From: Gaiellales bacterium | Lineage (GTDB): Bacteria; Actinomycetota; Thermoleophilia; Gaiellales; JAICJC01 | Direction: 5' to 3' | Length of the DNA stretch: 64,000 nucleotides | Assembly: GCA_033856675.1 (NCBI GenBank) | Contig: JAWVEN010000032.1 | Span: 41,081 to 105,080 of the forward strand | Part shown: positions 1-64,000 of the stretch, in pieces | How positions within the stretch are numbered: the first letter of the stretch is position 1 | Layout: each line of letters begins with the position of its first letter | The notes under the pieces: model-generated | Told to the model about the DNA's origin: nothing | What the model saw: only the letters and a program-made list of their open reading frames with translations | Database searches by the model: none | Made by a program: the position numbers and the translations under genes

Positions 1-1
1 G

Positions 2-445
2 GAGAGCTACGCCAAGACCAGCGGCGGCAAGGGGCTGCAGGTGGCTGTCCCGCTCAACCATCCCGAAGCATCATTCGACCGCACCAAGAGCTTCGCACGC
101 ACCGTGGCGGAGCTGTTCGAGCAGGAGACGCCCGACCTGGTCGTGGCACGGATGGACAAGAGCCTCCGCGCCGGCAAGGTCTTCATCGACTGGTCGCAGA
201 ACGACCCGTACAAGAGCACGATCTGTGCGTATTCACCGCGCGGCCGTCCGGAACCGACGGTGTCCACACCGGTGGCGTGGGACGAGGTCGACCGGTGCGC
301 CGAGGGCGGCGACCCCGACATGCTCCGGTTCACCATCGATGTGGTGCTGGAGCGCGTCGATCGCGAGGGAGATCTGTTCGGCCCGGTCGTCTCGCTCGTC
401 CAGCAGCTGCCGGATCAGTCGAGGACGAACGTCACCTCGAGGTGA
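2..445 (+). CDS. ligD: DNA ligase D polymerase/primase (LigD-Pol, AEP) domain, C-terminal part; 5' end lies outside the window
   Basis: Frame is open from the window edge (..SYAKTSGGKGLQVAVPL..). KTSGGKGL and IDWSQNDPYKSTICAYSPR are typical NHEJ LigD polymerase-domain motifs. Confidence 0.75.
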   Translation, partial: ESYAKTSGGKGLQVAVPLNHPEASFDRTKSFARTVAELFEQETPDLVVARMDKSLRAGKVFIDWSQNDPYKSTICAYSPRGRPEPTVSTPVAWDEVDRCAEGGDPDMLRFTIDVVLERVDREGDLFGPVVSLVQQLPDQSRTNVTSR

Positions 446-615
446 ACGCGGAACGCGACGATCTTGCCATCCTTGACGATCACGTTCTGATCCTTGACCC
501 ACGCGCCCTCGATGTTGCGGAGCGTCTCGTTGGCCTTGTCGATCGCCTCGCGGATGGCCGCCTCGAACCCGCTTTCTGACTGCGCGGAGAGGATGATCGT
601 CTTGGCTACAGACAT
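415..615 (-). CDS. dodecin family flavin-binding protein
   Basis: About 66 aa (MSVAKTIILSAQSESGFEAAIREAIDKANETLRNIEGAWVKDQNVIVKDGKIVAFRVHLEVTFVLD), matching dodecin length and pattern. AGAGGGG RBS lies upstream of the internal ATG at 615. Confidence 0.8.
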   Translation of the reverse strand: MSVAKTIILSAQSESGFEAAIREAIDKANETLRNIEGAWVKDQNVIVKDGKIVAFRVHLEVTFVLD

Positions 616-684
616 GGCAGACCCCTCTGTCGGAGTTGGACCGGAGAACCTCACCGATCCTACCCCGCCAGAGGGGTCGCCGGA

Positions 685-2826
685 TTACGCCGCGAGTGGC
701 TGGTACTGGGCCTCGGGCTCGGTGATGAGCACGATCTCGCCGTCGTCACCACATCGGGCGACGACGCGGTCGCCATCCGCGAGCCGGCCGTCCATCAGTG
801 CCCGCGTCAGCTCCTTCTCGAGCGTGCGGCGGACGTGACGCTGCAGCGGGCGGGCGCCGAACTCACCGTCGAATCCGTCGCGTGCCAGCCGTGCGCAGAG
901 CTCGTGCTCGACGACCAGGTCGATTCCGCGCTGGACGAGCAGCCGGTCGGCAACCCTCTCGCAGATCAACACGGCGATCTCCTCCACCTGCTCGGGTGTG
1001 AGCGGCTGGAAGGTCACGATCTCGTCGATGCGGTTGAGGAACTCGGGCAAGAACGCCGTCCTTGCAGCGCCGCGCATCCGATCTTCGTCGGAGCCGGCGT
1101 CGGCGGCCGTGAAACCGACCGCGCGCTTCGCCTTTCCTGCGCCAAGGTTCGACGTCATCACGAGCACGGTGTTCGTAAAGTCGACCGTGCGCCCCTCGCC
1201 GTCGGTCAGGCGCCCGTCGTCGAGCACCTGCAGCAGCACGTTCCACACGTCGGGATGGGCCTTCTCGATCTCGTCCAGCAGCACCACCGAGTATGGGCGG
1301 CGCCGGACCGGCTCCGTCAGCTGGCCACCGTCCCCGTAGCCGACGTAGCCTGGGGGCGACCCGATCAGCCGCGCGACCGTGTGGGCCTCGCGGTACTCGG
1401 ACATGTCGATGCGGACGAGGGACTTCTCGGTCGCGAAGAGCCGTTCCGACAGCGCCTTCACGAGCTCGGTCTTGCCGACACCCGTGGGGCCCATGAAGAG
1501 GAACGTGCCCAGAGGCCGGTCGCCCTCCGAGAGGCCGACGCGCGCGCGGCGAATCGTGTCGGAGACGACCTCGACGGCCGCGTCCTGTCCGATTACCCGG
1601 CGGTGCAGGTCAGCTTCGAGCTCCATCAGCCGCTCCAGCTCCCCGGCCACCAGCTCCCCGACGGGGATACCGGTGCGCGTGGCGACCACAGCTGCCACAT
1701 CTCGCTCGCCGATGATGCGAATCGCCTCCGACGCCGCCTCGTCGATGCCGAGCTCGCGCATGTGATCCTCGAGCATCGCCGCACGCAGCTTCAGGCGCCC
1801 TGCTTCCTCGTACTCCTCGGCCTTCACGGCCTCGTCCTTCTCGGAGCGCAGCTTGTGCAGCTCGCGGCGCATCCGCTCGTCCTCGGTCGGCATCGCGGGG
1901 CCCTGAAGGCGTGCCCGCGCGCCGGCCTGGTCGATCAGGTCGATTGCCTTGTCCGGCAGGTGGTACTCGGTGATGTAGCGATCCGAAAGCCGTGCCGCAG
2001 CCTCCAGCGCATCGTCGGAGATCTCGCACTCGTGGTGCGCCGCGTAGGCATCGCGGATGCCGCGCAGAATCTCGAACGTCTCCTCGACGGTCGGCTCCTC
2101 CACGGTCACCGGCGAGAACCTGCGCGCCAGCGCAGCGTCCCGCTCGATCCGCCGAAACTCGCTCAGCGTCGTCGCCGCGATCATCCGCAGCTCTCCGCGT
2201 GCCAGCATCGGCTTCACCATGCTTGCCGCGTCCATCGCTCCTTCGGCGGCTCCGGCTCCGAGCAGGGTGTGCACCTCGTCGACGAACAGCACGATCTGCC
2301 CGTCCGACTGCACGACCTCCTCGAGCGCGGCCTTCATCCGCCCCTCGAACTGTCCGCGGTACTGGCTCCCCGCCAGCATTCCGGCGAGGTCGAGCGCCAC
2401 CACACGGCGCTCCTTGAGCGTCTCGGGCACATCTCCGTGCGCGATCCGCAGGGCCAGCCCTTCGACGATGGCAGTCTTGCCAACGCCGGCCTCGCCGATC
2501 ATCACGGCGTTGTTCTTGCGACGCCGGGCAAGGATCTCAATTGTCTGTGCGATCTCTTCGTCACGCCCGATCACCGGGTCGATACGACCCTCACGGGCAT
2601 CGGCGGTAAGGTCGCGGCCGAACTCGTCAAGCGACGGCGTCGCCGAGTGCTTGGAGTCGGGCAGCTGAGGCTTCCCACCGGCCTGCACCTCGCGCCTCAG
2701 GGTATCGGCGCATTCCTCGCAGAGGAACGCGGATGCCCGGTCGACGGACGAGGAGACCATGACCCGGATGACCCCCGGGCGCTCGTTACAGGCCTGGCAG
2801 ATATCGCCGTTTGTGTTCATATCCAT
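685..2826 (-). CDS. ClpC-like AAA+ unfoldase with two ATPase modules; the Clp_N domain is replaced by a McsA-type CxxC..CxxC zinc ribbon
   Basis: Walker A motifs GEAGVGKT and GPTGVGKT, a UVR-like middle domain (EEYEEAGRLKLRAAM) and a VGF ClpP loop. N-terminus is MDMNTNGDICQACNERPGVIRV..FLCEECADTL. Start taken at the internal ATG of ORF 685..2916. Confidence 0.9.
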   Translation of the reverse strand: MDMNTNGDICQACNERPGVIRVMVSSSVDRASAFLCEECADTLRREVQAGGKPQLPDSKHSATPSLDEFGRDLTADAREGRIDPVIGRDEEIAQTIEILARRRKNNAVMIGEAGVGKTAIVEGLALRIAHGDVPETLKERRVVALDLAGMLAGSQYRGQFEGRMKAALEEVVQSDGQIVLFVDEVHTLLGAGAAEGAMDAASMVKPMLARGELRMIAATTLSEFRRIERDAALARRFSPVTVEEPTVEETFEILRGIRDAYAAHHECEISDDALEAAARLSDRYITEYHLPDKAIDLIDQAGARARLQGPAMPTEDERMRRELHKLRSEKDEAVKAEEYEEAGRLKLRAAMLEDHMRELGIDEAASEAIRIIGERDVAAVVATRTGIPVGELVAGELERLMELEADLHRRVIGQDAAVEVVSDTIRRARVGLSEGDRPLGTFLFMGPTGVGKTELVKALSERLFATEKSLVRIDMSEYREAHTVARLIGSPPGYVGYGDGGQLTEPVRRRPYSVVLLDEIEKAHPDVWNVLLQVLDDGRLTDGEGRTVDFTNTVLVMTSNLGAGKAKRAVGFTAADAGSDEDRMRGAARTAFLPEFLNRIDEIVTFQPLTPEQVEEIAVLICERVADRLLVQRGIDLVVEHELCARLARDGFDGEFGARPLQRHVRRTLEKELTRALMDGRLADGDRVVARCGDDGEIVLITEPEAQYQPLAA

Positions 2827-2920
2827 ACGGTGAAGTATGGAGAACGCCGCACCGGAATGCCACTTCGGACGCCTTCCAGATGTGGCGAAGATTGGGCTTC
2901 CAGCGCCTGAGCCCACGAAC

Positions 2921-2952
2921 GCCGACGGCCCGGCAGATGCCGGGCCGTCGGT
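2921..2952 (-). terminator. GC-rich stem-loop downstream of the repeat-protein gene
   Basis: ccgacggcccggc-agat-gccgggccgtcgg: 13-bp perfect inverted repeat with a 4-nt loop, about 20 nt after the stop at 2974. No U-tract. Confidence 0.45.
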
Positions 2953-2973
2953 CGTACGTGCGTGGTCGTCCGG

Positions 2974-5361
2974 CTACGTGAGCGTGATGGCCCAGGTGCC
3001 GAAGTACTCGAACTGCGGGTCGACCTTGATGATGTAGCTGTTCGTCCCCGCCGCCGGTGTGAAGGCGATGTCCGTCCCCTGGGTGTAGGGCGAGGCTAAA
3101 GCCGCCTTGACGACGGTGTTCGGCGTCCCGACCTTGATCACCGAGATCCACGCCGGGTGCAGGTTCGACGCGTCGAAGTTAATGGTGATCGGCGTCGCGC
3201 TCGTGGTGGTGAACGTGTACTGCGTGTTCTGGCCCGGGATCGTGGTCGCGGGTGCGGTCGTCAGGCCGCCGCCGACGGTGACAGCCTGCGTGGTGGCCGA
3301 GTCAGCCGGCGGGTCGTACAGGTTGAAGTCCATCGAGCCGACCCTGTCTGACGCCGGATCGATCGTGAGCGTGTACGTGCCAGTGGCGGGCAGCGTCGCC
3401 GCGAGCTCCCACCAGGTGCGCCCGCCATACAGCGTGGACTGCGGCAAGAGCTGCGCCGTCTGGCCCGGCGCCGTCAGCTTTACAGTCGACCCGAAGCTGA
3501 AGGGATCGGCCAGAGTGTTGTTGTTGACCAGCACGAACAGCGGGTGCGCGATCGTCCCGGTGAACGTGACCTTGATGTTCTGTCCCGGCTTGGTGTTCGA
3601 GATGGCCGAGGGCGAGGTCCCATTCAGGGCGAGGCCGCTGTATGTCGCATCGGTCGTCACGTCGTAGAACGTCACCGTCGTCGAGCCGGAGTTCGCGCCG
3701 GACGGATCGATTGTCAGCGTGTAGACGCTGCCCGGCGTCACCGTCGTCGCGTCGACGAACGAGCCGTTGTTGCCGAAGCCGAACGGCGACTTGACCACTG
3801 TCGCCGCCTGCTTGAGCGAGGCCGTGACGCCGCTCGTCCCCGTGCTGCCCATCGTCGTGCTGGTGAACGTGGTGCTCACCTTCGTGACGCCGGCCGCAGG
3901 CGTGAACGTGACGGAGGCGTTCTGCCCCGGAAGCGTCGTGACGACGATCGGAGTGCCGACGGCGGCTGAGAAGGTCGCCACCGGCGGGAACACGTTCGCG
4001 GTGATGTCCATCGACCCGGTCGAGACGCTCTGCGGGTCGACTACGATCTTGTAGGTGCCGGTGACCGGCAGCGTGACGGCGTCGAGGAACTTGCCGGCGG
4101 TATTGAATGTCGTCGCGGCGATCAGCACCGTGCCGTCGGGCTTCAGCACCGACACCTTCGTGGTTGGGACGGTGTCGTTGCCGAAGTTGACGGAGAGGTA
4201 CTTGCCGGCCGTGCCGGCAATCGTGTACGTGGCATTCTGGCCCGCGGCCGTGAACGTCGCCGTCTGCAGCGTGCCGCTCGTGAGGGCGCCCGACACGTCG
4301 GCGGGCGAGGTGAACGCGTTCAGCGTCACGTCGCCGACCGCCTGCTTCTGCGGGTCGACCTGGATCGTGTAGGTGCCGGCAGCCGGCAGCGTCATCGGCT
4401 CGAGCAAGCCGCCCGAGTTCGACAGCGTCACCGTCTTCAGGATGCTGTTGTCGGGCTTGCGGATGCGGACGATCGTGCTCGGGTTGCCCGTCAGCGCGAC
4501 CGGCGAGACGGCCACCGTCAGCTTCTGGTTCAGCGTGCCGGTGAACGTGTATCCGGCGTTCTGACCCGGCGTTCCGATCGTGACGAGCTTGTTGCCGCCG
4601 TCGACCGCGATGGTGCCGCTCAGGTCGGCCGGCAGCACCCAGAGCTGGAACTCCGCGGTGCCGGTCGTCGTGCTCGGCGGGTTGGAGGTGAGCGTGTAGG
4701 TGCCCGTCTCCGGCAGTGCCACCGGGCCGAAGAACATCCCGGCGAAGCCGGTCACCGTCGGTGCGATGACCACGGCGCCGCTCGGGGCCTTGAGGTTCAC
4801 GCTGATGTTCTTCGCCGTGCTGCTGCCGCCGTCTGCGAGCAGCGAGATCCGCTGGCCCGCGGTGCCGCTGAACGTCATCTTGCCGTTCTGGCCCGGGGCC
4901 GCGTAGCTCTGCGTGACGAGGGTGCCGTCGGTGGCGATCGTGCCGGACACGTCGGCCGGAACGTCCCACGCTTCGAGCCGCGCGGTGCCCTTGCTCGTCC
5001 CCGGAGGGTCGACGACGATCTTGTATGTGCCTGTCGCCGGAAGTGTGAGCGGGGCGATGAAGCCGCCGGTCACGCTGAACGGACCGGCCGTCTTCAGCAC
5101 GCTGTTGTCGGGATTCTTGACGGTCACCGTGGGCGTGCCCATCTGCACCTGGGTGATTCGGATGCTGACACGCTGACCGGCGGTGCCGCTGAAGCTGACG
5201 GTCGCAACTTCGTTCGCCGCCGTGGTCGCGACCACGAGCGGCGTCCCATCGAGCGTGATCGTGTAGGTGGAGGCCGACGCTGAGCCGGCGGTGATGAGCG
5301 CCGCGAGCATGCCGGCGAGCGCTATGCGCATCGGCAGTCGGCGGGGGGTGCGTGCGAGCAT
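2974..5361 (-). CDS. secreted protein made of about 8 tandem ~95-100-aa beta-domain repeats (pre-peptidase C-terminal/PPC-like), with no catalytic domain seen
   Basis: Signal peptide MLARTPRRLPMRIALAGMLAALITAGSASA. Recurring pattern ..GQN..TF.GTAGQ..S......V.V..PDGS.L......G.F....LP.TGTY.I.VDP....G......VPAD.. RBS precedes the ATG at 5361. Confidence 0.85.
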   Translation of the reverse strand: MLARTPRRLPMRIALAGMLAALITAGSASASTYTITLDGTPLVVATTAANEVATVSFSGTAGQRVSIRITQVQMGTPTVTVKNPDNSVLKTAGPFSVTGGFIAPLTLPATGTYKIVVDPPGTSKGTARLEAWDVPADVSGTIATDGTLVTQSYAAPGQNGKMTFSGTAGQRISLLADGGSSTAKNISVNLKAPSGAVVIAPTVTGFAGMFFGPVALPETGTYTLTSNPPSTTTGTAEFQLWVLPADLSGTIAVDGGNKLVTIGTPGQNAGYTFTGTLNQKLTVAVSPVALTGNPSTIVRIRKPDNSILKTVTLSNSGGLLEPMTLPAAGTYTIQVDPQKQAVGDVTLNAFTSPADVSGALTSGTLQTATFTAAGQNATYTIAGTAGKYLSVNFGNDTVPTTKVSVLKPDGTVLIAATTFNTAGKFLDAVTLPVTGTYKIVVDPQSVSTGSMDITANVFPPVATFSAAVGTPIVVTTLPGQNASVTFTPAAGVTKVSTTFTSTTMGSTGTSGVTASLKQAATVVKSPFGFGNNGSFVDATTVTPGSVYTLTIDPSGANSGSTTVTFYDVTTDATYSGLALNGTSPSAISNTKPGQNIKVTFTGTIAHPLFVLVNNNTLADPFSFGSTVKLTAPGQTAQLLPQSTLYGGRTWWELAATLPATGTYTLTIDPASDRVGSMDFNLYDPPADSATTQAVTVGGGLTTAPATTIPGQNTQYTFTTTSATPITINFDASNLHPAWISVIKVGTPNTVVKAALASPYTQGTDIAFTPAAGTNSYIIKVDPQFEYFGTWAITLT

Positions 5362-5465
5362 GGGGGATCCTTTGATGAGAAAGGGGAAGACTTCCTTCTC
5401 ACTGTCGGCCTTCCACGACTCGTTTGGCATACCTCTTCGGGGGTACATTTCGGACGGGTGAATCC

Positions 5466-5801
5466 ATGGCGAACGAGCTGATCCTGACAACGACCGGCCG
5501 GCGCACTGGGCTTCCGCGCAGCACGCACGTCCTCTACGGGCAACGGGGCGACGACATCGTTGTGGTCGCATCGAACGGGGGCCGCGCCAACGACCCGCAG
5601 TGGTATCGCAACCTCCTCGCCGACCCCGATGTCGGCGTGCAGGTGGGTGACAACCCGCTGCGCGCCCGCGCGCGGACGGCGGCCGGCACGGAGCGGGACG
5701 ACCTGTGGCAGATGATGGTCGCCGACTTCCCGCCGTACGCCGACTACCAACGTTCGCTGGAGCGCGAGATCCCGGTGATCGTGCTCGAACCGGTGGAGTA
5801 G
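5466..5801 (+). CDS. deazaflavin (F420)-dependent nitroreductase family oxidoreductase (DDN-like)
   Basis: LTTTGRRTGLPRSTHVLY..VVASNGGRANDPQWYRNLLADPDV.V..G and ..ADYQRSLEREIPVIVLEP are typical of the family. Start at internal ATG. Confidence 0.85.
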   Translation: MANELILTTTGRRTGLPRSTHVLYGQRGDDIVVVASNGGRANDPQWYRNLLADPDVGVQVGDNPLRARARTAAGTERDDLWQMMVADFPPYADYQRSLEREIPVIVLEPVE

Positions 5802-6827
5802 CTACCGCAGCAGCGGCGCGACGTCCTCTGCGAACACCCGAAGCGCCTCTCGCTGCAGCTCAAAGGACATTCCCGGCCAGTACAACCGCGCGACGAAGTG
5901 CAGATCGTCGCCGACCGCCTGCCGATACCGCTCGATCCCTTCCGCCACCACCTCAGGCGAACCCAGCAGGATGCGGCTGCGAAGCTCCGCTTCCTCCTCG
6001 GGCGTGAGCGGAGGGGGAGGCGGCGGTGGGCCCGTACGACCGAAGGCCTCGTCCATGTCCTCGTACTTCCAGCTGACGTAATGGTGATGATCCCTGACGA
6101 GGTCCCATGCGTCGTCGGCGTGCCAGGCGAACGTCGGCTGGTAGATGCTGAACGTGAAGGCATCGACCTCGTCCGGCGACCGGCGCTCGAGCTCCTCTCG
6201 CGCCCACGCCACCTGCTGTGCAAACTCCTCCGGTGGCGCGTCGCCGGCCATATAGCCGTCGGCGATCCGCCCGGCGCGGCGAACGGCTCGCTCGGCGAAC
6301 GCGCCGATCCAGATCGGCGGGCCCTCCGGGCGCGGCGGTTTGGGCGTCACCGAAACCCCCGGTACCGGGAGCGCCTCAGTACCGTGCACCAGCCCGTCCG
6401 ACCACGCCTCGCGGAGGATCTTGATCGAGCCGACCAGCCGCTTTCGACGGTCGGACAGCGGAATGCCGAAACCCTCGAACTCCTCGCGGCGCCAACCCAG
6501 TCCGACGCCGAGCACCAGTCGACCGTCGGAGATGAGGTCGACGGTCGCGGCATCCTCGGCCAGGCGAAGGGGGTCGTGAAGCGGGGCAAGCAGCAGCCCG
6601 GTGCCGATCTCGACACGCTCGGTGCGCGCGGCGATCGCGGCTGCCACCGGAAGCAGTGACGGCATGTAGGCGTCGTCCACGAAGTGATGCTCCGAGACCC
6701 ACACCGAGTCGAGACCGAGCCGCTCCGCCTCGACCGCGAGTTCGATCGCCTCCCGGTAGAGGTCGGCGTCGCTACGGGGGTCGCCCGGGTAGCGCTGACA
6801 CGTGATCAACCCGTATCCCAGCTTCAT
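5802..6827 (-). CDS. LLM-class (luciferase-like) flavin/F420-dependent oxidoreductase
   Basis: MKLGYGLITCQ..LGLDSVWVSEHHF..LLPVAAAIAARTERVEIGTGLLLAPLHDPLRLAED.ATVDLISDGRLVLGVGLGW. Stop abuts the stop of the convergent gene. Confidence 0.9.
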   Translation of the reverse strand: MKLGYGLITCQRYPGDPRSDADLYREAIELAVEAERLGLDSVWVSEHHFVDDAYMPSLLPVAAAIAARTERVEIGTGLLLAPLHDPLRLAEDAATVDLISDGRLVLGVGLGWRREEFEGFGIPLSDRRKRLVGSIKILREAWSDGLVHGTEALPVPGVSVTPKPPRPEGPPIWIGAFAERAVRRAGRIADGYMAGDAPPEEFAQQVAWAREELERRSPDEVDAFTFSIYQPTFAWHADDAWDLVRDHHHYVSWKYEDMDEAFGRTGPPPPPPPLTPEEEAELRSRILLGSPEVVAEGIERYRQAVGDDLHFVARLYWPGMSFELQREALRVFAEDVAPLLR

Positions 6828-6961
6828 GTTGCCGTCCTTATCGCCACTTTGGAGTAGGTCACCCTCGTCAGGGTGGTGAACTTTTGTGGACCCCACCCAG
6901 GTGTGATCTATAACGAGCGGCGAGGGGGGACCGCAGCCGGCGGATCCTACCGGGGCCACTC

Positions 6962-9379
6962 TTGATTCTCAGATATCACTCAGGCACGCTCCGAGCGGCG
7001 GGGCTCACCATGCTGGCCGGATTCATCGCCGAGGCGCTGATGGTCGAGACGCTGGCACGACTTTCCGACCAGTGGGTGGGGGTCCCGGGCGGTCTCGCCG
7101 TTCTCGTCGCGGTGATCGTGGCGATCTTCGCCGGTCCTGGCCCCGGCTGCGCCGTCGCCCTGTTCGGAAGCGCCCTCTTCATCCGGCATGTGACGCCCGA
7201 GGGTGCCGCCTGGTATGAACAGGTCGCACCTGCCGTGGTCTGGGCGGTCGCCGCCTTGGCGGCCGGTCAGGCCGCGCTGACCGTCGTGGGGCGGGCGCGA
7301 TTCAGCGAGGTTCGCACCCAGCTGATGGTGGAGTCGGCACCCGACGCGGTGATCGTGATGGACTCGGATTGCCGGATCCTGGAGTTCAACGCTGCGGCCG
7401 AGCGGATGTTCGGCTTGCCTCGCCACAGCGCGATCGGCGCAAGCGTACCGGGCAGGCTGATCCCCAAGGATGAGCGCCAGATCTACTGGAGGAAGTTGAG
7501 GAAGTACCTGCGAACCGGGCAGAGCGATGGGTTCGGGCGGACCTTTGAGCGGAGGATGCTCCGCGCCGACGGCACCGAGTTCATCGCCGAAACGGCGACA
7601 ACCGCTGTCGGCTCGGGTGACGCACGCGTCTTCACCTCATACGTGCGCGACATCTCCGAGCGTAAGGAATCTGAGCGTCGGGCTCTCGACCTGGCCGCGA
7701 TCGTCGCCACAACCGACGACGCCATTATTCGCAAGCGGCTCGACGGAACCATCGAGTTGTGGAACCGAGGTGCCGAGCGGCTCTACGGCTACACCGCCGA
7801 GGAGGTCATCGGCAAGCACGTCTCGCTGCTTGCGGCCGATGACGAGCACGACGACGTTCCCGCGATCCTCGAGCGCATCGGCCGGGGAGAGCACGTCGAC
7901 CACTTCGAGACGAAGCGCAAGACCAAGTGGGGCGACCATGTGTACGTGTCGCTCACGGTCTCACCGCTGATCGACGCGTCCGGCACGATCGTCGGCGTTT
8001 CCGCAATCGGCCGTGACATCACCCAGCAGAAGCGGGCCGAGGGGCACATGGAATACCTCGCCTACCACGACGCACTCACCGGCCTGCCAAATCGAGCGAT
8101 GTTCCAGGAGCACCTCGACCTCGCGCTCGAGCGTGCAAAGCGCCACGACCTCGCGGTTGCCGTGCTCAACGTCGACCTGGACGACTTCAAGCTGGTGAAC
8201 GACAGCTTCGGCCATGACATGGGAGACGAGTTGCTGCGCCAGGCCGCCGACCGGCTGCGGCGGGTGACCCGCTCGACCGACCTCGTGGCCAGGCACGGTG
8301 GCGACGAGTTCCTGATCCTGCTCAGCGACCTGCCCCGGGAGGCCCACAACGGAGACGCCGGGGCAGCCGAGCTGTCGCGGACCATCGCGAGCCACGTGCA
8401 GCGCGATCTTCATGAGCCGTTCGAGCTGGCAGACGGCCGCGTGTATGCCGGGGGGAGCATCGGCTGCAGCATCTACCCGCTGGACGCCGACACCCCCGAG
8501 GCGCTGCTTGCCAACGCCGACCTCGCGATGTACCAGGCGAAGCGGGCAACCCACGGCATCCAGGAGTCGTACCCCGAGGACCGGCCAGGCGCGCGGCACC
8601 GGCTCTCGCTGACCGCCGGCCTGTACAAGGCGCTCGAGAACGACGAGTTCGTACTGCACTACCAGCCGATCGTCGACCTGATCGGCGGGCACATCATCGG
8701 CGCGGAGGGGCTGATCCGATGGCAGCACCCGACGGAGGGCCTGATCCCGCCGAACGCCTTCATCCCACTGGCAGAGCGCAGCGGGCTGATCACTCGAGTC
8801 ACCGACTGGGTCGTCGGGCAGGCGCTCTACGACGCCAAGACCTGGGCCGACTCCGGGATGCATATCGGGACGGGGGTGAACATTCCGCTGACCCACCTGC
8901 AGCCCCACGCGGTGGGGCATCTGCTGACCGCGATCGAGGACGCCGGGGTCGACCCCGGCCTGTTCACGATCGAGGTGACGGAGACGGCCACCATGACGAA
9001 TCCCGAGCACACCCAGCTGCAACTGCGCAAGATTCGCTCGAGCGGGGTGAACGTCGCCATCGATGACTTCGGCACCGGATATTCGTCGCTCGCGCGGCTG
9101 ACACAGATGCCGGTCACGACGCTCAAGATCGACCGGGCGTTCATTCGCCAGGTGCCACGCAACGAGAGCGCCACGGCGGTGGCAAAGACGATCATCGAGC
9201 TTTCACATTCGCTCGGCGCCCAGCCTCTCGCCGAGGGGATCGAGACGCAGGAGCAGCTCGACTGGCTGATCGAGCACGGCTGCCGTCTCGGCCAGGGCTA
9301 CCTGTTCAGCCAGCCGGTGGCGGCACACCACATTCCGACGCTGCACGAGACGTTCCGGCTGAACGGGCACGCTGACTAG
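6962..9379 (+). CDS. membrane-anchored PAS-PAS-GGDEF-EAL cyclic-di-GMP signalling protein
   Basis: N-terminal TM helices, two PAS-like segments, a degenerate GGDEF motif (RHGGDEFLIL) and EAL-domain motifs (EGLIRWQHP, DDFGTGYSSL, EGIETQEQ). Start uncertain: TTG 6962 or ATG 7010. Confidence 0.9.
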   Translation: MILRYHSGTLRAAGLTMLAGFIAEALMVETLARLSDQWVGVPGGLAVLVAVIVAIFAGPGPGCAVALFGSALFIRHVTPEGAAWYEQVAPAVVWAVAALAAGQAALTVVGRARFSEVRTQLMVESAPDAVIVMDSDCRILEFNAAAERMFGLPRHSAIGASVPGRLIPKDERQIYWRKLRKYLRTGQSDGFGRTFERRMLRADGTEFIAETATTAVGSGDARVFTSYVRDISERKESERRALDLAAIVATTDDAIIRKRLDGTIELWNRGAERLYGYTAEEVIGKHVSLLAADDEHDDVPAILERIGRGEHVDHFETKRKTKWGDHVYVSLTVSPLIDASGTIVGVSAIGRDITQQKRAEGHMEYLAYHDALTGLPNRAMFQEHLDLALERAKRHDLAVAVLNVDLDDFKLVNDSFGHDMGDELLRQAADRLRRVTRSTDLVARHGGDEFLILLSDLPREAHNGDAGAAELSRTIASHVQRDLHEPFELADGRVYAGGSIGCSIYPLDADTPEALLANADLAMYQAKRATHGIQESYPEDRPGARHRLSLTAGLYKALENDEFVLHYQPIVDLIGGHIIGAEGLIRWQHPTEGLIPPNAFIPLAERSGLITRVTDWVVGQALYDAKTWADSGMHIGTGVNIPLTHLQPHAVGHLLTAIEDAGVDPGLFTIEVTETATMTNPEHTQLQLRKIRSSGVNVAIDDFGTGYSSLARLTQMPVTTLKIDRAFIRQVPRNESATAVAKTIIELSHSLGAQPLAEGIETQEQLDWLIEHGCRLGQGYLFSQPVAAHHIPTLHETFRLNGHAD

Positions 9380-9409
9380 CCAGTCAGTTTTGGTTTCGCA
9401 CTCCGATCC

Positions 9410-10420
9410 TTGCGGTACTCTCCACCCGAGCCAGAGGCTCGAAGGATTCCCCCTGTGCGTACTTCCACATCCTCCACCCAAGCTCATGACGCACACGACG
9501 TGTTCCGCCACGACGCCCTGATGTATGCAGGCGAGGTTGACTTCGTCAGGCAGGTGTCCGCATTCATCCGCGACGGTGTGGAAGCCGGCGAGCCGACGCT
9601 GGTCGTTGTCAGCGCGGAGAAGATCGCGGCGCTTCGGGAGGCTCTTGGCAGCGACGCGCCCAGCGTCCAGTTCGCCGACATGGGTCTCGTCGGAGACAAC
9701 CCCGCCCGGATCATCCCGGCCTGGCAGTCGTTCCTCGAGGAGCACGCAGTCGAGGGCCGGCAGGTGCGCGGCGTCGGCGAACCGATCTCCGCTGCTCGCA
9801 ACGCAGCCGAACTGATCGAATGCCAGCGGCACGAGTCGCTCTTGAACCTCGCGTTCGCCGAGAGTGGACCATGGTGGCTGATCTGTCCGTACGACACGAC
9901 GGCGCTCGACCCGGTCGTGATCGACGAGGCGCGCCGCAGCCATCCCGGTGTGATCGAGTCCGGCCTGACGAAGCTGAGCGCTGACTACCGCGGCCTCGCC
10001 GCGATCTCGGATCCGTTCGACCAGCCGCTCCCTCAGCCGACCGTCCCCGTGTCCGAGTTCCCGTTCGATGCCTCGCGGCTCGCCGATCTGCGAGTGCACG
10101 CGCGCAAGCATGCCGTCGCCGCCGGTCTGAGCGGCGACCGTGCGTCCGACTTCGTGCTGGCCGTCAGCGAGGTGGCGACGAACTCGGTCCGCCACGCGAC
10201 CGGCTCGGGGGTCGTACGGATCTGGACGGAGCCGGCAGCACTCGTATGCGAGGTACGGGACGAGGGGCAGATCACCCTGCCGCTGGTCGGCCGCCGGCGC
10301 CCGGCGCCCGACCAGGGCGGCGGCTACGGCGTGTGGCTGGTGAATCAGCTCTGCGAGCTGGTGCAGGTCCGCACGGAGCCCACGGGCAACATCGTGCGCA
10401 TGCACATGCGTCGCCCGTAG
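9410..10420 (+). CDS. MEDS sensory domain fused to an RsbW/SpoIIAB-like HATPase (anti-sigma-factor-type kinase)
   Basis: N-terminal part HDALMYAGEVDFVRQVSAFIRDGVEAGEPTLVV..WLICPYD is MEDS-like. C-terminal part EVATNSVRHA..G.V.I...........V.D.G.....GGYGVWLVNQLC is RsbW-like. Start codon uncertain: TTG 9410 or GTG 9455. Confidence 0.75.
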   Translation: MRYSPPEPEARRIPPVRTSTSSTQAHDAHDVFRHDALMYAGEVDFVRQVSAFIRDGVEAGEPTLVVVSAEKIAALREALGSDAPSVQFADMGLVGDNPARIIPAWQSFLEEHAVEGRQVRGVGEPISAARNAAELIECQRHESLLNLAFAESGPWWLICPYDTTALDPVVIDEARRSHPGVIESGLTKLSADYRGLAAISDPFDQPLPQPTVPVSEFPFDASRLADLRVHARKHAVAAGLSGDRASDFVLAVSEVATNSVRHATGSGVVRIWTEPAALVCEVRDEGQITLPLVGRRRPAPDQGGGYGVWLVNQLCELVQVRTEPTGNIVRMHMRRP

Positions 10421-10651
10421 ATCGGCGCGGCGAGATCAGCAATGTCATCCGCCGGGAGTAACCTCCTGCGTCGCTGTGGCCTCTGTATGTGAAATGCCCA
10501 TGCAGGCTGGGTCGCCGGATCGCTGAGCAGGCGTCCGTGGAGGAGGTCCTGCACACTTGTAAAGCCCAACACTCCCGGGCGTATGAAGTGCGGCGGACAT
10601 GTCACGCTCGTAGCCGACCTTGGCGACGAGGCTGACCTCACGCCGCGCCGG

Positions 10652-11194
10652 TCACGGACTCGCGGCTGCCGCCTCGCCCTTCGGCCGCTGCCACGGCCGT
10701 CTCACTCCGAACATGGGCGGCGATGGCAGGTCGCTCTTCCAGATGGCGCCGGTCACCGGAGCGGGCGCGTCGAGCAGGCGTTGCCTGCCGCGCTCCTCCA
10801 GGCTCGCCCGGTAGTGGGGCTGGATCTGTGAGCACACCACCAACAGCCCGCCCAGCACGAGCGGCGGCCCTTCCAGGTGAACGCGCCCCTCCTCGGCCAG
10901 CCGGCTGATCTCGATCGGCCCCAACTGATCCATCAAAAGGTGGTGGAGCGAGTCCGCGTCGATGGTGGCCGCCGCGCCTGGCCGAGCGTCGGGCCGGTCG
11001 ACAAGGCGCCGCTGCGCGAAGTCGACGAAGACCACGGCATCAGGGCCCGTCACGCGCAGCTCGAGCAGGGTCGGAAACTCGAGGCCGGCCGCCGCCTCTC
11101 CGAGCGCGATGCCCTCCTCGGACTCGAGAAAGCGTGAGATGAACGCCGACAACTCCTCCGTTGCCTCCGCGGAATCCAGGAACACCGGTGACAT
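10652..11194 (-). CDS. SCP2/sterol-carrier-like or hypothetical protein, translationally coupled to the Rieske oxygenase
   Basis: ATGA overlap with the upstream stop at 11194. About 180 aa with good codon bias. Weak resemblance to SCP2 domains (..LELRVTGPDAVVFVDF...ATIDADSLHHLLMDQLGPIE..). Function unsupported. Confidence 0.55.
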   Translation of the reverse strand: MSPVFLDSAEATEELSAFISRFLESEEGIALGEAAAGLEFPTLLELRVTGPDAVVFVDFAQRRLVDRPDARPGAAATIDADSLHHLLMDQLGPIEISRLAEEGRVHLEGPPLVLGGLLVVCSQIQPHYRASLEERGRQRLLDAPAPVTGAIWKSDLPSPPMFGVRRPWQRPKGEAAAASP

Positions 11195-12429
11195 CACTCC
11201 CCCTCCGCGCCGGTGTGCGCCCGGTGACCGTTCCCCGAGCCGTTCGTATGCGCGTGCTCGGTCTGCCATGCCCTCAGGTGCGGCTGCATATGGCGGCTGA
11301 GCAGCTGATGGAAATGGTGCAGGCAGATCTCCTGGTCGGCGTTGTAACGCCCCTGGTGATAGACGCTCGAGCGCATTCCGCGCTGCGCCTGCTCGCAGAT
11401 CTCGTAGTCCTCCGTGTTGATCACATGGCCGAAGTTGACGAGCGCCGCCTGGAGAAGCTTGTCCTGGAAGTCCGTCGCCTTCGGCATCCACCACAGGAAC
11501 GTGGACTCGGTGCGCTCCGGCTCGACCGGCCGGATCATGAACATGAGAATCCCGTCCGGCATGAAGTTGACGGTGGTCAGCGGGAAGACCCAGTTGAAGT
11601 AGTACCCAGAGCTCTCCTGCTCGTCGAGGCCCCTCATCGGCGGCTTCAGGCGCCGGAACTCCTGAGTCCCACCGAGGATGCCCGCCACACGTGAGCCCGG
11701 ACCGCGGGGGTGCGGCTCACCGCCGTACTGCACGTTCGTGTACGTCCCCAGCTCATAGGTGTAGACCGTCGGGCTGAGGCCCAGCGCGAGCCCGGGGTGA
11801 ATGAAGGGGATGTGGTAGCCCTCCATGTAGTTGTCGACGTACAGCTTCCAGTTGCAGTCGATCGTCCATCGCCGCCCACCGATGAACTCGAGCTCGTCGA
11901 CGTGATAGTTCGCGAGGCGCGGAGTGATGTCGCTGAGCCAGTCCGAGAGCGGTGGCGTCGCCTCTTCGAGTGTGACCCAGACGCTCGGGCCCCACTCCTC
12001 GACGCGGAACTGCGGCAGCTTCATCTTCGAGCCGTCGAATCCCTCGGTTGTCTCCATGCCCTGCGCGCGGCGAAGCCGGCCGTCGAGCTCGAACATCCAA
12101 CCGTGATACGGGCACTGAAACGCGTTGCGCTGACCACAGCCCACGGCCACCGGCCCCGCGCGATGGAGGCAGACATTCGACATCGCCCGAAGGTCGCCGT
12201 CGCGGCCTCGGACGACCACGACCTGCTCGTTGGCGACCGTCGTCGTGAAGAACATTCCGGGCTCGCGCACCTCATGCGCCGAGCCGACGCAGTGCCAGAC
12301 ATCGCGCATCAGCGTCCGCTGCTCGAGCTCGAACAACTCACGCGAGGTGTACCAGTCACTCGGCAGGGTTCCCGAGTGGCCTACTCCGTGATCCTCCCAG
12401 ACCGACACCGGGCCCAGCATCGCGGTCAT
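11194..12429 (-). CDS. Rieske [2Fe-2S] non-heme-iron oxygenase alpha subunit (ring-hydroxylating/demethylase type)
   Basis: Rieske motif CLHRAGPV..-CPYHGW and mononuclear iron motif NYMEGYHIPFIHP. GGAGGAG RBS before the ATG at 12429. Confidence 0.9.
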   Translation of the reverse strand: MTAMLGPVSVWEDHGVGHSGTLPSDWYTSRELFELEQRTLMRDVWHCVGSAHEVREPGMFFTTTVANEQVVVVRGRDGDLRAMSNVCLHRAGPVAVGCGQRNAFQCPYHGWMFELDGRLRRAQGMETTEGFDGSKMKLPQFRVEEWGPSVWVTLEEATPPLSDWLSDITPRLANYHVDELEFIGGRRWTIDCNWKLYVDNYMEGYHIPFIHPGLALGLSPTVYTYELGTYTNVQYGGEPHPRGPGSRVAGILGGTQEFRRLKPPMRGLDEQESSGYYFNWVFPLTTVNFMPDGILMFMIRPVEPERTESTFLWWMPKATDFQDKLLQAALVNFGHVINTEDYEICEQAQRGMRSSVYHQGRYNADQEICLHHFHQLLSRHMQPHLRAWQTEHAHTNGSGNGHRAHTGAEGE

Positions 12430-12572
12430 CACAACTCTCCTCCTCAGGTGACGCGGTAGGTGCGAGCATGACCAGCGGAATACAGCATGACAACGGCAAA
12501 AACCTACGCAATGCGCAGCATGCAGGCGTAAAGTTTGCGCAAACTCCGGCCGCCCGGTATGTTCGGCGCGTA
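12430..12572. promoter_or_regulatory. divergent promoter/operator region between the Rieske oxygenase and the Lrp regulator
   Basis: 143-bp non-coding gap between two divergent starts. No specific box identified. Confidence 0.3.
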
Positions 12573-13052
12573 GTGAAAATCTCGCTCGACAGCGTCGACC
12601 GCGCCATCCTGGAGGGCCTCCAGGACGACGGCCGCCGGTCGTACCGCCAGATCGCTCGTGACGTCGGCGTCTCGGAGGGCACGGTGCGGACACGTGTCCG
12701 GCGGCTGGAGGACGCCGGGGTCCTGCGTGTGATCGCGTTCGTCGACCCCTCACGCCTGGGCAACTCCGTGCTCGCGCTGGTCTTCGTGCGCGTCTCGACC
12801 GCGCAGCACGGTGCAGTGGTGAAGGCGCTGGCGGAGCTCCCCGAAGCGACATATGTCTCGAGCCTGGTGGGACGGGCCGACGTCTATATCCAGATCATCT
12901 GCCGCGACAACGAGGCGCTCTGGAAGCTGGTCAGCGAGATCCGCAGCCTCTCCGGCGTCCTCGAGACCGAGACGATGCTGGAGATGGCCGTGCACAAGTT
13001 CACCTATCGCGACTCGGCCGCTGCGGCCGCCTCGTGGCAGCAGGACGCTTAA
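12573..13052 (+). CDS. Lrp/AsnC family transcriptional regulator
   Basis: LDSVDRAILEGLQDDGRRSYRQIARDVGVSEGTVRTRVRRLEDAGVL (HTH) followed by an ACT-like RAM domain. GTG 12573 gives a typical ~159 aa; the ORF's first start at 12468 is less likely. Confidence 0.85.
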   Translation: MKISLDSVDRAILEGLQDDGRRSYRQIARDVGVSEGTVRTRVRRLEDAGVLRVIAFVDPSRLGNSVLALVFVRVSTAQHGAVVKALAELPEATYVSSLVGRADVYIQIICRDNEALWKLVSEIRSLSGVLETETMLEMAVHKFTYRDSAAAAASWQQDA

Positions 13053-13057
13053 CGCAC

Positions 13058-13091
13058 GCCGGCCGGCAAGCGACGCATGTCGCCGGCCGGC
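13058..13091. terminator. GC hairpin between convergent genes
   Basis: gccggccggc ... gccggccggc (self-complementary 10-mers) separated by 14 nt, between the stops at 13052 (+) and 13116 (-). Confidence 0.4.
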
Positions 13092-13115
13092 CGGTTGGGC
13101 GTACCCCCGTCTATT

Positions 13116-13958
13116 TCAAGACTTGACGATGACCGTGCCCTTCATTCCGGGGTGCACCGCGCAGAAGTAGTGATACGTGCCGGGTCTCCGGAAGGCCATC
13201 TCGAAACGGGAGTTGGAGTTGAGTGTCCTGGAGGCGAAGCCGCCCCCCTGCTCTGTCACCGTGTGGGGTGCAGCGTCGTGGTTGACCCATGTGATGCTCC
13301 GACCCTTCTGAACGGTCATCACAGCGGGCTGGTATTCGAAGCCGGTGATGTCGACGGCGGACGAACCCGCCGTCGGCTTTGAACGCTTGGCGAGCGGGGC
13401 GCCGCGCCTGACCTCGAGCATCGCGCGCATCCCCATGTTGTCGTGCTCCCCGACGTAGCACTCGAGCTCGTAGATCCCCTCGCCCAGGCGGACCTTCACA
13501 CGCATGGTCTGACCCGGCTGGAGCAACCGCCATTCGAGCTCGGTGCCGTCGTCGCTTTCGCTCTTCAGCTCGAAGCCGTGCACCTGCGTGCCCTTGTTCG
13601 CGATCACGAGGGTGACGAGGCCGGGCCGGATGATCTTCGCCTCGGGCGCCACCGTCCACTCGCCCATCGTGATCTCGAAGCCGCCGGCCCGCACATCGAC
13701 GCGAGTGGACCCCTGAGAGGCCGTGTCCGCCGAGTTGCCTGTATCGCCGTGCCCGGAGCCTGAGGTACTTCCGGCGCTCTGGGACTTCGCCTCGGCGGGG
13801 AATCCGGCTCCGGGGTCATCCCCGGAGCCGGTCGAGCCGCCGCAGGACGCCCCGAGGACGAGCATCGCGAGCACGAGGGGGATGCTGATCACCAGCATCT
13901 GCCTGACCTGAGTCCTGGGCTCAGCCTTCCGCTCGATGTGTCGTTCGGGTGTCCTCAT
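13116..13958 (-). CDS. lipoprotein with two cupredoxin (blue-copper) domains
   Basis: Lipobox LVLGASCGG. Domain 1 has VHGFEL..YELECYVGEHDNMGM (His/Cys/His/Met ligands). Domain 2 has APHTV..YHYFCAVHPGMKG (plastocyanin/amicyanin-like). Alternative start at 13898. Confidence 0.85.
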   Translation of the reverse strand: MRTPERHIERKAEPRTQVRQMLVISIPLVLAMLVLGASCGGSTGSGDDPGAGFPAEAKSQSAGSTSGSGHGDTGNSADTASQGSTRVDVRAGGFEITMGEWTVAPEAKIIRPGLVTLVIANKGTQVHGFELKSESDDGTELEWRLLQPGQTMRVKVRLGEGIYELECYVGEHDNMGMRAMLEVRRGAPLAKRSKPTAGSSAVDITGFEYQPAVMTVQKGRSITWVNHDAAPHTVTEQGGGFASRTLNSNSRFEMAFRRPGTYHYFCAVHPGMKGTVIVKS

Positions 13959-13997
13959 TGACGTCTGTCTCCTTGCGTCGTCGTCGGTCGCTGGTGG

Positions 13998-14537
13998 TCA
14001 GTCGTCGTTGCCGTGGCCGGAGTCGTCGCCCCCACCGTCGTCGTCGCCGCCACCGTGGCCGCTGTTGTCATCGCTGCCATGGCCGGAGTTGTCGTCGCCG
14101 CCGTTGTCATCGCTGCCGTGGCCGGAGTTGTCGTCGCGGCCGTTGTCGTCGTTGTCGTCGTCACGGCCCGCGCCGGCACCGGTGCACTCGGGATCGTTGG
14201 CGTGCTCGGCCTCGTCGCAGTTGCCCGAGATGTCGCCGGGAGCGTCATCCGACGTCGTTCCGCCGCCGGTAGTGCCACCGCCCGTGGTGCCGCCACCCGT
14301 CGAGCCGCCACCGGCGACGCCGGTGCACTCGGGATCATTGGCGTGCTCGGCTTCGTCGCAGTTGCCCGAGATGTCGACGCCTGTGGACGACGTCGTGCCG
14401 CCCGTCGTCGCGGTCGACCCCGTCGTGCCGCTCGAGTCGTCGCTGCTCGAGCCGCCCGTGGCGGCGAAGCTGACACCGACGCCGAGGATCACGAACCCGA
14501 GCAACATGAGAATGAAAAACCTTCCGAACCGATTCAT
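13998..14537 (-). CDS. small secreted protein with two copies of DISGNCDEAEHANDPECTG and an Asp/Asn/Gly/Ser/His-rich C-terminal tail; unknown family
   Basis: GGGAGG RBS before the ATG at 14537. Signal peptide MNRFGRFFILMLLGFVILGVGVSFA. Ser/Thr/Gly linkers. Tail is DDNSGHGSDDNGGDDNSGHGSDDNSGHGGGDDDGGGDDSGHGNDD. Confidence 0.7.
   Translation of the reverse strand: MNRFGRFFILMLLGFVILGVGVSFAATGGSSSDDSSGTTGSTATTGGTTSSTGVDISGNCDEAEHANDPECTGVAGGGSTGGGTTGGGTTGGGTTSDDAPGDISGNCDEAEHANDPECTGAGAGRDDDNDDNGRDDNSGHGSDDNGGDDNSGHGSDDNSGHGGGDDDGGGDDSGHGNDD
14179..14376 (-). repeat. intragenic 57-nt direct duplication (14179..14235 and 14320..14376, 2 mismatches) encoding the CDEAEHANDPEC motif
   Basis: ccggtgcactcgggatc(g/a)ttggcgtgctcggc(c/t)tcgtcgcagttgcccgagatgtcg read twice directly in the sequence. 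Confidence 0.85.
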
Positions 14538-14807
14538 TGCTTGCCTCCCAGTAGACCTTGTGAACTTGCTGTGCTCACAGGCTACGAGGCGGTCTCCCAA
14601 GCGCGCCTCCCGCGGAGGTCAAGGTTTCGCGGCCGAAAGGTAAAGACACGTCCAAGAGGGCGAGACGGCGCGAACAACCGCAGGTCCGGTCGCCTCCGGG
14701 CGGGCATGCTCAGTGACACGGCCGCGCTCACAGGAGAATCGTTCGGTTACGTCGCCCGCGCCGCGGCGGCGTGCCTCTCAGAATGCCCGCGAATCCCCCG
14801 CCGGGGA

Positions 14808-15209
14808 TCAGTCGTCGTCGCCGGACCCGTGACCGCTGGAGTCGTCGCTTCCGCCGGAGCCCTTGCCGCTCGAATCGTCACTGCCACCGCTGCCGTGGCC
14901 ACTGGGGTCATCATCGGTGGAAGAGCCCGAGGTGGATACTCCACCGGAGGTCGACGACGGAGGCGCCGTCTTGCCCGTGCATTCCGGGTCGTTCTTGTGC
15001 TCGCGCTCCTTACACCGATCGCGTTTCGTCGTCTCGGCCTTGTCCTTCGTGGCGCGCGGCTGGGTGGACGCCTTGCCAACGGATGCGATCGATTCGGCTG
15101 CCGGCACAGATGCCAATGTCTGGCCGGCGGTCAGGTAGACGGCAAGAGCCAGGCCGAGCGGAAGAGCCAGGCCGGCGAGGCTGAGCAGGATCAACGCACC
15201 ACGTTTCAC
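14808..15209 (-). CDS. small secreted/membrane-anchored paralogue-like protein with one CKEREHKNDPECTG motif and an SGHGSG/Asp-rich tail
   Basis: GTG start inferred at 15209 (VKRGALILLSLAGLALPLGLALAVYLTAG). Tail is DDDPSGHGSGGSDDSSGKGSGGSDDSSGHGSGDDD. No clear RBS, so the start is uncertain. Confidence 0.55.
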   Translation of the reverse strand: MKRGALILLSLAGLALPLGLALAVYLTAGQTLASVPAAESIASVGKASTQPRATKDKAETTKRDRCKEREHKNDPECTGKTAPPSSTSGGVSTSGSSTDDDPSGHGSGGSDDSSGKGSGGSDDSSGHGSGDDD

Positions 15210-15255
15210 ACTCTGACGGTAGCAGCCGTTGTCTTCAGGATTGGTAAAGACGCGG

Positions 15256-16680
15256 TCAGCGGTTGGCAGGAGGCTGCGGGAAGTCGATCTCGACCCGCAT
15301 GCCGGGCCCGTCGCCAAGACGCACCCGCCCTTGCCAGCGCTCCGCCAGCTCGAGCACGATGGGAAGGCCAAGGCCCGTCCCCGGCCCTGCTTGGCGGCCA
15401 TTTGAGCCTCGATAGAACCGCTCGAAGATCCGTGGCCGGTCATCGGGCGCGATGCCCGGCCCGTTGTCCTCCACCGCCAGGGTGATGCGCCCGTCGTGCG
15501 GGAGGGCCTCGACCATGATCTGGCTCCCAACCGGCGCATAGCGAATGGCGTTCTCGATCAGGTTGTCGAGGATGTGGGCGACGTCGGCGGGCTCGGCCCA
15601 CACCATGGCCGGCGGGTCGGCGGCGACCACTGCGATCTCATGGCCGCTGATCTCGACGGGACCCGCCCACCGCTTCACTGCCACCCGCGCGGCGTCCGAC
15701 ACGTCGACGATGCCGCCGCTTGCCTCTGTGGCAGACGCGCGCGCGAGCGCGAGCAGGTCGTCGACCAGCGAGCTGAGGCGGTCGACCTCGGTCTCGGCCT
15801 TCGCCGCCTCCTCTCCGACCTCTCCGCCTTCGGCCTGGATCGCCTCCAGGCGGAGCTTGATGCCTGTCAGCGGTGTGCGCAGCTGGTGCGAGGCGTTCGC
15901 GATGAAGTCGCGCTGCGCATCCAGGTTCGCGCCCAGCGCGCGAGCCATCTGGTTGAAGGACTTGCCGACGGCCACGAGCTCGCGAGGCCCCTCCGGCTCG
16001 ACTCGGGTGTCAAGCTCCCCACGGCCGAGCCGCGTTGCAGCGCGTCCCAGCCGCTCCAGCGGCCTGGCCAGCTGGCCGGCCAGCACCCACGCCAGAACCA
16101 GTCCTGCAACCACGACCGCGAGCCCGATGGCGCCGAGCCGCAGCCAGCTCGAGCGGACGTCCGCGCGCACCTCACCCATCGGCGCCGAAACGCGCACCGC
16201 CCCGACGACGTTGCCCTGGTCGACGACGGGCACCGTGACGAGCACGAGCTCCTCGCCCAGCGACTCGCTCTGCCGCCGGCGAGTGTCCACCCTCCCGTCG
16301 AGTGCGACCCCCATCTCGGGGCGATCCGGCGTGGCATATGCGTCGCCCACGTCGGCGACGCCGGAGCTGTCGACCAGCAGCGCTCCCGTGTCGTCGGTGA
16401 CGATCACTCGCCCCTGCTCCGCCACACCCGACGCCTGCGCCCTGGCGAGGATGGCCTTGCGCGCAGCGGCCTGCTGCTTGGCCGTCGCGGTCGTGCTCGC
16501 GGCGGTGACGACCTGATCGGCGCTGCTTGCCGCAAAGAGGGCCGCGTTCCCGAGCACCGCCGCCTCGAACTCCGACGATGCGCGGCGGTCGACGTTCAGC
16601 GCCAGCGGAATCTCGAGCGCGAGGACGACCGCCCCCAGCAAGTAGGCGGCCGCGAGGACGACGCGTGTCCGGAAGCTCAT
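15256..16680 (-). CDS. sensor histidine kinase (TM - extracytoplasmic domain - TM - HAMP - HisKA - HATPase)
   Basis: H-box SHQLRTPLTGI, N-box DNLIENAIRYAP, G-boxes DNGPGI and GTGLGLPIV. Confidence 0.9.
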   Translation of the reverse strand: MSFRTRVVLAAAYLLGAVVLALEIPLALNVDRRASSEFEAAVLGNAALFAASSADQVVTAASTTATAKQQAAARKAILARAQASGVAEQGRVIVTDDTGALLVDSSGVADVGDAYATPDRPEMGVALDGRVDTRRRQSESLGEELVLVTVPVVDQGNVVGAVRVSAPMGEVRADVRSSWLRLGAIGLAVVVAGLVLAWVLAGQLARPLERLGRAATRLGRGELDTRVEPEGPRELVAVGKSFNQMARALGANLDAQRDFIANASHQLRTPLTGIKLRLEAIQAEGGEVGEEAAKAETEVDRLSSLVDDLLALARASATEASGGIVDVSDAARVAVKRWAGPVEISGHEIAVVAADPPAMVWAEPADVAHILDNLIENAIRYAPVGSQIMVEALPHDGRITLAVEDNGPGIAPDDRPRIFERFYRGSNGRQAGPGTGLGLPIVLELAERWQGRVRLGDGPGMRVEIDFPQPPANR

Positions 16681-17387
16681 TCCGAGTCGTCCGCACCGGC
16701 GAAGCGAAAGCCGACGCCGCGGATCGTGTGGATGTACCGCGGCTCGGCCGGATCGTCACCGAGCTTCTTTCGCAGCGCGCTGATGTGAACGTCGAGCGTC
16801 TTCGTCGGCCCGAACCAGTTGGAGTCCCACACCTCGCGGATCAAGTCGTCACGCTTGACAACCTTGCCTGCCCGGGACAGCAGCACGCGGAGCACCTCGA
16901 ATTCTTTCACCGTCAGCTCGAGCCGCTCCCCGGACCTGGACGCCAGGTGGGTCTCCAGGTCCATGCGCACGTCGGACACCTCGAGCAGGCTGGAGCCGTC
17001 GTCGGCGGCCGGCGTCGACTCGTCCGTCCGCCGGAGCACGGCACGTACCCGGGCGATCAACTCCGCAGCGCTGAACGGCTTGGTGACGTAGTCGTCAGCA
17101 CCGAGCTCAAGCCCGAGGACGCGATCCATCTCCTCACCGCGCGCCGTCAGCATCACCACCGGCAGACGGGAAGTGGCGCGGATGTGCCGCAGCAGGTCGC
17201 GGCCGTCGCCGTCCGGCAGCATCACGTCCAGCAGCACCAGGTCGGGCGAGCACGCCTCCAGCAGCTCGAGACCTTTGGCGGCCGTCGACGCGACAACGGG
17301 CTCGAACCCTTCCCGGGCCAGTGCAGCGGCAAGCGGTTCGGAGATCGCCTGCTCGTCCTCGATCAACAGAATGGTTCGTTTGGTCAT
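16677..17387 (-). CDS. OmpR/PhoB-family response regulator
   Basis: Receiver domain (ILLIEDE..LVLLDVMLPDGDG..KPF) plus winged-helix domain (LTVKEFEVL..TLDVHISALRKKL..IHTIRGVGFRF). ATGA overlap with the kinase gene. Confidence 0.95.
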   Translation of the reverse strand: MTKRTILLIEDEQAISEPLAAALAREGFEPVVASTAAKGLELLEACSPDLVLLDVMLPDGDGRDLLRHIRATSRLPVVMLTARGEEMDRVLGLELGADDYVTKPFSAAELIARVRAVLRRTDESTPAADDGSSLLEVSDVRMDLETHLASRSGERLELTVKEFEVLRVLLSRAGKVVKRDDLIREVWDSNWFGPTKTLDVHISALRKKLGDDPAEPRYIHTIRGVGFRFAGADDSE

Positions 17388-17444
17388 CCGTCGCCTACGC
17401 TCGTACTCGTGAGAATCGTAGCGACGGGGGCGGAGTTGCAGGGC

Positions 17445-18545
17445 CTACGGAGGCGTGCCGGGAAGCTCGCCGAGCGTCACGTCGACCGTCCGCGTCTCAC
17501 CGTTGTGGTCGCGCACCGTCACCTTCACGGTGTCGCCCGGGTCGAGCGTCGCCATCACCGCACCCAGCGCGGGCAACGACGGCGTCGGCTGGCCGTCGAC
17601 CTCGGTGATGATCTCTCCCGGCTTGATGCCGGCCTTGTCCGCCGGGCCACCCGGCGTGACGCCTGCAACCAGGACGCCGGGTGCGTTGATCTGTGCCACC
17701 TCGACCCCGAGGTAGGCACGGTGGGTGTTGACCACCTTGCCGTTTTCGATCATCTGCTTGGCGAAGTCCGCCGCGTCGTTGCTGGGGATGGCAAAGCCGA
17801 TGCCCGGAGCCGCGCCCCCGCCACCGGTGGGATTCGTCGCGGCGAGGGTCGGGATGCCGACCACGGCTCCCGTCAGGTCGACCAGCGCACCGCCGCTGTT
17901 GCCGGGGTTGATCGGCGCACTGGTCTGGATCAGGCGCGGAAGCGTCGCACCGGTCGGCTCGGTGATCGTCCGGCCCAGCGCGCTGACGATGCCGTTCGTG
18001 ACGCTGCTCTGAAGGCCGAGCGGGTTGCCGATCGCAAGCACGATCTCGCCGACTTCGACCTTGTCCGAGTCGGCGAATGCCGCCGCCGGCAGCCCGTCGG
18101 GGTTCTGCACCCGGATCACGGCCACGTCGTTTGCGGGGAACGTCGAGACCAGAGTTGCGCCGAACGACTTCCCGTCGGCCGAGGTAACCTCGAACTTGGT
18201 GAAGTTGCCGACGACGTGAGCATTGGTGACGATGTCACCCTTGTCGTCGAACACGACACCGGAGCCGAGCCCACCCTCGGTGCGGATCAGGACCACCGAC
18301 GGGGACACCTTGTCGATGACCTCGATGTACGCCTCCTGCACGCCCTCCGCAGCGTCCGTCGGAGAAACCGGGTCCGCGCTTACAGCGGTCGAGGCCGCCG
18401 AGTCGCTCGAAGCCGACGTATCGCCCCCTGAGCATCCGGTGAGCGCGAGGAGCAGCACAACGGGGAGCGCCGCCGCGGCCCTCCGGATCGCCTGTGGCCG
18501 GCGGCGCTGACGTTCGGCCCAGGTGCACTTGGCATCGACAGTCAC
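17445..18545 (-). CDS. HtrA/DegP-type S1C serine protease with PDZ domain; lipoprotein signal
   Basis: Lipobox LALTGCSGG. Catalytic motifs TNAHVV and GNSGGALV. C-terminal PDZ-like segment. Confidence 0.9.
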   Translation of the reverse strand: MTVDAKCTWAERQRRRPQAIRRAAAALPVVLLLALTGCSGGDTSASSDSAASTAVSADPVSPTDAAEGVQEAYIEVIDKVSPSVVLIRTEGGLGSGVVFDDKGDIVTNAHVVGNFTKFEVTSADGKSFGATLVSTFPANDVAVIRVQNPDGLPAAAFADSDKVEVGEIVLAIGNPLGLQSSVTNGIVSALGRTITEPTGATLPRLIQTSAPINPGNSGGALVDLTGAVVGIPTLAATNPTGGGGAAPGIGFAIPSNDAADFAKQMIENGKVVNTHRAYLGVEVAQINAPGVLVAGVTPGGPADKAGIKPGEIITEVDGQPTPSLPALGAVMATLDPGDTVKVTVRDHNGETRTVDVTLGELPGTPP

Positions 18546-18685
18546 GCCGTGATTCAGGTATGCCGCCGGAGTGCTGCTTCAAGTGGCGCCGGCGCAGCCT
18601 GCTACGGCAGGGCAGTCGTCGATGTTCCAGATGTGGCGTCGGGATCGGGGGCGTAAAGGATCACAGGCACGCCATTCTGCGGCAC

Positions 18686-19519
18686 CTACGGCGTTGTCGA
18701 ACGGCTTCGAGAAGCGCGTTTCAGCGACACTTCGGGTTGCCGCCCGTCCGCGTCCACCGCGGCGTACCCAAGCGCGCTCGAGATCCGGACGGTGTGGTGC
18801 AGCAACTTCTGGCCGAGATCGTGCTCCCGTCCCTCGAGGCGCTGGGTGGGTGCCGACACGCTCACGGTTGCCGCAACCTGGTGAGGGCCGCTCATCACCG
18901 GGCCGGCGACGCACCGCACCCCGGCCTCGTTTTCCTCCGCCTCGACGGCATAGCCACGGCGACGCACCCGGCGAAGCTCGCTTTCGAGCCGGGACAGATC
19001 GGTGATCGTGGTCTCGGTGAACCGCTCCGGGGCAGTGCCGACCAGGTCTCGCCAATCCGGGCGGTGCGCAAGCAGCACCTTGCCGGATGCCGTGGCGTGC
19101 AGCGGCAGCGCACGGCCGACCTCGCGATGCACCTGAACGCCGCGGGCCCCCGCGACCTGATCGACGTAGACGGCCACGCGGCCCTCGAGAACGAGCAGGT
19201 TGGCGGTCTCGCCGATCTCCTTCGTCACCGCCTCGAGGTGGGGCCGGGCGAGGGCGCGCAGATACGCGCTGCGGCGCCGGGCGTCGTCGGCGAACCGTGA
19301 CATGCGGTAAGCCAGTACGTAGCCCTCGCCGTCGACCGAGACGACGTACCCCTCCGCGCACAGGATCTGGAGCGTCTTGCGAATCAGCTTCAGCTCCTCA
19401 CCCGTGGACGCCGCGATCTCGGTGGCATGGCAACCGGGGAACTCCCTCAGCGCTTCGAGGATCAGGAAGGCGCGACGCACCACGGCGGTCGGCAGCGTTG
19501 CCGACGGCGAGGTCCTCAT
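18686..19519 (-). CDS. IclR family transcriptional regulator
   Basis: Winged HTH (AFLILEALREFPG..ATEIAASTGEELKLIRKTLQIL) plus an IclR effector domain. ATGA overlap with the upstream IclR gene. Confidence 0.9.
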   Translation of the reverse strand: MRTSPSATLPTAVVRRAFLILEALREFPGCHATEIAASTGEELKLIRKTLQILCAEGYVVSVDGEGYVLAYRMSRFADDARRRSAYLRALARPHLEAVTKEIGETANLLVLEGRVAVYVDQVAGARGVQVHREVGRALPLHATASGKVLLAHRPDWRDLVGTAPERFTETTITDLSRLESELRRVRRRGYAVEAEENEAGVRCVAGPVMSGPHQVAATVSVSAPTQRLEGREHDLGQKLLHHTVRISSALGYAAVDADGRQPEVSLKRASRSRSTTP

Positions 19520-20451
19520 GACTCGTCTCCGCCCGGTGCCTCGAAGGCGCGGTCAAAATCGCTCTTCAGCGTCCGTGCGCCAGGGTCATCGCTCGGCGAC
19601 AGAACAGAGTGCCCGAGCTGGCGGGAGAGCTCCACTGCGTGCCGGCGAAGCAGGCGGGTGAGGCCCGCCTGCATCTCCAGCAGCCGGGTCGTCGGGGCGC
19701 AGACGCTGATCGCCGCAACGGGCGCAAGAGTGGTGCTGAACACGGGTGCGGCGATGCAGGTGACACCGATCTCGTTCTCCTCCCGCTCCAGCGAGACACC
19801 GCTCTCGCGGATGGCGGCGAACTCCGCCTCGAGCTCCGCCGCGGTGGTCTTGGTGTGCAACGTCAGCCGGTCATAGGGCTCCTCCCGGCCGAGCGCCGCC
19901 CGCCATTCCTTGGCGTACGCGAGGAACGCCTTCCCGGAGGCCACCGAGTGTGCCGAGAAGCCCCGGCCGAGCTCCATGTTCATCCGCACACGGCGGGTGC
20001 CCTCGGCCTGTTCGATGCAGACCGCCCGGCCGCGCTCCAACACCACCAGGTTGACGGTCTCGCCGCAGGCATCGCGGATTGCGTTCAGATGAGGGCGCGC
20101 AACCGCGCGGAGCTCACCCGTTCGCTTCCCGGCGCCCTGCGCGAGCGCAAGGACGGCGTAGCCGAGGCGGTAGCGCCCCGATCGGCGGTCCTGCGTGACG
20201 AACTCCCGGGCGCACAGCGTCCCCAGCAGCCGGTGGACGGTGCTTGGATGCAGGCCGACCTCGTCGGCGAGCTCGCCCAGGCGCGAGTCGCCCAGGCGGC
20301 CGAGGGCCTCGAGCAGATCGAGGGCGCGCAGCAGCGACTGGACGCTGGACGCGTTTCGCTCCGATGCGGTGTTGCCGACCACTTGAACGGCATCCCCTCG
20401 GCGATGGGCGGGCTTGACGCTAATGGGCGCCGTCGCCGTCCGTTGAGACAA
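19516..20451 (-). CDS. IclR family transcriptional regulator (second, tandem copy)
   Basis: VQSLLRALDLLEALGRLGDSRLGELADEVGLHPSTVHRLL plus an effector domain. TTG 20451 overlaps the RidA 3' end; GTG 20382 is a plausible shorter start. Confidence 0.85.
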   Translation of the reverse strand: MSQRTATAPISVKPAHRRGDAVQVVGNTASERNASSVQSLLRALDLLEALGRLGDSRLGELADEVGLHPSTVHRLLGTLCAREFVTQDRRSGRYRLGYAVLALAQGAGKRTGELRAVARPHLNAIRDACGETVNLVVLERGRAVCIEQAEGTRRVRMNMELGRGFSAHSVASGKAFLAYAKEWRAALGREEPYDRLTLHTKTTAAELEAEFAAIRESGVSLEREENEIGVTCIAAPVFSTTLAPVAAISVCAPTTRLLEMQAGLTRLLRRHAVELSRQLGHSVLSPSDDPGARTLKSDFDRAFEAPGGDES

Positions 20452-20869
20452 CCGGTCGGTCGAGCACGGCGATCACCTCCGCCTCGATCAACAGGTTCGG
20501 ATAGATCAACCCGGCGACGCGCACCGCGGTTGCGGCCGGGCCAGGGTGCCTGAGGAACTCCATCCGCACCCGGGTCATCTTCTCCCAGTACGGCGTCAGC
20601 TCCTCATCGGTGCCGTTGAAGACGTAGTAGGTGTTCAGCTTGACGACGTTGTCCCAGTCGGCGCCGGCCTCGTTGAGCACCGTCGTGATGTTCTGGAACA
20701 CGTTGCGCGTCTGCACCTCGATGTCGCCGACCCCGATGGCCCGACCGGTGTCGTCGGCCGAGATCTGGCCTCCGACGAACAGCAGGTTCTCGACCACCCA
20801 CCCCTGGGAGAGCGGTACCGGGATGCTCCAGTCCCAGTGGTTCTTCGGCATGATCCGTGTCTTGTTCAC
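20420..20869 (-). CDS. RidA/YjgF family (enamine/imine deaminase-like) protein
   Basis: ..LLFVGGQISADDTG..IGVGDIEVQTRNVFQNITTVLNEAGADWDNVVKLNTYY......R......PAATAVRV..L.....LIEAEVIAV is the typical RidA fold signature. Confidence 0.9.
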   Translation of the reverse strand: MNKTRIMPKNHWDWSIPVPLSQGWVVENLLFVGGQISADDTGRAIGVGDIEVQTRNVFQNITTVLNEAGADWDNVVKLNTYYVFNGTDEELTPYWEKMTRVRMEFLRHPGPAATAVRVAGLIYPNLLIEAEVIAVLDRPVVSTDGDGAH

Positions 20870-20897
20870 GACACTCCCTCGTGGTGGTTGCCTGGAT

Positions 20898-22592
20898 TCA
20901 CTTCAGCGTCAGATTTGCCGGGCCGCCCTCGGCCACGGTGCCCGCGTACCGGCCGCCGCTCAGCGGCTGGGCGATCACGACGCTCGAGCGAAGCACCGTG
21001 ATCGCGGTGCTGGTCGCGACCATCACGGCGTGTGAGACGACATCGACGGGGTCGACGATACCGGCGTCCACGCCGTCCACCTCGCGGCCGGTGACCGTGT
21101 CGAACGCGAGCCACTCGCGACCCGCGCGCAGGCGGCCGACGACCTCGGGAACGTCCCAGCCGCCATTTCGCGCCAGTACTCGCGCCGGCTCTTCGCACGC
21201 CCGGCGCATGACCTCGAACCCGGCCGCCTCGCCGCCGCCGTGGCCATTCACCTTCGGCGCCTCGAGCGATGCCCCGGCGCGAAGGAGGGCGGCGCCGCCG
21301 CCGGGAACGACGCCCGAAGCCACTGCCCGCTTCACTGCCGCGAGCGCATCGAGACCGCGGCGGAACCGCTCGCGGCGCTCCACGTCGGTCGGCGCGCCGA
21401 TCCGCACCGAGGCGCACCCCGCGCCGGCCAGCCGAGAGCGCCTAGCCTCGAGCAGATCGCGGTCGTGGAGCGAATCCGCATCTCGCGCGTCGGATGCCAG
21501 CGCGGCAACCCGCAAGCGGAGCATCTGCGGGTCCGCGCCGCCGTCGTGAACCGTCGTCGTCGCGCGGCCGACGACGACGCGCCCGGCTGAACCGAGCGCG
21601 CCGGCATGGGCCTTGCCGAACACCACCAGACCCGCCTGGTCCACAACCGTCGCACCGGTGAACACGGCGAGGTCCTCGAGCACCTCCGAGCGGGTCACGC
21701 CGTGACCGGGCGCGACCACCGGGACGCACGTCGCACGCCTGTTCAGGCCGTTGACGGTGATCATCGCGAGGACATCCGCTCCGAAGCCGGTCGCAACGGC
21801 CAGCAGCGGCCGCCCGGTCGCCTGGCAGACCTCGAGCACACGGGAGAACGCGCGCATGTCGGAGACCTCGACGGAGCTGACGAAGACGAGTGCGTCTTGC
21901 AACACGGCCTCGGCGGCGCCGCGGTCGGGGATCAGGTTGGGGTCGAGATAGCCGCCCTTGATCGAGAACGACTCGTCGACGTCGACGGTGACCCCGGCCT
22001 CGTGGCCGCCCTCCTCGAGCAGCACGTTGTCACTCCCCACCCGCTCGACCGCCTCGGCGACCGCCCGGCCGATCTCAACGTCGCCGGCCGCCTGCCGGCC
22101 GACCACCTCGAGCTGCGCCACGGATTCGGCCCGTACCGAGCGCGCCGCCAGGCCGGCACACACCTGCTCGGCGGCGGCCTGCATCCCCCGCGTCACCGAC
22201 ACCGGCTCGTGACCGGCCATCACAACCCGCAGGCCGCCGCGCACCATCGCATCCGACAGCACGATCGCGGTGGTGCTTCCGTCGCCGGTGCCGCGTTTCG
22301 CCATCTTCGCTGCATCGCGGGCGAGGAACACCCCCTGGTTTCGGTACGTGTTCGACGTCAGGATCTCGCGCGCGATGGCATAGCCGTCGTTCCCCAGCAC
22401 CGGCGCGCCGGCCTTGCTGTCCATGGCCGAAACCGAGATCTCCGGCGTCCCGAACCTGCTGTCCATCATGACGACGCGGCCATGCGGGCCGAGCGTGCCC
22501 GAGACGACGCGCGCGACGAGGTTGATGCCGTCGGCGAGGTCACCCCTGGCACGTCCGTCATATCTGATTCCGCGTGCCGGCCGCTGGGGCAT
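20898..22592 (-). CDS. GroEL-like (Cpn60 family) chaperonin homologue, monooxygenase-associated type
   Basis: LGPHGRVVMMD.., KRGTGDGSTTAIVL (compare GDGTTT), ..GVVPGGGAALL.. GGAGGA RBS. ATG lies 2 nt after the upstream stop. Confidence 0.85.
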   Translation of the reverse strand: MPQRPARGIRYDGRARGDLADGINLVARVVSGTLGPHGRVVMMDSRFGTPEISVSAMDSKAGAPVLGNDGYAIAREILTSNTYRNQGVFLARDAAKMAKRGTGDGSTTAIVLSDAMVRGGLRVVMAGHEPVSVTRGMQAAAEQVCAGLAARSVRAESVAQLEVVGRQAAGDVEIGRAVAEAVERVGSDNVLLEEGGHEAGVTVDVDESFSIKGGYLDPNLIPDRGAAEAVLQDALVFVSSVEVSDMRAFSRVLEVCQATGRPLLAVATGFGADVLAMITVNGLNRRATCVPVVAPGHGVTRSEVLEDLAVFTGATVVDQAGLVVFGKAHAGALGSAGRVVVGRATTTVHDGGADPQMLRLRVAALASDARDADSLHDRDLLEARRSRLAGAGCASVRIGAPTDVERRERFRRGLDALAAVKRAVASGVVPGGGAALLRAGASLEAPKVNGHGGGEAAGFEVMRRACEEPARVLARNGGWDVPEVVGRLRAGREWLAFDTVTGREVDGVDAGIVDPVDVVSHAVMVATSTAITVLRSSVVIAQPLSGGRYAGTVAEGGPANLTLK

Positions 22593-22594
22593 GC

Positions 22595-23875
22595 CTATCC
22601 TCCGTTCATCCGGTTGCCGCTGGGCGCGCAGGCCCCATGGAGCGCGTGGTGCTCGAGATCCGAGCGGAACTTCTGCACCGCCGAGTACACGGGTAGGCGG
22701 GGCATCGCGATCAAGCTGCAGATGCCGCCCTGCCCGTTTGCGAAATCGACGACCTCGGGCAGCTTGTCGATCAGCACCGGCGGCGCTCCGCCTTTGATCT
22801 GGCCGACGAGCTTCGCCAGCATGTTGGTCTCCATCCGGCACGGCGGGCACTGGCCGCACTGCTCGCGGGCGAAGAACTCGCAGATCTCGAGCAGGCGCTC
22901 GAGCATGCACTCGTCGTCGCCCATCACCGTGAAGACCGCGCACCCGAGCGCCGAGCCGAGGCTACGGATCGACTCGTGGTCGAGTGGGACGTCGAGCTCT
23001 GCGGCCGTCAGGAATCCCGAGGACGGCCCTCCGGGAAGCACGGCGCGGATCGGCCGCCCGGAGCGAAGCGGTCCCCCGCACGACTCCAGCATCTCGCGCA
23101 CGTTCGTGCCGAGCTCCACCTCGTAGACGCCCGGGCGTTCGAGCTCGTCGCCCAAGGTGCAGAGCACCGTGCCGCTGCTCGACCCGGTACCCAGCTCGCG
23201 GTACCAGTCGGGCCCTTCGCGGAAGATCACTGCAAGCGTCGCCGCCGTCTCGACGTTCAGCACCGCGGTCGGCCGGCGCAGCAGTCCCTCCGTGACGGGG
23301 TACGGCGGGCGCTCGGCGGGCAGCGCGCTCCCACCGCCCAGGAACGCAAGCGCAGCGGTGTCCTCGCCGGAGATGTACGACGCAGGCGCGACGGCCAGGC
23401 GCAGCACGATCTCGCCGTCGGAGCGCTCGCCATCCCCCTCCGCAGCCCATGGGTCGGTGCGGATTCCGCCCGCGGCCGCCGCCGCCTCGACCCGGGCTCC
23501 CGAGGACGGGTAGAGCTCGCTGATGTAGAACACCGCGTCGCGCGCCCCGACCAGCCTCGCAGCGATCAGCGCGCCCTCGACCACCAAGCCTGGGCATTGC
23601 TCCAGCAGCGCCTGGTCCTTGCCGCTGCCTGGCTCGTCCTCCGCCCCGTTCACCACAACGTATTTCTGCTCACCGTCAGCCTCTGAGGCGAGTCGCAGCT
23701 TCGTCCCGGTGGGGAAACCTGCGCCGCCGCGGCCTCGCAACCCGGAGCGTTCGGCCCACTCCAGGCCCTCCTCGACCGGCAGCGCGCCCGCCGCCTCCCA
23801 GCCGGCGTACGACAGCGTGTCGTCACGTCCGAACACCGGGCCGGCGTACATCCGCGGCACTGCCGAAAGGCTCAT
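22595..23875 (-). CDS. NuoF/HoxF-like NAD(P)H-binding FMN and [4Fe-4S] flavoprotein
   Basis: GLRGRGGAGFPTGTK (FMN/NADH site), SLBB-like middle region, and CGQCPPCR...C cluster motif. ATGA overlap with the upstream M20 gene. Confidence 0.85.
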   Translation of the reverse strand: MSLSAVPRMYAGPVFGRDDTLSYAGWEAAGALPVEEGLEWAERSGLRGRGGAGFPTGTKLRLASEADGEQKYVVVNGAEDEPGSGKDQALLEQCPGLVVEGALIAARLVGARDAVFYISELYPSSGARVEAAAAAGGIRTDPWAAEGDGERSDGEIVLRLAVAPASYISGEDTAALAFLGGGSALPAERPPYPVTEGLLRRPTAVLNVETAATLAVIFREGPDWYRELGTGSSSGTVLCTLGDELERPGVYEVELGTNVREMLESCGGPLRSGRPIRAVLPGGPSSGFLTAAELDVPLDHESIRSLGSALGCAVFTVMGDDECMLERLLEICEFFAREQCGQCPPCRMETNMLAKLVGQIKGGAPPVLIDKLPEVVDFANGQGGICSLIAMPRLPVYSAVQKFRSDLEHHALHGACAPSGNRMNGG

Positions 23876-25032
23876 CGCGCCTTCTCGTCGAGCAGGATCT
23901 GCGTGTAGCAGCGGACGGCACGGTAGATGTCCTGCACCTCGACGTGCTCGTCCTCGGTGTGCGCCAGGCGTTCGTCGCCAGGGCCGAGGAACACGGTCAC
24001 CACCCCCAGCCGTCCGAGCACCGACGCATCGGTGACGTACGGCATCGCGCGGGTGACCGGGGGGCGGCCAAGGGCGCGCTCGACCGATCCGGCCACACGA
24101 CCGACGAAGCTGTCGCCGCGGGCGACGGCGACGCCGGGCGCGTCGCGGGTCACCGCCACGGCGCCCCCGCGGCAGCGCCGCTCGATCTGCGCGACGAGTT
24201 CCGCGTGATGCATGCCCGAGACCGTGCGGATGTCGAGGTCGACGGAGCACTCGGCCGGAACGACGTTTCGCGCCACGCCCCCACGCAGGATGTTCAGCGA
24301 GACCGTTGGGCGGCCCAGCACGGGATCGTCCGCGCCTTGCGTGAGGCTTCGCTCGAGATCAGCGAACGGCATCAGCCACTCGAGCGTCTCGAGGATCGCG
24401 TTTTGGCCCTGCTCGGGCTGAGAGCTGTGGGCCGGCACGCCGGTGTTGGTGACCGACAGCCACAGCGCGCCCTTGTGGCCGATGCCGAGGTCGAGCCTGG
24501 TCGGCTCGCCGATCACCATCTCGGTCAGGCCATCGAGGGCGCCCATGTCAAGCAGCGCACTTGCACCGGCGGAGTCGACCTCCTCGGCGGTTGTCACGAT
24601 CAGCGCCACGCCGTCGAGCACGGCCGCGTCCGCCTCGGCGACGTCGCGCAAGGCGACCGCCATCGCCGCGAGCGCGCCTTTCATGTCACACGACCCGCGG
24701 CCGTGCAGGCGCCCGTGCTCAACGGCGCCGGAGAGCGGCGGGCGCGTCCACGCCGCAGCATCGGCAGGGACGGTGTCGACATGGCCGCAGAGGGCAAGCC
24801 GGGCCGGCCCCGTGCCCCATCGGGCAACCAGTCCCGCCGCGACACCATCGTTGCGCAGCAGCTCGAAGGACGCACCGGCGGCTCCGGCGAACCGGCCCAG
24901 CAACTCCAGCCCTTCGACGTTGCCCGCGTCGACCTGGCACGTGTCGATGCGGATCAGCGCCTGCGCCAGCGCAAGAGCATCCATCCCGCTCTCGTGCATC
25001 GGCGGAGGCAGTTCGTCGAGCAGCGAGCTCAT
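23872..25032 (-). CDS. M20 family metallohydrolase (ArgE/DapE-type deacylase)
   Basis: LCGHVDTVP, GRGSCDMKG, ..TTAEEVDS.., HTEDEHV are typical M20 metal- and catalytic-residue contexts. Confidence 0.9.
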   Translation of the reverse strand: MSSLLDELPPPMHESGMDALALAQALIRIDTCQVDAGNVEGLELLGRFAGAAGASFELLRNDGVAAGLVARWGTGPARLALCGHVDTVPADAAAWTRPPLSGAVEHGRLHGRGSCDMKGALAAMAVALRDVAEADAAVLDGVALIVTTAEEVDSAGASALLDMGALDGLTEMVIGEPTRLDLGIGHKGALWLSVTNTGVPAHSSQPEQGQNAILETLEWLMPFADLERSLTQGADDPVLGRPTVSLNILRGGVARNVVPAECSVDLDIRTVSGMHHAELVAQIERRCRGGAVAVTRDAPGVAVARGDSFVGRVAGSVERALGRPPVTRAMPYVTDASVLGRLGVVTVFLGPGDERLAHTEDEHVEVQDIYRAVRCYTQILLDEKAR

Positions 25033-25045
25033 GGCCGGAACGTCG

Positions 25046-25798
25046 TCAGTCCTCGAGCCAGGCCACGGCGCGAATCGGAGAACCGGTGCCGTCCTTGAAG
25101 TTGATCGGCAGGCCCATGTACATGAACCGCTTGCCGAGCAGCAGATCGAGGTTCGTCAGCACCTCGGTGTTCACGATCCCGTACTCGCCGCACACCATGT
25201 GCCCGGAGAACTCGAGGTCGTCGCTGTGGTCGATGGCGAGCTGGTCGATGCCGATATTGACGACGCCGCGCTCGGCCAGCCAGATGGCGCCCTCGCGGCT
25301 GAGCCCCGTGTAGGTGTCGATGAACTCCTTCGTGCCGAACGTGCGGTCGGCATGGCCTGTGTAGAGCAGCACGATGTCGCCCGGGCGGATCTCCTGGCCG
25401 CTCTTTGCGAGCGCATCCTCGAGCACCTCGGGCGTCAGCCAGTCGGGGTGCCGAACGTGCGTCACGTCGAGGCAGATCGCCGACCCGTAATAGAACGCGA
25501 GCGGCGTCTCGTCGATCGACGGGCCGCCGGGGACGTACTCGATCACTGCGTCCGTGTGCGTCCCGGTGTGCTCGCTCATCAGCCAGTTGTGAGCCTCGAA
25601 GCCGACGCTCGTGCCCCAGCGCTTCTTGAACCCCTCGTGATCCTGGTTGACGAACATGAACGGCAGCTGGTGGCCAGGCCAAAGCGGCATGCCCTGCTCG
25701 ATGTTGCGGGACAGGTCGATCAGCTTCAGGCCCCGTTCGAGCAGCTGGTCGCCGCCCTTCGGCGTCGCCCGCCGTCCGGTATCGGTTGCGATGCTCAT
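25046..25798 (-). CDS. cyclase-family (kynurenine formamidase/isatin hydrolase-like) metal hydrolase, variant motif
   Basis: SEHTGTHTDAVIEY matches the HxGTHxD core of the putative-cyclase family but lacks the following PxH. Start at the internal ATG of ORF 25046..25855. Confidence 0.85.
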   Translation of the reverse strand: MSIATDTGRRATPKGGDQLLERGLKLIDLSRNIEQGMPLWPGHQLPFMFVNQDHEGFKKRWGTSVGFEAHNWLMSEHTGTHTDAVIEYVPGGPSIDETPLAFYYGSAICLDVTHVRHPDWLTPEVLEDALAKSGQEIRPGDIVLLYTGHADRTFGTKEFIDTYTGLSREGAIWLAERGVVNIGIDQLAIDHSDDLEFSGHMVCGEYGIVNTEVLTNLDLLLGKRFMYMGLPINFKDGTGSPIRAVAWLED

Positions 25799-25835
25799 GT
25801 CCGCTCCTTCGTCTCGAGATTTGGGCACCGGCGGG

Positions 25836-26186
25836 TCAGAACGACCCCCAGCCACCGGCGTCGAGGATGTTCAGGATGAATCCGGCCGTCGTCTTGTCGG
25901 CAGTTTCCAGGCGCTCCAGGCGCGGCCCGCGGCCGGTCAGGTGCTCCACAAGCTCCGGGACATCCTCCTCCCGGACACCGCAGTACCAGGCACGGTCGGG
26001 GTACACGATCATGTTGGGGCCGATGTCGCAGCCGCCGAAGCACGTGTACTCCTCGAGCTCGACGTCGCCGCCGTCCGGATCGTCGTCGAGCAACCGCTGG
26101 ATCTCGTCGGCAAGCTCCAGCGATCCGCGTGACCGGCAGTCGATGTTGTCGCAGATGAAGAGCTTCTTCGGCTGATCGTCGTCCAT
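25836..26186 (-). CDS. thioredoxin-like [2Fe-2S] ferredoxin (NuoE-type fold)
   Basis: Cys pattern FICDNIDCRSRG ... YTCFGGCDIGPN (C-x4-C ... C-x3-C) followed by PNMIVYPD..WY. Confidence 0.8.
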   Translation of the reverse strand: MDDDQPKKLFICDNIDCRSRGSLELADEIQRLLDDDPDGGDVELEEYTCFGGCDIGPNMIVYPDRAWYCGVREEDVPELVEHLTGRGPRLERLETADKTTAGFILNILDAGGWGSF

Positions 26187-26212
26187 CGTGTGTCACATCC
26201 GCAGACGATGGG

Positions 26213-26443
26213 TCAACGGTCCAGCACGGCATGGACGAGGGCATGTGTCTCGACGCCGTACTCCGACAGCGACGTTCCGCTGTCGAGCGCGGTGCCGTTG
26301 AAGCTGAGCGATACCGAGCCGGGCGCGCCGGGCTCCTTGAACGCCTCGAGCACGGCTTCCCGTGTCTCGTCCACCGAGCTGGACGGCGACACACCGGGCA
26401 GGGCCCGCGGGGGCAGCTCGTCCGGCACGAGTGCGTAGATCAT
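26213..26443 (-). CDS. small 76-aa protein in the gamma/TmoB position of the hydroxylase operon
   Basis: Lies 12 nt after the alpha stop, with good codon bias. Size and position fit TmoB/gamma-type small subunits. Sequence similarity cannot be confirmed by eye. Confidence 0.45.
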   Translation of the reverse strand: MIYALVPDELPPRALPGVSPSSSVDETREAVLEAFKEPGAPGSVSLSFNGTALDSGTSLSEYGVETHALVHAVLDR

Positions 26444-26455
26444 CGAGACACCCCC

Positions 26456-27958
26456 TCAGTGGCCATGGCCGTTGTGGCCGTTTGCGCCGCCCGGGGCGAA
26501 CAGGTCGCCTCCCAGCGCCGGGTCGTTGATACCGATCTGCTTCAGGAACTCGTCCGGGTCGTCGGGCATGACGCCGTCGAGCACGAGGTCGACGATCGTC
26601 TTGGCGCCCTTGTACTTCTCCGGCTCGTTCATGAAGATCTCGCGGCACGGCCGCGAGCAGAACCAGTACGTGCGCCCTTCGAGCTCGACCGGCCCCTCGA
26701 TCATCGGGCCGTGCTCGTCCTGGAACATGCACGCGACCTGGCACAGGTTGCAGACCGGCACGAGCCCGGCGTTCGCCACGTCACGGCCGCCCCGCACGTC
26801 GTCCCAGAACCGGCCGACCATCTGTGGCCAGTCCGGGTACTTCTCGGTCAGCCACTCGCGATCCTCGTCGTCGGGCTGGAACATCTTGAACCAGAGCATG
26901 TCCTTGCGCTGGTACAGGTACTTCCAGACCACGTGCGAGAGCTGGTCCATGTCGTCCAGCATGTATTCGAGGTACGCCGGCTCCTTGATGCCATACGGAC
27001 CGAGGTCGGCGACGAGGCCGCCGATGAAATCGTCCACGAAGTACTTCTGGAATGCCTCCTTGTACGACATCACCTTGTTCTTCGCGAAGTAGTCGAAGAA
27101 GATCGAGCCGCCGAGGGCGTCCACGCGGTACAGGCGCCACGTCCACTTGTCGAGCCAGCCCTGGATGATGGGCAGGTTGCGCGAGTCCTCCTCGAGCAGC
27201 GTGCGCATCATCGACTGGCCGATCGCCATGTGACGGGTCTCGTCGGATTGCGTCGTCAGCTGCAGCTGCGACCACGCGTACTCGTAGTTCGCCGCCCCGA
27301 CGGCCGGCAGCGCGACGAAGTTCAGGTTGGTGAAGCCGATCTCGAGCACGACATTTGCGGCGATGATCGCCTCGAACGGGTTCGCCGTCAGGATGTCCTC
27401 GAAGCAGTGGCGGATGCCCTGGTACAGCCAGTGGTTCTGAAACAGCGTGGCCCAGCCGCTGAAGCCGGGCAGCTTGCGGTTTGCATACCGCAGGTAATGG
27501 GCGTAGTTCTGCGCGTGGCGCAGCTCGTCGATCGACTGGTACAGCGACGCCGCGCGAAGAGCGGGCGCCGGCGAGTACCGCGCGATGGCCATGTGGTCCT
27601 TGCACGTCTCGTACTCGGTCTGCCCCTGACCGCAGGCGAACAGCTTCATGCCTTCGAGCCAGGTGGCCTCGACGCGCGACAGATAGTCGTACCGGGCCGC
27701 GTGGTCGAAGACCATGTGGAGGCTCTCCTCCTTCTTCTCCTGAACCTTGACGTAGTCCTTGTAGAAGAGGCGGAACGGGTCGTCGAACTTGTCCCAGTCG
27801 CTGAAGTGCACGCCCTCGGCATGCTCGGGCGGATACATCTCCTCCTTGGGGACATAGCTCGGCTCCCAGCCGAGGTCCCGGGTGAAGTCCTTGTACTGGT
27901 CCTTGATGTTCTGCTGCGTCGCTTCCTGAACGCCGACGCGACTGGGCCTGGTGCTCAT
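26456..27958 (-). CDS. soluble diiron monooxygenase hydroxylase large (alpha) subunit, phenol/toluene hydroxylase type
   Basis: 500 aa. Ligand motifs are E115..(30)..E145-LR-H148 (SIDELRHAQ) and E206..(34)..E240-TR-H243 (QSDETRHMA). C-terminal Cys-rich domain: PVCNLCQVAC..YWFCSRPCREIF. Confidence 0.9.
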   Translation of the reverse strand: MSTRPSRVGVQEATQQNIKDQYKDFTRDLGWEPSYVPKEEMYPPEHAEGVHFSDWDKFDDPFRLFYKDYVKVQEKKEESLHMVFDHAARYDYLSRVEATWLEGMKLFACGQGQTEYETCKDHMAIARYSPAPALRAASLYQSIDELRHAQNYAHYLRYANRKLPGFSGWATLFQNHWLYQGIRHCFEDILTANPFEAIIAANVVLEIGFTNLNFVALPAVGAANYEYAWSQLQLTTQSDETRHMAIGQSMMRTLLEEDSRNLPIIQGWLDKWTWRLYRVDALGGSIFFDYFAKNKVMSYKEAFQKYFVDDFIGGLVADLGPYGIKEPAYLEYMLDDMDQLSHVVWKYLYQRKDMLWFKMFQPDDEDREWLTEKYPDWPQMVGRFWDDVRGGRDVANAGLVPVCNLCQVACMFQDEHGPMIEGPVELEGRTYWFCSRPCREIFMNEPEKYKGAKTIVDLVLDGVMPDDPDEFLKQIGINDPALGGDLFAPGGANGHNGHGH

Positions 27959-27965
27959 AGATCCG

Positions 27966-28295
27966 TCACCCTTCCGTACTCGCTTGCGCGTGTTGGTCTT
28001 CGATCCAGCTCAGCGTCACACCGGCCTCGTCCATGCGGACGATGTAGCCGGCATAGTTGGCGAGAATCACCTGCAGCTCGCGAGTGTCCCAGCGGCGGCC
28101 GAGTGCGTCGCTGACGTCGGCGCACTCGAACTGGAGCCTTCCCGGCGCGGAGATGTTGAGCTGTCCGGGCAGCGGCTCGACGATCGCATTCGGGGTGCTC
28201 TTGACAACCGCTTCTGCGATCGCGTCTGCCTCCTCGCCTCCCATCAGCTCGAGTCGCGCCTGTGCAACGAACCTCGGGCTCGCCGTATCTGTCAT
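27966..28295 (-). CDS. MmoB/DmpM-family monooxygenase effector (coupling) protein
   Basis: 109 aa. ..AIAEAVVKSTPNAIVEPLPGQLNISAPGRL......V.DALGRRWDTRELQV.. parallels DmpM. ATGA overlap with the beta gene. Confidence 0.8.
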   Translation of the reverse strand: MTDTASPRFVAQARLELMGGEEADAIAEAVVKSTPNAIVEPLPGQLNISAPGRLQFECADVSDALGRRWDTRELQVILANYAGYIVRMDEAGVTLSWIEDQHAQASTEG

Positions 28296-29338
28296 GACGC
28301 CTCGCTTCCCACCGGCGCGGGACGGTCCTGGAGGAGCGTGCCGGAGACTCCCGCTGAGTCCAGCACGTCGGCTGCGAGGTTGCGCGCCTCCGCCAGGGAG
28401 GAGTCGAAGTTCTGCTCCTTGCCGACGACAGAGAACACCGGCCCGAGCGCCTCGACGGAGCGAAGCGCGAGCGGGGCCCAACTGTCGATCCACTCCGCCG
28501 TGGTGGTGGCGTTCTCCTCGGACTCCTCACTCAGCATCGCCGCCAGAGCCGCTCCCCACGCCCAGTGCCGCTCCTCGTCGCCGTACACCGAGTAGGCGAA
28601 GTGCGGCAGGACGATGTCCGAGTGCGCGTTGCCGAGATCGGTCAGCGTGCGGTACATCACGCGCTGCAGCATCGGTTCGAGCACGAGGTTGGTGGCAACG
28701 ACCACCTCGCCCCAGTCCTTCAGCACACACACGCGCTCGAGGTACTCGCGCATCGGCTGGAACATCGGGTCCTGGAGCCACTGGGTGCGGTAGCCGCCGA
28801 ACCCGCCGTGCTCGGCCTCGAGGTCGTGCGTCCACTCCGCGATCCGCTGCGTGTGGCGCAGCTCGTCGAACACCTGCAACACGGACGGGTTGGTGATGAG
28901 GCTCGAGATCGCGAACCGTCCGACGTACTGGTGGGCCATGCTGATGCCCCACTCGGCGAACCGCATCGGCGCGAAGAACATGCGCAGCGTCTCGACCCAC
29001 TCAGGGTCGAGGTAGCGCACGGCGCGCTCTTTCCGCGCCGCGGTGATCACGATCTCGAGCGCGGCCTCACGCTCGGATTGCAGCTCGTGGTAGGAGCGGT
29101 ACGTCAGCCGGTTGGGATCGCGGAACGACTCCCAGCGAGCCGACTTCCACCGCGTCTTGGTCGGGTCCCAGTACCCCAGCTTGTAGTGCTCGGGATAGTG
29201 GTAGTACGCGCCCTCGTTGGGGAGGTCCGGATACTTGCCGCGGAACGTCTCGCCCCACTGCACATACGCGGTGACTTCCTCGTACACGTCCGGCCTTCGA
29301 CGCTCTCCCTCGAGGTGCTCAAATGTCTTTCGCGCCAT
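28292..29338 (-). CDS. diiron hydroxylase beta-position subunit (348 aa) that retains a complete E/EXXH/E/EXXH ligand set
   Basis: Same family fold signature. E129..(30)..E159-LR-H162 (VFDELRHTQ) and E221..(34)..E255-ER-H258 (YGDEERHWA). GAAGGA RBS before the ATG at 29338. Confidence 0.85.
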   Translation of the reverse strand: MARKTFEHLEGERRRPDVYEEVTAYVQWGETFRGKYPDLPNEGAYYHYPEHYKLGYWDPTKTRWKSARWESFRDPNRLTYRSYHELQSEREAALEIVITAARKERAVRYLDPEWVETLRMFFAPMRFAEWGISMAHQYVGRFAISSLITNPSVLQVFDELRHTQRIAEWTHDLEAEHGGFGGYRTQWLQDPMFQPMREYLERVCVLKDWGEVVVATNLVLEPMLQRVMYRTLTDLGNAHSDIVLPHFAYSVYGDEERHWAWGAALAAMLSEESEENATTTAEWIDSWAPLALRSVEALGPVFSVVGKEQNFDSSLAEARNLAADVLDSAGVSGTLLQDRPAPVGSEAS

Positions 29339-29605
29339 GGATCCTTCGACCTCGACTTTCTGACGGCACGCGTCGGCGGGATGCGTTTTCGAGTCTCGTT
29401 TGGCCGCAATGGGCACGCAAGGGTTGCTTTCCGCGATGCGGAACGGCGCGCGCATTTTTCAGATCAGCGAACGTTTCGGCCTGCCTGTCGTGAGCTTCCA
29501 TTGCCCGATCGCCTACGTGGCTGATTCCACGGCATGCGTGGACGCTGGGCGAAGGACCGTGTCCTGAACCAGCACCAGCGCCGCGTAGGTCTGGGAATCA
29601 ACCAT
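29339..29605 (-). promoter_or_regulatory. 267-nt untranslated spacer ahead of the hydroxylase genes (possible internal promoter/leader)
   Basis: Largest non-coding gap in the 17-gene co-directional array, with lower local GC in places. No box confidently identified. Confidence 0.3.
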
Positions 29606-31111
29606 CTACGTGTGACTGACCGGAGAGATGCCTGCGTACTCACGCGCGAAGCGGGCCATCTCCGACCGGTCGGTGTGCTGGTAGACGAGGTGGGCAACGT
29701 ACGCCGGCGGCGTTGCGTTCACGTTCTCGAACAAGGCAACGCGGTTCGCGTGGGCGCCGCTCAGCAGATCCCATACGAAGCTGAAGAACTGGTTCTTCTC
29801 GCGCGCGGTGACCCCGGTACCGGGGAGGTACTCCTCCAGCATCGGGCCGAACTCGGGGTGGTCCCAGACCTTCTCGGGCCAGCGGGAGATCAGCGCCTGT
29901 CCGCACAGGTCCTTCATCAGGTAGGTGATCCGCGGGTACTCCTTGATCGAGTACAGCCGGCCCGCCGTGACGAGCGGCGGATTGGGCACCTGGACGCCGC
30001 ACCACTCCACGGCCTCCTCGATCGTGGCCACGGTGTAGGCGCGCAGGGTCTGGGCGTACAGCGTGATCTCGGCGACCGCGTTCTGGACGCCGGGGATGAC
30101 GTCCGTGCCAAGGATCTCCGTGATCGCCTGCGCCACGCCGGCGAAGATCTCGGCCCGGAAGCCGAGCCGCATCATGATCGACCACAGCATGTACGCGCCG
30201 CTCTCGTAGTACACGTCGAGCAGTGCGCGGTTGCGCACGCTGAAGACGAACTCCTTGGGGATGAAGACGTCGTCGAACAGATAGATCTGATCTGTCTCCT
30301 CCCCACGGGCCTCGACCGGGTGGTCGCCGGGGTTGGGGTTCGGCGGCACCGTCGGCTCGCGCAGCACGAGTGACAGTCCCGCGCTGTTCACCGGGACGCC
30401 CGCCCAGATCGCCGCGTCGTCGGTCACGCCCTCGCCGAGCACGGTCGACAGCGTCAGCATGTGGCAGAGGGCGCCGATGCTGCCGGCAACCTTTGCCCCC
30501 CGCACGACGATGCCGTCGGGCCGGTCCTCGACGATCCGCAGCTGTCCCGGCTTCTCGTTCTTCGGGATCCTGCGATCGGACTGCGGGTCGGCGATCAGGT
30601 CGGTGCTGAGCAGGTTGAGGTCGCCGGACATGGTGACGTACTTGCGCATGTTCTCGGCGAACTCCGGGTTCTCCGCCTCGACCCGGTCGATCACGGCCAG
30701 GAACCCGAGCGACATCATCGGCCCGTAGTCGGGCGGCCGGCCGTACATGCCGAGGGTCTCCAGCGTGATGCGGCGGGTCGAGTCCCGCTTCGCCGACAGG
30801 TGCTCCTTGGTCGTCGGCACCTGCCAGCCCACCGCGCGCCGGGCCCCCGCTTCGTCGACGTACGTCAGCGTGTCGCGGGTGGCGGGGTCGAACTGCAGGT
30901 CGAGCACGCGCGCGATCGAGTTCACCGCCGTCGTCGCCGGATGGGTGGTGACGTCCTCGATCTCCTCTCCGGACGCGCTGACCACCCGCCGGCCGTCGCG
31001 CAGCGTCTGCCTGTACTGGTCACCCGTCAGGAGGTGCGGATCGGCGCTCCCGTCCAGCGCCTCCACGACCTTGTCGATTCCGAGCCGCTTGGCGTCGGTC
31101 GCGATGCTCAT
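29606..31111 (-). CDS. HpaB-family (4-hydroxyphenylacetate 3-hydroxylase-like) flavin-dependent oxygenase component
   Basis: About 501 aa with the N- and C-terminal HpaB architecture (..RVLDLQFDP.., ..RIVEDRPDGIVVRGAKVAGS.., ..YPRITYLMKDLCGQALI..). GAAGGGA RBS. No flavin reductase gene nearby. Confidence 0.8.
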   Translation of the reverse strand: MSIATDAKRLGIDKVVEALDGSADPHLLTGDQYRQTLRDGRRVVSASGEEIEDVTTHPATTAVNSIARVLDLQFDPATRDTLTYVDEAGARRAVGWQVPTTKEHLSAKRDSTRRITLETLGMYGRPPDYGPMMSLGFLAVIDRVEAENPEFAENMRKYVTMSGDLNLLSTDLIADPQSDRRIPKNEKPGQLRIVEDRPDGIVVRGAKVAGSIGALCHMLTLSTVLGEGVTDDAAIWAGVPVNSAGLSLVLREPTVPPNPNPGDHPVEARGEETDQIYLFDDVFIPKEFVFSVRNRALLDVYYESGAYMLWSIMMRLGFRAEIFAGVAQAITEILGTDVIPGVQNAVAEITLYAQTLRAYTVATIEEAVEWCGVQVPNPPLVTAGRLYSIKEYPRITYLMKDLCGQALISRWPEKVWDHPEFGPMLEEYLPGTGVTAREKNQFFSFVWDLLSGAHANRVALFENVNATPPAYVAHLVYQHTDRSEMARFAREYAGISPVSHT

Positions 31112-31130
31112 GTGTGATCCCTTCGTCCGG

Positions 31131-32627
31131 TCAAATCGCTGCGTCTCCCTCGACCATGGGCCGCATGTCCGCGGCCTCGACGATCGACTCCTCACGTCCG
31201 GGGTGATTGCGCTCCGGGAACAGCATCAGGCTCGCGCCGTAGATCACGGCCGAGATCACGGCCGCGCTGGTGAAGCTGAGGTCGATGCCCTTGTAGGCGT
31301 CGGCCCACGGGCCGACCCAGAGCGTCGTGTTGATGCAGAGGATGCCGACGGTGACCGCCGGGATGAACGCGGCTGCGGCCCGCAGGTTCACGCCGCTGGT
31401 GAACCAGTACGCCCCGCCCGTCTGGCCGAGGTTGAAGAGCTGCAGGTCATGTACGTGGTAGCGCTTCCGGGCGTAGTAGAACCCGATCAGGCAGATCACC
31501 ATCCATGGCGTGCAGATCACGATCAGGAAGAGCAGGAACGCGCTGACGGTGTCGAACGCACTCCAGACCAGGGCGCCCAGGTAGACGAGCGCCACTGCCA
31601 CGGCACTGATCAAGAGCGTGGCGGGGATGCGCTGCAGCCGCGGAATCAGCGACGACATGTCGAGACCGGTGCCGTAGAGGCAGATCGCGCCCTGGGCGAG
31701 GCTCCCGAAGAAGCCGATCGCCATCAGCCCGACGACGTACCAGCTCGGCGATGTGGCGACGAGCCCGTCCATGAAGAGCAGCGTCGGGTCCATCATCGTG
31801 GCCATGTACGCGGCCCAGACGAGCGCCACCCAGCAGCCGACGAACATCCCGAGGCCCGCCGCCGTCGCGACCGACCGGTCGCTCCACTTCTTCGGAGAGA
31901 TGTATCTGGCGTAGTCGTTGGCAAACGGCGTGTAGCTGATCGGCAGCGATGCGGCCGTCACCATCGCGAGCACCCAGGTCGGCCAGAAGTCGCCGAGCAG
32001 GTAGGCGCCGCCGTGATAGCCGGCGTCGAAGTCGCCGAGCTTGGCGAAGAAGCCGACGACCAGCAGAGCCCCGACCACCGGGATCACGATCTTCTGCGCG
32101 GCCACCACGTTGGCGTGGCCATAGATCGCGAGCGTGATCACGATCGCACTGATGATCCCGTACATCAGTCCGCGCGCGACGTTGCCGTCGGGCGTGTCGA
32201 GCAGGCGGTGGGCGCCGGCGACGACCGCGTCGCCGCCGGTCCAGATCGTCAGCGCCGCAAAGCCCATGGCGATGAACAGCGCCTGCAGCGAGCCGACGAC
32301 ACGGCCCAACAGGCCGAAGTGCGCACCGGACGTGACAGCGCTGTTCGTCCCGCTGTACGGGCCGAGCAGCGAGAACGGCGCGAACGGAAGACAGCCGACG
32401 ACGAGGCCGACGGTGATCGCGGCCACCGAGCTCCACCAGCCGAGGCCGAAGGCGACCGGCAGCCACCCGAGCACGATGATGCCGAAGCACATCTGCGCGC
32501 CGACCCACACGTAGAACAGGTTCGTCGGGGTCGAGTGCCGGTCTTCGAACGGGATGTAATCGATGCCGTGGGTCTCGATCTTTCCGACCTCGTCAACGGC
32601 GGTTGGGTGCTGCCCAGATGTGCTCAT
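31131..32627 (-). CDS. NCS1-family nucleobase/hydantoin-type permease (purine-cytosine permease-like)
   Basis: 12-TM profile. N-terminus ..IETHGIDYIPFEDRHSTPTNLFYVWVGAQM.. is typical of CodB/NCS1 transporters. Confidence 0.9.
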   Translation of the reverse strand: MSTSGQHPTAVDEVGKIETHGIDYIPFEDRHSTPTNLFYVWVGAQMCFGIIVLGWLPVAFGLGWWSSVAAITVGLVVGCLPFAPFSLLGPYSGTNSAVTSGAHFGLLGRVVGSLQALFIAMGFAALTIWTGGDAVVAGAHRLLDTPDGNVARGLMYGIISAIVITLAIYGHANVVAAQKIVIPVVGALLVVGFFAKLGDFDAGYHGGAYLLGDFWPTWVLAMVTAASLPISYTPFANDYARYISPKKWSDRSVATAAGLGMFVGCWVALVWAAYMATMMDPTLLFMDGLVATSPSWYVVGLMAIGFFGSLAQGAICLYGTGLDMSSLIPRLQRIPATLLISAVAVALVYLGALVWSAFDTVSAFLLFLIVICTPWMVICLIGFYYARKRYHVHDLQLFNLGQTGGAYWFTSGVNLRAAAAFIPAVTVGILCINTTLWVGPWADAYKGIDLSFTSAAVISAVIYGASLMLFPERNHPGREESIVEAADMRPMVEGDAAI

Positions 32628-32661
32628 CGGATCGACCCTTTCCTCACTATTCCGGTGCTGC

Positions 32662-33411
32662 TCAGGACAGATCTCCTCGCAACGCGACCGCGCGCACCGG
32701 CGAACCGGTGCCCGCGCGGATGTTCAGCGGCAGCCCGAGGAAGAAGAACCGTGTTCCGGCAACCTTGTCGAGGTTCGTCAAACTCTCGGTATTCACGATG
32801 CCGTACTGCTTGCAAATTTGGTGCGCCGAAAACTCGAGATCGGTGCTCTTGTCAATCGACAGGTTGTCGGTGCCGATGTTGACGACGCCGGCCTTCGCCA
32901 GGAACTCGGCGCCCTCGAGATTCAGGCCGGGATACTCCTCGGCGTACTTCAAGGTCGGGAACACGGTGTCGCCGTATCCCGTGTGCATCAGCACGATGTC
33001 GCCGCGCTCGATCGCGAGGCCGCTGCTCTCGAGCGACTCGCGCAGCATCTCCTCGGTGATCCACCGGTCGGCCGTCAGGGGCGCCAGATCGAGGCAGATC
33101 GCGGGGCCGTACCAGTAGGACAGCGGAGACTCGTCCAGGTGCGGCCCCGACTCGTCGTACTCGAACACGGCGTCGGTGTGCGTCCCGCAGTGCTCGCTGA
33201 TCAGCAGGTTGTGGGCTTCGAACCCGCAGCTGGTCTTCCAGATCTCCTTGAACTCGTCGTGCGTCTGGTTGCGCATGATGAAGGTCTTCTGATGACCGAA
33301 CCACTGGGGCATGCCCTCGTAGATGGGGCGGGTGAGATCGACGACCTCGACCCCTCGGTCAAGCAGGTCGCTTCCCAGCAGTGGAAGGGAGCTCGGCGTG
33401 GTTGCTGACAC
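32662..33411 (-). CDS. cyclase-family metal hydrolase, paralogue of 25046..25798
   Basis: SEHCGTHTDAVFEY, the same variant motif. Alignable over the full length with the first copy (roughly half the residues identical by eye). Confidence 0.85.
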   Translation of the reverse strand: MSATTPSSLPLLGSDLLDRGVEVVDLTRPIYEGMPQWFGHQKTFIMRNQTHDEFKEIWKTSCGFEAHNLLISEHCGTHTDAVFEYDESGPHLDESPLSYWYGPAICLDLAPLTADRWITEEMLRESLESSGLAIERGDIVLMHTGYGDTVFPTLKYAEEYPGLNLEGAEFLAKAGVVNIGTDNLSIDKSTDLEFSAHQICKQYGIVNTESLTNLDKVAGTRFFFLGLPLNIRAGTGSPVRAVALRGDLS

Positions 33412-33439
33412 TGTTCGTTCCTCCTCGTCGACCGTTTGC

Positions 33440-33931
33440 TCAGTCCGTGACCACTGCGATGACTTCGACCTCGATCAGAAAGCCGTCGGACATGAACCCG
33501 TCGACACGCACGGCTGTTCCACACGGCCCCGGGTCCGCCAGGTACTCCATGCGCACCTTGGTCATGCGTCGCCAGAAGTCGCCCGCCTCATCCTCAGGGC
33601 CGTCGAACGTGTAGTACGTGTTGATCTTGACCACGTCCTTCCACGACGCCCCCGCCTCTTCGAGAACGCGGGTGATGTTCTCGAAGGTGTTGCGCGTCTG
33701 GACTTCGATGTCGCCGCGGCCGATCACGTCGCCGTTCTCATCCGCGGAGAGCTGGCCGCCGACGAAGACGAGATCCCCGATCCGCCAACCCTGCGAGAAC
33801 GGCGACGGGATGCTCCAGTCCCAGTGGTTCTCCGGCATCAGCCGGCGCTTGGGGCCGAGCCTGGCCGTGACCATCCGCGCCGGGCCGTTACCGTCGGTCG
33901 CCTCGGTGGCGCTCCCCGTGCTGTCGTTCAC
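33440..33931 (-). CDS. RidA/YjgF family protein, paralogue of 20420..20869
   Basis: MPENHWDWSIPSPFSQGW..LVFVGGQLSADENGDVIGRGDIEVQTRNTFENITRVLEEAGASW.. parallels the first copy. Start may be an internal Met. Confidence 0.9.
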   Translation of the reverse strand: MNDSTGSATEATDGNGPARMVTARLGPKRRLMPENHWDWSIPSPFSQGWRIGDLVFVGGQLSADENGDVIGRGDIEVQTRNTFENITRVLEEAGASWKDVVKINTYYTFDGPEDEAGDFWRRMTKVRMEYLADPGPCGTAVRVDGFMSDGFLIEVEVIAVVTD

Positions 33932-34021
33932 TCAGGCTCCTCCTCGCGACTCGCGTTACAACACCGCAGAATCGGCAAGATTTATCATGTGCTGTAAGGT
34001 TCGTCAAGGGGCGTTTTTCGC

Positions 34022-34993
34022 TTGCCGCAAGTGATCGGCGTCCTGGCGGAGTTGTGCAAAGCTGCCGGTGGAGGGATCAGCGCAATGCCACGTGCACCAG
34101 GCGAAATGAGGCCTGAGAGTCAGCGACAGGCGCCGCTCTCGAGCGTGAGCGCGCCTGAGCCCGTTCCCGGTGGGCGGCGCCGCATTCCCGGGTCGGACGA
34201 CCGGCCCGCGGGCGTGTACATCAACCAGGCGGCCCGCATCGTCGGGGTGTCCGCGTCGCTGATCCGGATCTGGGAGAACGAGGGCCTGGTCACCCCGGCT
34301 CGGACGCAGTCCGGCTACCGCGTGTTCTCGCCGCAGGACATCGAGCGCCTGCGCCACATCCGCGACCTGATCCAGCGAGACGGCCTCAATGCCGCCGGAG
34401 CGCGGCGCTTGCTCAGCAGCACCGGCGCCGAGAACGGCGCCGAGCGGCCGCGGTCGATGGCCGTCGGCGAGAAGCTGCGGATGCTCCGACGCCGGCGCGG
34501 CCTGTCATTGCGCGCCCTCGCGGCCATGACCGGCCTCAGCCCGTCGTCGATCAGCGCCATGGAGCGCGGCCTCAGCTCACCTACGGTCGGCTCGCTGCAC
34601 CGGCTGGCAATCGCGTTCGAGATCACGGTGCCCGCCCTGATGGGCACGCCGGAGCCCCACGAGCGGCTGGTTGTGCGACCGCATGAGCGCCCTCTGCTGT
34701 TCGGCGCGCCCGGGGTGAAGATGGAGAACCTCTACGACGTCGACACGATCCTGCAGTCGATGGTGATCACCGTCGAGCCGGGGGCGGGCAGCGAGGAGTC
34801 CTATGCCCACGAAGGTGAGGAGGTGCTCTACATGATCGAGGGCGAGATCGACGTCACGCTCGACGAGATCGACACGTACCGGCTCCGCCCCGGCGACGCG
34901 ATGACCTTCGCCAGCACGCGCCCGCACCGGTGGACGAATCCCGGCGACGTCACGGCGGCGATCGTCTGGATCAATACGCCGCCGACCTTCTGA
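34022..34993 (+). CDS. three-module regulator: MerR-type HTH + XRE-type HTH + cupin sensor domain
   Basis: MerR: VYINQAARIVGVSASLIRIWENEGLVTPARTQSGYRVFSPQDIERLRHIRDL. XRE: VGEKLRMLRRRRGLSLRALAAMTGLSPSSISAMERGLSSPTVGSLHRLA. Cupin: HEGEEVLYMIEGEIDV....Y.L.PGDAMTF....PHRW.N. Start uncertain: 34022, 34085 or 34106. Confidence 0.85.
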   Translation: MPQVIGVLAELCKAAGGGISAMPRAPGEMRPESQRQAPLSSVSAPEPVPGGRRRIPGSDDRPAGVYINQAARIVGVSASLIRIWENEGLVTPARTQSGYRVFSPQDIERLRHIRDLIQRDGLNAAGARRLLSSTGAENGAERPRSMAVGEKLRMLRRRRGLSLRALAAMTGLSPSSISAMERGLSSPTVGSLHRLAIAFEITVPALMGTPEPHERLVVRPHERPLLFGAPGVKMENLYDVDTILQSMVITVEPGAGSEESYAHEGEEVLYMIEGEIDVTLDEIDTYRLRPGDAMTFASTRPHRWTNPGDVTAAIVWINTPPTF

Positions 34994-35000
34994 CCGATCG

Positions 35001-36221
35001 TCAGGGCGCCGATGCCAACTCGGCCAGCGCGCGCTGCAGCACGCCGATCGCAATGCCGACATCCTCGGCGGAGGTGTCCTCGAGCGGCGAGTGGCTGACA
35101 CCGCCCGCAAGGCTGCGGGCGAACACCATGCCGACCGGCACGCCGGCCATCCCCAGGATCTGGGCGTCGTGCCCGGCGCCGGACGGCAGCGCCGGTGCGC
35201 CGTTCGCAGCGGTCGTGGCAGTGGCCTTCACCGCAGGGTCGGTGAGGACGGCGTGTGTACGCGCTCCCTCGCCCATCTCGGCCGTACAGCCGTAGGCCTC
35301 GGCGCACCGCTCGGCGGCGTCCCGGATGCGCCGCTCGAGGTCGGCAACGCGGTCGTCGTCAGGGGCACGGGCATCGACGACCAGGCGCGCGACGCGCGGG
35401 ATGACGTTGCTCGCGCCCGGCTCGACGCTGATCACGCCAACCGTGGCCACGGCGTTCTCGATTGCCCGAGCAGCGTCGGCGATCTCGAGCTGAAACGCCG
35501 CGGCGCACAGGGCGGCGTCGCGACGGTCTGCCATCGGCGTCGTGCCGGCGTGGCCGGCCTTGCCCTCGAACACCACGTCGAGCTCTACGAGGCCCACGAT
35601 CGACTCCACGATGCCGACCGGTGCAGAGCGCCCCGCCAGCACCGGCCCCTGCTCGATGTGGAGCTCCAGGAACACCGCGGGCAGGTCGACCGGCGCCGAA
35701 GCAGGGTCGGAGGCGCCATACCCCAACTGCTCCAGCGCGTCGCGGACCGTGACGCCTTCGCGGTCCGCCAGGTCATAGGCGTCGGGCGGCAGCTGACCGG
35801 TCGCCGCCCGGCTGCCGAAGAACCCGCGGCCGAACCGCCAGCCCTCTTCGTCGCGAAACGCCACCACGGCGACGGTGCGATCGCCCTGCTCCAGACCGGA
35901 CACGGCGGCGAGGCTGCCGATCACGCCGAGCGCGCCGTCGAACTTGCCGCCCGACGGCACCGTGTCGAGATGCGACCCACACCAGATCTCGCCGAGCTCC
36001 GGCCGTCGCCCGCGCAGCCGGCCATAGAGGTTGCCGACCGCGTCACGGGAGGTCTCAAGGCCCGCGTCCTGCATCCAGCACTCGACGAGGTGATGCGCCT
36101 CCTCCTCGGCGGCGCTCAGGCCGGGCCTGTTCGCGCCCGGCCCGCCGCCGATGGCGTACAGCTCATCCAGCTGAGAGAGCGCGAGTGAAAAAAAGGGGTC
36201 TGGCCCCTTTTTTTCAGTCAT
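35001..36221 (-). CDS. M20-family N-carbamoyl-L-amino-acid / allantoate amidohydrolase (AmaB/HyuC-like)
   Basis: ..NRPGLSAAEEEAHHLVECWMQDAGLETSRDAVGNLYGR..GSHLDTVPSGGKFDGALGV..GKAGHAGTTPM.. ATGA overlap with the racemase stop. Confidence 0.85.
   Translation of the reverse strand: MTEKKGPDPFFSLALSQLDELYAIGGGPGANRPGLSAAEEEAHHLVECWMQDAGLETSRDAVGNLYGRLRGRRPELGEIWCGSHLDTVPSGGKFDGALGVIGSLAAVSGLEQGDRTVAVVAFRDEEGWRFGRGFFGSRAATGQLPPDAYDLADREGVTVRDALEQLGYGASDPASAPVDLPAVFLELHIEQGPVLAGRSAPVGIVESIVGLVELDVVFEGKAGHAGTTPMADRRDAALCAAAFQLEIADAARAIENAVATVGVISVEPGASNVIPRVARLVVDARAPDDDRVADLERRIRDAAERCAEAYGCTAEMGEGARTHAVLTDPAVKATATTAANGAPALPSGAGHDAQILGMAGVPVGMVFARSLAGGVSHSPLEDTSAEDVGIAIGVLQRALAELASAP
36188..36214. 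terminator. perfect 11-bp A7G4 / C4T7 hairpin (5-nt loop), bidirectional intrinsic-terminator-like, lying in codons 3-11 of the amidohydrolase ORF
   Basis: aaaaaaagggg-tctgg-ccccttttttt read directly. Strikingly AT-rich for this sequence. Begins 7 nt after the ATGA gene junction. Confidence 0.5.
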
Positions 36222-36925
36222 ACCGCGGGCACGGTTGCCGGCTCCTGGAAGGCGCGGATCTTGGAGGTGCGCAGCCCGAGGCGGACGAGGCTCTCCGCCA
36301 GCACCACGGCTGCCGGCACGCCTTCGACCACCGGCACGCCCAGCCGCTCCTCCAGCGCCGCCCTCGTCTCCAGCATCAGGCCGCAGCCGAGGCACAGCAC
36401 TTCGGCGCCCCCCGCGACGGCCCGGCGGCCGGCCTCCTCCAGCTGCGCCAATGCCGACAGCGGATCCTCACCGAGGTCGACCACCTCCGCCCCGCTGGCC
36501 TCGATCGACGCACAACGCGACTCGATGCCGTAATGGCGGAGCAGGTCGATCGTCCCGGGAACGCCGCGGTCGAGCGTCGCGACCACACCGAACCGGTGCC
36601 CGAGCGACATTGCGAGGGAGAAGCTCGCTTCGGCGATCCCGATCACCGGCGCATCGGTCAGCTCGCGCGAGGCGTAGAGCCCCGGATCGCCGAAGCAGCC
36701 GATGATCGCGGCGTCGAACGTCCCCCGGCGCTCCAGGATGCAGCGGGCGACACCGGCCGCGGCCAGCGCCTCGTCGTAGAAGCCGTCGATGAACGGCACG
36801 CCGTCATCGACCGTGGCGCCGATGATCTCGGTGCCCGGGCCGGCGACCTCCTGGGCGGCCACCACCATGCTGTCGGTCATCGACGAGGTCGTGTTCGGGT
36901 TGATGAGAAGGATCTGCATGGTCAC
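36218..36925 (-). CDS. Asp/Glu/hydantoin racemase family protein
   Basis: ILLINPNTTSSMTD.., ..IIGCFGDPGL.., ..LCLGCGLM.. (two catalytic-Cys contexts). ATGA overlap with the hydantoinase stop. Confidence 0.85.
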   Translation of the reverse strand: MTMQILLINPNTTSSMTDSMVVAAQEVAGPGTEIIGATVDDGVPFIDGFYDEALAAAGVARCILERRGTFDAAIIGCFGDPGLYASRELTDAPVIGIAEASFSLAMSLGHRFGVVATLDRGVPGTIDLLRHYGIESRCASIEASGAEVVDLGEDPLSALAQLEEAGRRAVAGGAEVLCLGCGLMLETRAALEERLGVPVVEGVPAAVVLAESLVRLGLRTSKIRAFQEPATVPAV

Positions 36926-38349
36926 TCTCCCGCCGTTGTGAGATCAGGGGTGGCCGCCGAGACAGGCGTCACGAACCGGCCGGTGCCGGCCTCGGCGAAC
37001 CGCTCGCCCTCGGGGCCGTCCTCGTACACCGTCCGGCCGCGCACCAGCGTCCGCACCACCTTCCCCGTCAGCTCGACGCCCTCGAACGGCGTCCACTTGT
37101 GCGTGTGGTGAAGGTTCGCGCCCTCGACCGTCCATCGCCGCTCGGAGTCGAGCAGCACCAGATCGGCGTCGGCGCCTGGTGTGATCGCGCCCTTGCGAGG
37201 TGCGAGCAGCCACAGCTGCGCGGGTGCCGTCGCGAGCCATCGCGCGATCGTCCCCCACTCGAATCCCCGTTTCCTCGCCTCGGTCACCACGAGCGGGACG
37301 AGGGTCTCGATGCCCGGCAGGCCATTCGGCGTCTCGAAGATGTTGTCAGTTCCGCGAACGCGGCTCTCGAGCGTGAACGCACAGTGGTCGGTGGTGATGC
37401 AGTCGATGGTGCCGTCGGCCAGCCGCTCCCACAGCCGCTCGACGTCGCTGCGATCGCGGATCGCAGGCGCACAGCGGGCGAACGAGCCCAGCCGTCGGAG
37501 GTCATCGTGGTCGAGCGCGAGGTACTGGGGGCAGGTCTCGCACGTGACACGGACGCCGCGCTCCTTCGCCTTCGCCACCAGATCGGCGGCGTCGCCGGTG
37601 CTCATGTGGACGATGTGCACCCAGCCGCCGAGGTGCTCGGCGAAGAAGATGGCGCGGTTCACGGCCTCCACCTCGACGATCGGCGGACGCGAATCGGCAT
37701 GGGCGATCGCATCGGTCCGTCCCCGGCCCTCCGTCTCGGCCAGGCCGGCGTTCAACAGGGCGTCGTTTTCGGAGTGCAGGCCGAGCATGAACGGCGTCCC
37801 CTTCAGCTCGCGCAACGCGGCCACGAGCTGCGCGTCGTCGATGCCGGGAAACGACGGGTCGGAGTTGCACATGAACGCCTTGAACCCGACCGCACCCTCG
37901 GCGATCTGATCGCGGATCGCCTGAGCGTCCTGCCCCTGGGTGACCCCGCCCCACAGTGCGAAGTCGACGATCGCCTTTTCCTGCGCCAGCGCGCGCTTGC
38001 GCGCGAACAACGCACCGTCGACGGTCACCGGACGCGCCTGCGGCATCTCAACCACCGTCGTCACGCCGCCCGCCGCGGCTCCGCGGCCGCCCATCTCGAA
38101 GCCCTCGGACTCGTCGGGGTCGGGCCCGAACAACTCGGGATCGTCCTGTGTGAAGTGCGTGTGCCCGTCCACGGCGCCCGGCAGGACGACCAGCCCAGTG
38201 GCGTCGATCACCGTCGCACCCTCCACCGATGCCGAGCCCGGCGGGAGCAGCGCCTCGATCCGCTCGCCGCTGATGACCACGTCCAGCACTGCGGTCTCGT
38301 CTGGAGTGACGACCAGACCGCCGCGTATGACCCGTCTGTCTTCGCTCAT
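36922..38349 (-). CDS. cyclic amidohydrolase (hydantoinase/dihydropyrimidinase/allantoinase family)
   Basis: ..VLPGAVDGHTHF.., ..GFKAFM.., ..VHIVHMS.., ..ITTDHCAF.. are metal-ligand contexts of the amidohydrolase superfamily. Start at the internal ATG 38349. Confidence 0.85.
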   Translation of the reverse strand: MSEDRRVIRGGLVVTPDETAVLDVVISGERIEALLPPGSASVEGATVIDATGLVVLPGAVDGHTHFTQDDPELFGPDPDESEGFEMGGRGAAAGGVTTVVEMPQARPVTVDGALFARKRALAQEKAIVDFALWGGVTQGQDAQAIRDQIAEGAVGFKAFMCNSDPSFPGIDDAQLVAALRELKGTPFMLGLHSENDALLNAGLAETEGRGRTDAIAHADSRPPIVEVEAVNRAIFFAEHLGGWVHIVHMSTGDAADLVAKAKERGVRVTCETCPQYLALDHDDLRRLGSFARCAPAIRDRSDVERLWERLADGTIDCITTDHCAFTLESRVRGTDNIFETPNGLPGIETLVPLVVTEARKRGFEWGTIARWLATAPAQLWLLAPRKGAITPGADADLVLLDSERRWTVEGANLHHTHKWTPFEGVELTGKVVRTLVRGRTVYEDGPEGERFAEAGTGRFVTPVSAATPDLTTAGE

Positions 38350-38372
38350 GTCAGTGCCTTTGCTCGAAGGGT

Positions 38373-39290
38373 TTACTGAGATCGGTTGGGCGAGAGCACG
38401 TCCTGCAGGCCGTCGCCGACGAGGTTTGCAGCCATCACGACCATGAAGATCGCGACGCCGGGGAAGGTGGCATACCACCACTGGTCGAGGTAAAAGTCAC
38501 GCCCCACGGCGATCATCGACCCCCATTCCGGCGTCGGCGGCTGTGCTCCGAGGCCGACGAACGAGAGGCTCGCCATGGTGAGAATGGCGTAGCCGACGTC
38601 GAGGCTCATCTGCACGATGATCGGTGTGGTGCAGTTGCGCAGGATGTGGTGCGTCATGATGCGCGTACGCCCCGCACCGGCCAGCCGCGCGGCGCCGACG
38701 AACGGCTCGTTCTTGAGCTGCAGCACCTGGCCACGGACGAGGCGCGCATACCACGGCCACCACACGATGCCGGTGGCGATGGCGGCGTTCAGAAGGCTCG
38801 GCCCGAGGGCGGCGGCCGCTCCCATCGCCAGCACCAGCGCCGGGAAGGCGAGGAACATGTCAGTCAGCCGCATCAGGATCTCGTCGAACCAGCCGCCGGC
38901 GTACCCGGCGATCAGCCCCACGGTCGTTCCGACGATGGCGGCGAATGCGAGGATGGCGACAGCCGCCGTCAGGCTGTAGCGGGTGCCGAAGATGACCCGG
39001 CTGAAGATGTCCCGGCCGACGTCGTCGGTGCCGAACAGATGCTGGGCGCTGGGCGCGAGGAACTTGGCGCCGCCGTCGAACGCCTCGGGGTCGTACGGCG
39101 CGATCAGCGGGGCCGCCGCCGCAGCGATGACGAACAGCGCCAGCACCACCAACCCGGCCGCCGAGAGCGAGTTCGACATCAGCTGCCGGAGCACATCCGT
39201 TGCACTCGCGATGCGGCCACGGACGGCGTCGTCTGCCGGCGTCGCATCCGAGAGCGGCGCGAAGGCGCCGGCCGGGGGCACGGTGCTCAC
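38373..39290 (-). CDS. ABC transporter permease (DppC/OppC type)
   Basis: TM profile and ..HLFGTDDVGRDIFSRVIFGTR... GTGA overlap with the upstream permease gene. Confidence 0.9.
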   Translation of the reverse strand: MSTVPPAGAFAPLSDATPADDAVRGRIASATDVLRQLMSNSLSAAGLVVLALFVIAAAAAPLIAPYDPEAFDGGAKFLAPSAQHLFGTDDVGRDIFSRVIFGTRYSLTAAVAILAFAAIVGTTVGLIAGYAGGWFDEILMRLTDMFLAFPALVLAMGAAAALGPSLLNAAIATGIVWWPWYARLVRGQVLQLKNEPFVGAARLAGAGRTRIMTHHILRNCTTPIIVQMSLDVGYAILTMASLSFVGLGAQPPTPEWGSMIAVGRDFYLDQWWYATFPGVAIFMVVMAANLVGDGLQDVLSPNRSQ

Positions 39291-40309
39291 GCCACCGCCT
39301 CCTCGGCGTCCGCGATCCGCGGGTCGAGCAGCAGATAGCCCACGTCCACGATCAGGTTGACGACGACGTAGACCCCGGAGATCAGGAGCGTCACGCCCAT
39401 GATCGCGGCGTAGTCGAGGTTGGAGATGGCGTTGATCGCGTAGAGGCCGATCCCGGGCCATGAGAACACGACCTCGGTCAGCACGCTGCCGGCGAGCAGC
39501 GCCCCGAACTGGAGGCCGAGCACCGTGGTGACGGGGATCAGGGCGTTCTTGAGGACGTGACGGCGGACGATCACGTCCTCGCGCAGCCCTTTCGCCTCCG
39601 CGGCGCGGATGTGATCGGCCTCCGCCACCTCGGCGACCGACGCCCGCATCATCCGCGTCACCACCGCGAGGCTCCCCGCGGCCAGCGTGACCGCCGGGAG
39701 CACCAGGTGGACGAGCGAGGAGTTCAGCGCCAGCGTGTCACCGCTCCACAGGGCGTCGAGCAGGTACAGCCCGGTGGTGTCGGTCGGCGGCAGCAGCGTG
39801 GGATCGATGCGACCGCCGACCGGTAGGAGCTCCGCCTTCTGAAAGAACAGGATCTGCAGGATGATCCCCAGCCAGAACACCGGCACCGACACCGCCCCGA
39901 TCGAGACCAGCCGGATCACGTGATCGGGCAGGCGGCCCTTCAGCAGGCCGCCGACCAGACCGAGCGGAATCCCGAACACCACCACGATCAGCATCGCGGC
40001 GACCGTCAGCTCGACCGTGGCCGGGAAGAACTGCTGCAGATCCTCCGACACCGGACGCCGCGTCGTGATCGACATGCCGAGGTCGCCGTTGACCAGGTCT
40101 CCCATGTAGGTCACATACTGAGCGGGGAGCGACTGGTCGAAGCCGTACTGCCGGCGCAGCACCTCGACCGCCCGCTCTGACGCATGGGGCCCGGCGAGCA
40201 GGCGAGCCGGGTCGCCGGGCACCATATGCGTCAGGGCGAACGTGATCAGGCTCATCCCGAATAACACGATCGGGAGCGAGATCAGTCGGCGGACGATCAG
40301 TCGGCGCAT
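39287..40309 (-). CDS. ABC transporter permease (DppB/OppB type)
   Basis: MRRLIVRRLISLPIVLFGMSLITFALTHMVPGDPA.. and EAA-loop context ..AAEAKGLRED... Confidence 0.9.
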   Translation of the reverse strand: MRRLIVRRLISLPIVLFGMSLITFALTHMVPGDPARLLAGPHASERAVEVLRRQYGFDQSLPAQYVTYMGDLVNGDLGMSITTRRPVSEDLQQFFPATVELTVAAMLIVVVFGIPLGLVGGLLKGRLPDHVIRLVSIGAVSVPVFWLGIILQILFFQKAELLPVGGRIDPTLLPPTDTTGLYLLDALWSGDTLALNSSLVHLVLPAVTLAAGSLAVVTRMMRASVAEVAEADHIRAAEAKGLREDVIVRRHVLKNALIPVTTVLGLQFGALLAGSVLTEVVFSWPGIGLYAINAISNLDYAAIMGVTLLISGVYVVVNLIVDVGYLLLDPRIADAEEAVA

Positions 40310-40323
40310 ACAACCATCGTTTG

Positions 40324-42012
40324 TTATGCGCTCACACCGAGCGCGTACGGGTCGAACGAGTTGATGTACATGCCATTGAACTCGAAGCCTGTCAGCTTCG
40401 GGCTCGTAGGCACCAGGTACCGCACGTCCGACAGGAACAGGTACGGCGCATCCTCGACGACGATGTGCTGGCACCGGTTGTAGAGCGCCGTCCGCTTGGC
40501 CTCGTCCGGCTCCGCCGTTGCCTGGTCGAGCAACCCGTCGAACTGCGGGTTCGAGTAGTAGGTGAAGTTGTACCCCGCGGTCCCCTGCGCCGACGTGGCG
40601 AACAGCGCCCAGAGGAAGTCGAAGGGGGTGGCCAGCGACGGCCACCAGACGACACCGTAGGCCTCGCTGGCCTTGTCCTTGTTCGACAGCGTCCCGACCC
40701 AGGTCGATGGGCTGAGCTCCTGGATCGTCACGTCGATCCCGAGGTCTTTCATGTTCGACTGGAACAGCTCACCCAGCGGGCGCTTCCAGTAGTAGCCCGT
40801 CTCGTAGATGTACTTCAGCGAGAAGCCGCCGCCCTCGAAGCCGGCGTCGGCAAGCATGGAGCGCGCCTTGTCGACGTCGTAGGTGTACTGCGGGACGCTG
40901 CTGTCGTACCCCGGGAAGATCTCGGGCAGCGGGCCGCGAGCCTGGGTGCCCGTTCCGTTGAGCACGTCGTTGACCCACGAGTCGTAGTCGAACCCGTACG
41001 AGATCGCCTGGCGCACGGCCTTGTCGGCGGTCGGACCGGTGCGGCAGGGCAGCCCCAGGTAGTAGACGTTGAAGCTGGGGTCGTCGGAGACGGTGACGTT
41101 CTCCTTGTCCCGCATCGCGTAGATCACGTCGTCCGGCAGGTAGACGGCGATATGGCTGTCCCCACGCTCCAACTGGAGCCGCTCGGTCGACGGGTCTGTG
41201 ACGTACTGGACGAGGACGCTCTCGAAATGCTCGCCCTCCCAGCCGCCCCAGTAGGTGTCGTTGCGAATGAAGGACGCCTGCTGGTTCAGCTCGTAGTTCT
41301 GGAGCTGGTAGGGCCCCGTGCCGACCATGTTCTTGCTGAGCCACGCCTGTGCCCAGTCGTCGCCCTTGTTGTCGGTGATCGCCTTCGGCGAGATCATGTA
41401 GAGCCCGTAGAGGCTGGCGAAGCCGTACAGCAGCCCGTCCGAGAAGCCTGACAGGTGCACGACGACGGTCTGATCGTCAGGCGTCTCCACCTTCGTAACG
41501 GGGCTCAGAGCGTAGGCGATGCCCTGCTCCAGCGCCATCTGTCGTTCGATGTTGAGCTTCACGGCCTTCGCATCGAGGGCCGTGCCGTCGGTGAACGTCA
41601 CATCCGGCCGCAGGTGGAACACGGCCTGGTTCGCATTCGTGTCGTACTCGTACGCCTCGGCGAGGTGTGGCTCGACCTCGATCGTGGCACCCTTGAAACG
41701 GAGCAGAGGCTCGTAGGAGCAGCGCCAGAGCAACGGCGACTGGCCGTCGAGCGACACCATCGGATCGAGGGTGACCGGTGTGGCGCCGGAGGCGATCACC
41801 AGCTGCTTCGCGGCGGCGCCGGCCTTGGCGGTGCCGCCACCGGTGTTCGCGCTGCTCCCGCCGCAGGCGGCGGCAAGGATCGTGATGCCGTTCAGCGCGA
41901 GACCTGCTGCACCTGCGCGCTTGAGTGCCTCGCGCCGGTTCATCGGCCGGCGCAGCAGCTGGTCGATCAGCTCGGCGCGCGAGCGATCCTGGTTGGGCGG
42001 TTCATTGGTCAC
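40324..42012 (-). CDS. ABC transporter substrate-binding lipoprotein, family 5 (peptide/nickel/opine type), Tat-like signal
   Basis: RRPMNRREALKRAGAAGLALNGITILAAACGG. About 560 aa, length and pattern typical of SBP_bac_5. Confidence 0.9.
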   Translation of the reverse strand: MTNEPPNQDRSRAELIDQLLRRPMNRREALKRAGAAGLALNGITILAAACGGSSANTGGGTAKAGAAAKQLVIASGATPVTLDPMVSLDGQSPLLWRCSYEPLLRFKGATIEVEPHLAEAYEYDTNANQAVFHLRPDVTFTDGTALDAKAVKLNIERQMALEQGIAYALSPVTKVETPDDQTVVVHLSGFSDGLLYGFASLYGLYMISPKAITDNKGDDWAQAWLSKNMVGTGPYQLQNYELNQQASFIRNDTYWGGWEGEHFESVLVQYVTDPSTERLQLERGDSHIAVYLPDDVIYAMRDKENVTVSDDPSFNVYYLGLPCRTGPTADKAVRQAISYGFDYDSWVNDVLNGTGTQARGPLPEIFPGYDSSVPQYTYDVDKARSMLADAGFEGGGFSLKYIYETGYYWKRPLGELFQSNMKDLGIDVTIQELSPSTWVGTLSNKDKASEAYGVVWWPSLATPFDFLWALFATSAQGTAGYNFTYYSNPQFDGLLDQATAEPDEAKRTALYNRCQHIVVEDAPYLFLSDVRYLVPTSPKLTGFEFNGMYINSFDPYALGVSA

Positions 42013-43070
42013 GCTGGTCCTCCTTGGACGTGCTGGGCGGCAGAAGCCTCGGGCCGATCGCCCGACATCGGCCGGCGGTTGGTGACGTGCTCGGCAAAGT
42101 GACAGTTGACGAGCCCTCCGCCGGCGCGGGCTGTCGGCGGCGGGTCGTCATGGGCGCAGACTTCGGGGCTCCCGAGCTCCGTTCGCAGCCAGCAGCGGGT
42201 GTGGAACCGGCAGCCGGAGGGCGGGTTCGCCGGGTTCGGCACGTCGCCGCGCAGGACGATCCGCTCACGGCGTGCCTCGACGATGGGATCCGGCACGGGC
42301 GCCGCCGACAGCAGTGCAACCGTGTACGGATGAGCCGGGTTGTCGAGGACGCTGCCGGCCGGTCCGATCTCGCAGATGCGCCCCAGGTACATGACCGCGA
42401 TCCGTGCGGCGAGCTGCCGGATCGCTCCCAGGTCGTGGCTGATGAACAGGTATGTGAGCCCGAGGTCGCGCTGGATCTCCTCGAGCAGCGTCAGGATCTG
42501 GGCCTGGATCGAGACGTCCAGCGCACTGGTCGGCTCGTCGGCCACGATCAGGTCGGGATCGAGCGACAGCGCCCGGGCGATGCCGACCCGCTGCCGCTGC
42601 CCGCCGGAGAGCTGGAACGGATACCGGCGCTCGACCGACCGTGCGAGACCCACCCGTCCCATCAGGTCGTGCACGCGCTCGCCTCGCGCACGCGAGTCGC
42701 CGCGCCCGTGGATGATCAGCGGCTCCTCGATCGAGGCGCGCACGCTCATCCGCGGATTGAGGCTCGAGTAGGGATCCTGGAACACCATCTGCAGCCGGGG
42801 CCGAAGCGCGGCCAGCTCCTTCCCCTCAGCCGACCCGAGGTTGTGCCCGCCGAACTCGATCCGGCCGCCGGTCGCGCGGATCAAGCGGACGACCGCCTTG
42901 GCGATGGTGCTCTTGCCGCAGCCCGACTCGCCGACCAGACCGAGTGTCTCCGCCGATGCGACGCCGAACGTGACGCCGTCGACGGCACGCACGTTGACAC
43001 CGCGCCGGGTGTAGTGCACCCGCAGGTCGGTGACGTCGAGCAGCGGAGGAGTATGCGGGGTTGTGCTCAT
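42009..43070 (-). CDS. ABC transporter ATP-binding protein (DppF/OppF type)
   Basis: GESGCGKST, LSGGQRQRV, IVADEPTSALD and the C-terminal oligopeptide-type extension. ATGA overlap with the upstream ATPase gene. Confidence 0.9.
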   Translation of the reverse strand: MSTTPHTPPLLDVTDLRVHYTRRGVNVRAVDGVTFGVASAETLGLVGESGCGKSTIAKAVVRLIRATGGRIEFGGHNLGSAEGKELAALRPRLQMVFQDPYSSLNPRMSVRASIEEPLIIHGRGDSRARGERVHDLMGRVGLARSVERRYPFQLSGGQRQRVGIARALSLDPDLIVADEPTSALDVSIQAQILTLLEEIQRDLGLTYLFISHDLGAIRQLAARIAVMYLGRICEIGPAGSVLDNPAHPYTVALLSAAPVPDPIVEARRERIVLRGDVPNPANPPSGCRFHTRCWLRTELGSPEVCAHDDPPPTARAGGGLVNCHFAEHVTNRRPMSGDRPEASAAQHVQGGPA

Positions 43071-44101
43071 CCCTGCACCTCCCCGGCGGTCGCAGCCACG
43101 CGCAGCGGCCGTCCGGCCGGCACCTCGTCCGCATGCACCGGGTTGTGGCAGGCACGCAGGTGGTCGGTGGCTCCCTGCTCGGGCGCCGGCGGCGGCATCA
43201 CCGTGCGACATACCTCGAGCCGCCATTCGCAGCGTGGTTCGAACGGGCATCCCTCCTGCTCGCTCAGCAGGTCGGGCGGCTGACCCGGGATGGGCACGAG
43301 CTTGCCCGCCGCGCGGTCGCTGCGGGCGACCGACCGGATCAGCCCCACGGTGTAGGGGTGCCGCGGGGAGTGAAACAGCGCCGGCGTGGTCGCCGTCTCG
43401 ACGATCCTGCCGGCGTACATCACGTTCACCCGTTCGGTCATGGCCGCCACGACGCCGAGGTCGTGCGTGATCAGGATCAACGCGGTGCCGGAGTCGCGTG
43501 TCAGCTCGCGCAACACCTCGAGCACCTGCGCCTGGATGGTCACGTCCAGCGCGGTGGTCGGCTCGTCTGCGATCAGCAGCTTGGGGCGGAGGGCAAGCGC
43601 GACGGCGATCATCACGCGCTGGCACAGACCGCCGCTCAGCCGGTGCGGATAGCTGCCCATCACGCGCCGTGGATCGGGCACACCGACGCGGTCGAGCAGA
43701 TCCTCGGCCCGCCGGGCCGCCGCCGAGCGGCCGATGCGCTCGTGGGCGACCAGCGCCTCTGTGATCTGCTTGCCGATCTTGACAACGGGGTTCAGGCTCG
43801 TCGTCGGGTTCTGGAACACCATCGCGAGGTCGCTGCCGCGACGGCGGCGCATCTCCTTCTTGCTCAGGCGGAGCAGCTCCTCACCGTCGAACATCAGCCT
43901 GCCCGCGGTGACCTCCGTCTTGCGTCCCGGCAGCATCCCCATCACCGCGAGACTGGTGACGCTCTTGCCCGACCCGGATTCACCCACCACGCCGATCGTC
44001 TGACCGGCGTCGACGTCGAAGCTGACGCCGTTCACGGCCGAGACAGGTCCCGCACGGGTGTGGAAGCGGACGACGAGGTCCTCGACCTCGAGCAGCGCCA
44101 T
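43067..44101 (-). CDS. ABC transporter ATP-binding protein (DppD/OppD type)
   Basis: GESGSGKSV, LSGGLCQRV, LIADEPTTALD. Confidence 0.9.
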   Translation of the reverse strand: MALLEVEDLVVRFHTRAGPVSAVNGVSFDVDAGQTIGVVGESGSGKSVTSLAVMGMLPGRKTEVTAGRLMFDGEELLRLSKKEMRRRRGSDLAMVFQNPTTSLNPVVKIGKQITEALVAHERIGRSAAARRAEDLLDRVGVPDPRRVMGSYPHRLSGGLCQRVMIAVALALRPKLLIADEPTTALDVTIQAQVLEVLRELTRDSGTALILITHDLGVVAAMTERVNVMYAGRIVETATTPALFHSPRHPYTVGLIRSVARSDRAAGKLVPIPGQPPDLLSEQEGCPFEPRCEWRLEVCRTVMPPPAPEQGATDHLRACHNPVHADEVPAGRPLRVAATAGEVQG

Positions 44102-44730
44102 CAGTCGTCCCCCGGCGCGGGCGGCGCCTGAAGCGCTCTTGCAGCCACCTCATCCGACAGGCCCAGCGTCGAGAGCACGGCGACGTAGCTGCGCCGAGCC
44201 TCGCTCCAGTCCCCAGTGAGCAGAGCTCGCAGGCCGAGCCCGTCGCCAAGCCGGCTGAGGATCAGCGCCTGCTGCTCGACCGGCACCGGGCTTCTGACAA
44301 GACCGGCGTTCTGCCACAGTGCCAGAGCAGAAGTGGCGTTCGCCTCCCAGCGCCGGTCGACCTCGACGAGGAGGTCCGCCAGCTCGCGATCGCCGACAGC
44401 CGTGACGCAGAAGTTGAGCCACAGCCTCCACTCGCCATGCTGCTCCGGGAAATGGGGCACGGCGAACGACACGAACCGGCAGAGGTGCTCCTCTGGATCG
44501 GCGGTCTCGCCGAGCTCTCGCTCGACGCGGTCGAGCCAGCTGTGCAGCGTCCACTCGAAGCATGCGGCGATCAGCTCCCGCTTGTCTGTGAAGTAGTGGC
44601 TCAGAACGCCGGTGGTGAACCCGCCCTCACGGGCGATGCGACGCAGCGAAGTCGCGTCCAGCCCGTCGCGCATGACGACCTGCCGCGCATGGCGGAGTAC
44701 CTCCTCGCGGCGACCGGAGTGGGCTTCCAT
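44101..44730 (-). CDS. TetR/AcrR family transcriptional regulator
   Basis: ..VLRHARQVVMRDGLDATSLRRIAREGGFTTGVLSHYFTDKRELI.. Stop shares 1 nt with the next start (TGATG). Confidence 0.85.
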   Translation of the reverse strand: MEAHSGRREEVLRHARQVVMRDGLDATSLRRIAREGGFTTGVLSHYFTDKRELIAACFEWTLHSWLDRVERELGETADPEEHLCRFVSFAVPHFPEQHGEWRLWLNFCVTAVGDRELADLLVEVDRRWEANATSALALWQNAGLVRSPVPVEQQALILSRLGDGLGLRALLTGDWSEARRSYVAVLSTLGLSDEVAARALQAPPAPGDD

Positions 44731-44735
44731 GGACG

Positions 44736-45740
44736 TCAAGCAGCACCCGGCCGCTCGAGCAGGAGCTTGCCGACATGCTCGCGCCGGTCCATGACAGCGT
44801 GGGCGGCGCCGGCATCGGGCAACGGGTACGTGCTCGCGATCGGCACACGCAGGCGCCCATCGAGGACGAGGTCGATCGCTTCGCGCAGCTCCGCATCGCT
44901 CGCGAAGCCGAAGCCGATGATGCGATGGCCGTGCTGGAACAGGCGGACGATGTCCAGCGGAACCACTTCGCCGGCGTGCGCGCCGCACGTGACCAGCCGG
45001 CCGTCGAGCCGAAGGGAGGCCAGGTGCTTCGAGAACTGTGGTCCGCCGACGGTGTCGAGCACGCAGTCGACACCGCGCCCGCCGGTCGCCTCCAACGCCA
45101 CGTCCGAAACCGAGGTCGTGGCATGGCAGGCGACAACGTCTGCGCCGAGATCCGCCACCGGCGCGACCTTGTCTTCGGACCCGACGGTCGCGATCACCCG
45201 CGCGCCGAGCAACTTCGCCGCTCCGACGAGCACGCTGCCGACGCCTCCGGAGGCGGAGGGAACGAGCACCGTCTCGCCGGGCTCGAGACGGGCGAGCGTG
45301 GATGCCATCCGCCAAGCCGTCGCAGCAACCGTCTGCGCCGCCGCGGCGAGCGGGATGTCGTCGCGGGACCGGAGCGGAATCACGGCGTGCGCCGGAACGA
45401 CCACCCGCTCGGCGTACCCGCCCCAGCGGTCGATGCCGAACTGGACGAAGTCGCCGTTGCCTGACGGGTAGTACTGGACGGCGGTGACGGGATCGCCGGT
45501 GGAGAGGCCGGTCACGTCGCGGCCGATCTCCGAGATGAGCCCTGCGAACTCGCCGCCGAGCACCATCGGGAAGTCAAACTCCCAACGCGACGTGCCCGCG
45601 CGCGAGTCGAGGTCGCAGTGATTGACACCGCAGGCATGAACGTCGATCACGACGTCACCGGGCCCGGCAACGGGATCCGGCACCTCTTCCCACCGCAGCA
45701 CCTCAGGGCCGCCGTACTCCCGGAAGACCGTTGCGCGCAC
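44736..45740 (-). CDS. zinc-type/MDR-family alcohol dehydrogenase / quinone oxidoreductase
   Basis: ..VIDVHACGVNHCD.., GGEFAG.., ..VLVPSASGGVGS.. (Rossmann motif). Confidence 0.9.
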   Translation of the reverse strand: MRATVFREYGGPEVLRWEEVPDPVAGPGDVVIDVHACGVNHCDLDSRAGTSRWEFDFPMVLGGEFAGLISEIGRDVTGLSTGDPVTAVQYYPSGNGDFVQFGIDRWGGYAERVVVPAHAVIPLRSRDDIPLAAAAQTVAATAWRMASTLARLEPGETVLVPSASGGVGSVLVGAAKLLGARVIATVGSEDKVAPVADLGADVVACHATTSVSDVALEATGGRGVDCVLDTVGGPQFSKHLASLRLDGRLVTCGAHAGEVVPLDIVRLFQHGHRIIGFGFASDAELREAIDLVLDGRLRVPIASTYPLPDAGAAHAVMDRREHVGKLLLERPGAA

Positions 45741-45771
45741 TCACCCTCGTCTCGACAACAACTGTTGTGAC

Positions 45772-46218
45772 GTGAAGGTACAGACGGCTCCGCAGAACTG
45801 TCAAACGGGACCCGTTCCAAGCGGATCCGACCGCACGCGCTGCGACACTCGCTGGGTGCAGCTGATCCGCGAGGAGTTCAACCGCGTCTGGCAGTGGGAG
45901 GAGCGGCACCGCCGTCTGGTGGCTCGCCTGGTTCTGGTCGTAATTGCCACTGTCGTCATCGACGTGGCGGGGTGGCTCTTGATGTACCAGCTCGAGCGCG
46001 GAGTCGCAGGCAGCGACATCCACACGCTCTACGAGGCGTGGTTCTTCACGACCACGCAGCTCCTCACGGTCTCGTCGCAGATGCAGAATCCGGTGACCAA
46101 CGCCGGTCGCGCGCTCGACGTCGCCCTGGAGCTGTGGGCGGTGGTGGTCGTCGCCGGGTCGGCCGGTGCGTTCGCAAGCTTCTTCCGGACGTCTGATCGA
46201 AACCATCCGGAGGGCTGA
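45772..46218 (+). CDS. small 2-TM ion-channel-like protein with a degenerate pore signature
   Basis: TM1 LVARLVLVVIATVVIDVAGWLLMY, pore-helix-like YEAWFFTTTQLLTVSSQMQNP (no GYG), TM2 ALDVALELWAVVVVAGSAGAF. GTG start, uncertain. Confidence 0.5.
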   Translation: MKVQTAPQNCQTGPVPSGSDRTRCDTRWVQLIREEFNRVWQWEERHRRLVARLVLVVIATVVIDVAGWLLMYQLERGVAGSDIHTLYEAWFFTTTQLLTVSSQMQNPVTNAGRALDVALELWAVVVVAGSAGAFASFFRTSDRNHPEG

Positions 46219-46267
46219 GCCGGCCGGGCACCCACCGCGCGGGACGTGACAACGGTCACGCGGTGCG

Positions 46268-47947
46268 ATGTACTCCCCGGCGATGGAGACGCTCCGAACC
46301 GCTCTCGCCGTCTTTCGGCTGGCAGCGCAAAACCGGCAACTGGTGCGAGTCGGCCTCTCGTTCGCGGCGTTCTGCGCCGTGCAGACGGGCGTCTGGCTGG
46401 CATTGCTCGTGTACGCGTACCGCGTGGGCGGGGCAGGCGCGGCCAGCGCCATCGCCCTCGTCCAGCTGCTGCCGGGCGTGGTGCTGTCGCCCTTCCTGGC
46501 GTCGTTGGCCGACCGATGGCGGCCGGCACGGGTGCTGGCGGGCGGCTACCTCGCGCTGGCGGCATCGGCGAGTGTGCTCGCGCTCGTGATGGCGCTGGAC
46601 GGCCCGGCCGCGCTCGTCTTCGCGCTCGCGCCCATCGTCAACCTCGCGCTCTGCATCCCGCGCCCGGCGCAGGCAACGACGCTCCCCGGAGTGGTCCAGT
46701 CCCCCGAGGAGCTGGCAGCGGCGAACGGCGCCCAGGGGTGGATCGAGAGCTTCAGCATGATCGGCGCGCCGCTGCTGGTGGCCCTGCTCCTCTCGCTCGA
46801 CGGCCCAGCGGTCGCTGTGGGTGCGATGGCCGTGCTGGCCCTCGGCGCCGCCGTCTGCGTCCTGCCGGTCGAGGGCCCGCGCGTCTTCGGCCACGACCGT
46901 GGCGCAGCCCCCGGTGTGCGAGCCGTCGTGGCGGCGAGTGCACGCGTTGTCGCCTCAAACCGCGCGGTGCTGCTGCTCCTCTTGGTCATGGCCGCGCAGT
47001 ACGCCATCGTCGGGGCGCTCGACCTGCTCTTCGTCGTGCTGGCCATCAACGAGCTAGGGATGGGCCAGGCGGGGGCGGGCTACCTGACCGCCGCGTTCGG
47101 CGCGGGTGGGCTGGCCGCGGCCGTTGTCACCGCTGCCTTGATCGGGAGGCGCCGTCTGGCGCCCGCGCTGATCGGCGGCGCCGCCCTGGCGTCGGTCGCG
47201 CTGGTCGCCCTCGCCGCCCTGCCGCCCGTAGGCGGCGCCTTTCTGCTCGTCGCCGCCGCGGGCCTGGGCCGAACCGTGCTCGACGTCACCGGGCGCACAC
47301 TGCTGCAGCGCACATCCCCGCCAACGGTGCTGGCCGGCGTATTCGGCATCCTCGAGTCGCTGCTGAATGCCGGCCTGGCGCTGGGATCCGTGCTCGTCCC
47401 GCTGCTGATCTGGCTTGGCGGGGTGCAGGTCGCGTTGATCGGTACCGCCGGTCTGCTCGTGATCCTGCTGGTCATCACGGGACGGCAGCTCTGGATCGTC
47501 GACTCCCAGGCCGACGTCCCGCTGACCGAGATCTACCTGCTCCGCTCCATCCCCTTGTTCGCCGGGCTGCCCGCACCCGCCGTGGAGACGCTCGCGCGGT
47601 CGCTGGAGCGCGTGCAGGTTCCCGGCGGCTCGGTGCTGATCCGCCAGGGCGATCCGGGTGACCGGTACTACGCCATCGGGCGTGGCGCGCTGACGGTGTT
47701 CCGGGACGGGCGCGAGGTTGCGACGCTGTCACGCGGCGACGGGGTGGGCGAGATCGCGCTGCTGCGAGACACCCCGCGAACGGCGACCGTGGTGGCGGGC
47801 GCGGACGCGGAAGTCTATGCCCTCGAGCGAGAGCTGTTCCTGCTCGCGGTGACGGGGCACCCGGGCGCTGCTCGCTCGGCGAACGCCGTCGTCGACGAGC
47901 GGCTCGCCGATCTGGAGCGCCGGGGCACGGCGGCGCACCCCGGCTAG
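46268..47947 (+). CDS. MFS transporter fused to a C-terminal cyclic-nucleotide-binding domain
   Basis: About 12 TM helices, then LRSIPLFAGLPAPAVETLA..V.VPGGSVLIRQGDPGDRYYAI..G......DG......L..GD.VGEIALLRDTPRTATV (cNMP-binding fold). Confidence 0.85.
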   Translation: MYSPAMETLRTALAVFRLAAQNRQLVRVGLSFAAFCAVQTGVWLALLVYAYRVGGAGAASAIALVQLLPGVVLSPFLASLADRWRPARVLAGGYLALAASASVLALVMALDGPAALVFALAPIVNLALCIPRPAQATTLPGVVQSPEELAAANGAQGWIESFSMIGAPLLVALLLSLDGPAVAVGAMAVLALGAAVCVLPVEGPRVFGHDRGAAPGVRAVVAASARVVASNRAVLLLLLVMAAQYAIVGALDLLFVVLAINELGMGQAGAGYLTAAFGAGGLAAAVVTAALIGRRRLAPALIGGAALASVALVALAALPPVGGAFLLVAAAGLGRTVLDVTGRTLLQRTSPPTVLAGVFGILESLLNAGLALGSVLVPLLIWLGGVQVALIGTAGLLVILLVITGRQLWIVDSQADVPLTEIYLLRSIPLFAGLPAPAVETLARSLERVQVPGGSVLIRQGDPGDRYYAIGRGALTVFRDGREVATLSRGDGVGEIALLRDTPRTATVVAGADAEVYALERELFLLAVTGHPGAARSANAVVDERLADLERRGTAAHPG

Positions 47948-49242
47948 CGCCCGGGGGCGATGCCGGGTGGGAGCGCCCCGGCGTGCGCGTCGATCAGGTC
48001 GTCCACGAGAGCGGCGATCGCTTCGGGTTGCAGCGTTGCGGAGGCGTTGGGATCGAGCAGCGCCGCGTGGTGGACGTGCGCAGGTGAGCCCTCGAGCGCA
48101 GCGCGCACCGTCAGCTCGCACACGTTGAGGAACGTGCGGTTGAGCGCCGCCAGTTGCGGCGGCAACTCGCCGACCACAGTCGGTCGGATGCCGGCGCCGT
48201 CGACCAGGCACGGCACCTCGACGCATGCACCGTCCGGCAGGTTGGCGATCAGCGAATCGTTGCGCACGTTGCCGTAGACGACACTCGGCTCGCCGGTCAC
48301 CATAGAGTGCACGATCGTCGCGGCGTACTCGAGGCTCCGCTCGATCTCGAACCCGCCGCCGTCGGCCAGCGTCCGGCGCATCTGCTCGTACTCCTCGAGG
48401 TTCTCCTCGCTGCGCCTTACGTACTCGTCGACGGGCACACGGAAGCGCTCGATCATCTCGTCGTCGCGAAGGAACCAGGGCAGGTATTCGGCCGAGTGCT
48501 CGCTCGACTCCGTCGGGAAGTAGCCGAAGCGCCGGTACAGCTCGACGCGTACCCGGCGGCGCAGGTCGGGGTCGCGTTCGATCGCGCGGTCGAGCAGCGG
48601 GTAGAGATCCTCGCCGTGGCGCTCGAAGCGGAGGATCCAGGCTTGGTGGTTCACCCCGGCACCGAGGTAGGTCACCTCCTCGAAGGGGACGCCGAGCAGC
48701 TCGGCGAGCCCGCGGGTGGTGTGCTGCACCGAGTGGCAGAGGCCCACCACACGCTGCACCGGACTGCCGGCGTACGTGGCCCAGCACAGCGTCGCCATCG
48801 GGTTCGTGTAGTTCAGCAGCCACGCATCCGGGCACGCGTCGGCCATGTCGGCCGCGATGTCCCACATCACCGGGATCGTGCGCAGCGCCCGGAAGATGCC
48901 GCCGATGCCCAGCGTGTCGCCGATGGTCTGGCGCAGGCCGTGGCGCCGCGGGATGTCGAAATCGGCCAGCGTCGCCTCGTGACCGCCGACCTGAATCATG
49001 TTGATCACGAAGTCGCAGCCCTCGAGGGCGGAACGGCGGTCGAGCGTCGCGGAGATGGCCGCACCGGCGCCCAGCTCGCGGTTCGTCCACCGGGCCATCC
49101 GCTCGGCTGTGTCGAGGCGCTCAGGGTCGATGTCGTGCAGTCGGATCGTCGCATTCGCGAGCTCGGGAAACCGGAGCAGGTCGCCGAGCAGGTTCTTGGT
49201 GAACTCGACGCTGCCGGCGCCGACGAACGCGATGTGCGTCAT
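47944..49242 (-). CDS. glycoside hydrolase family 4 (NAD/Mn-dependent alpha-galactosidase/glucosidase-like)
   Basis: MTHIAFVGAGSVEFTKNLLGDL.., ..CDFVINMIQVGG.., ..LLNYTNPM.., ..GLCHS... Confidence 0.85.
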   Translation of the reverse strand: MTHIAFVGAGSVEFTKNLLGDLLRFPELANATIRLHDIDPERLDTAERMARWTNRELGAGAAISATLDRRSALEGCDFVINMIQVGGHEATLADFDIPRRHGLRQTIGDTLGIGGIFRALRTIPVMWDIAADMADACPDAWLLNYTNPMATLCWATYAGSPVQRVVGLCHSVQHTTRGLAELLGVPFEEVTYLGAGVNHQAWILRFERHGEDLYPLLDRAIERDPDLRRRVRVELYRRFGYFPTESSEHSAEYLPWFLRDDEMIERFRVPVDEYVRRSEENLEEYEQMRRTLADGGGFEIERSLEYAATIVHSMVTGEPSVVYGNVRNDSLIANLPDGACVEVPCLVDGAGIRPTVVGELPPQLAALNRTFLNVCELTVRAALEGSPAHVHHAALLDPNASATLQPEAIAALVDDLIDAHAGALPPGIAPGR

Positions 49243-49280
49243 GCGCGAAAGTGTTTCAGATCTGATAGAAACGATCAAGA

Positions 49281-50147
49281 ATGTTCACGCCGGCCGAGCA
49301 ACGCGCCATCGATCAGCTGTCCACCGAGGGAGGCCGCCTGGGCATCCTCGCTGCCGACCAGCGCACCAGCCTCGTCGCTGCACGCACCGCCGCCGGACTG
49401 CCGGCATCCCCGGCCGATCTGACGGAGTTCAAGCTCGAGCTCGCCCGGGCGCTCGGCCCACACGCGCCCGCGATGCTGCTCGACCCGGAGGTGGCACTTC
49501 CGGCGCTGCTCGAGCGGCGAGCGGTGCCTCCACACACCGGTGTGCTCGTGTCGCTCGAGCGCAGCGGCTCGCGACGGACGGCAAACGGTCTTCGGGACAC
49601 CGAGCTCCTGGCGGGCGTCGGCGCCGCGGGCGTCCGGCGGCTCGGCGGCACCGGAGCGAAGCTGCTCGTGCGTCTCCGAGGCGACCGGGAGGGGCCCGGC
49701 GATCCGAACTGCCGGGTGATTCGCAAGGCGGCCGAGGACTGCGCCGCCCATCACCTGCTGCTGGTGGTAGAGGTGCTCGTCTACGCCCTTGACGATGAGG
49801 ATGACGACACATTCCTGCGCAAGCGGCCCGAGCTGATCCGAGAGTCGGCGCTGCTCGCCGAGGCCTGCGGCGCCCGCTACCTGAAGCTCGAGTTCCCCGG
49901 CAGCAGCAGCGACTGCAACGCGCTGACGGATGCGCTCTCGGTGCCGTGGGCACTGCTCTCAGCCGGGGTCGACCACGACACGTTCGTCGGCCAGCTGCGG
50001 GTGGCGCTCGATGCGGGCGCGTCCGGGTTCATCGCCGGACGGTCGATCTGGAAGGATGCGATCGCCCTGCCGCCGGACGAGGCTCGCCGGTTTCTGGCAG
50101 GCGAAGCCCGCCGGCGCCTCGCTGAGCTGCTCGCCGTGGCGGCGTAG
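49281..50147 (+). CDS. class I ketohexose-bisphosphate aldolase (LacD / YihT family)
   Basis: ..LGILAADQRTSL.., ..GAKLLV.., ..YLKLEFP.. (Schiff-base Lys context), ..GFIAGRSIWKD... Confidence 0.8.
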   Translation: MFTPAEQRAIDQLSTEGGRLGILAADQRTSLVAARTAAGLPASPADLTEFKLELARALGPHAPAMLLDPEVALPALLERRAVPPHTGVLVSLERSGSRRTANGLRDTELLAGVGAAGVRRLGGTGAKLLVRLRGDREGPGDPNCRVIRKAAEDCAAHHLLLVVEVLVYALDDEDDDTFLRKRPELIRESALLAEACGARYLKLEFPGSSSDCNALTDALSVPWALLSAGVDHDTFVGQLRVALDAGASGFIAGRSIWKDAIALPPDEARRFLAGEARRRLAELLAVAA

Positions 50148-50158
50148 GCTCCCCGGTC

Positions 50159-51037
50159 ATGCCCGACCTGGTCGTCCTCGGCGACTGCAATCCAGATCTG
50201 CTGCTGGCCGGCGGCGACGTGGTGCCCACGTTCGGGCAGCGCGAGCAGTTGGTGGAGCGTGCCGAGCTGACGGTGGGTGGATCGGGCGCGATCATGGCGT
50301 GCGGAGCGGCCCGCCTGGGCGTCTCAACCGCCCTGGTGGCGGCCGTCGGCGACGACCATTTGGGCCGTTTCATGCGTGAGCAACTGCAGCAGCGCGACGT
50401 CGACACGTCCCATTGCCCCACGGATCCCGCGGCCGCCACCGGCATCACCGTCGCCCTCGTGCAGGGTGACGACCGCGCCATCCTGACGATGCCGGGAGCT
50501 ATCGCGCGGCTCCGTGCCGATCAGGTCGACCGCGCAATGCTGACGGCGGCGCGCCACCTGCACGTGGCATCGTACTTCCTGCTCCACGACCTTCAGCATG
50601 GCCTGCCTGAGCTGCTAGCCGAGGCAACGCAGGCGGGTCTGATGGTCTCGCTCGATCCGCAAGAGGATCCATCCGGCGGGTGGGACAGCGGCCTTCGTGC
50701 GCTGCTTCCGGCGCTTGACGTCCTGTTCGTGAACGAAGAGGAGGAACGCGCGTTGCGTCCGGAGGGCTGCCCGCTGGTGGTGATCAAGCGCGGCCGAGGC
50801 GGAGCGGTCGCCCGTTCCGCGGACGGCGAGGTCGAGGCGGCGGCGCCGACGGTCGATTCGGTCGACGCGACCGGGGCGGGCGACAGCTTCGATGCCGGGT
50901 TCATCGCCGCCCGGCTGGCGGGGGACTCGATCGCAGACTCGCTGCGCCTGGCGTGTGCCTGCGGCGCGCTCTCCACCACCCGGCTCGGTGGCACCGCGGC
51001 CCAGCCGACGCTGGAAGAGGCACGGAGCCTGCTGTGA
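50159..51037 (+). CDS. PfkB-family carbohydrate kinase
   Basis: ..VVLGDCNPDL.., ..GGSGAIMA.., C-terminal DATGAGDSFDAGF motif. Confidence 0.85.
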   Translation: MPDLVVLGDCNPDLLLAGGDVVPTFGQREQLVERAELTVGGSGAIMACGAARLGVSTALVAAVGDDHLGRFMREQLQQRDVDTSHCPTDPAAATGITVALVQGDDRAILTMPGAIARLRADQVDRAMLTAARHLHVASYFLLHDLQHGLPELLAEATQAGLMVSLDPQEDPSGGWDSGLRALLPALDVLFVNEEEERALRPEGCPLVVIKRGRGGAVARSADGEVEAAAPTVDSVDATGAGDSFDAGFIAARLAGDSIADSLRLACACGALSTTRLGGTAAQPTLEEARSLL

Positions 51038-51912
51038 TCCTGTGCGTCGCCGCGAACCCGTCGATCGACCGCCTGTTCAGCGTGAAGGAGCTCGTGCCGG
51101 GCGAGATCCATCGGCCCGTCGAAGCGGTTCAGGTAGCCGGTGGCAAAGGCCTGAACGTCGCGCGGGCCGCCGCCGCGCTGGGAGCGGACGTGCGGGCGAT
51201 CGCGTTGCTCGGAGGTCACAGCGGGCGCTGGATCGCCGAGCAGTTCGAACAGGAGGGCGTCGACCTCGAGGCGGTGTGGACGGAGGGCGAGACCCGTACG
51301 TCGATGTCGGTCGCCGGCTCGGGCGCGGGGCTGACCGAGTTCTACGAGGACGGCCAGTCCGTGCGTCCCGAGGACTGGCAGCGCTTCGCCGACGCCGTGA
51401 CACGGCTCGCTGGAGACGCGCGGTGGATGACCCTCTCCGGCTCACTGCCCCCGGGAGCTCCTCCCACTGGATACGAGCACCTGATCCCGGCCGCGCGTAC
51501 CGCGTTCGACAGCCGGGAGAGCGGCATCGACGCCCGCCCGCACGTCGTGAAGCTGAACCGGGTCGAGGCGGGGGCGGACGGAGACCCGCTTGCCGCGGCG
51601 CACGGCCTGCAGTCCCGCTCCGGCGCGGCGGTGGTCGTCACCATGGGCGCCGCCGGTGCGGTCATGCTGACTCCGGACGCTCGCGCGCTGGAGGGGCGGC
51701 TCGATGTGACCGGTGCCTACCCGGTCGGCAGTGGAGACGCGTTCCTCGCGGGGCTCGTCGTCTCGCTGGACGACGGGGCCGGCTGGGACGACGCACTGTC
51801 GGTCGCGCTCGGCGCTGGAGCCGCGAACGCCGAGGTCGCAGGAGCCGGGCGGCTCGACGGGGAGCGCGCTCGTCGCCTCGCAGAGCAGGCCGTGGTGCGA
51901 CCGGCCGGCTGA
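51034..51912 (+). CDS. PfkB-family 1-phosphofructokinase/tagatose-6-phosphate kinase-like kinase
   Basis: VILCVAANPSIDRLF....L.PGEIHR......VAGGKGLNVARA.. and PVGSGDAFLAG. GTGA overlap with the upstream kinase gene. Confidence 0.85.
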   Translation: MILCVAANPSIDRLFSVKELVPGEIHRPVEAVQVAGGKGLNVARAAAALGADVRAIALLGGHSGRWIAEQFEQEGVDLEAVWTEGETRTSMSVAGSGAGLTEFYEDGQSVRPEDWQRFADAVTRLAGDARWMTLSGSLPPGAPPTGYEHLIPAARTAFDSRESGIDARPHVVKLNRVEAGADGDPLAAAHGLQSRSGAAVVVTMGAAGAVMLTPDARALEGRLDVTGAYPVGSGDAFLAGLVVSLDDGAGWDDALSVALGAGAANAEVAGAGRLDGERARRLAEQAVVRPAG

Positions 51913-51913
51913 C

Positions 51914-52735
51914 TCAGCCCTTCAGCCCTCCCTCGGCAAGCGAGCGCACGAACCACCGCTGCGCTACGACGAACACGATCAACATCGGCGCGAGCGCCAT
52001 GACGTTGCCGGCGGCGAGCAGCGTCCACTTGACCTGGTGTGCGCCCTGGAAGTTCGAGAGGCCGAGCTGCACCGTCGCGTTGTCTGCCGAGGTGATCACG
52101 ATCAGCGGCCAGAGGAAGTCGTTCCATGTCCACAGGAACGTCACGATGGCGAGCGTTGCCAGGGCCGGAACAGACAGCGGCAACACGATCCGGACGAGGA
52201 CGCCCAGCCGTGAGCAGCCGTCGATCTTCGCCGCCTCCTCCAGCTCGATCGGCAGTGTGCGGAAGAACTGGCGCAGGAGGAAGATGCCGAACGGTGTCAC
52301 CAGGTTGGGAGCGATCAGTGCGCCCAGGCTGTCGACGAGGTGCAGGTGCTGCACGATCAGGAACGTGGGGATCATGATCACCTGGAAGGGCACCATCACG
52401 GTCGCAAGCAGCACGACGAAGAGCACTCCGCCGCCGATGAACCGCATCCGCGCGAATGCGTAGCCGGCAAGGCTGCAGAAGACCAGGTTGCCACCCACCG
52501 CGGCGAGCGTGACGATGGCGCTGTTCAGGAAGTAGCGGCCGAACGGCGCTTCGTCGAGCGCGTCGGGATAGTTCTGCCAGTGGAAGCCCGACGGCACGAG
52601 CTTGGGCGGGAAGTGGCGCGCTTCGGGCAGCGTTTCGATCGACGTCACCAGCATCCACACCAGCGGGAGCAGCATCAGCGCGGCGAGGGGCGCAAGCACC
52701 AGGTGCCGAGGACTGAACGGCAGCCGCACTCTCAT
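51914..52735 (-). CDS. carbohydrate ABC transporter permease (MalG-like)
   Basis: 6-TM profile with EAA loop LEEAAKIDGCSRLGVLVRIVLP. ATGA overlap with the upstream permease gene. Confidence 0.9.
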   Translation of the reverse strand: MRVRLPFSPRHLVLAPLAALMLLPLVWMLVTSIETLPEARHFPPKLVPSGFHWQNYPDALDEAPFGRYFLNSAIVTLAAVGGNLVFCSLAGYAFARMRFIGGGVLFVVLLATVMVPFQVIMIPTFLIVQHLHLVDSLGALIAPNLVTPFGIFLLRQFFRTLPIELEEAAKIDGCSRLGVLVRIVLPLSVPALATLAIVTFLWTWNDFLWPLIVITSADNATVQLGLSNFQGAHQVKWTLLAAGNVMALAPMLIVFVVAQRWFVRSLAEGGLKG

Positions 52736-53616
52736 GACGTGTAGTGCACCCGTCTCCGACCGACCCAGAGCTGCAGCAGTGCCAGCACGAGGGTCGCCGC
52801 GAACAGGGCGCAGGCGATGGCGGCTGCGTACCCGGCGTGGAACACGGTGAACGCCTGGTCGTACAGGTAGTAGACGACCACGGTGGTCGAGCGAAGCGGC
52901 CCGCCACGCGTCGTGACGTAGATCTCGTCGAACACCTGCAGCGCGTTGATCGTCGACCAGACCAGCAAAAAGAGCGACACCGGCGCAACCAGCGGAAGGG
53001 TGACGTGGCGGAACACCTTCCAGGGCCCTGCGCCATCGAGCTTTGCGGCTTCCACAAGTTCGCGAGGGACACCCTGCAGCGCGGCCAGATAGATGATGAC
53101 GTCGAAGCCCAGCCACCCCCATACGGTCATGGCGACGATGGCGTACAGCGCCTGGTCTGGATCCTGCAGGAAGCCGTACGGGCCGAGGCCGACCTTCCCA
53201 AGGCCGTAGTTGGCGACGCCGTATGTCGGATCCAGCAGCCAGTTGAAGACGATCCCGGTGGCGACGGTCGACACCGCGACCGGGACGAAGAAGGCCGTCC
53301 GGTAGAACCGGGCGAAGCGGATCTGCCCGTCCAGCAGCACCGCGAGGCCGAGCGCTCCTCCCACCGACAGCGGCACGAACAGCGCCGTGTAGATCAGCGT
53401 GCGGCGGATCGAGTCCACGAAGACGGGGTCGTCGGCGAGCCGGCGGTAGTTGTCGAGGCCGACCCAGGTCGGCGCGGTGAGAAGGTCGTTCTCCTGTAGC
53501 GACAGCAGCACGGCCCACCCGATCGGCAGGATCCCGAAGACGGCGATCAGCGTCGTCGCCGGAAGGACGAACAGCCAGCCGGCAACGTGATCCGACCGCG
53601 CCAGGCGGCCGATCAT
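52732..53616 (-). CDS. carbohydrate ABC transporter permease (MalF-like)
   Basis: TM profile with EAA loop LVEAAKLDGAGPWKVFRHVTLP. Confidence 0.9.
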   Translation of the reverse strand: MIGRLARSDHVAGWLFVLPATTLIAVFGILPIGWAVLLSLQENDLLTAPTWVGLDNYRRLADDPVFVDSIRRTLIYTALFVPLSVGGALGLAVLLDGQIRFARFYRTAFFVPVAVSTVATGIVFNWLLDPTYGVANYGLGKVGLGPYGFLQDPDQALYAIVAMTVWGWLGFDVIIYLAALQGVPRELVEAAKLDGAGPWKVFRHVTLPLVAPVSLFLLVWSTINALQVFDEIYVTTRGGPLRSTTVVVYYLYDQAFTVFHAGYAAAIACALFAATLVLALLQLWVGRRRVHYTS

Positions 53617-54887
53617 GAGCCCTGCGCGAGCACCTGGTCGACCTCTTCGGCCGCCGCATCCAGCCCATCCTTGGGCTGCGCCTTGCCCAACAGCACCGCC
53701 TGGATCGCCTGGCCCATGGCCTGCGAGACCTCTGCATAGGTCGCGATCACCGGCCGCGCCTTCACCGCATTCGCCTCGTTTTCGACGAACTTCTCGACCC
53801 CTGGGTATTTCTGCACGTACTCCTGGTACTGCGGCAGGTCGGCCTGCGAGGCGCGGATCGGCAGGTCACCCGTGTCGAGCGACCATTGCATCGCCTGCTC
53901 CGCAGACGTGAACCACTTCAAGAACTCCCAGGCGGCCTTGCTGCGGTCGTCGCCGTTGTCGAACATCACCCACTGGTCGGGGCCGGAGATTGTCTGGTGG
54001 TTCTGGTCGCCGGGAAGTACCTCGACGCCGTACTCGACGTCGGTGAACCCGGACAGGTCCCACGGCCCGGTGAACAGCATTCCGATCTTGCCCGAGTTGA
54101 ACAGGTTGGCGTATGTCCCATTCCCGTTGTCGAGATAGACGGAGTGGTCGACGGTCGCCATCTGTTGCAATAGCGTGGCTGCGCGCACGCCGGCTTCGGA
54201 GTTGAACGCGGCATGCTGGTTGTCGGGCGTGAGGATGTCGCCGCCGGCCTGCCACAGCAGCGCGTCGAAGCGCCAGACGGTGTCCTCGCTCGCGTCCGCA
54301 ACATACGCCCAGCCGAACTGCTTCTTCGCCGGGTCGGTCAGCTTCGCGGCCGCCTGACGGAAATCGTCCCACGTCCAGTCGGCGGTCGGGTGGGCAACGC
54401 CGGCCTGGTCGAACATCGCCTTGTTGTAGACCAGGGCGAGGTTGTCGACCAGCGCCGGGACGCCGATCACCTTGTCGCCCACCTCGACCGCGCCACGCTC
54501 GGCCGGCCAGAAGTCCTCCCAGTTCATCGACGGATCTTCTGCGAGCAGCGGCGCCACGTCGACGGCGCTCGGCGTCCGGGCGATGTTCGCCGCGTACGAC
54601 CCGTAGAGATACGCGATGTCGGGGGCCGATCCCGAGCGGATGGCGGTGAGCACCTTCTGCAGCGCAAGGTCGGCATTGCCGTAGTTCGACAGCTTCACCT
54701 CGATGGACGGGTGGGTGGCGTTGAACCGCTTCACCGCGTCGACGAGGCCCTTCCCCTCCGCATCGACGTAGCCGTGCCACAGGGTGACCGAGACCTTTCC
54801 CCCGCTCGAGCCGCCGGACGAGCCGCCACCGCATGCGGTCGCAAGCATGAGCAGCAGGACGGGAAGGATGAGGGCGAACCGCCTCAT
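53613..54887 (-). CDS. carbohydrate ABC transporter substrate-binding lipoprotein
   Basis: Lipobox LMLATACGG. About 424 aa, SBP_bac_1-like. Confidence 0.9.
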   Translation of the reverse strand: MRRFALILPVLLLMLATACGGGSSGGSSGGKVSVTLWHGYVDAEGKGLVDAVKRFNATHPSIEVKLSNYGNADLALQKVLTAIRSGSAPDIAYLYGSYAANIARTPSAVDVAPLLAEDPSMNWEDFWPAERGAVEVGDKVIGVPALVDNLALVYNKAMFDQAGVAHPTADWTWDDFRQAAAKLTDPAKKQFGWAYVADASEDTVWRFDALLWQAGGDILTPDNQHAAFNSEAGVRAATLLQQMATVDHSVYLDNGNGTYANLFNSGKIGMLFTGPWDLSGFTDVEYGVEVLPGDQNHQTISGPDQWVMFDNGDDRSKAAWEFLKWFTSAEQAMQWSLDTGDLPIRASQADLPQYQEYVQKYPGVEKFVENEANAVKARPVIATYAEVSQAMGQAIQAVLLGKAQPKDGLDAAAEEVDQVLAQGS

Positions 54888-55753
54888 TGCAGCACCACCG
54901 ATCTGGTCAGGTTGCGGGGGGCATCAGGGTCGAGGCCGCGCGCGGCCGCGAGAGCGATGGCGAGCCGGTGGGCGAGCACGAGGGTCGCCAGCGGCTCGGG
55001 GTCGGGGTCGAGCAGGAACGCGCCAGTGCGACGCACGTCCGCGACCAGGGCCGGGTCGATGTGCCCGAACGGGATCACCGCTGTTCGCGGATCGGCGAGC
55101 GCGATGGGCCCGTGGCGGTACTCCATCGCCGGGTAGGCCTCCGACCAGACCTGAGCGGTCTCGGCCAGCTTCAGCGACGCCTCGCTCGCCAGGCCCACGG
55201 TCCAGCCGCGCCCCAGGAACACGAACCGCTCGAATCCGTTGGGATCGAGTGGAAGGTCGCTCTCCAGCATGCGCTCGGCGGCCGTCGTGGCGGGCTCCGG
55301 GGCGATGCCCAGATGCGCCCGGAGCAGCACGAGGGTGGCCGTCGCAAAGCGGGTCTGCACCACCGACTGCTCGTCGGCGAACGGCAGTGCGACCACCTGC
55401 GCCGCGGCGGCCGCAACGGGGCTGTCCGGAACCGCCGTGACAGCGGTCACCGGCGGGTGAGCGCCGCTTCGCAGCACGTCGACCACCTCGGTGGTCGTGC
55501 CCGACCGCGAGATCGCGACCAGCGCTTCGTAGTCGCGGCCCGCCGGAAGCTCCGAAGCCGCGAAGGCATCGGTCTCTCCGTGTCCCGCCTGCTCGCGTGA
55601 GACGGCATAGGCCTGCGCCACATAGAGGGAGGTACCGCATCCGATCGCCGCGACGCGCGCACCACGCTCGGGCAACTGCGCATCACCGGCGAGCTCGGCG
55701 GCCTTCCGCCAAATGGATGGCTGGCTGCTCACCTCATGCTCGATTAAGCGCAT
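54884..55753 (-). CDS. SIS-domain sugar-phosphate isomerase/deaminase (AgaS-like)
   Basis: ..VAAIGCGTSLYVAQ.., ..ISRSGTTTE.. and a second SIS half ..FLGRGW..GLA.EASLKL.E... Confidence 0.8.
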   Translation of the reverse strand: MRLIEHEVSSQPSIWRKAAELAGDAQLPERGARVAAIGCGTSLYVAQAYAVSREQAGHGETDAFAASELPAGRDYEALVAISRSGTTTEVVDVLRSGAHPPVTAVTAVPDSPVAAAAAQVVALPFADEQSVVQTRFATATLVLLRAHLGIAPEPATTAAERMLESDLPLDPNGFERFVFLGRGWTVGLASEASLKLAETAQVWSEAYPAMEYRHGPIALADPRTAVIPFGHIDPALVADVRRTGAFLLDPDPEPLATLVLAHRLAIALAAARGLDPDAPRNLTRSVVLQ

Positions 55754-55827
55754 ATCGGGCGACTTTACGCTTCAAACGATCAGAAAGCAACGCGCGGGGC
55801 GCACCAACGCGGGTACACTCGCGCACA

Positions 55828-56586
55828 GTGCGCCAGGCCGAGCGACTGAGCCGGATCGTCGAGCAGCTGTCGTCAGACGGCTCGGTCAGCGTGGCCGAAC
55901 TGGCGGCCGGGCTCGGCGTCTCGGCTGCCACCGTCCGCCGCGACCTCGGCATGCTGGCCGACCAGCGGATGCTGGCCCGCACGCACGGCGGAGCAGTGGC
56001 GCACGGGGTGCTGTACGAGTTGCCGCTTCGCTACCGCAGCGCGCGGCGCCAGCAGGAGAAGGCGCGCATCGCCAGGGCCGCTGCGGAGCGGGTTCCGGAT
56101 GGTGCCGCCGTCGGCATGACGGGCGGCACGACGACCACCGAGGTCGCACGTGCGCTGTCCGACCGCCGCCGGCTGACCGTCGTCACGAACTCGCTCAACA
56201 TCGCGTCCGAGCTCGCCATCCGTCCGAACCTCAAACTGGTCGTGACCGGCGGCGTTGCCAGGTCTGAGAGCTACGAGCTGGTGGGGCCGATTGCAGAGGC
56301 GACGCTGACCGCGCTGAACCTCGATGTGGTGCTGGTCGGTGTCGACGGCATCGCAATCGATGCCGGGCTGACCACGCACCACGAGGTCGAGGCGCACACG
56401 AACCGGGCGCTGATCAGCCGCGCTCGGCGTGTCATCGTTGTCACCGACAGCTCGAAGATCGGACAGGTTGCGTTCGCCCGTATCTGCGGCCTCGAACAGG
56501 TGGACGAGGTGATCTCCGACGCCGACGCCGATCCCGGCGAGGTGGCACGGCTTCGCGACGCAGGCGTCGTGCTAACGCTCGTCTGA
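55828..56586 (+). CDS. DeoR family transcriptional regulator
   Basis: RLSRIVEQLSSDGSVSVAELAAGLGVSAATVRRDL (HTH) plus a DeoR C-terminal sensor domain (..GMTGGTTT.., ..VVTNSLNIA..). GTG start inferred. Confidence 0.85.
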   Translation: MRQAERLSRIVEQLSSDGSVSVAELAAGLGVSAATVRRDLGMLADQRMLARTHGGAVAHGVLYELPLRYRSARRQQEKARIARAAAERVPDGAAVGMTGGTTTTEVARALSDRRRLTVVTNSLNIASELAIRPNLKLVVTGGVARSESYELVGPIAEATLTALNLDVVLVGVDGIAIDAGLTTHHEVEAHTNRALISRARRVIVVTDSSKIGQVAFARICGLEQVDEVISDADADPGEVARLRDAGVVLTLV

Positions 56587-57063
56587 GGCCGGCTCGAGCC
56601 GCTCGACCGAGTCGGGAGTACGGCCCGCCTTCAGCGCCGCGCGCTTCCAGTCGGCAATCGCATCGCCCAGCTCGGCGTAGGCGGCATCGGCCCGCTGCGC
56701 CGGGACAGCGGGCTCACCGGCGTCGAAGAAGAAGTTGGCACCTGCAGCCGTGATGGCGTCCCCCATCGCCAGCACGAGCTCGCTCGCCGCTTGGTCAAGC
56801 CTGCGCACGGGGTTCTGGTCGGCAAGGAACCAGACGTCGCGCTGGTCGAGCGTCAGCAGTGCCTGCGCGGCCGCGAACCTCGGATCCGATGCGGGCAGCT
56901 CATCCCAAAGGCCGGTAATCTCGCGCAGCAGCCGGTGCCGCGCGTCGCCCGGGTAGCGGCGGAGAATCTCCCGAAGCTGTGCAACCAGCCGCTCGACCTC
57001 CGCGTGCAGGGCTGCACGAAGCTCGATGTCCTGCGTCGGCATGTCATCTGCCTGATGATCCAT
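56572..57063 (-). CDS. hypothetical protein
   Basis: 163-aa ORF with good GC3 bias. No recognisable motif. 3' end overlaps the DeoR stop by 15 nt (convergent). Confidence 0.5.
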   Translation of the reverse strand: MDHQADDMPTQDIELRAALHAEVERLVAQLREILRRYPGDARHRLLREITGLWDELPASDPRFAAAQALLTLDQRDVWFLADQNPVRRLDQAASELVLAMGDAITAAGANFFFDAGEPAVPAQRADAAYAELGDAIADWKRAALKAGRTPDSVERLEPASDER

Positions 57064-57166
57064 CGCTCCCGCTCGGCCCCCAGCGAAGCAGGCCTCAAGG
57101 CTAGAGCCGCGGGGCGCGGGAGGTATGAACGCGCTGTAAGAACATCGTTACGGCTGCGCGGACCCG

Positions 57167-58588
57167 CTACTCCGACGGCGCCACCGCGTCGAGGCGGCTC
57201 AACACCTGCGAGCCGAGCATGACCGACTGGATGCGGCCATCCGCGCGCCGTGCAAAGAGGCACGGCTCGCCGGAATCCCGCACGCCCGCCGCGACGATGA
57301 ACCGGTCGGGGTCGCCGGTCGGCTCAAGGGTCGGTTTCCAGTCGGCCGACTCCGTGTCGACGAACGTCAGCTTGCCGTCTCGCCACTCCAGCCGCAACAG
57401 CTGGAGGTGGTCGCGGTCGGCGTACAGGCCAAGCAGCTCGCTCCACTCCGCCGGCAGCGGGGCCGGCGGGGCAACCGGCGACGGTGCGGCCCGCACGGCA
57501 TCCCGGGCGATCGTTGCGAGCTCCATCGACAGCTTCTCCGGGGAGGAACTGCCGTTGACGAGCGCGATCGCTCCCACCTTTGTCTTCGGGTCGAAGCAGA
57601 CGTTCGTCGTGAACCCGTGGATGCCGCCGGAATGCTGCACCCAGACGCCGTCATCACGCCGGTAGGCGTACCAGGCGAGGCCGAACGCGACCCGCCACTC
57701 ACCGTCGGTGTCGAGGTAGCGAGGAGTGTGCATCTCGGCGAGCGTCGAGCCGGCCAGCACCTGCGCACCTTCACGCGGTCCGCCGTCGTGCCTGAACTGG
57801 AATGTGATCCAGCGGGCCATGTCCTCGACCGACGACGACAGGCCGCCCTCTGCCTGGCAGGACGGCGCCTCCACGGAGACGAGAAGGTCGTCGCTGAAGC
57901 CCCTCGGCCCGTATCCCGTCGCGCGGCGTCCCTCCATGTCCTCCGGCAGCGGGTCAAAGCCAGACGACCCCATGCCGAGCGGTCCCAGGATGGCCTCCTC
58001 GACATACTCGGCGTAGGGCATGCCCGACACCCGTGCCACGATCTCGCCCAACAGCTGATAGCCGAGGTTGGAGTACTTCTGCTGGGTATTGGGCGCGACG
58101 CGCGTCCCGATCTCGGCGACGCGAGCGAGGCTTGCGCGCGCATCGCCCTCGTAGATGGGCTCGGTCCAGTCGGTGCCGGGCGGATCACCCATCAGGCCGG
58201 ACTCGTGCGACAGCAGCCGGCGGATGGTGACGGTCTCGATCGGGCCGAACGGGCTCTCCGCGTCACGCAGCTCCGGCAGGTGCGCGACAGCCGGGTCGTC
58301 GAGATGCAGCCGTCCCTCGTCGCGCAGCTGCATGATCGCCGTGCCGGTGAACGTCTTCGTGATCGAAGCGACCCGGTAGAGCGTCCGCGCGTCCGGTCCG
58401 CGCCGCGCCTCGATGTCGGCGAACCCGGTACCCGCCGACCACACCAGCTCGTAGCCATGCACGATGCCGACAGCCGCACCGGGCAGGCGATGCTCTCGAA
58501 CGAAGTCGGCCGCCGTGCGCTCGAGCTGCCGGCCCACGCCGGTGATCGCGCTGGATGTGGATTCCGCCTCTGCCGTGGCCATTCCCAT
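57167..58588 (-). CDS. serine hydrolase (class C beta-lactamase/DD-peptidase family) with a C-terminal extension
   Basis: S-x-x-K motif in YRVASITKTF. YSNLGY (Y-x-N) context. Confidence 0.85.
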   Translation of the reverse strand: MGMATAEAESTSSAITGVGRQLERTAADFVREHRLPGAAVGIVHGYELVWSAGTGFADIEARRGPDARTLYRVASITKTFTGTAIMQLRDEGRLHLDDPAVAHLPELRDAESPFGPIETVTIRRLLSHESGLMGDPPGTDWTEPIYEGDARASLARVAEIGTRVAPNTQQKYSNLGYQLLGEIVARVSGMPYAEYVEEAILGPLGMGSSGFDPLPEDMEGRRATGYGPRGFSDDLLVSVEAPSCQAEGGLSSSVEDMARWITFQFRHDGGPREGAQVLAGSTLAEMHTPRYLDTDGEWRVAFGLAWYAYRRDDGVWVQHSGGIHGFTTNVCFDPKTKVGAIALVNGSSSPEKLSMELATIARDAVRAAPSPVAPPAPLPAEWSELLGLYADRDHLQLLRLEWRDGKLTFVDTESADWKPTLEPTGDPDRFIVAAGVRDSGEPCLFARRADGRIQSVMLGSQVLSRLDAVAPSE

Positions 58589-58649
58589 CCCCCTTGTGTG
58601 TCGCGCTTGACCCTACTCCGCGCGGACGGGGGACGGGCTCAACCGATCG

Positions 58650-59006
58650 TCACATCAAGCCGAGCCACTCGGCGATGCGGTCGGGGACGTCATCCCCGAA
58701 CTCGAGTTTGACCGCCTGATCGATCACACCTTCGGCGTCTGACGGCGCGTGGCGCGGCTCGGTCGACAGGTAGAGAATGACGGCCGCAGCGACGGTCACC
58801 GCGGGCTCCTCACCGTCGGGGTCGATCTTCTCGACGGCCGCGGCGAGCCGGCGATCGAGATTCGGCACCGTCCGAACCGGATCGTCGTCGTCCTCGAACC
58901 ACTGCTCGAGCTCGCCGACCAGCGCCAGCGAGTCGCTGGGGTCGACGATGCCCGCAGCCTGGCGCACAACGTCGGCGACCGTGGGTGTCTCGAGCTCACG
59001 GGCCAC
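58650..59006 (-). CDS. hypothetical acidic protein
   Basis: ORF 58650..59108 would overlap the divergent msrB start. GTG at 59006 is the first start that avoids this. No motif recognised. Confidence 0.4.
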   Translation of the reverse strand: MARELETPTVADVVRQAAGIVDPSDSLALVGELEQWFEDDDDPVRTVPNLDRRLAAAVEKIDPDGEEPAVTVAAAVILYLSTEPRHAPSDAEGVIDQAVKLEFGDDVPDRIAEWLGLM

Positions 59007-59083
59007 GGCCGCACGGTACCCACCACCCGACCGGAGGTAACGTGAGGCCTGGAGATCTTCGATGACCGACAAGGAGGACCACG

Positions 59084-59488
59084 GTGGCCGAGAGCAGCAT
59101 CCCGACAAGCGAGACCGAGTGGCAGCAGAAGCTGACGCCGGAGCAGTACGACATCCTGCGACGCAAGGGCACCGAGCGGCCGTTCACCGGCAGGTACGTG
59201 GACGAGAAGTCGCCCGGCATGTACCGCTGCGCCGGGTGCGGCGCCGAGCTGTTCTCGTCGGAGACGAAGTTCGAGAGCGGCTCAGGCTGGCCGAGCTTCA
59301 CCGAACCGGCCGACCAGGCGAACGTCGAGCTTCACGAGGACCGGAGCCACGGCATGCTGCGCACCGAGGTGACGTGCAAGCACTGCGGTGGGCACCTCGG
59401 TCACGTCTTCCCGGACGGGCCACGCGACGCCGGGGGCCAGCGCTACTGCATCAACTCCTGCGCTCTGGAGCTCGACCCGGCCTCCTGA
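59084..59488 (+). CDS. msrB: peptide-methionine (R)-S-oxide reductase
   Basis: Two CxxC pairs ([19 protein letters not shown]), GWPSF and the catalytic RYCINS context. Confidence 0.95.
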
Positions 59489-59492
59489 GGAC

Positions 59493-60239
59493 TCAGCCGG
59501 CCGAAAGCCCGCCGTCGATGACCAGCGCGCTGCCGGTCATGAATGCGGCATCGTCGGAGGCGAGGTAGGCGATCGAGCCCGCGATCTCCTCGGGCGTTCC
59601 CAGCCTGCCCATCGGCTGACGCGCGGTCAGCTGGTCGATCGACTCGCCGACGTCCTCGACCAGCCGTCGCACCCAGGGTGAGTCCACCGTGCCGGGGCAG
59701 ATGCAGTTCACGCGGACGCCGTCGCCGACATGGTCGACGGCAAGCGCGCGGGTGAGGGCGATGACGGCTCCCTTGGACGCACAGTACGCAGCGCGGTTCC
59801 GAAGGCCGACGACGCCCGCCACCGAAGCCATGTTGACCACGGCGCCGCCACCACCGCGGCTCAGGCGGGGAATGCCATGCTTGCAGCCCAGGAAGACCCC
59901 ACGCGCGTTGACGGCGAAGACGTTGTCCCAGACCTCGACCGTCGTCGTCGGAGCCGGATCGGTGGAGCCGATGCCGGCAATGTTGGCCACGATGTCGAGC
60001 CTGCCGCCCCATTCGCTGTCGCCGCGCTCGAACATGGCAACGACCGACGCCTCGTCCCGCACGTCGACGACATGGCTGACCACGCCGCCGCCCGCGAGCC
60101 GCGCGGTCTCCTCAGCGCCATCGCCGTCGTAATCGGCGGCCAGCACCTTTGCCCCCCGCTCGGCAAGGAGCAACGCCGTCGCGCGGCCGATCCCCGAGCC
60201 GGCGCCGGTTACGACCGCGACCTGCCCGCTGAACGTCAT
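59493..60239 (-). CDS. SDR family oxidoreductase
   Basis: TGAGSGIG, NIAG, and catalytic Y-x3-K in YCASKGAV. Confidence 0.9.
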   Translation of the reverse strand: MTFSGQVAVVTGAGSGIGRATALLLAERGAKVLAADYDGDGAEETARLAGGGVVSHVVDVRDEASVVAMFERGDSEWGGRLDIVANIAGIGSTDPAPTTTVEVWDNVFAVNARGVFLGCKHGIPRLSRGGGGAVVNMASVAGVVGLRNRAAYCASKGAVIALTRALAVDHVGDGVRVNCICPGTVDSPWVRRLVEDVGESIDQLTARQPMGRLGTPEEIAGSIAYLASDDAAFMTGSALVIDGGLSAG

Positions 60240-60268
60240 TCCGTCACCCTCACGCGGGAGATTCTTTC

Positions 60269-60946
60269 CTAGATGACGCCATAGGTGCGGAACGCCTCCG
60301 ACACCGGCATGCCTTCGGCCAGCTTCGACCGCACGAGGTTCTCGCCGGAGACTTTCTCCTCGGCCAGCCTGAGCACCTCGCCGGCGGCTTCGATCGGCAC
60401 CACCACGATGCCGTCATAGTCGCCCAGCACGAGGTCACCCTGATTCACGCGCACCCCGCCGCACTCGATCGGGACGCCGACCGCATCGACGTCGATGCGC
60501 CCCAGCGAGTCCTGGCAGTTGATGCCGGCGGCAAAGGTCGGGAACCTCATCTCGATCAGCGCCAGCGTATCGCGCGTGTAACCGTCCACCACGATCCCGC
60601 GCGCACCGCGGTAGCGGGACGCCGTTGCGAGCAACTCGCCCCAATACGAGCCGTTCGCTGTGGAGACGACCATGACGTCGCCGTCCGTGAGTGCGTCGAC
60701 CGCCCGCAGCTCGCCCTTGTAGTAGTCGTCCTGGTCGGCAGGGGGGCCGTCGACCTCCACGGCGTGGACGGTCGAGGCAAACCCGGCCAGACGCGCATCG
60801 GGGAACAGCGGGCGGATGTCGGACCGCATCACGTTGGAGCGGATCCCCACCTTGTCCAGGCAGTCGGACACCACGGCCGGGTGCAGCCGCTCGAGACGGT
60901 GCAACAGCGCGGTTCGGTCTGCGGTATCCAGAGGTCGGTCGCTCAA
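60269..60946 (-). CDS. RraA-family protein (HMG/CHA aldolase / oxaloacetate decarboxylase-like)
   Basis: ..AVVSDCLDKVG.., ..GDVMVVS......YWGELLATASRYRGARGIVVDGYTRD.., ..GD.V.GD.DGIVVVP are typical of RraA/demethylmenaquinone methyltransferase-like proteins. Confidence 0.85.
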   Translation of the reverse strand: MSDRPLDTADRTALLHRLERLHPAVVSDCLDKVGIRSNVMRSDIRPLFPDARLAGFASTVHAVEVDGPPADQDDYYKGELRAVDALTDGDVMVVSTANGSYWGELLATASRYRGARGIVVDGYTRDTLALIEMRFPTFAAGINCQDSLGRIDVDAVGVPIECGGVRVNQGDLVLGDYDGIVVVPIEAAGEVLRLAEEKVSGENLVRSKLAEGMPVSEAFRTYGVI

Positions 60947-60958
60947 GGGACGGCGAGT

Positions 60959-61804
60959 CTACCGCGAGCCGGACGCCGACGACGCCGCAACTGACAACGG
61001 CCGAGAGCCGTCGTCGTCCTCCGCCTCAGTGCCATCCCTCAGCTTGCCCAGCGCCGCTTCCTCGATCTGCCGAACCCGCTCGATGCTGAGGCCGAACGCC
61101 TCCGCCAGCTGGCGAAGCGTCCGCTCCGGCCCGTTCAGCCCGTACCGCGCCGCGACGATCGCACGCTCACGCTCCGAGAGGCGGCCGAGCAGCTCCCCCA
61201 GCCGGCCGACGTCGAGCGGCGGCAGCCGGTCAAAGGCATCGCCGGCGAGCGGGTCTGCGATCTGATCCCCGACGGTCGCTCCCGCATCGTCGTCACCGAG
61301 CCGCTCGTCGAGTCCGCGCGGCGTCCTCGCCGCCGCCATCAGACCCTCGACCTGCCGCCTCGCGAGCCCCGTCTCGCAGACCAGCTCAGACACCGTCGCC
61401 TCTCTGCCGCTCAGCTGCAGATGCTCACGTTGTGCGTCCTTGACGCGCGCCAGGTGGCGGGCGGCGCGGTCGGAGAGGACGACGGGCCGTCCCAGCTCCG
61501 CAACCAGCTGCTGCATCGCCTGCCGCACCCACCACGACGCGTACGCCCAGAACGGCGTGCCCTGCGCGGTGTCGTACCGCTCGAGGGCGCAGAGCAACCC
61601 CACGACTCCCTCCTGGCGCAACTCTGCAAGGCTCACCGTCGCCGACCGCTGGTACATGTGCGCGACGACGTCGATCGAGGGTGCGAACGCGTCGATCAGG
61701 GGCTGCCGAGCGTCGCCGGGAGCGCATTTCGCCGCCAGGACGAGCTCCCGTTCGCGGGCGAGCGGGAGCCGCCCCGGAGGCTCACAGGCCGGGTTGGCGC
61801 TCAC
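60959..61804 (-). CDS. sigma-70 family RNA polymerase sigma factor (regions 2, 3 and 4 present)
   Basis: Region 2: EGVVGLLCALERYD...GTPFWAYASWWVRQAM. Region 4: LSERERAIVAARYGL..ERTLRQLAEAFGLSIERVRQIEEAAL. GTGA overlap with the upstream gene. Confidence 0.85.
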   Translation of the reverse strand: MSANPACEPPGRLPLARERELVLAAKCAPGDARQPLIDAFAPSIDVVAHMYQRSATVSLAELRQEGVVGLLCALERYDTAQGTPFWAYASWWVRQAMQQLVAELGRPVVLSDRAARHLARVKDAQREHLQLSGREATVSELVCETGLARRQVEGLMAAARTPRGLDERLGDDDAGATVGDQIADPLAGDAFDRLPPLDVGRLGELLGRLSERERAIVAARYGLNGPERTLRQLAEAFGLSIERVRQIEEAALGKLRDGTEAEDDDGSRPLSVAASSASGSR

Positions 61805-62745
61805 CGGCCCTCACGCGAGTGCAGCGCGTAGTGGGTGTCATCCAGCCGCTCGAGCACGCCCGGATGCATGGCGCTCTCGGGCCAGCTGTCGAGCACGTCG
61901 AGGAGGTCGGTCATCAGCCCTGGAGGCTGCTCGCGCGGGGTGCGTACCTCGACCCGCCACCAACCGTCGACCTCGACCAGCATCGCCGGAAAGCCCTGGC
62001 GCCAGAGATAGTCGACCAGGTCGCCCGCCTCGGCCAGCGTGCCGGTCTGGCCGTCATGCGCGACGTCGATCTCCACGGCTGATCCCTGCGACGCCGAGTT
62101 GCGAGCTCCCACCGGCTTCTCAGCAGAGGCCGCTGCGTCGGGCGCGCCCACAGCCGACCGCGCCGGAGCGTCACGCCCGGACGGTTCCGTAGCGGGCGAT
62201 CCGGTCGGCGCAGACGACGGCGGCATGTCCCTCGACGCTGTATCGGCCGCGGCCGCCGGGTGCCGGCCAAGCGTGAGGGTGGCAAGCGAGATCAGCATGC
62301 TGCCGGCCATCACTCCGATCCCCCACCCCAGGCCGCTCAACTCGTCCGTCCATCCGAGCAACCGGTCGACCGAGAACCGCCCGCCGCCGGTGGTGGCGAT
62401 TGCGATGGCGGTCGCCCAGATGACGAGCGGAAACTCGTAGCCACCGGCCGACGCCCAGAACCCGTTCTGCCAGTGGACGGTGACGACCGCGTTCAGCATC
62501 ACCACGGCGATCGCGAGCGCCGCCAGCGGCGTCAGGAAGCCGGCGGCGAAGGCCAGCCCTCCTACGAACTCGGCCAGCCCGGCGAGGATCGCCATCGCGT
62601 ACGGGTTCCTGAACCTGAGGCCGCCAAATGCGTCCGCAGTTCCCCGCGGCCCCGGCCCGTCGAACGAGCCGAACAGCTTCTGTGCCCCGTGGCCGGCGAT
62701 CGCCAGACCGAGCACGATTCGCAACAAGAGAATTCCATACGACAC
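61801..62745 (-). CDS. DoxX-family 4-TM membrane protein fused to a Pro/Ala/Ser linker and an unknown ~95-aa C-terminal domain
   Basis: MSYGILLLRIVLGLAIAGHGAQKLFG.. is the DoxX signature. C-terminal part ..VEIDVAHDGQTGTLAEAGDLVDYLWRQGFPAMLVEVDGWWRVEV.. is unassigned. Confidence 0.8.
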   Translation of the reverse strand: MSYGILLLRIVLGLAIAGHGAQKLFGSFDGPGPRGTADAFGGLRFRNPYAMAILAGLAEFVGGLAFAAGFLTPLAALAIAVVMLNAVVTVHWQNGFWASAGGYEFPLVIWATAIAIATTGGGRFSVDRLLGWTDELSGLGWGIGVMAGSMLISLATLTLGRHPAAAADTASRDMPPSSAPTGSPATEPSGRDAPARSAVGAPDAAASAEKPVGARNSASQGSAVEIDVAHDGQTGTLAEAGDLVDYLWRQGFPAMLVEVDGWWRVEVRTPREQPPGLMTDLLDVLDSWPESAMHPGVLERLDDTHYALHSREGR

Positions 62746-62893
62746 GTGTTCTGCTCCCCTCCGTCGTCCCCCGGCTCGGTGAGGTCGAGCCGGCGCCCGC
62801 GACCGGCATCGGGAGAATTACCCGGGCCGCTTCGGACGGCATCTGTGAACCCCCCAGTCATGTCGAACCCGGATGTTCTGCCTGCAGGCGCGG

Positions 62894-64000
62894 TCAGTCG
62901 GACTCGCGCACGAGGGCAGCCAGCTGCGTGCGGGTGGTGACGTCCAGCTTTCGGAAGATCTTGTGGAGGTGGTACTCCACGGTCCGTGGGCTGATGTACA
63001 GCTGCTGAGCGATCTGCGGGTTTGTGGAGCCCTCCGACACCAGACGGGCGATGCGCGCTTCCTGCGCTGTCAGCTCCTCGATGGGCTGCTCGATCGCACG
63101 TGGCGCCACGCGCTCGCCCGTCGCCAGCAGCTCGATCCGGGCTCGCTCGTCGAATGCGCCCGCCCCGATGCTCTCGAAGAGCCCGTGGGCCATCCGAAGC
63201 TGGGCACGGGCATCGCGGCGGCGACGCTCGCGCCGGAGCCATTCGCCGTACAGCAGATGGGTCCGCGCGAGGCTCGGAACGGAGCGGGAGCGTCGCAGCC
63301 GCTCCAGAGCGGAGAGGTAGAGCGATTCGGCCTCGGCGCCCTCGGCCAGCAAGGCCTGAGAGCGGGCGAGCGTACCGAGCGCCCAGTCGGTGCCGCTCGG
63401 CACCGTCCGTTCCTCGAGCCGGCTGACGGCGCCTGCCGCCAACTCGGTCTCCCCGAGCCGGACGGCGGCTTCGATCACTTCGGGAAGGACCTGCGTGGCG
63501 AGATAGAGCGCCCGGTCTTCGCACACTTCCAGGGCCGCCGCGAGCGCCGCCTCGTAGTTGCCGAGCCCCATCTCGAGCACCGCCGTCGCATACTGCGCGA
63601 ACGTGACGTACCGTCCGAGCCCCCGCGCGACGGCGTCACGCCTGGCCGCTACGGCGAGATCTCGCGTTTCCGGGCGTCCCTGCCACGCCGCAACGATCAG
63701 GACACCTGCGTCGGCGTGGCTTGCAAACGGGTCGCCGCCGGCAGCCGCGAGGTCCCGGGCTTCGTCGAACCAGGCAGCGGCCGCGTGTAGCCGTCCCGAA
63801 AGGACGTCGTCGAGGCCGCCCAGCTGGTGCAGCGCCGTGGTCAGGTGTGAGAGCTGCCCAGCCTCACGGGCGAGCTGCACATGCCGGTTCGCCAGGCCGT
63901 GAAGGCCCTCGTCGTCCCAGATCTCGATGGCGGCGAGGGCGCCGAGCGGGAGCCAGCGCACGTCATCCTCCCGCCGAAGGCCCGCGATCGCCCGGCGCAG
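62894..64000 (-). CDS. LuxR-family regulator of the large ATP-binding (LAL/MalT-like) type, C-terminal part; 5' end outside the window
   Basis: C-terminal HTH LTAQEARIARLVSEGSTNPQIAQQLYISPRTVEYHLHKIFRKL preceded by helical TPR-like repeats. Frame stays open to position 64000. Confidence 0.8.
   Translation of the reverse strand: MRRAIAGLRREDDVRWLPLGALAAIEIWDDEGLHGLANRHVQLAREAGQLSHLTTALHQLGGLDDVLSGRLHAAAAWFDEARDLAAAGGDPFASHADAGVLIVAAWQGRPETRDLAVAARRDAVARGLGRYVTFAQYATAVLEMGLGNYEAALAAALEVCEDRALYLATQVLPEVIEAAVRLGETELAAGAVSRLEERTVPSGTDWALGTLARSQALLAEGAEAESLYLSALERLRRSRSVPSLARTHLLYGEWLRRERRRRDARAQLRMAHGLFESIGAGAFDERARIELLATGERVAPRAIEQPIEELTAQEARIARLVSEGSTNPQIAQQLYISPRTVEYHLHKIFRKLDVTTRTQLAALVRESD

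What the first reader, a model, noticed from the sequence alone, without database searches (positions are those of the whole stretch)
13116..18545. HtrA / two-component / small His-Asp-rich proteins / double-cupredoxin cluster: candidate undescribed envelope metal or redox stress module
Six co-directional genes:
- lipoprotein HtrA protease
- OmpR-type regulator
- sensor kinase (ATGA-coupled)
- two small secreted proteins with a shared Cys motif and SGHG/Asp-rich tails
- a lipoprotein with two type-1-copper-like domains, whose linker also contains SGSGHGDTGNS

Two-component systems beside HtrA genes are known as envelope-stress units (MprAB-PepD, CssRS-HtrA types). I do not recognise the attached small proteins, and their composition (His, Asp, Cys) plus the cupredoxins points to metal (copper?) buffering or extracytoplasmic electron transfer under control of the two-component system.
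Basis: partly seen in the sequence, partly recalled or inferred. Interest (0 to 1): 0.65.

Follow-up and report, generated by a model that had tools for sequence, protein, structure and literature searches.

The report
Two-component system with dedicated acidic Cys-loop proteins
A soil actinobacterial sensor-regulator gene pair is tied, here and in most related genomes sampled, to a previously undescribed family of small, secreted, very acidic proteins with an almost invariant 19-residue two-cysteine loop; these look like the system's main output and possibly part of its sensor, while the neighbouring protease and copper-protein genes are later, lineage-specific additions.

Summary
Six co-directional minus-strand genes fill 13116-18545: lipoprotein HtrA, OmpR-type regulator, HAMP histidine kinase (ATGA overlap), two small proteins, and a lipoprotein with two complete type-1 copper sites.

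The small proteins match no Pfam, NCBIfam or PDB entry. They belong to a large family (404 clusters at 50% identity; 440 matches across 185,579 species genomes), all from uncultured Thermoleophilia and Acidimicrobiia. The family has a signal peptide or membrane anchor, disordered linkers, 1-4 copies of D-[IV]-S-G-P-C-D-E-A-E-H-A-N-D-P-R-C-T-G, and a Gly/Asp/Ser tail (median net charge -25).

The conserved partner is the two-component system, not HtrA. About 65 of 80 loci place the gene beside a sensor-regulator pair, in three layouts and with two unrelated kinase/regulator families. A matrix built only from one layout's promoters finds its best hits upstream of the small genes in the other layout, and at 15223-15263 in this window. 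HtrA linkage appears only in the closest relatives, and the cupredoxin only in a sub-clade.

The most likely function is a regulator-controlled surface cation/metal-binding layer (copper favoured in this lineage) that may feed back on the kinase. The chemistry is untested. This is a new variant of the "two-component system plus accessory protein" theme.

The parts
17445..18545 (-). Lipoprotein HtrA/DegP-type serine protease (trypsin-like domain plus one PDZ domain). It is a lineage-specific addition to the module.
   Evidence: Pfam Trypsin_2 E 1.9e-32 and PDZ_2 E 2.6e-15. NCBIfam degP_htrA_DO scores 266 bits, below its cut-off. Lipobox LALTGC was read. The gene is linked to the two-component system only in L081 and L082 and is absent from 80 wider loci.
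16677..17387 (-). OmpR/PhoB-family response regulator.
   Evidence: Pfam Response_reg E 2.1e-26 and Trans_reg_C E 1.9e-28. The best solved relative is RegX3, 2oqr (E 8e-65). Orthologues are 56-84% identical next to small-protein genes in 56 loci.
15256..16680 (-). Sensor histidine kinase: TM, extracytoplasmic domain of about 150 aa, TM, HAMP, HisKA, HATPase_c. The ATGA overlap couples its translation to the regulator gene.
   Evidence: Pfam. In the sensor domain, RPE..AL.G....R.S is conserved, and 50 of 54 orthologues have no Cys there.
15233..15261 (-). Three direct-repeat half-sites about 10-11 bp apart (GCTGACC / TCTTTACC / TCCTGAAG). This is the putative regulator-binding site overlapping the -35 region of the smallA promoter.
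   Evidence: The block is conserved across 23 loci. The two best hits of the type-2-derived matrix in the whole 64-kb window fall at 15223-15263.
15216..15224 (-). Extended -10 element TGCTACCGT, 6 nt before the GTG start of smallA. This predicts a leaderless smallA mRNA.
   Evidence: TGCTA[CG]CGT lies 6-7 nt before the start codon and is conserved in type-1 loci. The sequence was read.
14808..15209 (-). smallA: a membrane-anchored (N-in) acidic protein of 133 aa. It has a conserved TM helix, one C-x10-C loop (14979-15014) and the C-terminus DDSSGHGSGDDD.
   Evidence: An equivalent gene lies directly after the kinase gene in the type-1 loci that were inspected. The family has 62 clusters, none with a Pfam match. 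The TM segment GLALPxGLALAVYLT and the C-terminus are conserved.
14579..14646 (-). smallB promoter region: half-sites TCTTTACC (14639-14646) and CCTTGACC (14617-14624), and -10 TAGCCT (14579-14584). An untranslated leader follows, with the ribosome-binding site GGGAGG at 14544-14549.
   Evidence: The block is conserved in 23 type-1 loci and in L081 and L082. TCTTTACC hits are listed. Shared 6-mers are enriched.
13998..14537 (-). smallB: a secreted acidic protein of 179 aa. It has a signal peptide (VSFA|A), two 19-residue Cys loops (14319-14375 and 14178-14234) and a Gly/Asp/Ser/His tail.
   Evidence: There are 853+ homologues, all annotated hypothetical. The AlphaFold2 model has mean pLDDT 54.9 and is disordered apart from the signal helix and the two loops, where pLDDT is about 70-75.
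13116..13958 (-). Lipoprotein with two cupredoxin domains, each with a type-1 copper ligand set. It is separated from smallB by 39 nt that contain an AAGGAG ribosome-binding site, so the two genes are probably co-transcribed.
   Evidence: Pfam Copper-bind E 8.9e-15 and Cupredoxin_1 E 5.7e-14. H127/C167/H172/M177 and H232/C266/H269/M272 are invariant. The model shows two beta domains. Foldseek matches amicyanin with TM 0.71 at 31-34% identity.

Best explanation
The core of this cluster is a conserved signalling cassette of uncultured soil Actinomycetota. It consists of an OmpR-type regulator, a HAMP histidine kinase, and two kinds of dedicated extracytoplasmic proteins that are intrinsically disordered and strongly acidic. 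One kind (smallA) is anchored in the membrane by a conserved helix. The other (smallB) is secreted and carries 1-4 copies of an almost invariant 19-residue two-cysteine loop.

**Shown**
- The small genes sit beside a two-component system in about 80% of sampled loci, in three gene orders and with two unrelated kinase/regulator families.
- Their promoters share tandem C(C/T)T(N)ACC repeats with about 11-bp spacing.

**Inferred**
- The phosphorylated regulator binds these repeats and switches on smallA (leaderless mRNA) and the smallB-cupredoxin operon.
- The exported proteins form a polyanionic layer at the cell surface that binds cations or metal. The loop's Glu/Glu/His/Asp/Cys residues and the Asp/His tail would be the binding groups.
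- This layer buffers the stimulus, and through the membrane-anchored paralogue may report back to a kinase whose own sensor domain lacks Cys or His ligands.

In this Gaiellales lineage the cassette has also acquired a two-domain blue-copper lipoprotein and an HtrA protease. That points to copper or extracytoplasmic redox stress as the relevant stimulus here.
For: **Linkage**
- tblastn and de novo clustering of 80 loci show that only the kinase and regulator genes are broadly conserved neighbours.
- The layouts are RR-HK-smallA-smallB (22 loci plus the window), smallB-RR-HK (34 loci), and smallB followed by a HisKA_3 kinase and a LuxR-type regulator (7 loci).
- Membrane-anchored proteins with the acidic tail accompany the kinase or regulator in all three layouts.
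- The DxSGxG unit is confined to the module in 84 of 86 ORFs across 1.5 Mb.

**Regulation**
- Conserved promoter blocks lie upstream of the small genes, and 6-mers are shared among them.
- A matrix built only from type-2 promoters puts its top hit(s) upstream of smallA or smallB in about 20 of 23 type-1 loci. Its two best hits in the window are at 15223-15263.

**Protein chemistry**
- The motif logo comes from 163 instances. Median net charge is -25 and the tail is 29% Gly and 27% Asp.
- Selection acts at the protein level.
- The protein is disordered apart from the loops.
- 50 of 54 kinase sensor domains have no Cys.

**Copper link**
- Both cupredoxin domains keep invariant type-1 copper ligands. 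In distant homologues an acidic DxSGxGS insertion lies just after the first His ligand.
- The gap between smallB and the cupredoxin gene is tight.

**Known analogues**
- SilE, a disordered periplasmic metal sponge of the silver-resistance sil system (PMC5008109).
- copMRS, in which a copper-binding protein is the first gene of an operon with the two-component system that controls it (PMC4335983).
- HbpS-SenS-SenR, a secreted sensory partner of a kinase (PMC4991794).
Against: - No metal binding, expression or regulator-DNA binding has been measured. No RNA data exist for this sequence.
- His is dispensable in the tail. In SGXG units X is Pro as often as His, and 10 of 84 tails have no His.
- smallA relatives often have divergent loops or none.
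- No copper ATPase, HMA-domain or Sco signature motif was found in the 64-kb window by a regex scan of the six-frame translation, and no such gene recurs in the 80 loci.
- The cupredoxin is attached in only about 10 loci.
- About 11 loci have the small gene without an adjacent two-component system.
- The smallB promoter in the window matches the tandem matrix only weakly, with a score of -1.0.
- C(C/T)TNACC repeats at 11-bp spacing resemble sites of several OmpR/PhoB-family regulators, so assigning them to this particular regulator is an inference.
Confidence: 0.45

Rival explanations
1. Disulfide or secretion-stress sentinel. The invariant Cys pair of the small proteins reports the state of extracytoplasmic oxidative folding in trans. 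This would be a split version of the CutS sensor, or a CpxP-like inhibitor. When disulfides fail to form, the unfolded small protein is removed (in this lineage by the adjacent HtrA), the kinase changes state, and the small genes are induced.
For: The Cys pair is invariant in 163 loops, whereas the kinase sensor domain has no Cys in 50 of 54 orthologues. HtrA is adjacent in the window, L081 and L082. In Streptomyces, CutS senses through two extracellular cysteines and CutR controls htrA genes (PMC12802291). The small genes carry the putative regulator sites, as cpxP does in the Cpx system (the Cpx comparison is from my own knowledge).
Against: All 19 residues of the loop are near-invariant, not only the cysteines. 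That suggests a specific ligand rather than a generic folding reporter. HtrA is absent from 80 wider loci and has no repeat element upstream. Many smallA-type partners lack cysteines altogether. The CutR motif TAWATAAA differs from the repeats found here. The scenario also gives no role to the polyacidic tail.
Confidence: 0.2
2. General polyanionic envelope proteins. The small proteins would be structural surface polyanions, for example handling hard cations such as Ca or Mg, or acting as phosphate-free substitutes for wall polyanions. They would be switched on by the two-component system but have no sensing or feedback role and no transition-metal specificity.
For: Median net charge is -25, the proteins are disordered, and the tail is rich in Gly, Asp and Ser. 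The regulator's closest solved relative is the phosphate-responsive RegX3. The repeat TT(N)ACC at 11-bp spacing resembles Pho-box-type sites (my own knowledge). His is not required in the tail.
Against: The invariant Cys loop and the conserved smallA TM helix go beyond what a bulk polyanion needs. No pst or pho genes are conserved nearby. The regulator and kinase score below the NCBIfam PhoB and PhoR cut-offs. Recruitment by two unrelated two-component families suggests a closer functional tie.
Confidence: 0.18
3. Precursor of a secreted peptide signal. The repeated 19-residue loops would be released from the linkers as disulfide-cyclised peptides and sensed by the adjacent kinase, in the manner of quorum sensing.
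For: Identical units occur in several copies separated by variable linkers. The protein has a signal peptide and its gene sits next to a kinase-regulator pair.
Against: The loop is almost identical across two classes of Actinomycetota, whereas pheromones typically diverge between strains. No conserved processing sites flank the loop, and no dedicated processing or export gene is conserved nearby. This scenario also leaves the conserved acidic tail and the Cys-less anchored paralogues unexplained.
Confidence: 0.07

Closest known systems
SilE / PcoE periplasmic metal 'sponges' of the silver and copper resistance systems (PMC5008109)
   Same: Both are small, exported, intrinsically disordered proteins thought to buffer metal outside the cytoplasm. 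From my own knowledge, silE and pcoE are encoded beside, and controlled by, an OmpR-type two-component system.
   Different: There is no sequence relationship (no Pfam hit). SilE uses His/Met motifs and has no cysteines. The proteins here have an invariant Cys loop, an Asp/Gly/Ser tail, a Gram-positive-type envelope context and no efflux pump nearby.
copMRS operon of Synechocystis (PMC4335983)
   Same: An exported metal-binding protein is the first gene of an operon that also encodes the two-component system controlling it. The type-2 layout smallB-RR-HK has the same order.
   Different: No Pfam family, including DUF305 (which CopM belongs to, from my own knowledge), matched the small proteins. 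No RND efflux genes are nearby, and metal specificity here is unknown.
HbpS-SenS-SenR three-component system of Streptomyces (PMC4991794, PMC3754957)
   Same: An actinobacterial secreted protein acts with a kinase and regulator as the sensory part of the signalling pathway.
   Different: HbpS is a folded octameric haem/iron-binding protein. The proteins here are disordered, acidic and unrelated in sequence.
CutRS / CssRS secretion-stress systems with HtrA proteases (PMC12802291)
   Same: An actinobacterial OmpR-type two-component system is associated with HtrA genes, and a conserved extracytoplasmic Cys pair is implicated in sensing.
   Different: Here the Cys pair lies on separate small proteins rather than in the kinase. 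The DNA repeat differs from TAWATAAA. HtrA linkage is limited to the closest relatives.
Amicyanin/plastocyanin-type cupredoxins and the EfeO N-terminal cupredoxin domain
   Same: The C-terminal domain matches amicyanin (TIGR02657 E 2.8e-14; Foldseek TM 0.71). The N-terminal domain weakly matches the EfeO N-terminus (E 3.2e-6). Both domains keep the His/Cys/His/Met ligands.
   Different: This protein is a tandem two-domain lipoprotein with a disordered acidic linker. It is co-transcribed with smallB, and its redox partner is unknown.

Membership tests
HtrA/DegP (S1C) serine proteases | Trypsin-like domain with a His/Asp/Ser triad, plus at least one C-terminal PDZ domain. | tested here: met
   Pfam Trypsin_2 covers residues 94-231 and PDZ_2 covers 278-358. 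TNAHVV, NDVAVI and GNSGG were read in the translation. The protein scores below every NCBIfam equivalog cut-off, so it is a family member but not a named orthologue.
OmpR/PhoB-type two-component system | Receiver domain plus winged-helix Trans_reg_C in the regulator, and HisKA plus HATPase_c in the partner kinase. | tested here: met
   The H-box SHQLRTPL and the ATGA overlap were read.
Named orthologues (PhoB/PhoR, MtrAB, CseBC, CopRS/CusRS, CpxRA, BaeSR) | Score above the curated NCBIfam equivalog cut-off. | tested here: not met
   All scores fall below the cut-offs. Examples: MtrA 219 against 300, PhoB 211 against 296, cztR_silR_copR 199 against 279, and the heavy-metal sensor kinase 140 against 293.
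CutRS (Streptomyces) | Two conserved cysteines in the kinase's extracellular sensor domain, and a TAWATAAA regulator site. | tested here: not met
   Fifty of 54 orthologous sensor domains have no Cys. The conserved promoter repeats are C(C/T)TNACC. The CutRS features are taken from PMC12802291.
Type-1 (blue) copper cupredoxins | Greek-key beta fold with His...Cys-x(n)-His-x(n)-Met ligands. | tested here: met
   Pfam Copper-bind and Cupredoxin_1 match. The ligands are invariant in both domains. The fold is supported by the model and the PDB search. Copper binding itself was not measured.
Known accessory or metal-sponge families (SilE/PcoE, CopM/DUF305, CpxP/ZraP/Spy, HbpS) | Sequence membership in the corresponding Pfam or NCBIfam model. 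| tested here: not met
   smallA, smallB and three homologues have no Pfam hit at E<=0.1-1. Fourteen members show no consistent NCBIfam hit. The family profile finds no PDB sequence.
New Cys-loop / acidic-tail family (defined here) | N-terminal signal peptide or TM anchor; at least one copy of C-x-E-x-E-H-x-x-D-P-x-C within D[IV]SGPC...C[TA]G; a Gly/Asp/Ser tail with DxSGxG units. | tested here: met
   smallB meets all three features with two loops. smallA has the anchor, a variant loop (CKEREHKNDPEC) and the tail.

The most novel reading that the evidence does not exclude
The Cys-loop and acidic-tail proteins are a portable, trans-acting sensory cassette. Two unrelated histidine-kinase families would have recruited these extracytoplasmic ligand- or redox-sensing modules independently. 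Binding of a metal, or a change in disulfide state, in the 19-residue loop would be relayed through the membrane-anchored paralogue to a kinase that cannot sense the signal itself. This would be a new class of three- or four-component signalling system, widespread in uncultured soil Thermoleophilia and Acidimicrobiia.
Probability: 0.25. Interest if true: 0.8.

Novelty: new variant of a known kind. Interest (0 to 1): 0.6.

Why it matters
Thermoleophilia and Acidimicrobiia are common soil bacteria whose signalling has, to my knowledge, hardly been studied experimentally. This work defines an unannotated protein family of about 400 clusters at 50% identity, with no Pfam, NCBIfam or PDB match, that is bound to two-component systems. 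The kinase's own sensor domain shows no obvious ligand-binding residues.

If the small proteins bind metal, they would be a Gram-positive-type counterpart of the SilE, PcoE and CopM sponges, built on a different chemistry (a disulfide-constrained Glu/His/Asp loop plus a polyacidic tail). If they also signal to the kinase, they add a new accessory-protein mechanism.

The 19-residue loop is small enough for direct peptide chemistry. The predicted regulator site and leaderless promoter give an immediately testable regulon. The result also shows that gene callers miss these genes or place them on the wrong strand.

Tried and rejected
- **Known families.** Pfam, NCBIfam and PDB-sequence searches of the small proteins gave nothing consistent. 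The single weak hits (ArfC_sunset at 20 bits, New_glue, CopL_fam at E 0.24) are low-complexity noise.
- **Literature.** A full-text search for the motif string found no paper.
- **Expression.** The window is found only in soil metagenome DNA runs, and no RNA run holds it.
- **HtrA as a core member.** Rejected.
- **Regulator site upstream of HtrA.** The apparent TCCTTTACG half-site is a remnant of a glyoxalase coding sequence, and the matrix score there is at background.
- **Domain fusions as a functional clue.** Rejected. The long hits are a frameshift fusion with the regulator (P0235), an unrelated eukaryotic repeat (P0247), or a small sub-family with an extra beta-rich domain.
- **Neighbours of loci without a two-component system.** These are an EamA-type transporter, an M28-like peptidase, a DEAD-box helicase and an aldehyde dehydrogenase. 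These identifications are by eye and show no common theme.
- **Copper genes in the window.** Regex scans of the six-frame translation for the signature motifs of HMA domains (M-[TSH]-C-x-x-C), P-type ATPases (DKTGT) and Sco proteins found none. The HCH pattern matched only shadow or unrelated ORFs.
- **RNA elements.** Rfam and terminator or promoter consensus scans found nothing significant.
- **Structure search for smallB.** Not attempted, because the model is too disordered.

Full report
**1. What is in the window**

Six co-directional genes fill 13116-18545 on the minus strand.
- HtrA, 17445-18545: Trypsin_2 plus PDZ, with lipobox LALTGC.
- OmpR-type response regulator, 16677-17387.
- Histidine kinase, 15256-16680: TM, sensor domain of about 150 aa, TM, HAMP, HisKA, HATPase_c. 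Its start overlaps the regulator's stop (ATGA).
- smallA, 14808-15209: GTG start, 133 aa.
- smallB, 13998-14537: ATG after a GGGAGG ribosome-binding site, 179 aa.
- A 280-aa lipoprotein, 13116-13958, 39 nt downstream of smallB and preceded by AAGGAG.

smallA carries CKEREHKNDPEC. smallB carries two copies of DISGNCDEAEHANDPECTG. Both end in Asp/Gly/Ser/His-rich tails. The motif occurs nowhere else in the 64 kb.

The lipoprotein has two cupredoxin domains. Each carries a complete His/Cys/His/Met set that is invariant in 18 homologues. The model shows two beta domains, and the C-terminal domain superposes on amicyanin (TM 0.71).

The cluster is bounded by an IclR-family gene upstream and a convergent AsnC/Lrp-family gene downstream. 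Only the start codons of the small genes needed refining.

**2. Origin of the window**

The sequence is held only by soil-metagenome DNA runs. The cupredoxin is 98% identical to a protein from a Gaiellales MAG. The host is therefore an uncultured member of the Thermoleophilia.

**3. The small proteins form a large, unannotated family**

Neither protein matches Pfam or NCBIfam. Scans of homologues give no consistent hit, and a family profile finds nothing among PDB sequences. A full-text search for the motif found no paper.

The family is nevertheless large.
- smallB has more than 853 homologues at 90% clustering, all annotated hypothetical.
- A 30-column motif profile finds 404 clusters at 50% identity among 1.84 billion representatives. 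Nearly all are 66-300 aa and none has a real domain fusion.
- A scan of 185,579 species genomes found 440 matches. The 80 best are all MAGs of Gaiellaceae, Thermoleophilaceae, Solirubrobacterales, Ilumatobacteraceae and relatives.

The logo from 163 motif instances is D-[IV]-S-G-P-C-D-E-A-E-H-[A/R]-N-D-P-[R/E]-C-[T/A]-G. Most proteins have two copies, 19-60 residues apart. The tail is 29% Gly, 27% Asp and 13% Ser, and median net charge is -25. In SGXG units, X is Pro (80), His (76), Arg (26) or Ser (22), and 10 of 84 tails lack His.

At the DNA level the invariant residues use varied synonymous codons, including both AGC and TCN for Ser. Selection therefore acts on the peptide. AlphaFold2 with 85 sequences gives mean pLDDT 54.9. 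Only the signal helix and the two loops reach about 70-75, so the protein is disordered with two small knots.

smallA represents a smaller sister family of 62 clusters. Its members share a strongly conserved TM helix (GLALPxGLALAVYLTSAxSLAAVP), a more variable C-x10-C loop (..LDPDC) and the conserved C-terminus DDSSGHGSGDDD.

**4. What is conserved around the small genes**

I searched the 80 loci with the six window proteins by tblastn and clustered all ORFs de novo. Only the kinase and regulator genes are broadly conserved neighbours. Three layouts occur.
- Type 1, as in the window: RR-HK-smallA-smallB. This covers 22 loci, with regulators 59-84% identical.
- Type 2: smallB-RR-HK. This covers 34 loci, with regulators about 58-62% identical.
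- Acidimicrobiia: smallB followed by a HisKA_3 kinase and a LuxR/GerE-type regulator, a different two-component family. This covers 7 loci.

Two further loci have a convergent OmpR-type pair. About 11 loci have no adjacent two-component system, and a few contigs are truncated.

A smallA-type gene follows the kinase gene in the type-1 loci that were inspected. Sometimes its loop is degenerate or absent. Membrane-anchored proteins with the same acidic tail but no loop follow the kinase in at least 9 of 33 type-2 loci. In 5 of 7 Acidimicrobiia loci they lie convergent to the LuxR-type regulator.

In 1.5 Mb of loci, 84 of the 86 ORFs with two or more DxSGxG units lie in the module. The other two are such anchored partners. 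The tail is therefore a hallmark of the module and not a general property of these proteomes.

HtrA was not found in any of the 80 loci at E<=1e-5. It is present, in the same order, only in the two closest relatives recovered through the cupredoxin (L081 and L082). The cupredoxin follows smallB in 7 of the 80 loci, plus L081, L082 and the window.

**5. Shared cis-elements**

The kinase-smallA spacer holds a conserved block. It consists of three half-sites about 10-11 bp apart (consensus TCCTCACC / GCCTGACC / TTCCTGAAG) followed by an extended -10 element, TGCTA[C/G]CGT, 6-7 nt before the start codon. This geometry predicts a leaderless mRNA, which from my own knowledge is common in Actinobacteria.

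Upstream of smallB in type-1 loci lie TCTTTACC and, about 21 bp later, TCTTCACC. A -10 TAGCCT and a leader with a ribosome-binding site follow.

Upstream of the type-2 operon lies CTTTACCGACTCCTAACCGAACCCTG.

The three promoter sets share enriched 6-mers: CTTAAC, TTAACC, CTAACC and CTTTAC.

As a cross-check, I built a position matrix only from type-2 promoters and scanned about 40,000 positions per type-1 locus. Its best hit, or best two hits, fall upstream of smallA or smallB in about 20 of 23 loci. In the whole window (127,942 positions) the two best hits are at 15223-15263.

Type-2 operons include the regulator gene itself. The simplest reading is that this is the cognate regulator's site and that the small genes are its primary regulon. 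This is an inference.

No such element lies upstream of HtrA or the regulator gene. The apparent half-site near 18655 belongs to a decayed glyoxalase gene.

**6. The kinase**

In 54 orthologues the sensor domain conserves RPE..AL.G....R.S, which by eye resembles a PDC-type sensor fold. It has no conserved His or Cys, and 50 of 54 have no Cys at all. The regulator's best solved relative is RegX3. Both proteins score below every NCBIfam equivalog cut-off, so the system is not a named orthologue.

**7. Most likely mechanism**

Shown:
- A four-part cassette: regulator, kinase, anchored acidic protein and secreted Cys-loop protein.
- Shared promoter repeats.

Inferred:
- The phosphorylated regulator activates smallA and the smallB(-cupredoxin) operon.
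- The exported proteins bind cations or metal at the cell surface.
- The anchored paralogue may couple this to the kinase, whose own sensor domain lacks soft-metal ligands.

The copper or redox flavour in this lineage rests on two points. The first is the co-transcribed double blue-copper lipoprotein. The second is that distant cupredoxin homologues carry the same acidic DxSGxGS unit inserted a few residues after the first copper-ligand His.

Functional analogues are SilE (PMC5008109), copMRS (PMC4335983) and HbpS-SenS-SenR (PMC4991794). None is related in sequence.

**8. Rival explanations**

- **Trans-acting disulfide or secretion-stress sentinel**, a split version of the CutS mechanism (PMC12802291), with HtrA as effector. 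The invariant Cys pair and the Cys-free kinase make this attractive. The full 19-residue invariance, the restricted HtrA linkage and the Cys-less anchored partners weaken it.
- **Bulk surface polyanion with no sensing role**, possibly handling hard cations or responding to phosphate limitation. This fits the tail but not the loop or the conserved TM helix.
- **Peptide pheromone precursor.** This is unlikely because the loop is identical across classes and no processing genes are conserved.

**9. Novelty and limits**

The theme of a two-component system plus a dedicated extracytoplasmic accessory or output protein is known. The protein family, its loop, its repeated recruitment by two two-component families, and the four-part layout are not described in any library or paper that I could search.

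Everything functional is inferred from comparative genomics. There are no expression data, no biochemistry, and no cultured host among the loci seen. I rate it a new variant of a known kind, with interest 0.6.

Noticed in passing
window 18590-18685 (-): A decayed remnant of a glyoxalase gene lies between the IclR-family gene and HtrA. The gene is intact in relative L081 (5108-5506), whose C-terminal ...DPEGHIWEI coding sequence aligns with the window, where it is frameshifted.
   Followed up: partly
window 14655-14800 (-): About 140 nt lie between the smallA stop and the smallB promoter that relative L081 lacks. The stretch begins with a CCCCGGCGGGGG hairpin right after the stop. The whole 275-nt spacer that contains it folds better than shuffles (z -2.5). 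There is no Rfam match.
   Followed up: partly
L020, L026, L047, L052, L053, L061, L063, L065, L076 (just after the kinase gene); L003, L004, L017, L023, L080 (convergent to the LuxR-type regulator gene): Membrane-anchored proteins with a conserved ISGDSVGLSA segment or S/T-rich linkers and DDSGxGSG acidic tails, but no Cys loop, accompany the two-component system in the other two layouts.
   Followed up: partly
P0051, P0249, P0267, P0273 (L036 region): A sub-family of Cys-loop proteins carries an extra beta-rich domain of about 90 aa (...GSVAYS..G..L.V..V....GW...VE...G.E.EV.F..G...V.V.VE...G.VRERVR.RD) between the loops and the acidic tail. P0051 has no Pfam match.
   Followed up: no
L082 7364-7834; P0235: Automatic gene calling placed a 156-aa gene on the wrong strand where smallA lies in L082. 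P0235 is a frameshift fusion of a Cys-loop protein with the downstream regulator. Genes of this family are easily mis-annotated in high-GC MAGs.
   Followed up: partly
cupredoxin homologues P0128, P0130, P0133, P0141-P0146 (alignment A4, columns 143-160): Distant homologues of the double cupredoxin carry an acidic insertion (for example DGDDSSGSGSGDDGD, GDNSGPGSSHDDG, GDHSGSGHSGGGD) a few residues after the first His ligand of domain 1. It is the same unit as in the small-protein tails.
   Followed up: partly
window 20898-22943 (-) and 18686-20451 (-): Upstream of the cluster lie a chaperonin-60-like gene and a RidA-like gene (Pfam names taken from the syntenic locus L081). Two tandem IclR-family regulator genes follow. 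Downstream lie a convergent AsnC/Lrp-family regulator gene and a Rieske oxygenase gene. This arrangement is syntenic with L081 and L082 and appears unrelated to the module.
   Followed up: no

What the first reader, a model, noticed from the sequence alone, without database searches (positions are those of the whole stretch)
20420..29338. Atypical soluble diiron monooxygenase operon with phenol-hydroxylase gene order, NuoE/NuoF-type redox partners, a GroEL-like gene and amidohydrolases
Eleven co-directional genes run from 29338 down to 20420:
- beta-position subunit
- MmoB/DmpM effector
- 500-aa alpha subunit
- 76-aa small protein
- thioredoxin-like [2Fe-2S] ferredoxin
- cyclase-family hydrolase
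- M20 deacylase
- NuoF-like FMN/[4Fe-4S] flavoprotein
- GroEL-like protein
- RidA

They are separated by overlaps (two ATGA junctions) or gaps of 2-37 nt.

The beta-effector-alpha-small order matches group-1 phenol hydroxylases (dmpLMNO). Characterised SDIMOs use an FNR-type FAD/[2Fe-2S] reductase (MmoC/DmpP/TmoF), plus a Rieske ferredoxin in the four-component type. I find neither anywhere in the 64 kb.

The only redox proteins in the operon are of respiratory complex I / hydrogenase-diaphorase type. GroEL-like genes are known beside methane/propane/acetone-type SDIMOs (MmoG, MimG) rather than phenol-hydroxylase-type ones. The combination looks like an undescribed SDIMO architecture with a new electron-transfer chain.
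Basis: partly seen in the sequence, partly recalled or inferred. Interest (0 to 1): 0.85.

Follow-up and report, generated by a model that had tools for sequence, protein, structure and literature searches.

The report
Diiron monooxygenase with unusual electron partners
A soil actinobacterium (class Thermoleophilia) carries a phenol-hydroxylase-like diiron monooxygenase that lacks the usual reductase and sits next to a small thioredoxin-like iron-sulfur ferredoxin and a complex-I-type flavoprotein; the ferredoxin pairing recurs across a whole uncharacterised sister lineage, which points to a new way of feeding electrons to these enzymes.

Summary
Ten (not eleven) co-directional minus-strand genes at 29338-20420 encode: SDIMO beta, MmoB/DmpM effector, 500-aa alpha with all diiron ligands, a 76-aa protein, a thioredoxin-like [2Fe-2S] ferredoxin, a cyclase-family hydrolase, an M20 deacylase, a NuoF-like FMN/[4Fe-4S] flavoprotein, a GroEL paralogue and RidA.

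No FNR-type reductase or Rieske ferredoxin was found in the 64 kb.

- In about 50 related loci, every locus whose alpha is at least 40% identical and has enough flank carries the same ferredoxin, in at least five gene orders.
- Most of those loci also carry the NuoF-like gene. One subclade carries an FNR-type reductase instead.
- Loci with canonical phenol hydroxylases (34% or less) have an FNR reductase and no such ferredoxin.
- The ferredoxin and the flavoprotein together look like a split HydB/HoxF-type subunit.
- The 76-aa protein has a ubiquitin-like fold and is fused to beta in one subclade, so it is probably a gamma subunit.
- The lineage is sister to the characterised phenol hydroxylases (34.6% identity to PhN).
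- A permease, an HpaB-type oxygenase, two cyclases and two RidA genes travel with it, which suggests catabolism of a polar nitrogen-containing aromatic compound.

No paper in the searched library describes this. Nothing has been tested biochemically.

The parts
28292..29338 (-). SDIMO hydroxylase beta subunit (348 aa)
   Evidence: Pfam Phenol_Hydrox, E 3.6e-60. Start ATG 29338 has a GAAGGA ribosome-binding site and a conserved upstream sequence in L001, L002 and L009.
27966..28295 (-). Effector / coupling protein (109 aa)
   Evidence: Pfam MmoB_DmpM, E 3.6e-17. ATGA overlap with the beta stop codon.
26456..27958 (-). SDIMO hydroxylase alpha subunit (500 aa) with the diiron centre and a C-terminal Cys4 (YHS-like) site
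   Evidence: Phenol_Hydrox + YHS. Ligands E115, E145, H148, E206, E240, H243, plus T210 and C403/C406/C434/C438, are invariant across 18 clade members. Best solved relative is PhN, 3u52, E 3e-82.
26213..26443 (-). 76-aa ubiquitin-like (beta-grasp) protein, probable gamma subunit of the hydroxylase
   Evidence: AlphaFold2 pLDDT 90.7; TM about 0.8 to ubiquitin. Its profile hits ubiquitin at E 2e-4. It follows alpha in gene orders A, C, D and E. Its N-terminal motif heads the extended beta of subclade B, which suggests a fusion.
25836..26186 (-). Thioredoxin-like [2Fe-2S] ferredoxin (116 aa; Cx4C...Cx3C), proposed electron shuttle to the hydroxylase
   Evidence: Pfam 2Fe-2S_thioredx, E 6e-7. NCBIfam fdxn_Clost, E 5.6e-12. 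PDB: HydB N-terminal domain, E 4.6e-13, and Aquifex Fd4 1f37, E 4.9e-10. Present in all informative loci of the clade.
25046..25798 (-). Cyclase-family metal-dependent amidohydrolase (250 aa from ATG 25798)
   Evidence: Pfam Cyclase, E 9.6e-36. PDB relatives are kynurenine formamidase and isatin hydrolase. Co-located with the SDIMO in subclades A and B.
23872..25032 (-). M20 (ArgE/DapE-type) deacylase (386 aa)
   Evidence: Peptidase_M20 + M20_dimer. All NCBIfam hits (best: AcOrn-deacetyl, 198 bits) fall below their cut-offs. Its position varies: absent from this slot in L001, elsewhere in L003 and L055.
22595..23875 (-). NuoF-like FMN/[4Fe-4S] flavoprotein (426 aa), proposed NAD(P)H:ferredoxin reductase
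   Evidence: Complex1_51K + SLBB + NADH_4Fe-4S. PDB: HydB 7t2r_B, E 7.6e-71, and NuoF 8e9g_F, E 1.5e-70. The GLRGRGGAGFPTG motif and the CxxCxxC...C cysteines are kept. Found beside the SDIMO in the window and 18 related loci.
20898..22592 (-). GroEL-like chaperonin paralogue (564 aa)
   Evidence: Cpn60_TCP1, E 1.2e-42. It passes the GroEL subfamily model NF009487 (395 bits against a cut-off of 352) but is below the GroEL equivalog cut-off (351 against 582). Syntenic in L001-3, L009, L012, L018, L021 and L022.
20420..20869 (-). RidA-family imine/enamine deaminase (149 aa)
   Evidence: Ribonuc_L-PSP, E 2.2e-20. RutC-like, E 6.6e-10.
29606..31111 (-). HpaB-family flavin-dependent monooxygenase, oxygenase component (501 aa), same pathway module
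   Evidence: HpaB_N + HpaB. PDB relatives are 4-hydroxyphenylacetate, nitrophenol and chlorophenol monooxygenases. Syntenic in L001, L002, L009, L010, L012 and L055.
31131..32627 (-). NCS1-family nucleobase/hydantoin-type permease (498 aa)
   Evidence: Transp_cyt_pur, E 4.4e-51. Linked to the SDIMO in subclades A and B.
32662..33411 (-). Second cyclase-family amidohydrolase (249 aa)
   Evidence: Cyclase, E 3.2e-31.
33440..33931 (-). Second RidA-family protein (up to 163 aa)
   Evidence: Ribonuc_L-PSP, E 1.4e-20.
34022..34993 (+). Divergently transcribed MerR + XRE (HTH_3) + cupin regulator
   Evidence: Pfam; PuuR-like. A regulator with the same domain architecture lies beside the rearranged cluster in L055.
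18686..20382 (-). Two tandem IclR-family regulators
   Evidence: IclR_C / HTH_IclR. Both are conserved after RidA in L001, at 81% and 75% identity.

Best explanation
This is a four-component soluble diiron monooxygenase.

Hydroxylase: alpha, beta and a small ubiquitin-like gamma subunit. It works with an MmoB/DmpM effector and is probably folded with the help of a dedicated GroEL paralogue.

Electron supply: the usual FNR-type FAD/[2Fe-2S] reductase is not involved. The proposed path is NAD(P)H -> FMN and then the [4Fe-4S] cluster of the NuoF-like flavoprotein -> the free thioredoxin-like [2Fe-2S] ferredoxin -> the diiron centre. The ferredoxin is the lineage-wide shuttle and plays the role of the Rieske ferredoxin in toluene monooxygenases. 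The reductase that charges it is interchangeable: NuoF-like in most loci and FNR-type in one subclade. A pyridine-nucleotide-disulfide-type oxidoreductase sits in another subclade; the NuoF-like gene is still present at both loci long enough to show it (L006, L037).

Pathway: in this genome the enzyme belongs to a catabolic module made of an NCS1 permease, an HpaB-type oxygenase, two cyclase-family amidohydrolases, an M20 deacylase and two RidA deaminases. The module most likely takes up a polar nitrogen-containing (hetero)aromatic compound, hydroxylates it, opens or deacylates it, and deaminates the product.

Shown here: gene content, catalytic motifs, folds, synteny and phylogenetic position.
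Inferred: the direction and partners of electron flow, the gamma role of the small protein, and the substrate class.
For: Components and motifs:
- All components are identified by profile searches.
- Diiron ligands and the active-site Thr are invariant.

Absence of the usual partners:
- No FNR-type reductase or Rieske ferredoxin in the 64 kb.
- None within +/-10 kb in the three closest genomes.

Co-conservation:
- The thioredoxin-like ferredoxin lies beside the SDIMO genes in every locus with alpha identity of 40% or more and enough flank (32 loci, plus L055-57), in at least five gene orders.
- The four loci with alpha identity of 34% or less have an FNR-type reductase and no such ferredoxin.
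- The NuoF-like gene accompanies the cluster in the window and 18 related loci, including rearranged ones.
- It is present where HpaB is absent (L005, L006, L022, L026-29). L055 has its own Flavin_Reduct gene for HpaB. So the NuoF-like protein is tied to the SDIMO, not to HpaB.

Fusion evidence:
- The ferredoxin matches HydB residues 7-106 and the flavoprotein matches HydB residues 149-531. The two are known to work as one electron-transfer unit when fused.
- The FMN and [4Fe-4S] motifs are kept.

Shuttle role:
- In subclade E the ferredoxin co-occurs with an FNR-type reductase.
- In subclade C the NuoF-like gene lies about 3 kb from the effector-ferredoxin pair.
- The ferredoxin is therefore linked more tightly to the hydroxylase than to any one reductase.

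Small protein:
- Confident beta-grasp model.
- Apparent fusion to beta in subclade B.

Pathway module:
- The same gene set recurs, in another order, at 43% alpha identity in L055 and in L026-29 and L034. It comprises permease, HpaB, 2x cyclase, 2x RidA, M20 and a MerR-XRE-cupin regulator.
Against: - No biochemical data exist.
- An FNR-type reductase could be encoded elsewhere in the genome. Only 64 kb of the window and +/-10 kb of relatives were examined.
- Two loci with good flanks (L019, L021) and L056 show neither a NuoF-like nor an FNR-type gene nearby.
- Where an FNR-type reductase is present (subclade E) it already carries its own [2Fe-2S] domain. The extra ferredoxin might therefore have a non-catalytic role.
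- The NADH-site glycine-rich motif of the NuoF-like protein is partly altered: APASYISGEDTAAL against the usual GAGAYICGEETAL (my recollection of the NuoF consensus, read against the alignment).
- Monophyly of the ferredoxin-linked lineage has only 36-64% NJ bootstrap support.
- The gamma-beta fusion rests on a short N-terminal match (E 3e-4, 20 residues) plus the length of the extension.
- The substrate is not identified. The M20 gene is not stably linked.
Confidence: 0.65

Rival explanations
1. The hydroxylase is reduced by a conventional FNR-type reductase encoded elsewhere in the genome. The ferredoxin and the NuoF-like protein serve another enzyme of the cluster, for example by supplying reduced flavin to the HpaB-type oxygenase, or they serve general metabolism.
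For: HpaB-type oxygenases need a flavin reductase, and no Flavin_Reduct gene was seen in the window ORFs that were scanned. Only part of the genome is visible. Unlinked reductases are known for some oxygenase systems (general knowledge).
Against: The ferredoxin and the NuoF-like gene stay with the SDIMO genes in loci that lack HpaB (L005, L006, L022, L026-29, L057). L055 has a separate Flavin_Reduct gene as well as the NuoF-like gene. The ferredoxin is always immediately next to an SDIMO structural gene. Canonical relatives keep their FNR reductase in the operon (PMC11825192).
Confidence: 0.12
2. The thioredoxin-like ferredoxin is not the catalytic electron shuttle. It is an accessory factor for iron loading, reactivation or protection of the diiron centre, comparable to XylT/DmpQ-type ferredoxins for catechol dioxygenases or to DmpK/MMOD-type assembly proteins. 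The NuoF-like protein keeps it reduced.
For: In subclade E a complete FNR-type reductase with its own Fer2 domain is present alongside the ferredoxin. The cluster lacks a DmpK homologue, so some other assembly factor may be needed. Reactivating ferredoxins are known in phenol/toluene operons (general knowledge; a DmpQ-like gene is present in L004).
Against: Most loci have no other candidate reductase within reach, so catalytic electrons would have no source. The [4Fe-4S] end of a NuoF-type protein normally hands electrons to a further iron-sulfur carrier. The pairing resembles four-component toluene monooxygenases, where a reductase that carries its own [2Fe-2S] cluster still needs a separate ferredoxin (general knowledge; PMC11825192).
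Confidence: 0.13
3. The gene neighbourhood is a mosaic with no common function. The SDIMO acts on a simple phenol or hydrocarbon, and the amidohydrolases, RidA genes and permease belong to an adjacent, unrelated nitrogen-compound pathway.
For: The M20 gene comes and goes. Other subclades link the same type of SDIMO to epoxide hydrolase or to MetE-like/CoM-type genes, so the substrate range is broad. A hydantoin-utilisation cluster lies next door.
Against: Cyclase, RidA and NCS1 recur with the SDIMO at 41-43% alpha identity in a different gene order. L055 adds HpaB and a regulator with the same domain architecture. Intergenic gaps of 2-37 nt and two ATGA overlaps indicate co-translation within the operon.
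Confidence: 0.1

Closest known systems
Three-component phenol hydroxylases (DmpKLMNOP of Pseudomonas CF600; PhKLMNOP/PHH of Pseudomonas sp. OX1). These are group 2 in Yang et al. 2025 and group 1 in the older numbering.
   Same: Closest characterised alpha subunit: PhN, E 3e-82, 34.6% identity. Same beta-effector-alpha-small gene order. The C-terminal Cys4/YHS-type site in alpha is conserved. MmoB/DmpM effector present.
   Different: - Falls outside the 100%-supported canonical clade, as its sister.
- No DmpK homologue and no DmpO-type gamma.
- The small subunit is a 76-aa ubiquitin-like protein.
- No DmpP-type FNR reductase; a thioredoxin-like ferredoxin and a NuoF-like flavoprotein stand in its place.
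- A GroEL paralogue lies in the operon.
- The genes are embedded among amidohydrolase, RidA and permease genes, not meta-cleavage genes.
Four-component toluene/benzene monooxygenases (T4MO TmoABCDEF, ToMO TouABCDEF)
   Same: The same logic is proposed: reductase -> separate small [2Fe-2S] ferredoxin -> (alpha-beta-gamma)2 hydroxylase plus effector. The gamma subunit TmoB is likewise a small beta-grasp protein (my recollection of the structural classification; not tested here).
   Different: Their ferredoxin is Rieske-type and their reductase FNR-type. Both are non-homologous to the proteins here. Gene order is alpha-gamma-Fd-effector-beta-reductase (PMC11825192). Alpha is only 27% identical. 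The small protein does not match Pfam TmoB.
NADH-input modules of complex I and of NAD-linked hydrogenases and formate dehydrogenases (NuoEF, HoxEF/HoxFU, HydBC, NfnB)
   Same: The flavoprotein has the NuoF domain set and its FMN and [4Fe-4S] motifs. The ferredoxin has the thioredoxin-like [2Fe-2S] fold, with Cx4C...Cx3C. Together they align to the N-terminal and core parts of HydB.
   Different: No NuoE N-terminal helical domain: only profile positions 68-144 of 145 match. No HydB C-terminal ferredoxin domains. No hydrogenase, formate dehydrogenase or Nuo partner genes nearby. The proposed acceptor is an oxygenase, which I did not find reported for this module in the searched literature.
SDIMO-associated chaperonins MimG, MmoG and BmoG
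   Same: A divergent GroEL paralogue encoded in or next to an actinobacterial SDIMO operon. MimG and BmoG are cited as needed for, or helpful to, functional expression (PMC11825192).
   Different: Known examples accompany propane/acetone, methane and butane monooxygenases, not the phenol-hydroxylase branch. A requirement has not been tested here.
Rut-type and related N-heterocycle pathways (oxygenase + amidohydrolase + RidA/RutC + permease)
   Same: The same kinds of parts: ring oxygenation, amide hydrolysis, a RidA-family deaminase (RutC-like, E about 1e-10) and a nucleobase-type permease.
   Different: The oxygenases are an SDIMO and an HpaB-type enzyme, not RutA. The hydrolases are cyclase-family and M20, not RutB. 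The substrate is unknown.

Membership tests
Soluble diiron monooxygenases (bacterial multicomponent monooxygenases) | Alpha subunit with two E...(D/E)ExxH motifs that bind a carboxylate-bridged diiron centre | tested here: met
   E115, E145/H148, E206 and E240/H243 are invariant in 18 clade members; T210 is also invariant. Pfam Phenol_Hydrox, E 1.6e-56.
Soluble diiron monooxygenases (bacterial multicomponent monooxygenases) | Paralogous beta subunit and a cofactor-less MmoB/DmpM effector encoded with alpha | tested here: met
   Beta: Phenol_Hydrox, E 3.6e-60. Effector: MmoB_DmpM, E 3.6e-17.
Soluble diiron monooxygenases (bacterial multicomponent monooxygenases) | NADH oxidoreductase of the FNR type (plant-type [2Fe-2S] + FAD + NAD domains) encoded with the hydroxylase | tested here: not met
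   tblastn with two SDIMO reductases: best E 0.18 in 64 kb. No Fer2/FAD_binding_6/NAD_binding_1 protein in the Pfam scans. None in the flanks of L001-3.
Soluble diiron monooxygenases (bacterial multicomponent monooxygenases) | NAD(P)H- and O2-dependent hydroxylation or epoxidation activity | not testable with these tools
   Needs expression and assay.
Phenol hydroxylase group (group 2 of Yang et al. 2025) | Alpha subunit groups with characterised members; about 35% identity is suggested as the membership cut-off | tested here: inconclusive
   34.6% identity to PhN, which sits right at the cut-off quoted in PMC11825192. The NJ tree places it as sister to, and outside, the 100%-supported clade that holds PhN. 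The review notes deep actinobacterial branches in this group.
Phenol hydroxylase group (group 2 of Yang et al. 2025) | Six-gene operon: accessory (DmpK) - beta - coupling - alpha - gamma (DmpO) - reductase (DmpP) | tested here: not met
   The order beta-coupling-alpha-small is kept. tblastn with DmpK, DmpO and DmpP from L004 finds nothing. The sixth position is occupied by a thioredoxin-like ferredoxin.
Four-component toluene monooxygenase group (group 1 of Yang et al. 2025) | Rieske-type [2Fe-2S] ferredoxin component | tested here: not met
   The only Rieske motif in the window belongs to a Rieske oxygenase alpha subunit 8 kb away.
Four-component toluene monooxygenase group (group 1 of Yang et al. 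2025) | TmoB-type gamma subunit | tested here: inconclusive
   The small protein has a beta-grasp fold. It shows no Pfam TmoB match even at E <= 10. A direct structural comparison with T4moB was not possible from the hit list, which is dominated by ubiquitin.
NuoF/HydB-type NADH-binding flavoproteins | FMN-binding domain, SLBB domain and a C-terminal [4Fe-4S] (N3) site with four cysteines | tested here: met
   Complex1_51K, SLBB and NADH_4Fe-4S. GLRGRGGAGFPTG, CGQCPPC and the downstream Cys align with HydB. All NuoF equivalog models score below their cut-offs, so it is a paralogue, not the complex I subunit.
NuoE (24-kDa) subunit of complex I | N-terminal helical domain plus C-terminal thioredoxin-like [2Fe-2S] domain | tested here: not met
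   Only profile positions 68-144 of 145 match. NuoE chains score E 2e-3, against 4.6e-13 for the HydB N-terminal domain and 4.9e-10 for Aquifex Fd4. It is a free thioredoxin-like ferredoxin.
SDIMO-specific GroEL-like chaperonins (MimG/MmoG type) | Divergent Cpn60 paralogue encoded with the monooxygenase and required for its assembly | tested here: inconclusive
   The Cpn60 family and the synteny are met. The requirement for assembly cannot be tested here.

The most novel reading that the evidence does not exclude
These loci define a previously unrecognised SDIMO group that is sister (or basal) to the phenol hydroxylases. It is found in Thermoleophilia, Acidimicrobiia, Sporichthyaceae and other uncultured bacteria.

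Its hallmarks would be a thioredoxin-like [2Fe-2S] ferredoxin as the obligatory electron shuttle, usually charged by a NuoF-type FMN/[4Fe-4S] flavoprotein (a split HydB-like module), and a ubiquitin-fold gamma subunit. This would be the first use of a complex-I-type NADH module to drive an oxygenase.

In the window's subclade the enzyme would start a new pathway for a polar N-heterocycle or aromatic amine/amide.
Probability: 0.5. Interest if true: 0.8.

Novelty: new variant of a known kind. Interest (0 to 1): 0.7.

Why it matters
In the characterised SDIMO groups summarised in a 2025 review, the hydroxylase is fed by a dedicated NADH reductase. Only the toluene monooxygenase group is listed with a ferredoxin component, and the review nowhere mentions NuoF, NuoE or thioredoxin-like proteins. 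From my own knowledge, those reductases are FNR-type and that ferredoxin is Rieske-type.

A lineage that swaps in a thioredoxin-like ferredoxin and a complex-I-type flavoprotein would matter in four ways:
1. It would show that the electron-delivery side of these enzymes is modular.
2. It would explain why 'orphan' SDIMOs from metagenomes may fail in heterologous hosts unless the right partners and chaperonin are supplied.
3. It would give a new, possibly ancestral, state for the phenol hydroxylase branch.
4. It would link an SDIMO to nitrogen-compound catabolism in abundant but uncultured soil Actinomycetota.

It also yields a compact, testable set of seven genes for biocatalysis.

Tried and rejected
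- Literature. Five usable searches paired SDIMO, phenol hydroxylase or multicomponent monooxygenase with NuoF, NuoE, thioredoxin-like ferredoxin or diaphorase. None returned a paper that links them. One search failed on syntax. The 2025 SDIMO review mentions none of these partners. HpdABCDE and PmlABCDEF, proteobacterial SDIMOs that act on N-heterocycles, were considered as relatives. Their papers were found but not read, and no sequence link was established.
- Homology searches with the 76-aa protein and the ferredoxin returned only close relatives (63% identity or more). A reverse-synteny test, asking whether this ferredoxin subfamily occurs away from SDIMOs, could therefore not be done.
- Promoter and terminator consensus scans, and an inverted-repeat search of the two intergenic regions, gave nothing above chance.
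- NuoE identity of the ferredoxin: rejected.
- A DmpO/DmpK-type small subunit: rejected.
- A role of the NuoF-like protein as the HpaB flavin reductase: rejected on synteny.
- The Rieske motif at about 12.1 kb as a missing Rieske ferredoxin: rejected, because it is an oxygenase alpha subunit.
- Strict monophyly of the ferredoxin-linked lineage could not be established with NJ bootstraps (36% and 64%).
- The substrate could not be narrowed down from the hydrolase families. Their best solved relatives are kynurenine formamidase, isatin hydrolase and generic ArgE/DapE deacylases.

Full report
**Source and setting.** The window is 64-73% G+C in 2-kb windows. Its closest genomic relatives are metagenome-assembled Thermoleophilia: a Thermoleophilia bacterium (94% alpha identity), a Gaiellales bacterium (91%) and a Thermoleophilaceae bacterium (80%). 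Codon-position G+C picks out a continuous run of minus-strand genes from about 33931 down to 15256.

**Checking the observation.**
- beta subunit: Phenol_Hydrox, E 3.6e-60
- MmoB/DmpM effector: E 3.6e-17, reading 27966-28295
- 500-aa alpha subunit: Phenol_Hydrox plus YHS
- a 76-aa protein
- a thioredoxin-like [2Fe-2S] ferredoxin
- a cyclase-family hydrolase
- an M20 ArgE/DapE-type deacylase
- a NuoF-like protein: Complex1_51K, SLBB, NADH_4Fe-4S
- a GroEL paralogue
- a RidA protein

Choosing start codons from ribosome-binding sites and neighbours reproduces the stated junctions: two ATGA overlaps and gaps of 2-37 nt. The beta start at 29338 is backed by a conserved leader in three relatives. 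There are ten genes, not eleven.

The cluster is larger than reported. Beyond a 267-nt gap upstream lie an HpaB-type oxygenase, an NCS1 permease, a second cyclase and a second RidA (29606-33931), and then a divergent MerR-XRE-cupin regulator. Two IclR regulators follow downstream.

**Absence of the usual redox partners.** tblastn with two SDIMO FNR-type reductases, taken from related loci L004 and L007, finds nothing in the 64 kb (best E 0.18). Pfam scans of most remaining ORFs show no Fer2/FAD_binding_6/NAD_binding_1 protein and no flavin reductase. The only Rieske motif belongs to a Rieske oxygenase alpha subunit at about 11194-12420.

**The hydroxylase.** Across 18 clade members the six diiron ligands, the active-site threonine and four C-terminal cysteines are invariant. 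The best solved relative is the phenol hydroxylase alpha subunit PhN (E 3e-82). Toluene monooxygenases follow (E about 1e-53) and then methane monooxygenase (E about 1e-22).

In a neighbour-joining tree rooted on TouA, PhN falls inside a canonical phenol hydroxylase clade with 100% bootstrap. All sequences related to the window form its sister group with 64% support (36% in an earlier tree rooted on two distant SDIMOs, L048 and L051). The window's alpha is 34.6% identical to PhN and 27.0% to TouA.

A 2025 review suggests 35% identity for membership of the phenol hydroxylase group. It notes deep, uncharacterised actinobacterial branches, but describes the operon as accessory-beta-coupling-alpha-gamma-reductase (PMC11825192).

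A scan of 1.84 billion cluster representatives found only about seven representatives at 41% identity or more, two of them partial sequences. The lineage is diverse but not large.

**Co-conservation of the redox genes.** I collected 57 loci by genome, metagenome and exact-protein look-ups and mapped partner genes by tblastn and Pfam labels.

Every locus with alpha identity of 40% or more and enough flank carries the thioredoxin-like ferredoxin directly beside SDIMO structural genes. At least five arrangements occur:
- A: beta-effector-alpha-small-Fdx-...-NuoF-GroEL (the window, L001-3, L005, L009-13, L017-22)
- B: alpha-beta-effector-Fdx-NuoF-cyclase-RidA-...-NCS1 (L026-29, L034, L055)
- C: NuoF ... 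effector-Fdx-(pyridine-nucleotide-disulfide oxidoreductase)-beta-alpha-small (L006, L035-37)
- D: beta-alpha-small ... effector-Fdx(-NuoF) (L024, L032, L039, L057)
- E: FNR-type reductase, two GroEL genes, beta-effector-alpha-small-Fdx-epoxide hydrolase (L007/8, L015/16, L040)

Loci without the ferredoxin are all truncated close to the hydroxylase genes. The four loci with alpha identity of 34% or less (L004, L046, L048, L051) have an FNR-type reductase and no such ferredoxin.

The NuoF-like gene is present in the window and 18 related loci. It is present where HpaB is absent. L055 has a separate Flavin_Reduct gene, so the NuoF-like protein is tied to the SDIMO and not to the flavin-dependent oxygenase.

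**Nature of the two redox proteins.** The ferredoxin is 116 aa with a Cx4C...Cx3C pattern. It matches:
- the N-terminal thioredoxin-like domain of HydB of electron-bifurcating hydrogenases, E 4.6e-13
- Aquifex ferredoxin 4, E 4.9e-10
- NuoE only weakly, E 2e-3

The flavoprotein matches HydB residues 149-531 (E 7.6e-71) and mycobacterial NuoF. It keeps the FMN loop and the [4Fe-4S] cysteines. All NuoF equivalog models score below their cut-offs.

The pair therefore looks like a HydB/HoxF-type subunit split into two genes. That is fusion-type evidence that the two exchange electrons.

The ferredoxin stays with the hydroxylase genes even when the reductase is far away (type C) or of another type (type E). 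I therefore infer that it is the shuttle that docks on the hydroxylase, as the Rieske protein does in toluene monooxygenases, and that the reductase is exchangeable.

**The small protein.** With a shallow alignment, AlphaFold2 gives a confident ubiquitin-like beta-grasp model (pLDDT 90.7). Its TM-score to ubiquitin is about 0.8. The sequence profile itself hits ubiquitin at E about 2e-4. It lacks a C-terminal Gly-Gly.

It follows alpha in types A, C, D and E. Type B lacks it. There beta is 70-85 residues longer, and its N-terminus (MLVYVRIEGETPP...) matches the start of the small proteins (E 3e-4). I read this as a gamma-beta fusion and hence as evidence for a hydroxylase subunit. It has no detectable similarity to DmpO or to Pfam TmoB.

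**Pathway context.** The set of NCS1 permease, HpaB-type oxygenase, two cyclase-family hydrolases, two RidA proteins, an M20 enzyme and a MerR-XRE-cupin regulator recurs in another order in L055, at 43% alpha identity. Part of it recurs in L026-29 and L034.
- The cyclase proteins resemble kynurenine formamidase and isatin hydrolase.
- The HpaB homologue resembles 4-hydroxyphenylacetate, nitrophenol and chlorophenol monooxygenases.
- The RidA proteins are RutC-like.

This fits uptake, double hydroxylation, amide or formamide hydrolysis and deamination of a polar nitrogen-containing aromatic compound. The substrate cannot be named.

Other subclades associate the same enzyme type with epoxide hydrolase (type E) or with MetE-like and disulfide-reductase genes (types C and D). 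The lineage therefore probably covers several substrates.

**Literature.** Searches pairing SDIMO terms with NuoF, NuoE, thioredoxin-like ferredoxin or diaphorase returned no relevant paper. The review does not mention such partners. GroEL-like genes are documented for mim and bmo clusters.

**Verdict.** I classify the system as a new variant of a known kind: an SDIMO lineage with a non-homologous electron-transfer chain and a ubiquitin-fold small subunit. The mechanism is inferred from comparative genomics only. My confidence in it is about 0.65, and I score interest at 0.7.

Noticed in passing
L055:10448-11707; L056:6125-7429: In the alpha-first subclade, beta is 419-434 aa, against 348 aa in the window. 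It starts with the motif of the small ubiquitin-like protein (MLVYVRIEGETPP...), and no separate small gene is present. This looks like a gamma-beta fusion.
   Followed up: partly
L006:5531-9003; L057:12601-15690; L033, L037, L041: Other members of the same SDIMO lineage sit next to a MetE-like (Meth_synt_2) gene and/or a Pyr_redox_2/Pyr_redox_dim oxidoreductase. From memory, this resembles epoxyalkane:coenzyme M transferase and 2-ketopropyl-CoM oxidoreductase of alkene pathways.
   Followed up: no
L007:3096-13229 (also L008, L015, L016, L040): One subclade combines the thioredoxin-like ferredoxin with an FNR-type reductase, two tandem GroEL paralogues, an SDR and an epoxide hydrolase. Rieske dioxygenase and meta-cleavage genes lie downstream.
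   Followed up: partly
window 11194-12420 (-): A Rieske non-haem oxygenase alpha subunit (Rieske + Ring_hydroxyl_A) with no adjacent beta subunit, ferredoxin or reductase. An Lrp/AsnC-like regulator appears to be divergently encoded at 12468-13052 (my reading of the translation; not profiled).
   Followed up: partly
window 35001-44101 (-): A hydantoin/allantoin-type utilisation cluster next to the SDIMO module: a carbamoylase-type M20 amidase, an Asp/Glu/hydantoin racemase, and an allantoinase/hydantoinase (which passes the AllB model and is ErtD-like below its cut-off). A peptide-type ABC transporter follows.
   Followed up: partly
window 13998-14600 (-) and 14808-15539 (-): Two neighbouring low-complexity Gly/Asp/Ser/Thr-rich proteins share a repeated cysteine motif (CDEAEHANDPECTG; a variant is KEREHKNDPECTG). 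They lie next to a protein whose C-terminus reads like a cupredoxin copper site (FCAVHPGMKG) at 13116-13958. Function unknown.
   Followed up: no
window 26001-30000 and 32001-34000: G+C is 64-66% over the alpha/beta genes and the upstream cyclase/RidA genes, against 68-71% in the flanks. This could reflect composition constraints or horizontal acquisition.
   Followed up: no
window 29339-29605: The 267-nt intergenic region upstream of beta contains blocks conserved with L001, L002 and L009 (for example CGCATCGCGGAAAGCAACCCTTGC and GTCAGAAAGTCGAGGT). They may be promoter or operator elements for the IclR or MerR-type regulators. No inverted repeat was detected.
   Followed up: partly
window 47944-55753: An unrelated sugar-utilisation region: a GH4 glycosidase, a DeoC/LacD aldolase, two PfkB kinases, a SIS-domain protein and a sugar ABC transporter.
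   Followed up: no
L029:10816-11988: One related locus carries a second NuoF-like copy about 5 kb downstream of the first.
   Followed up: no
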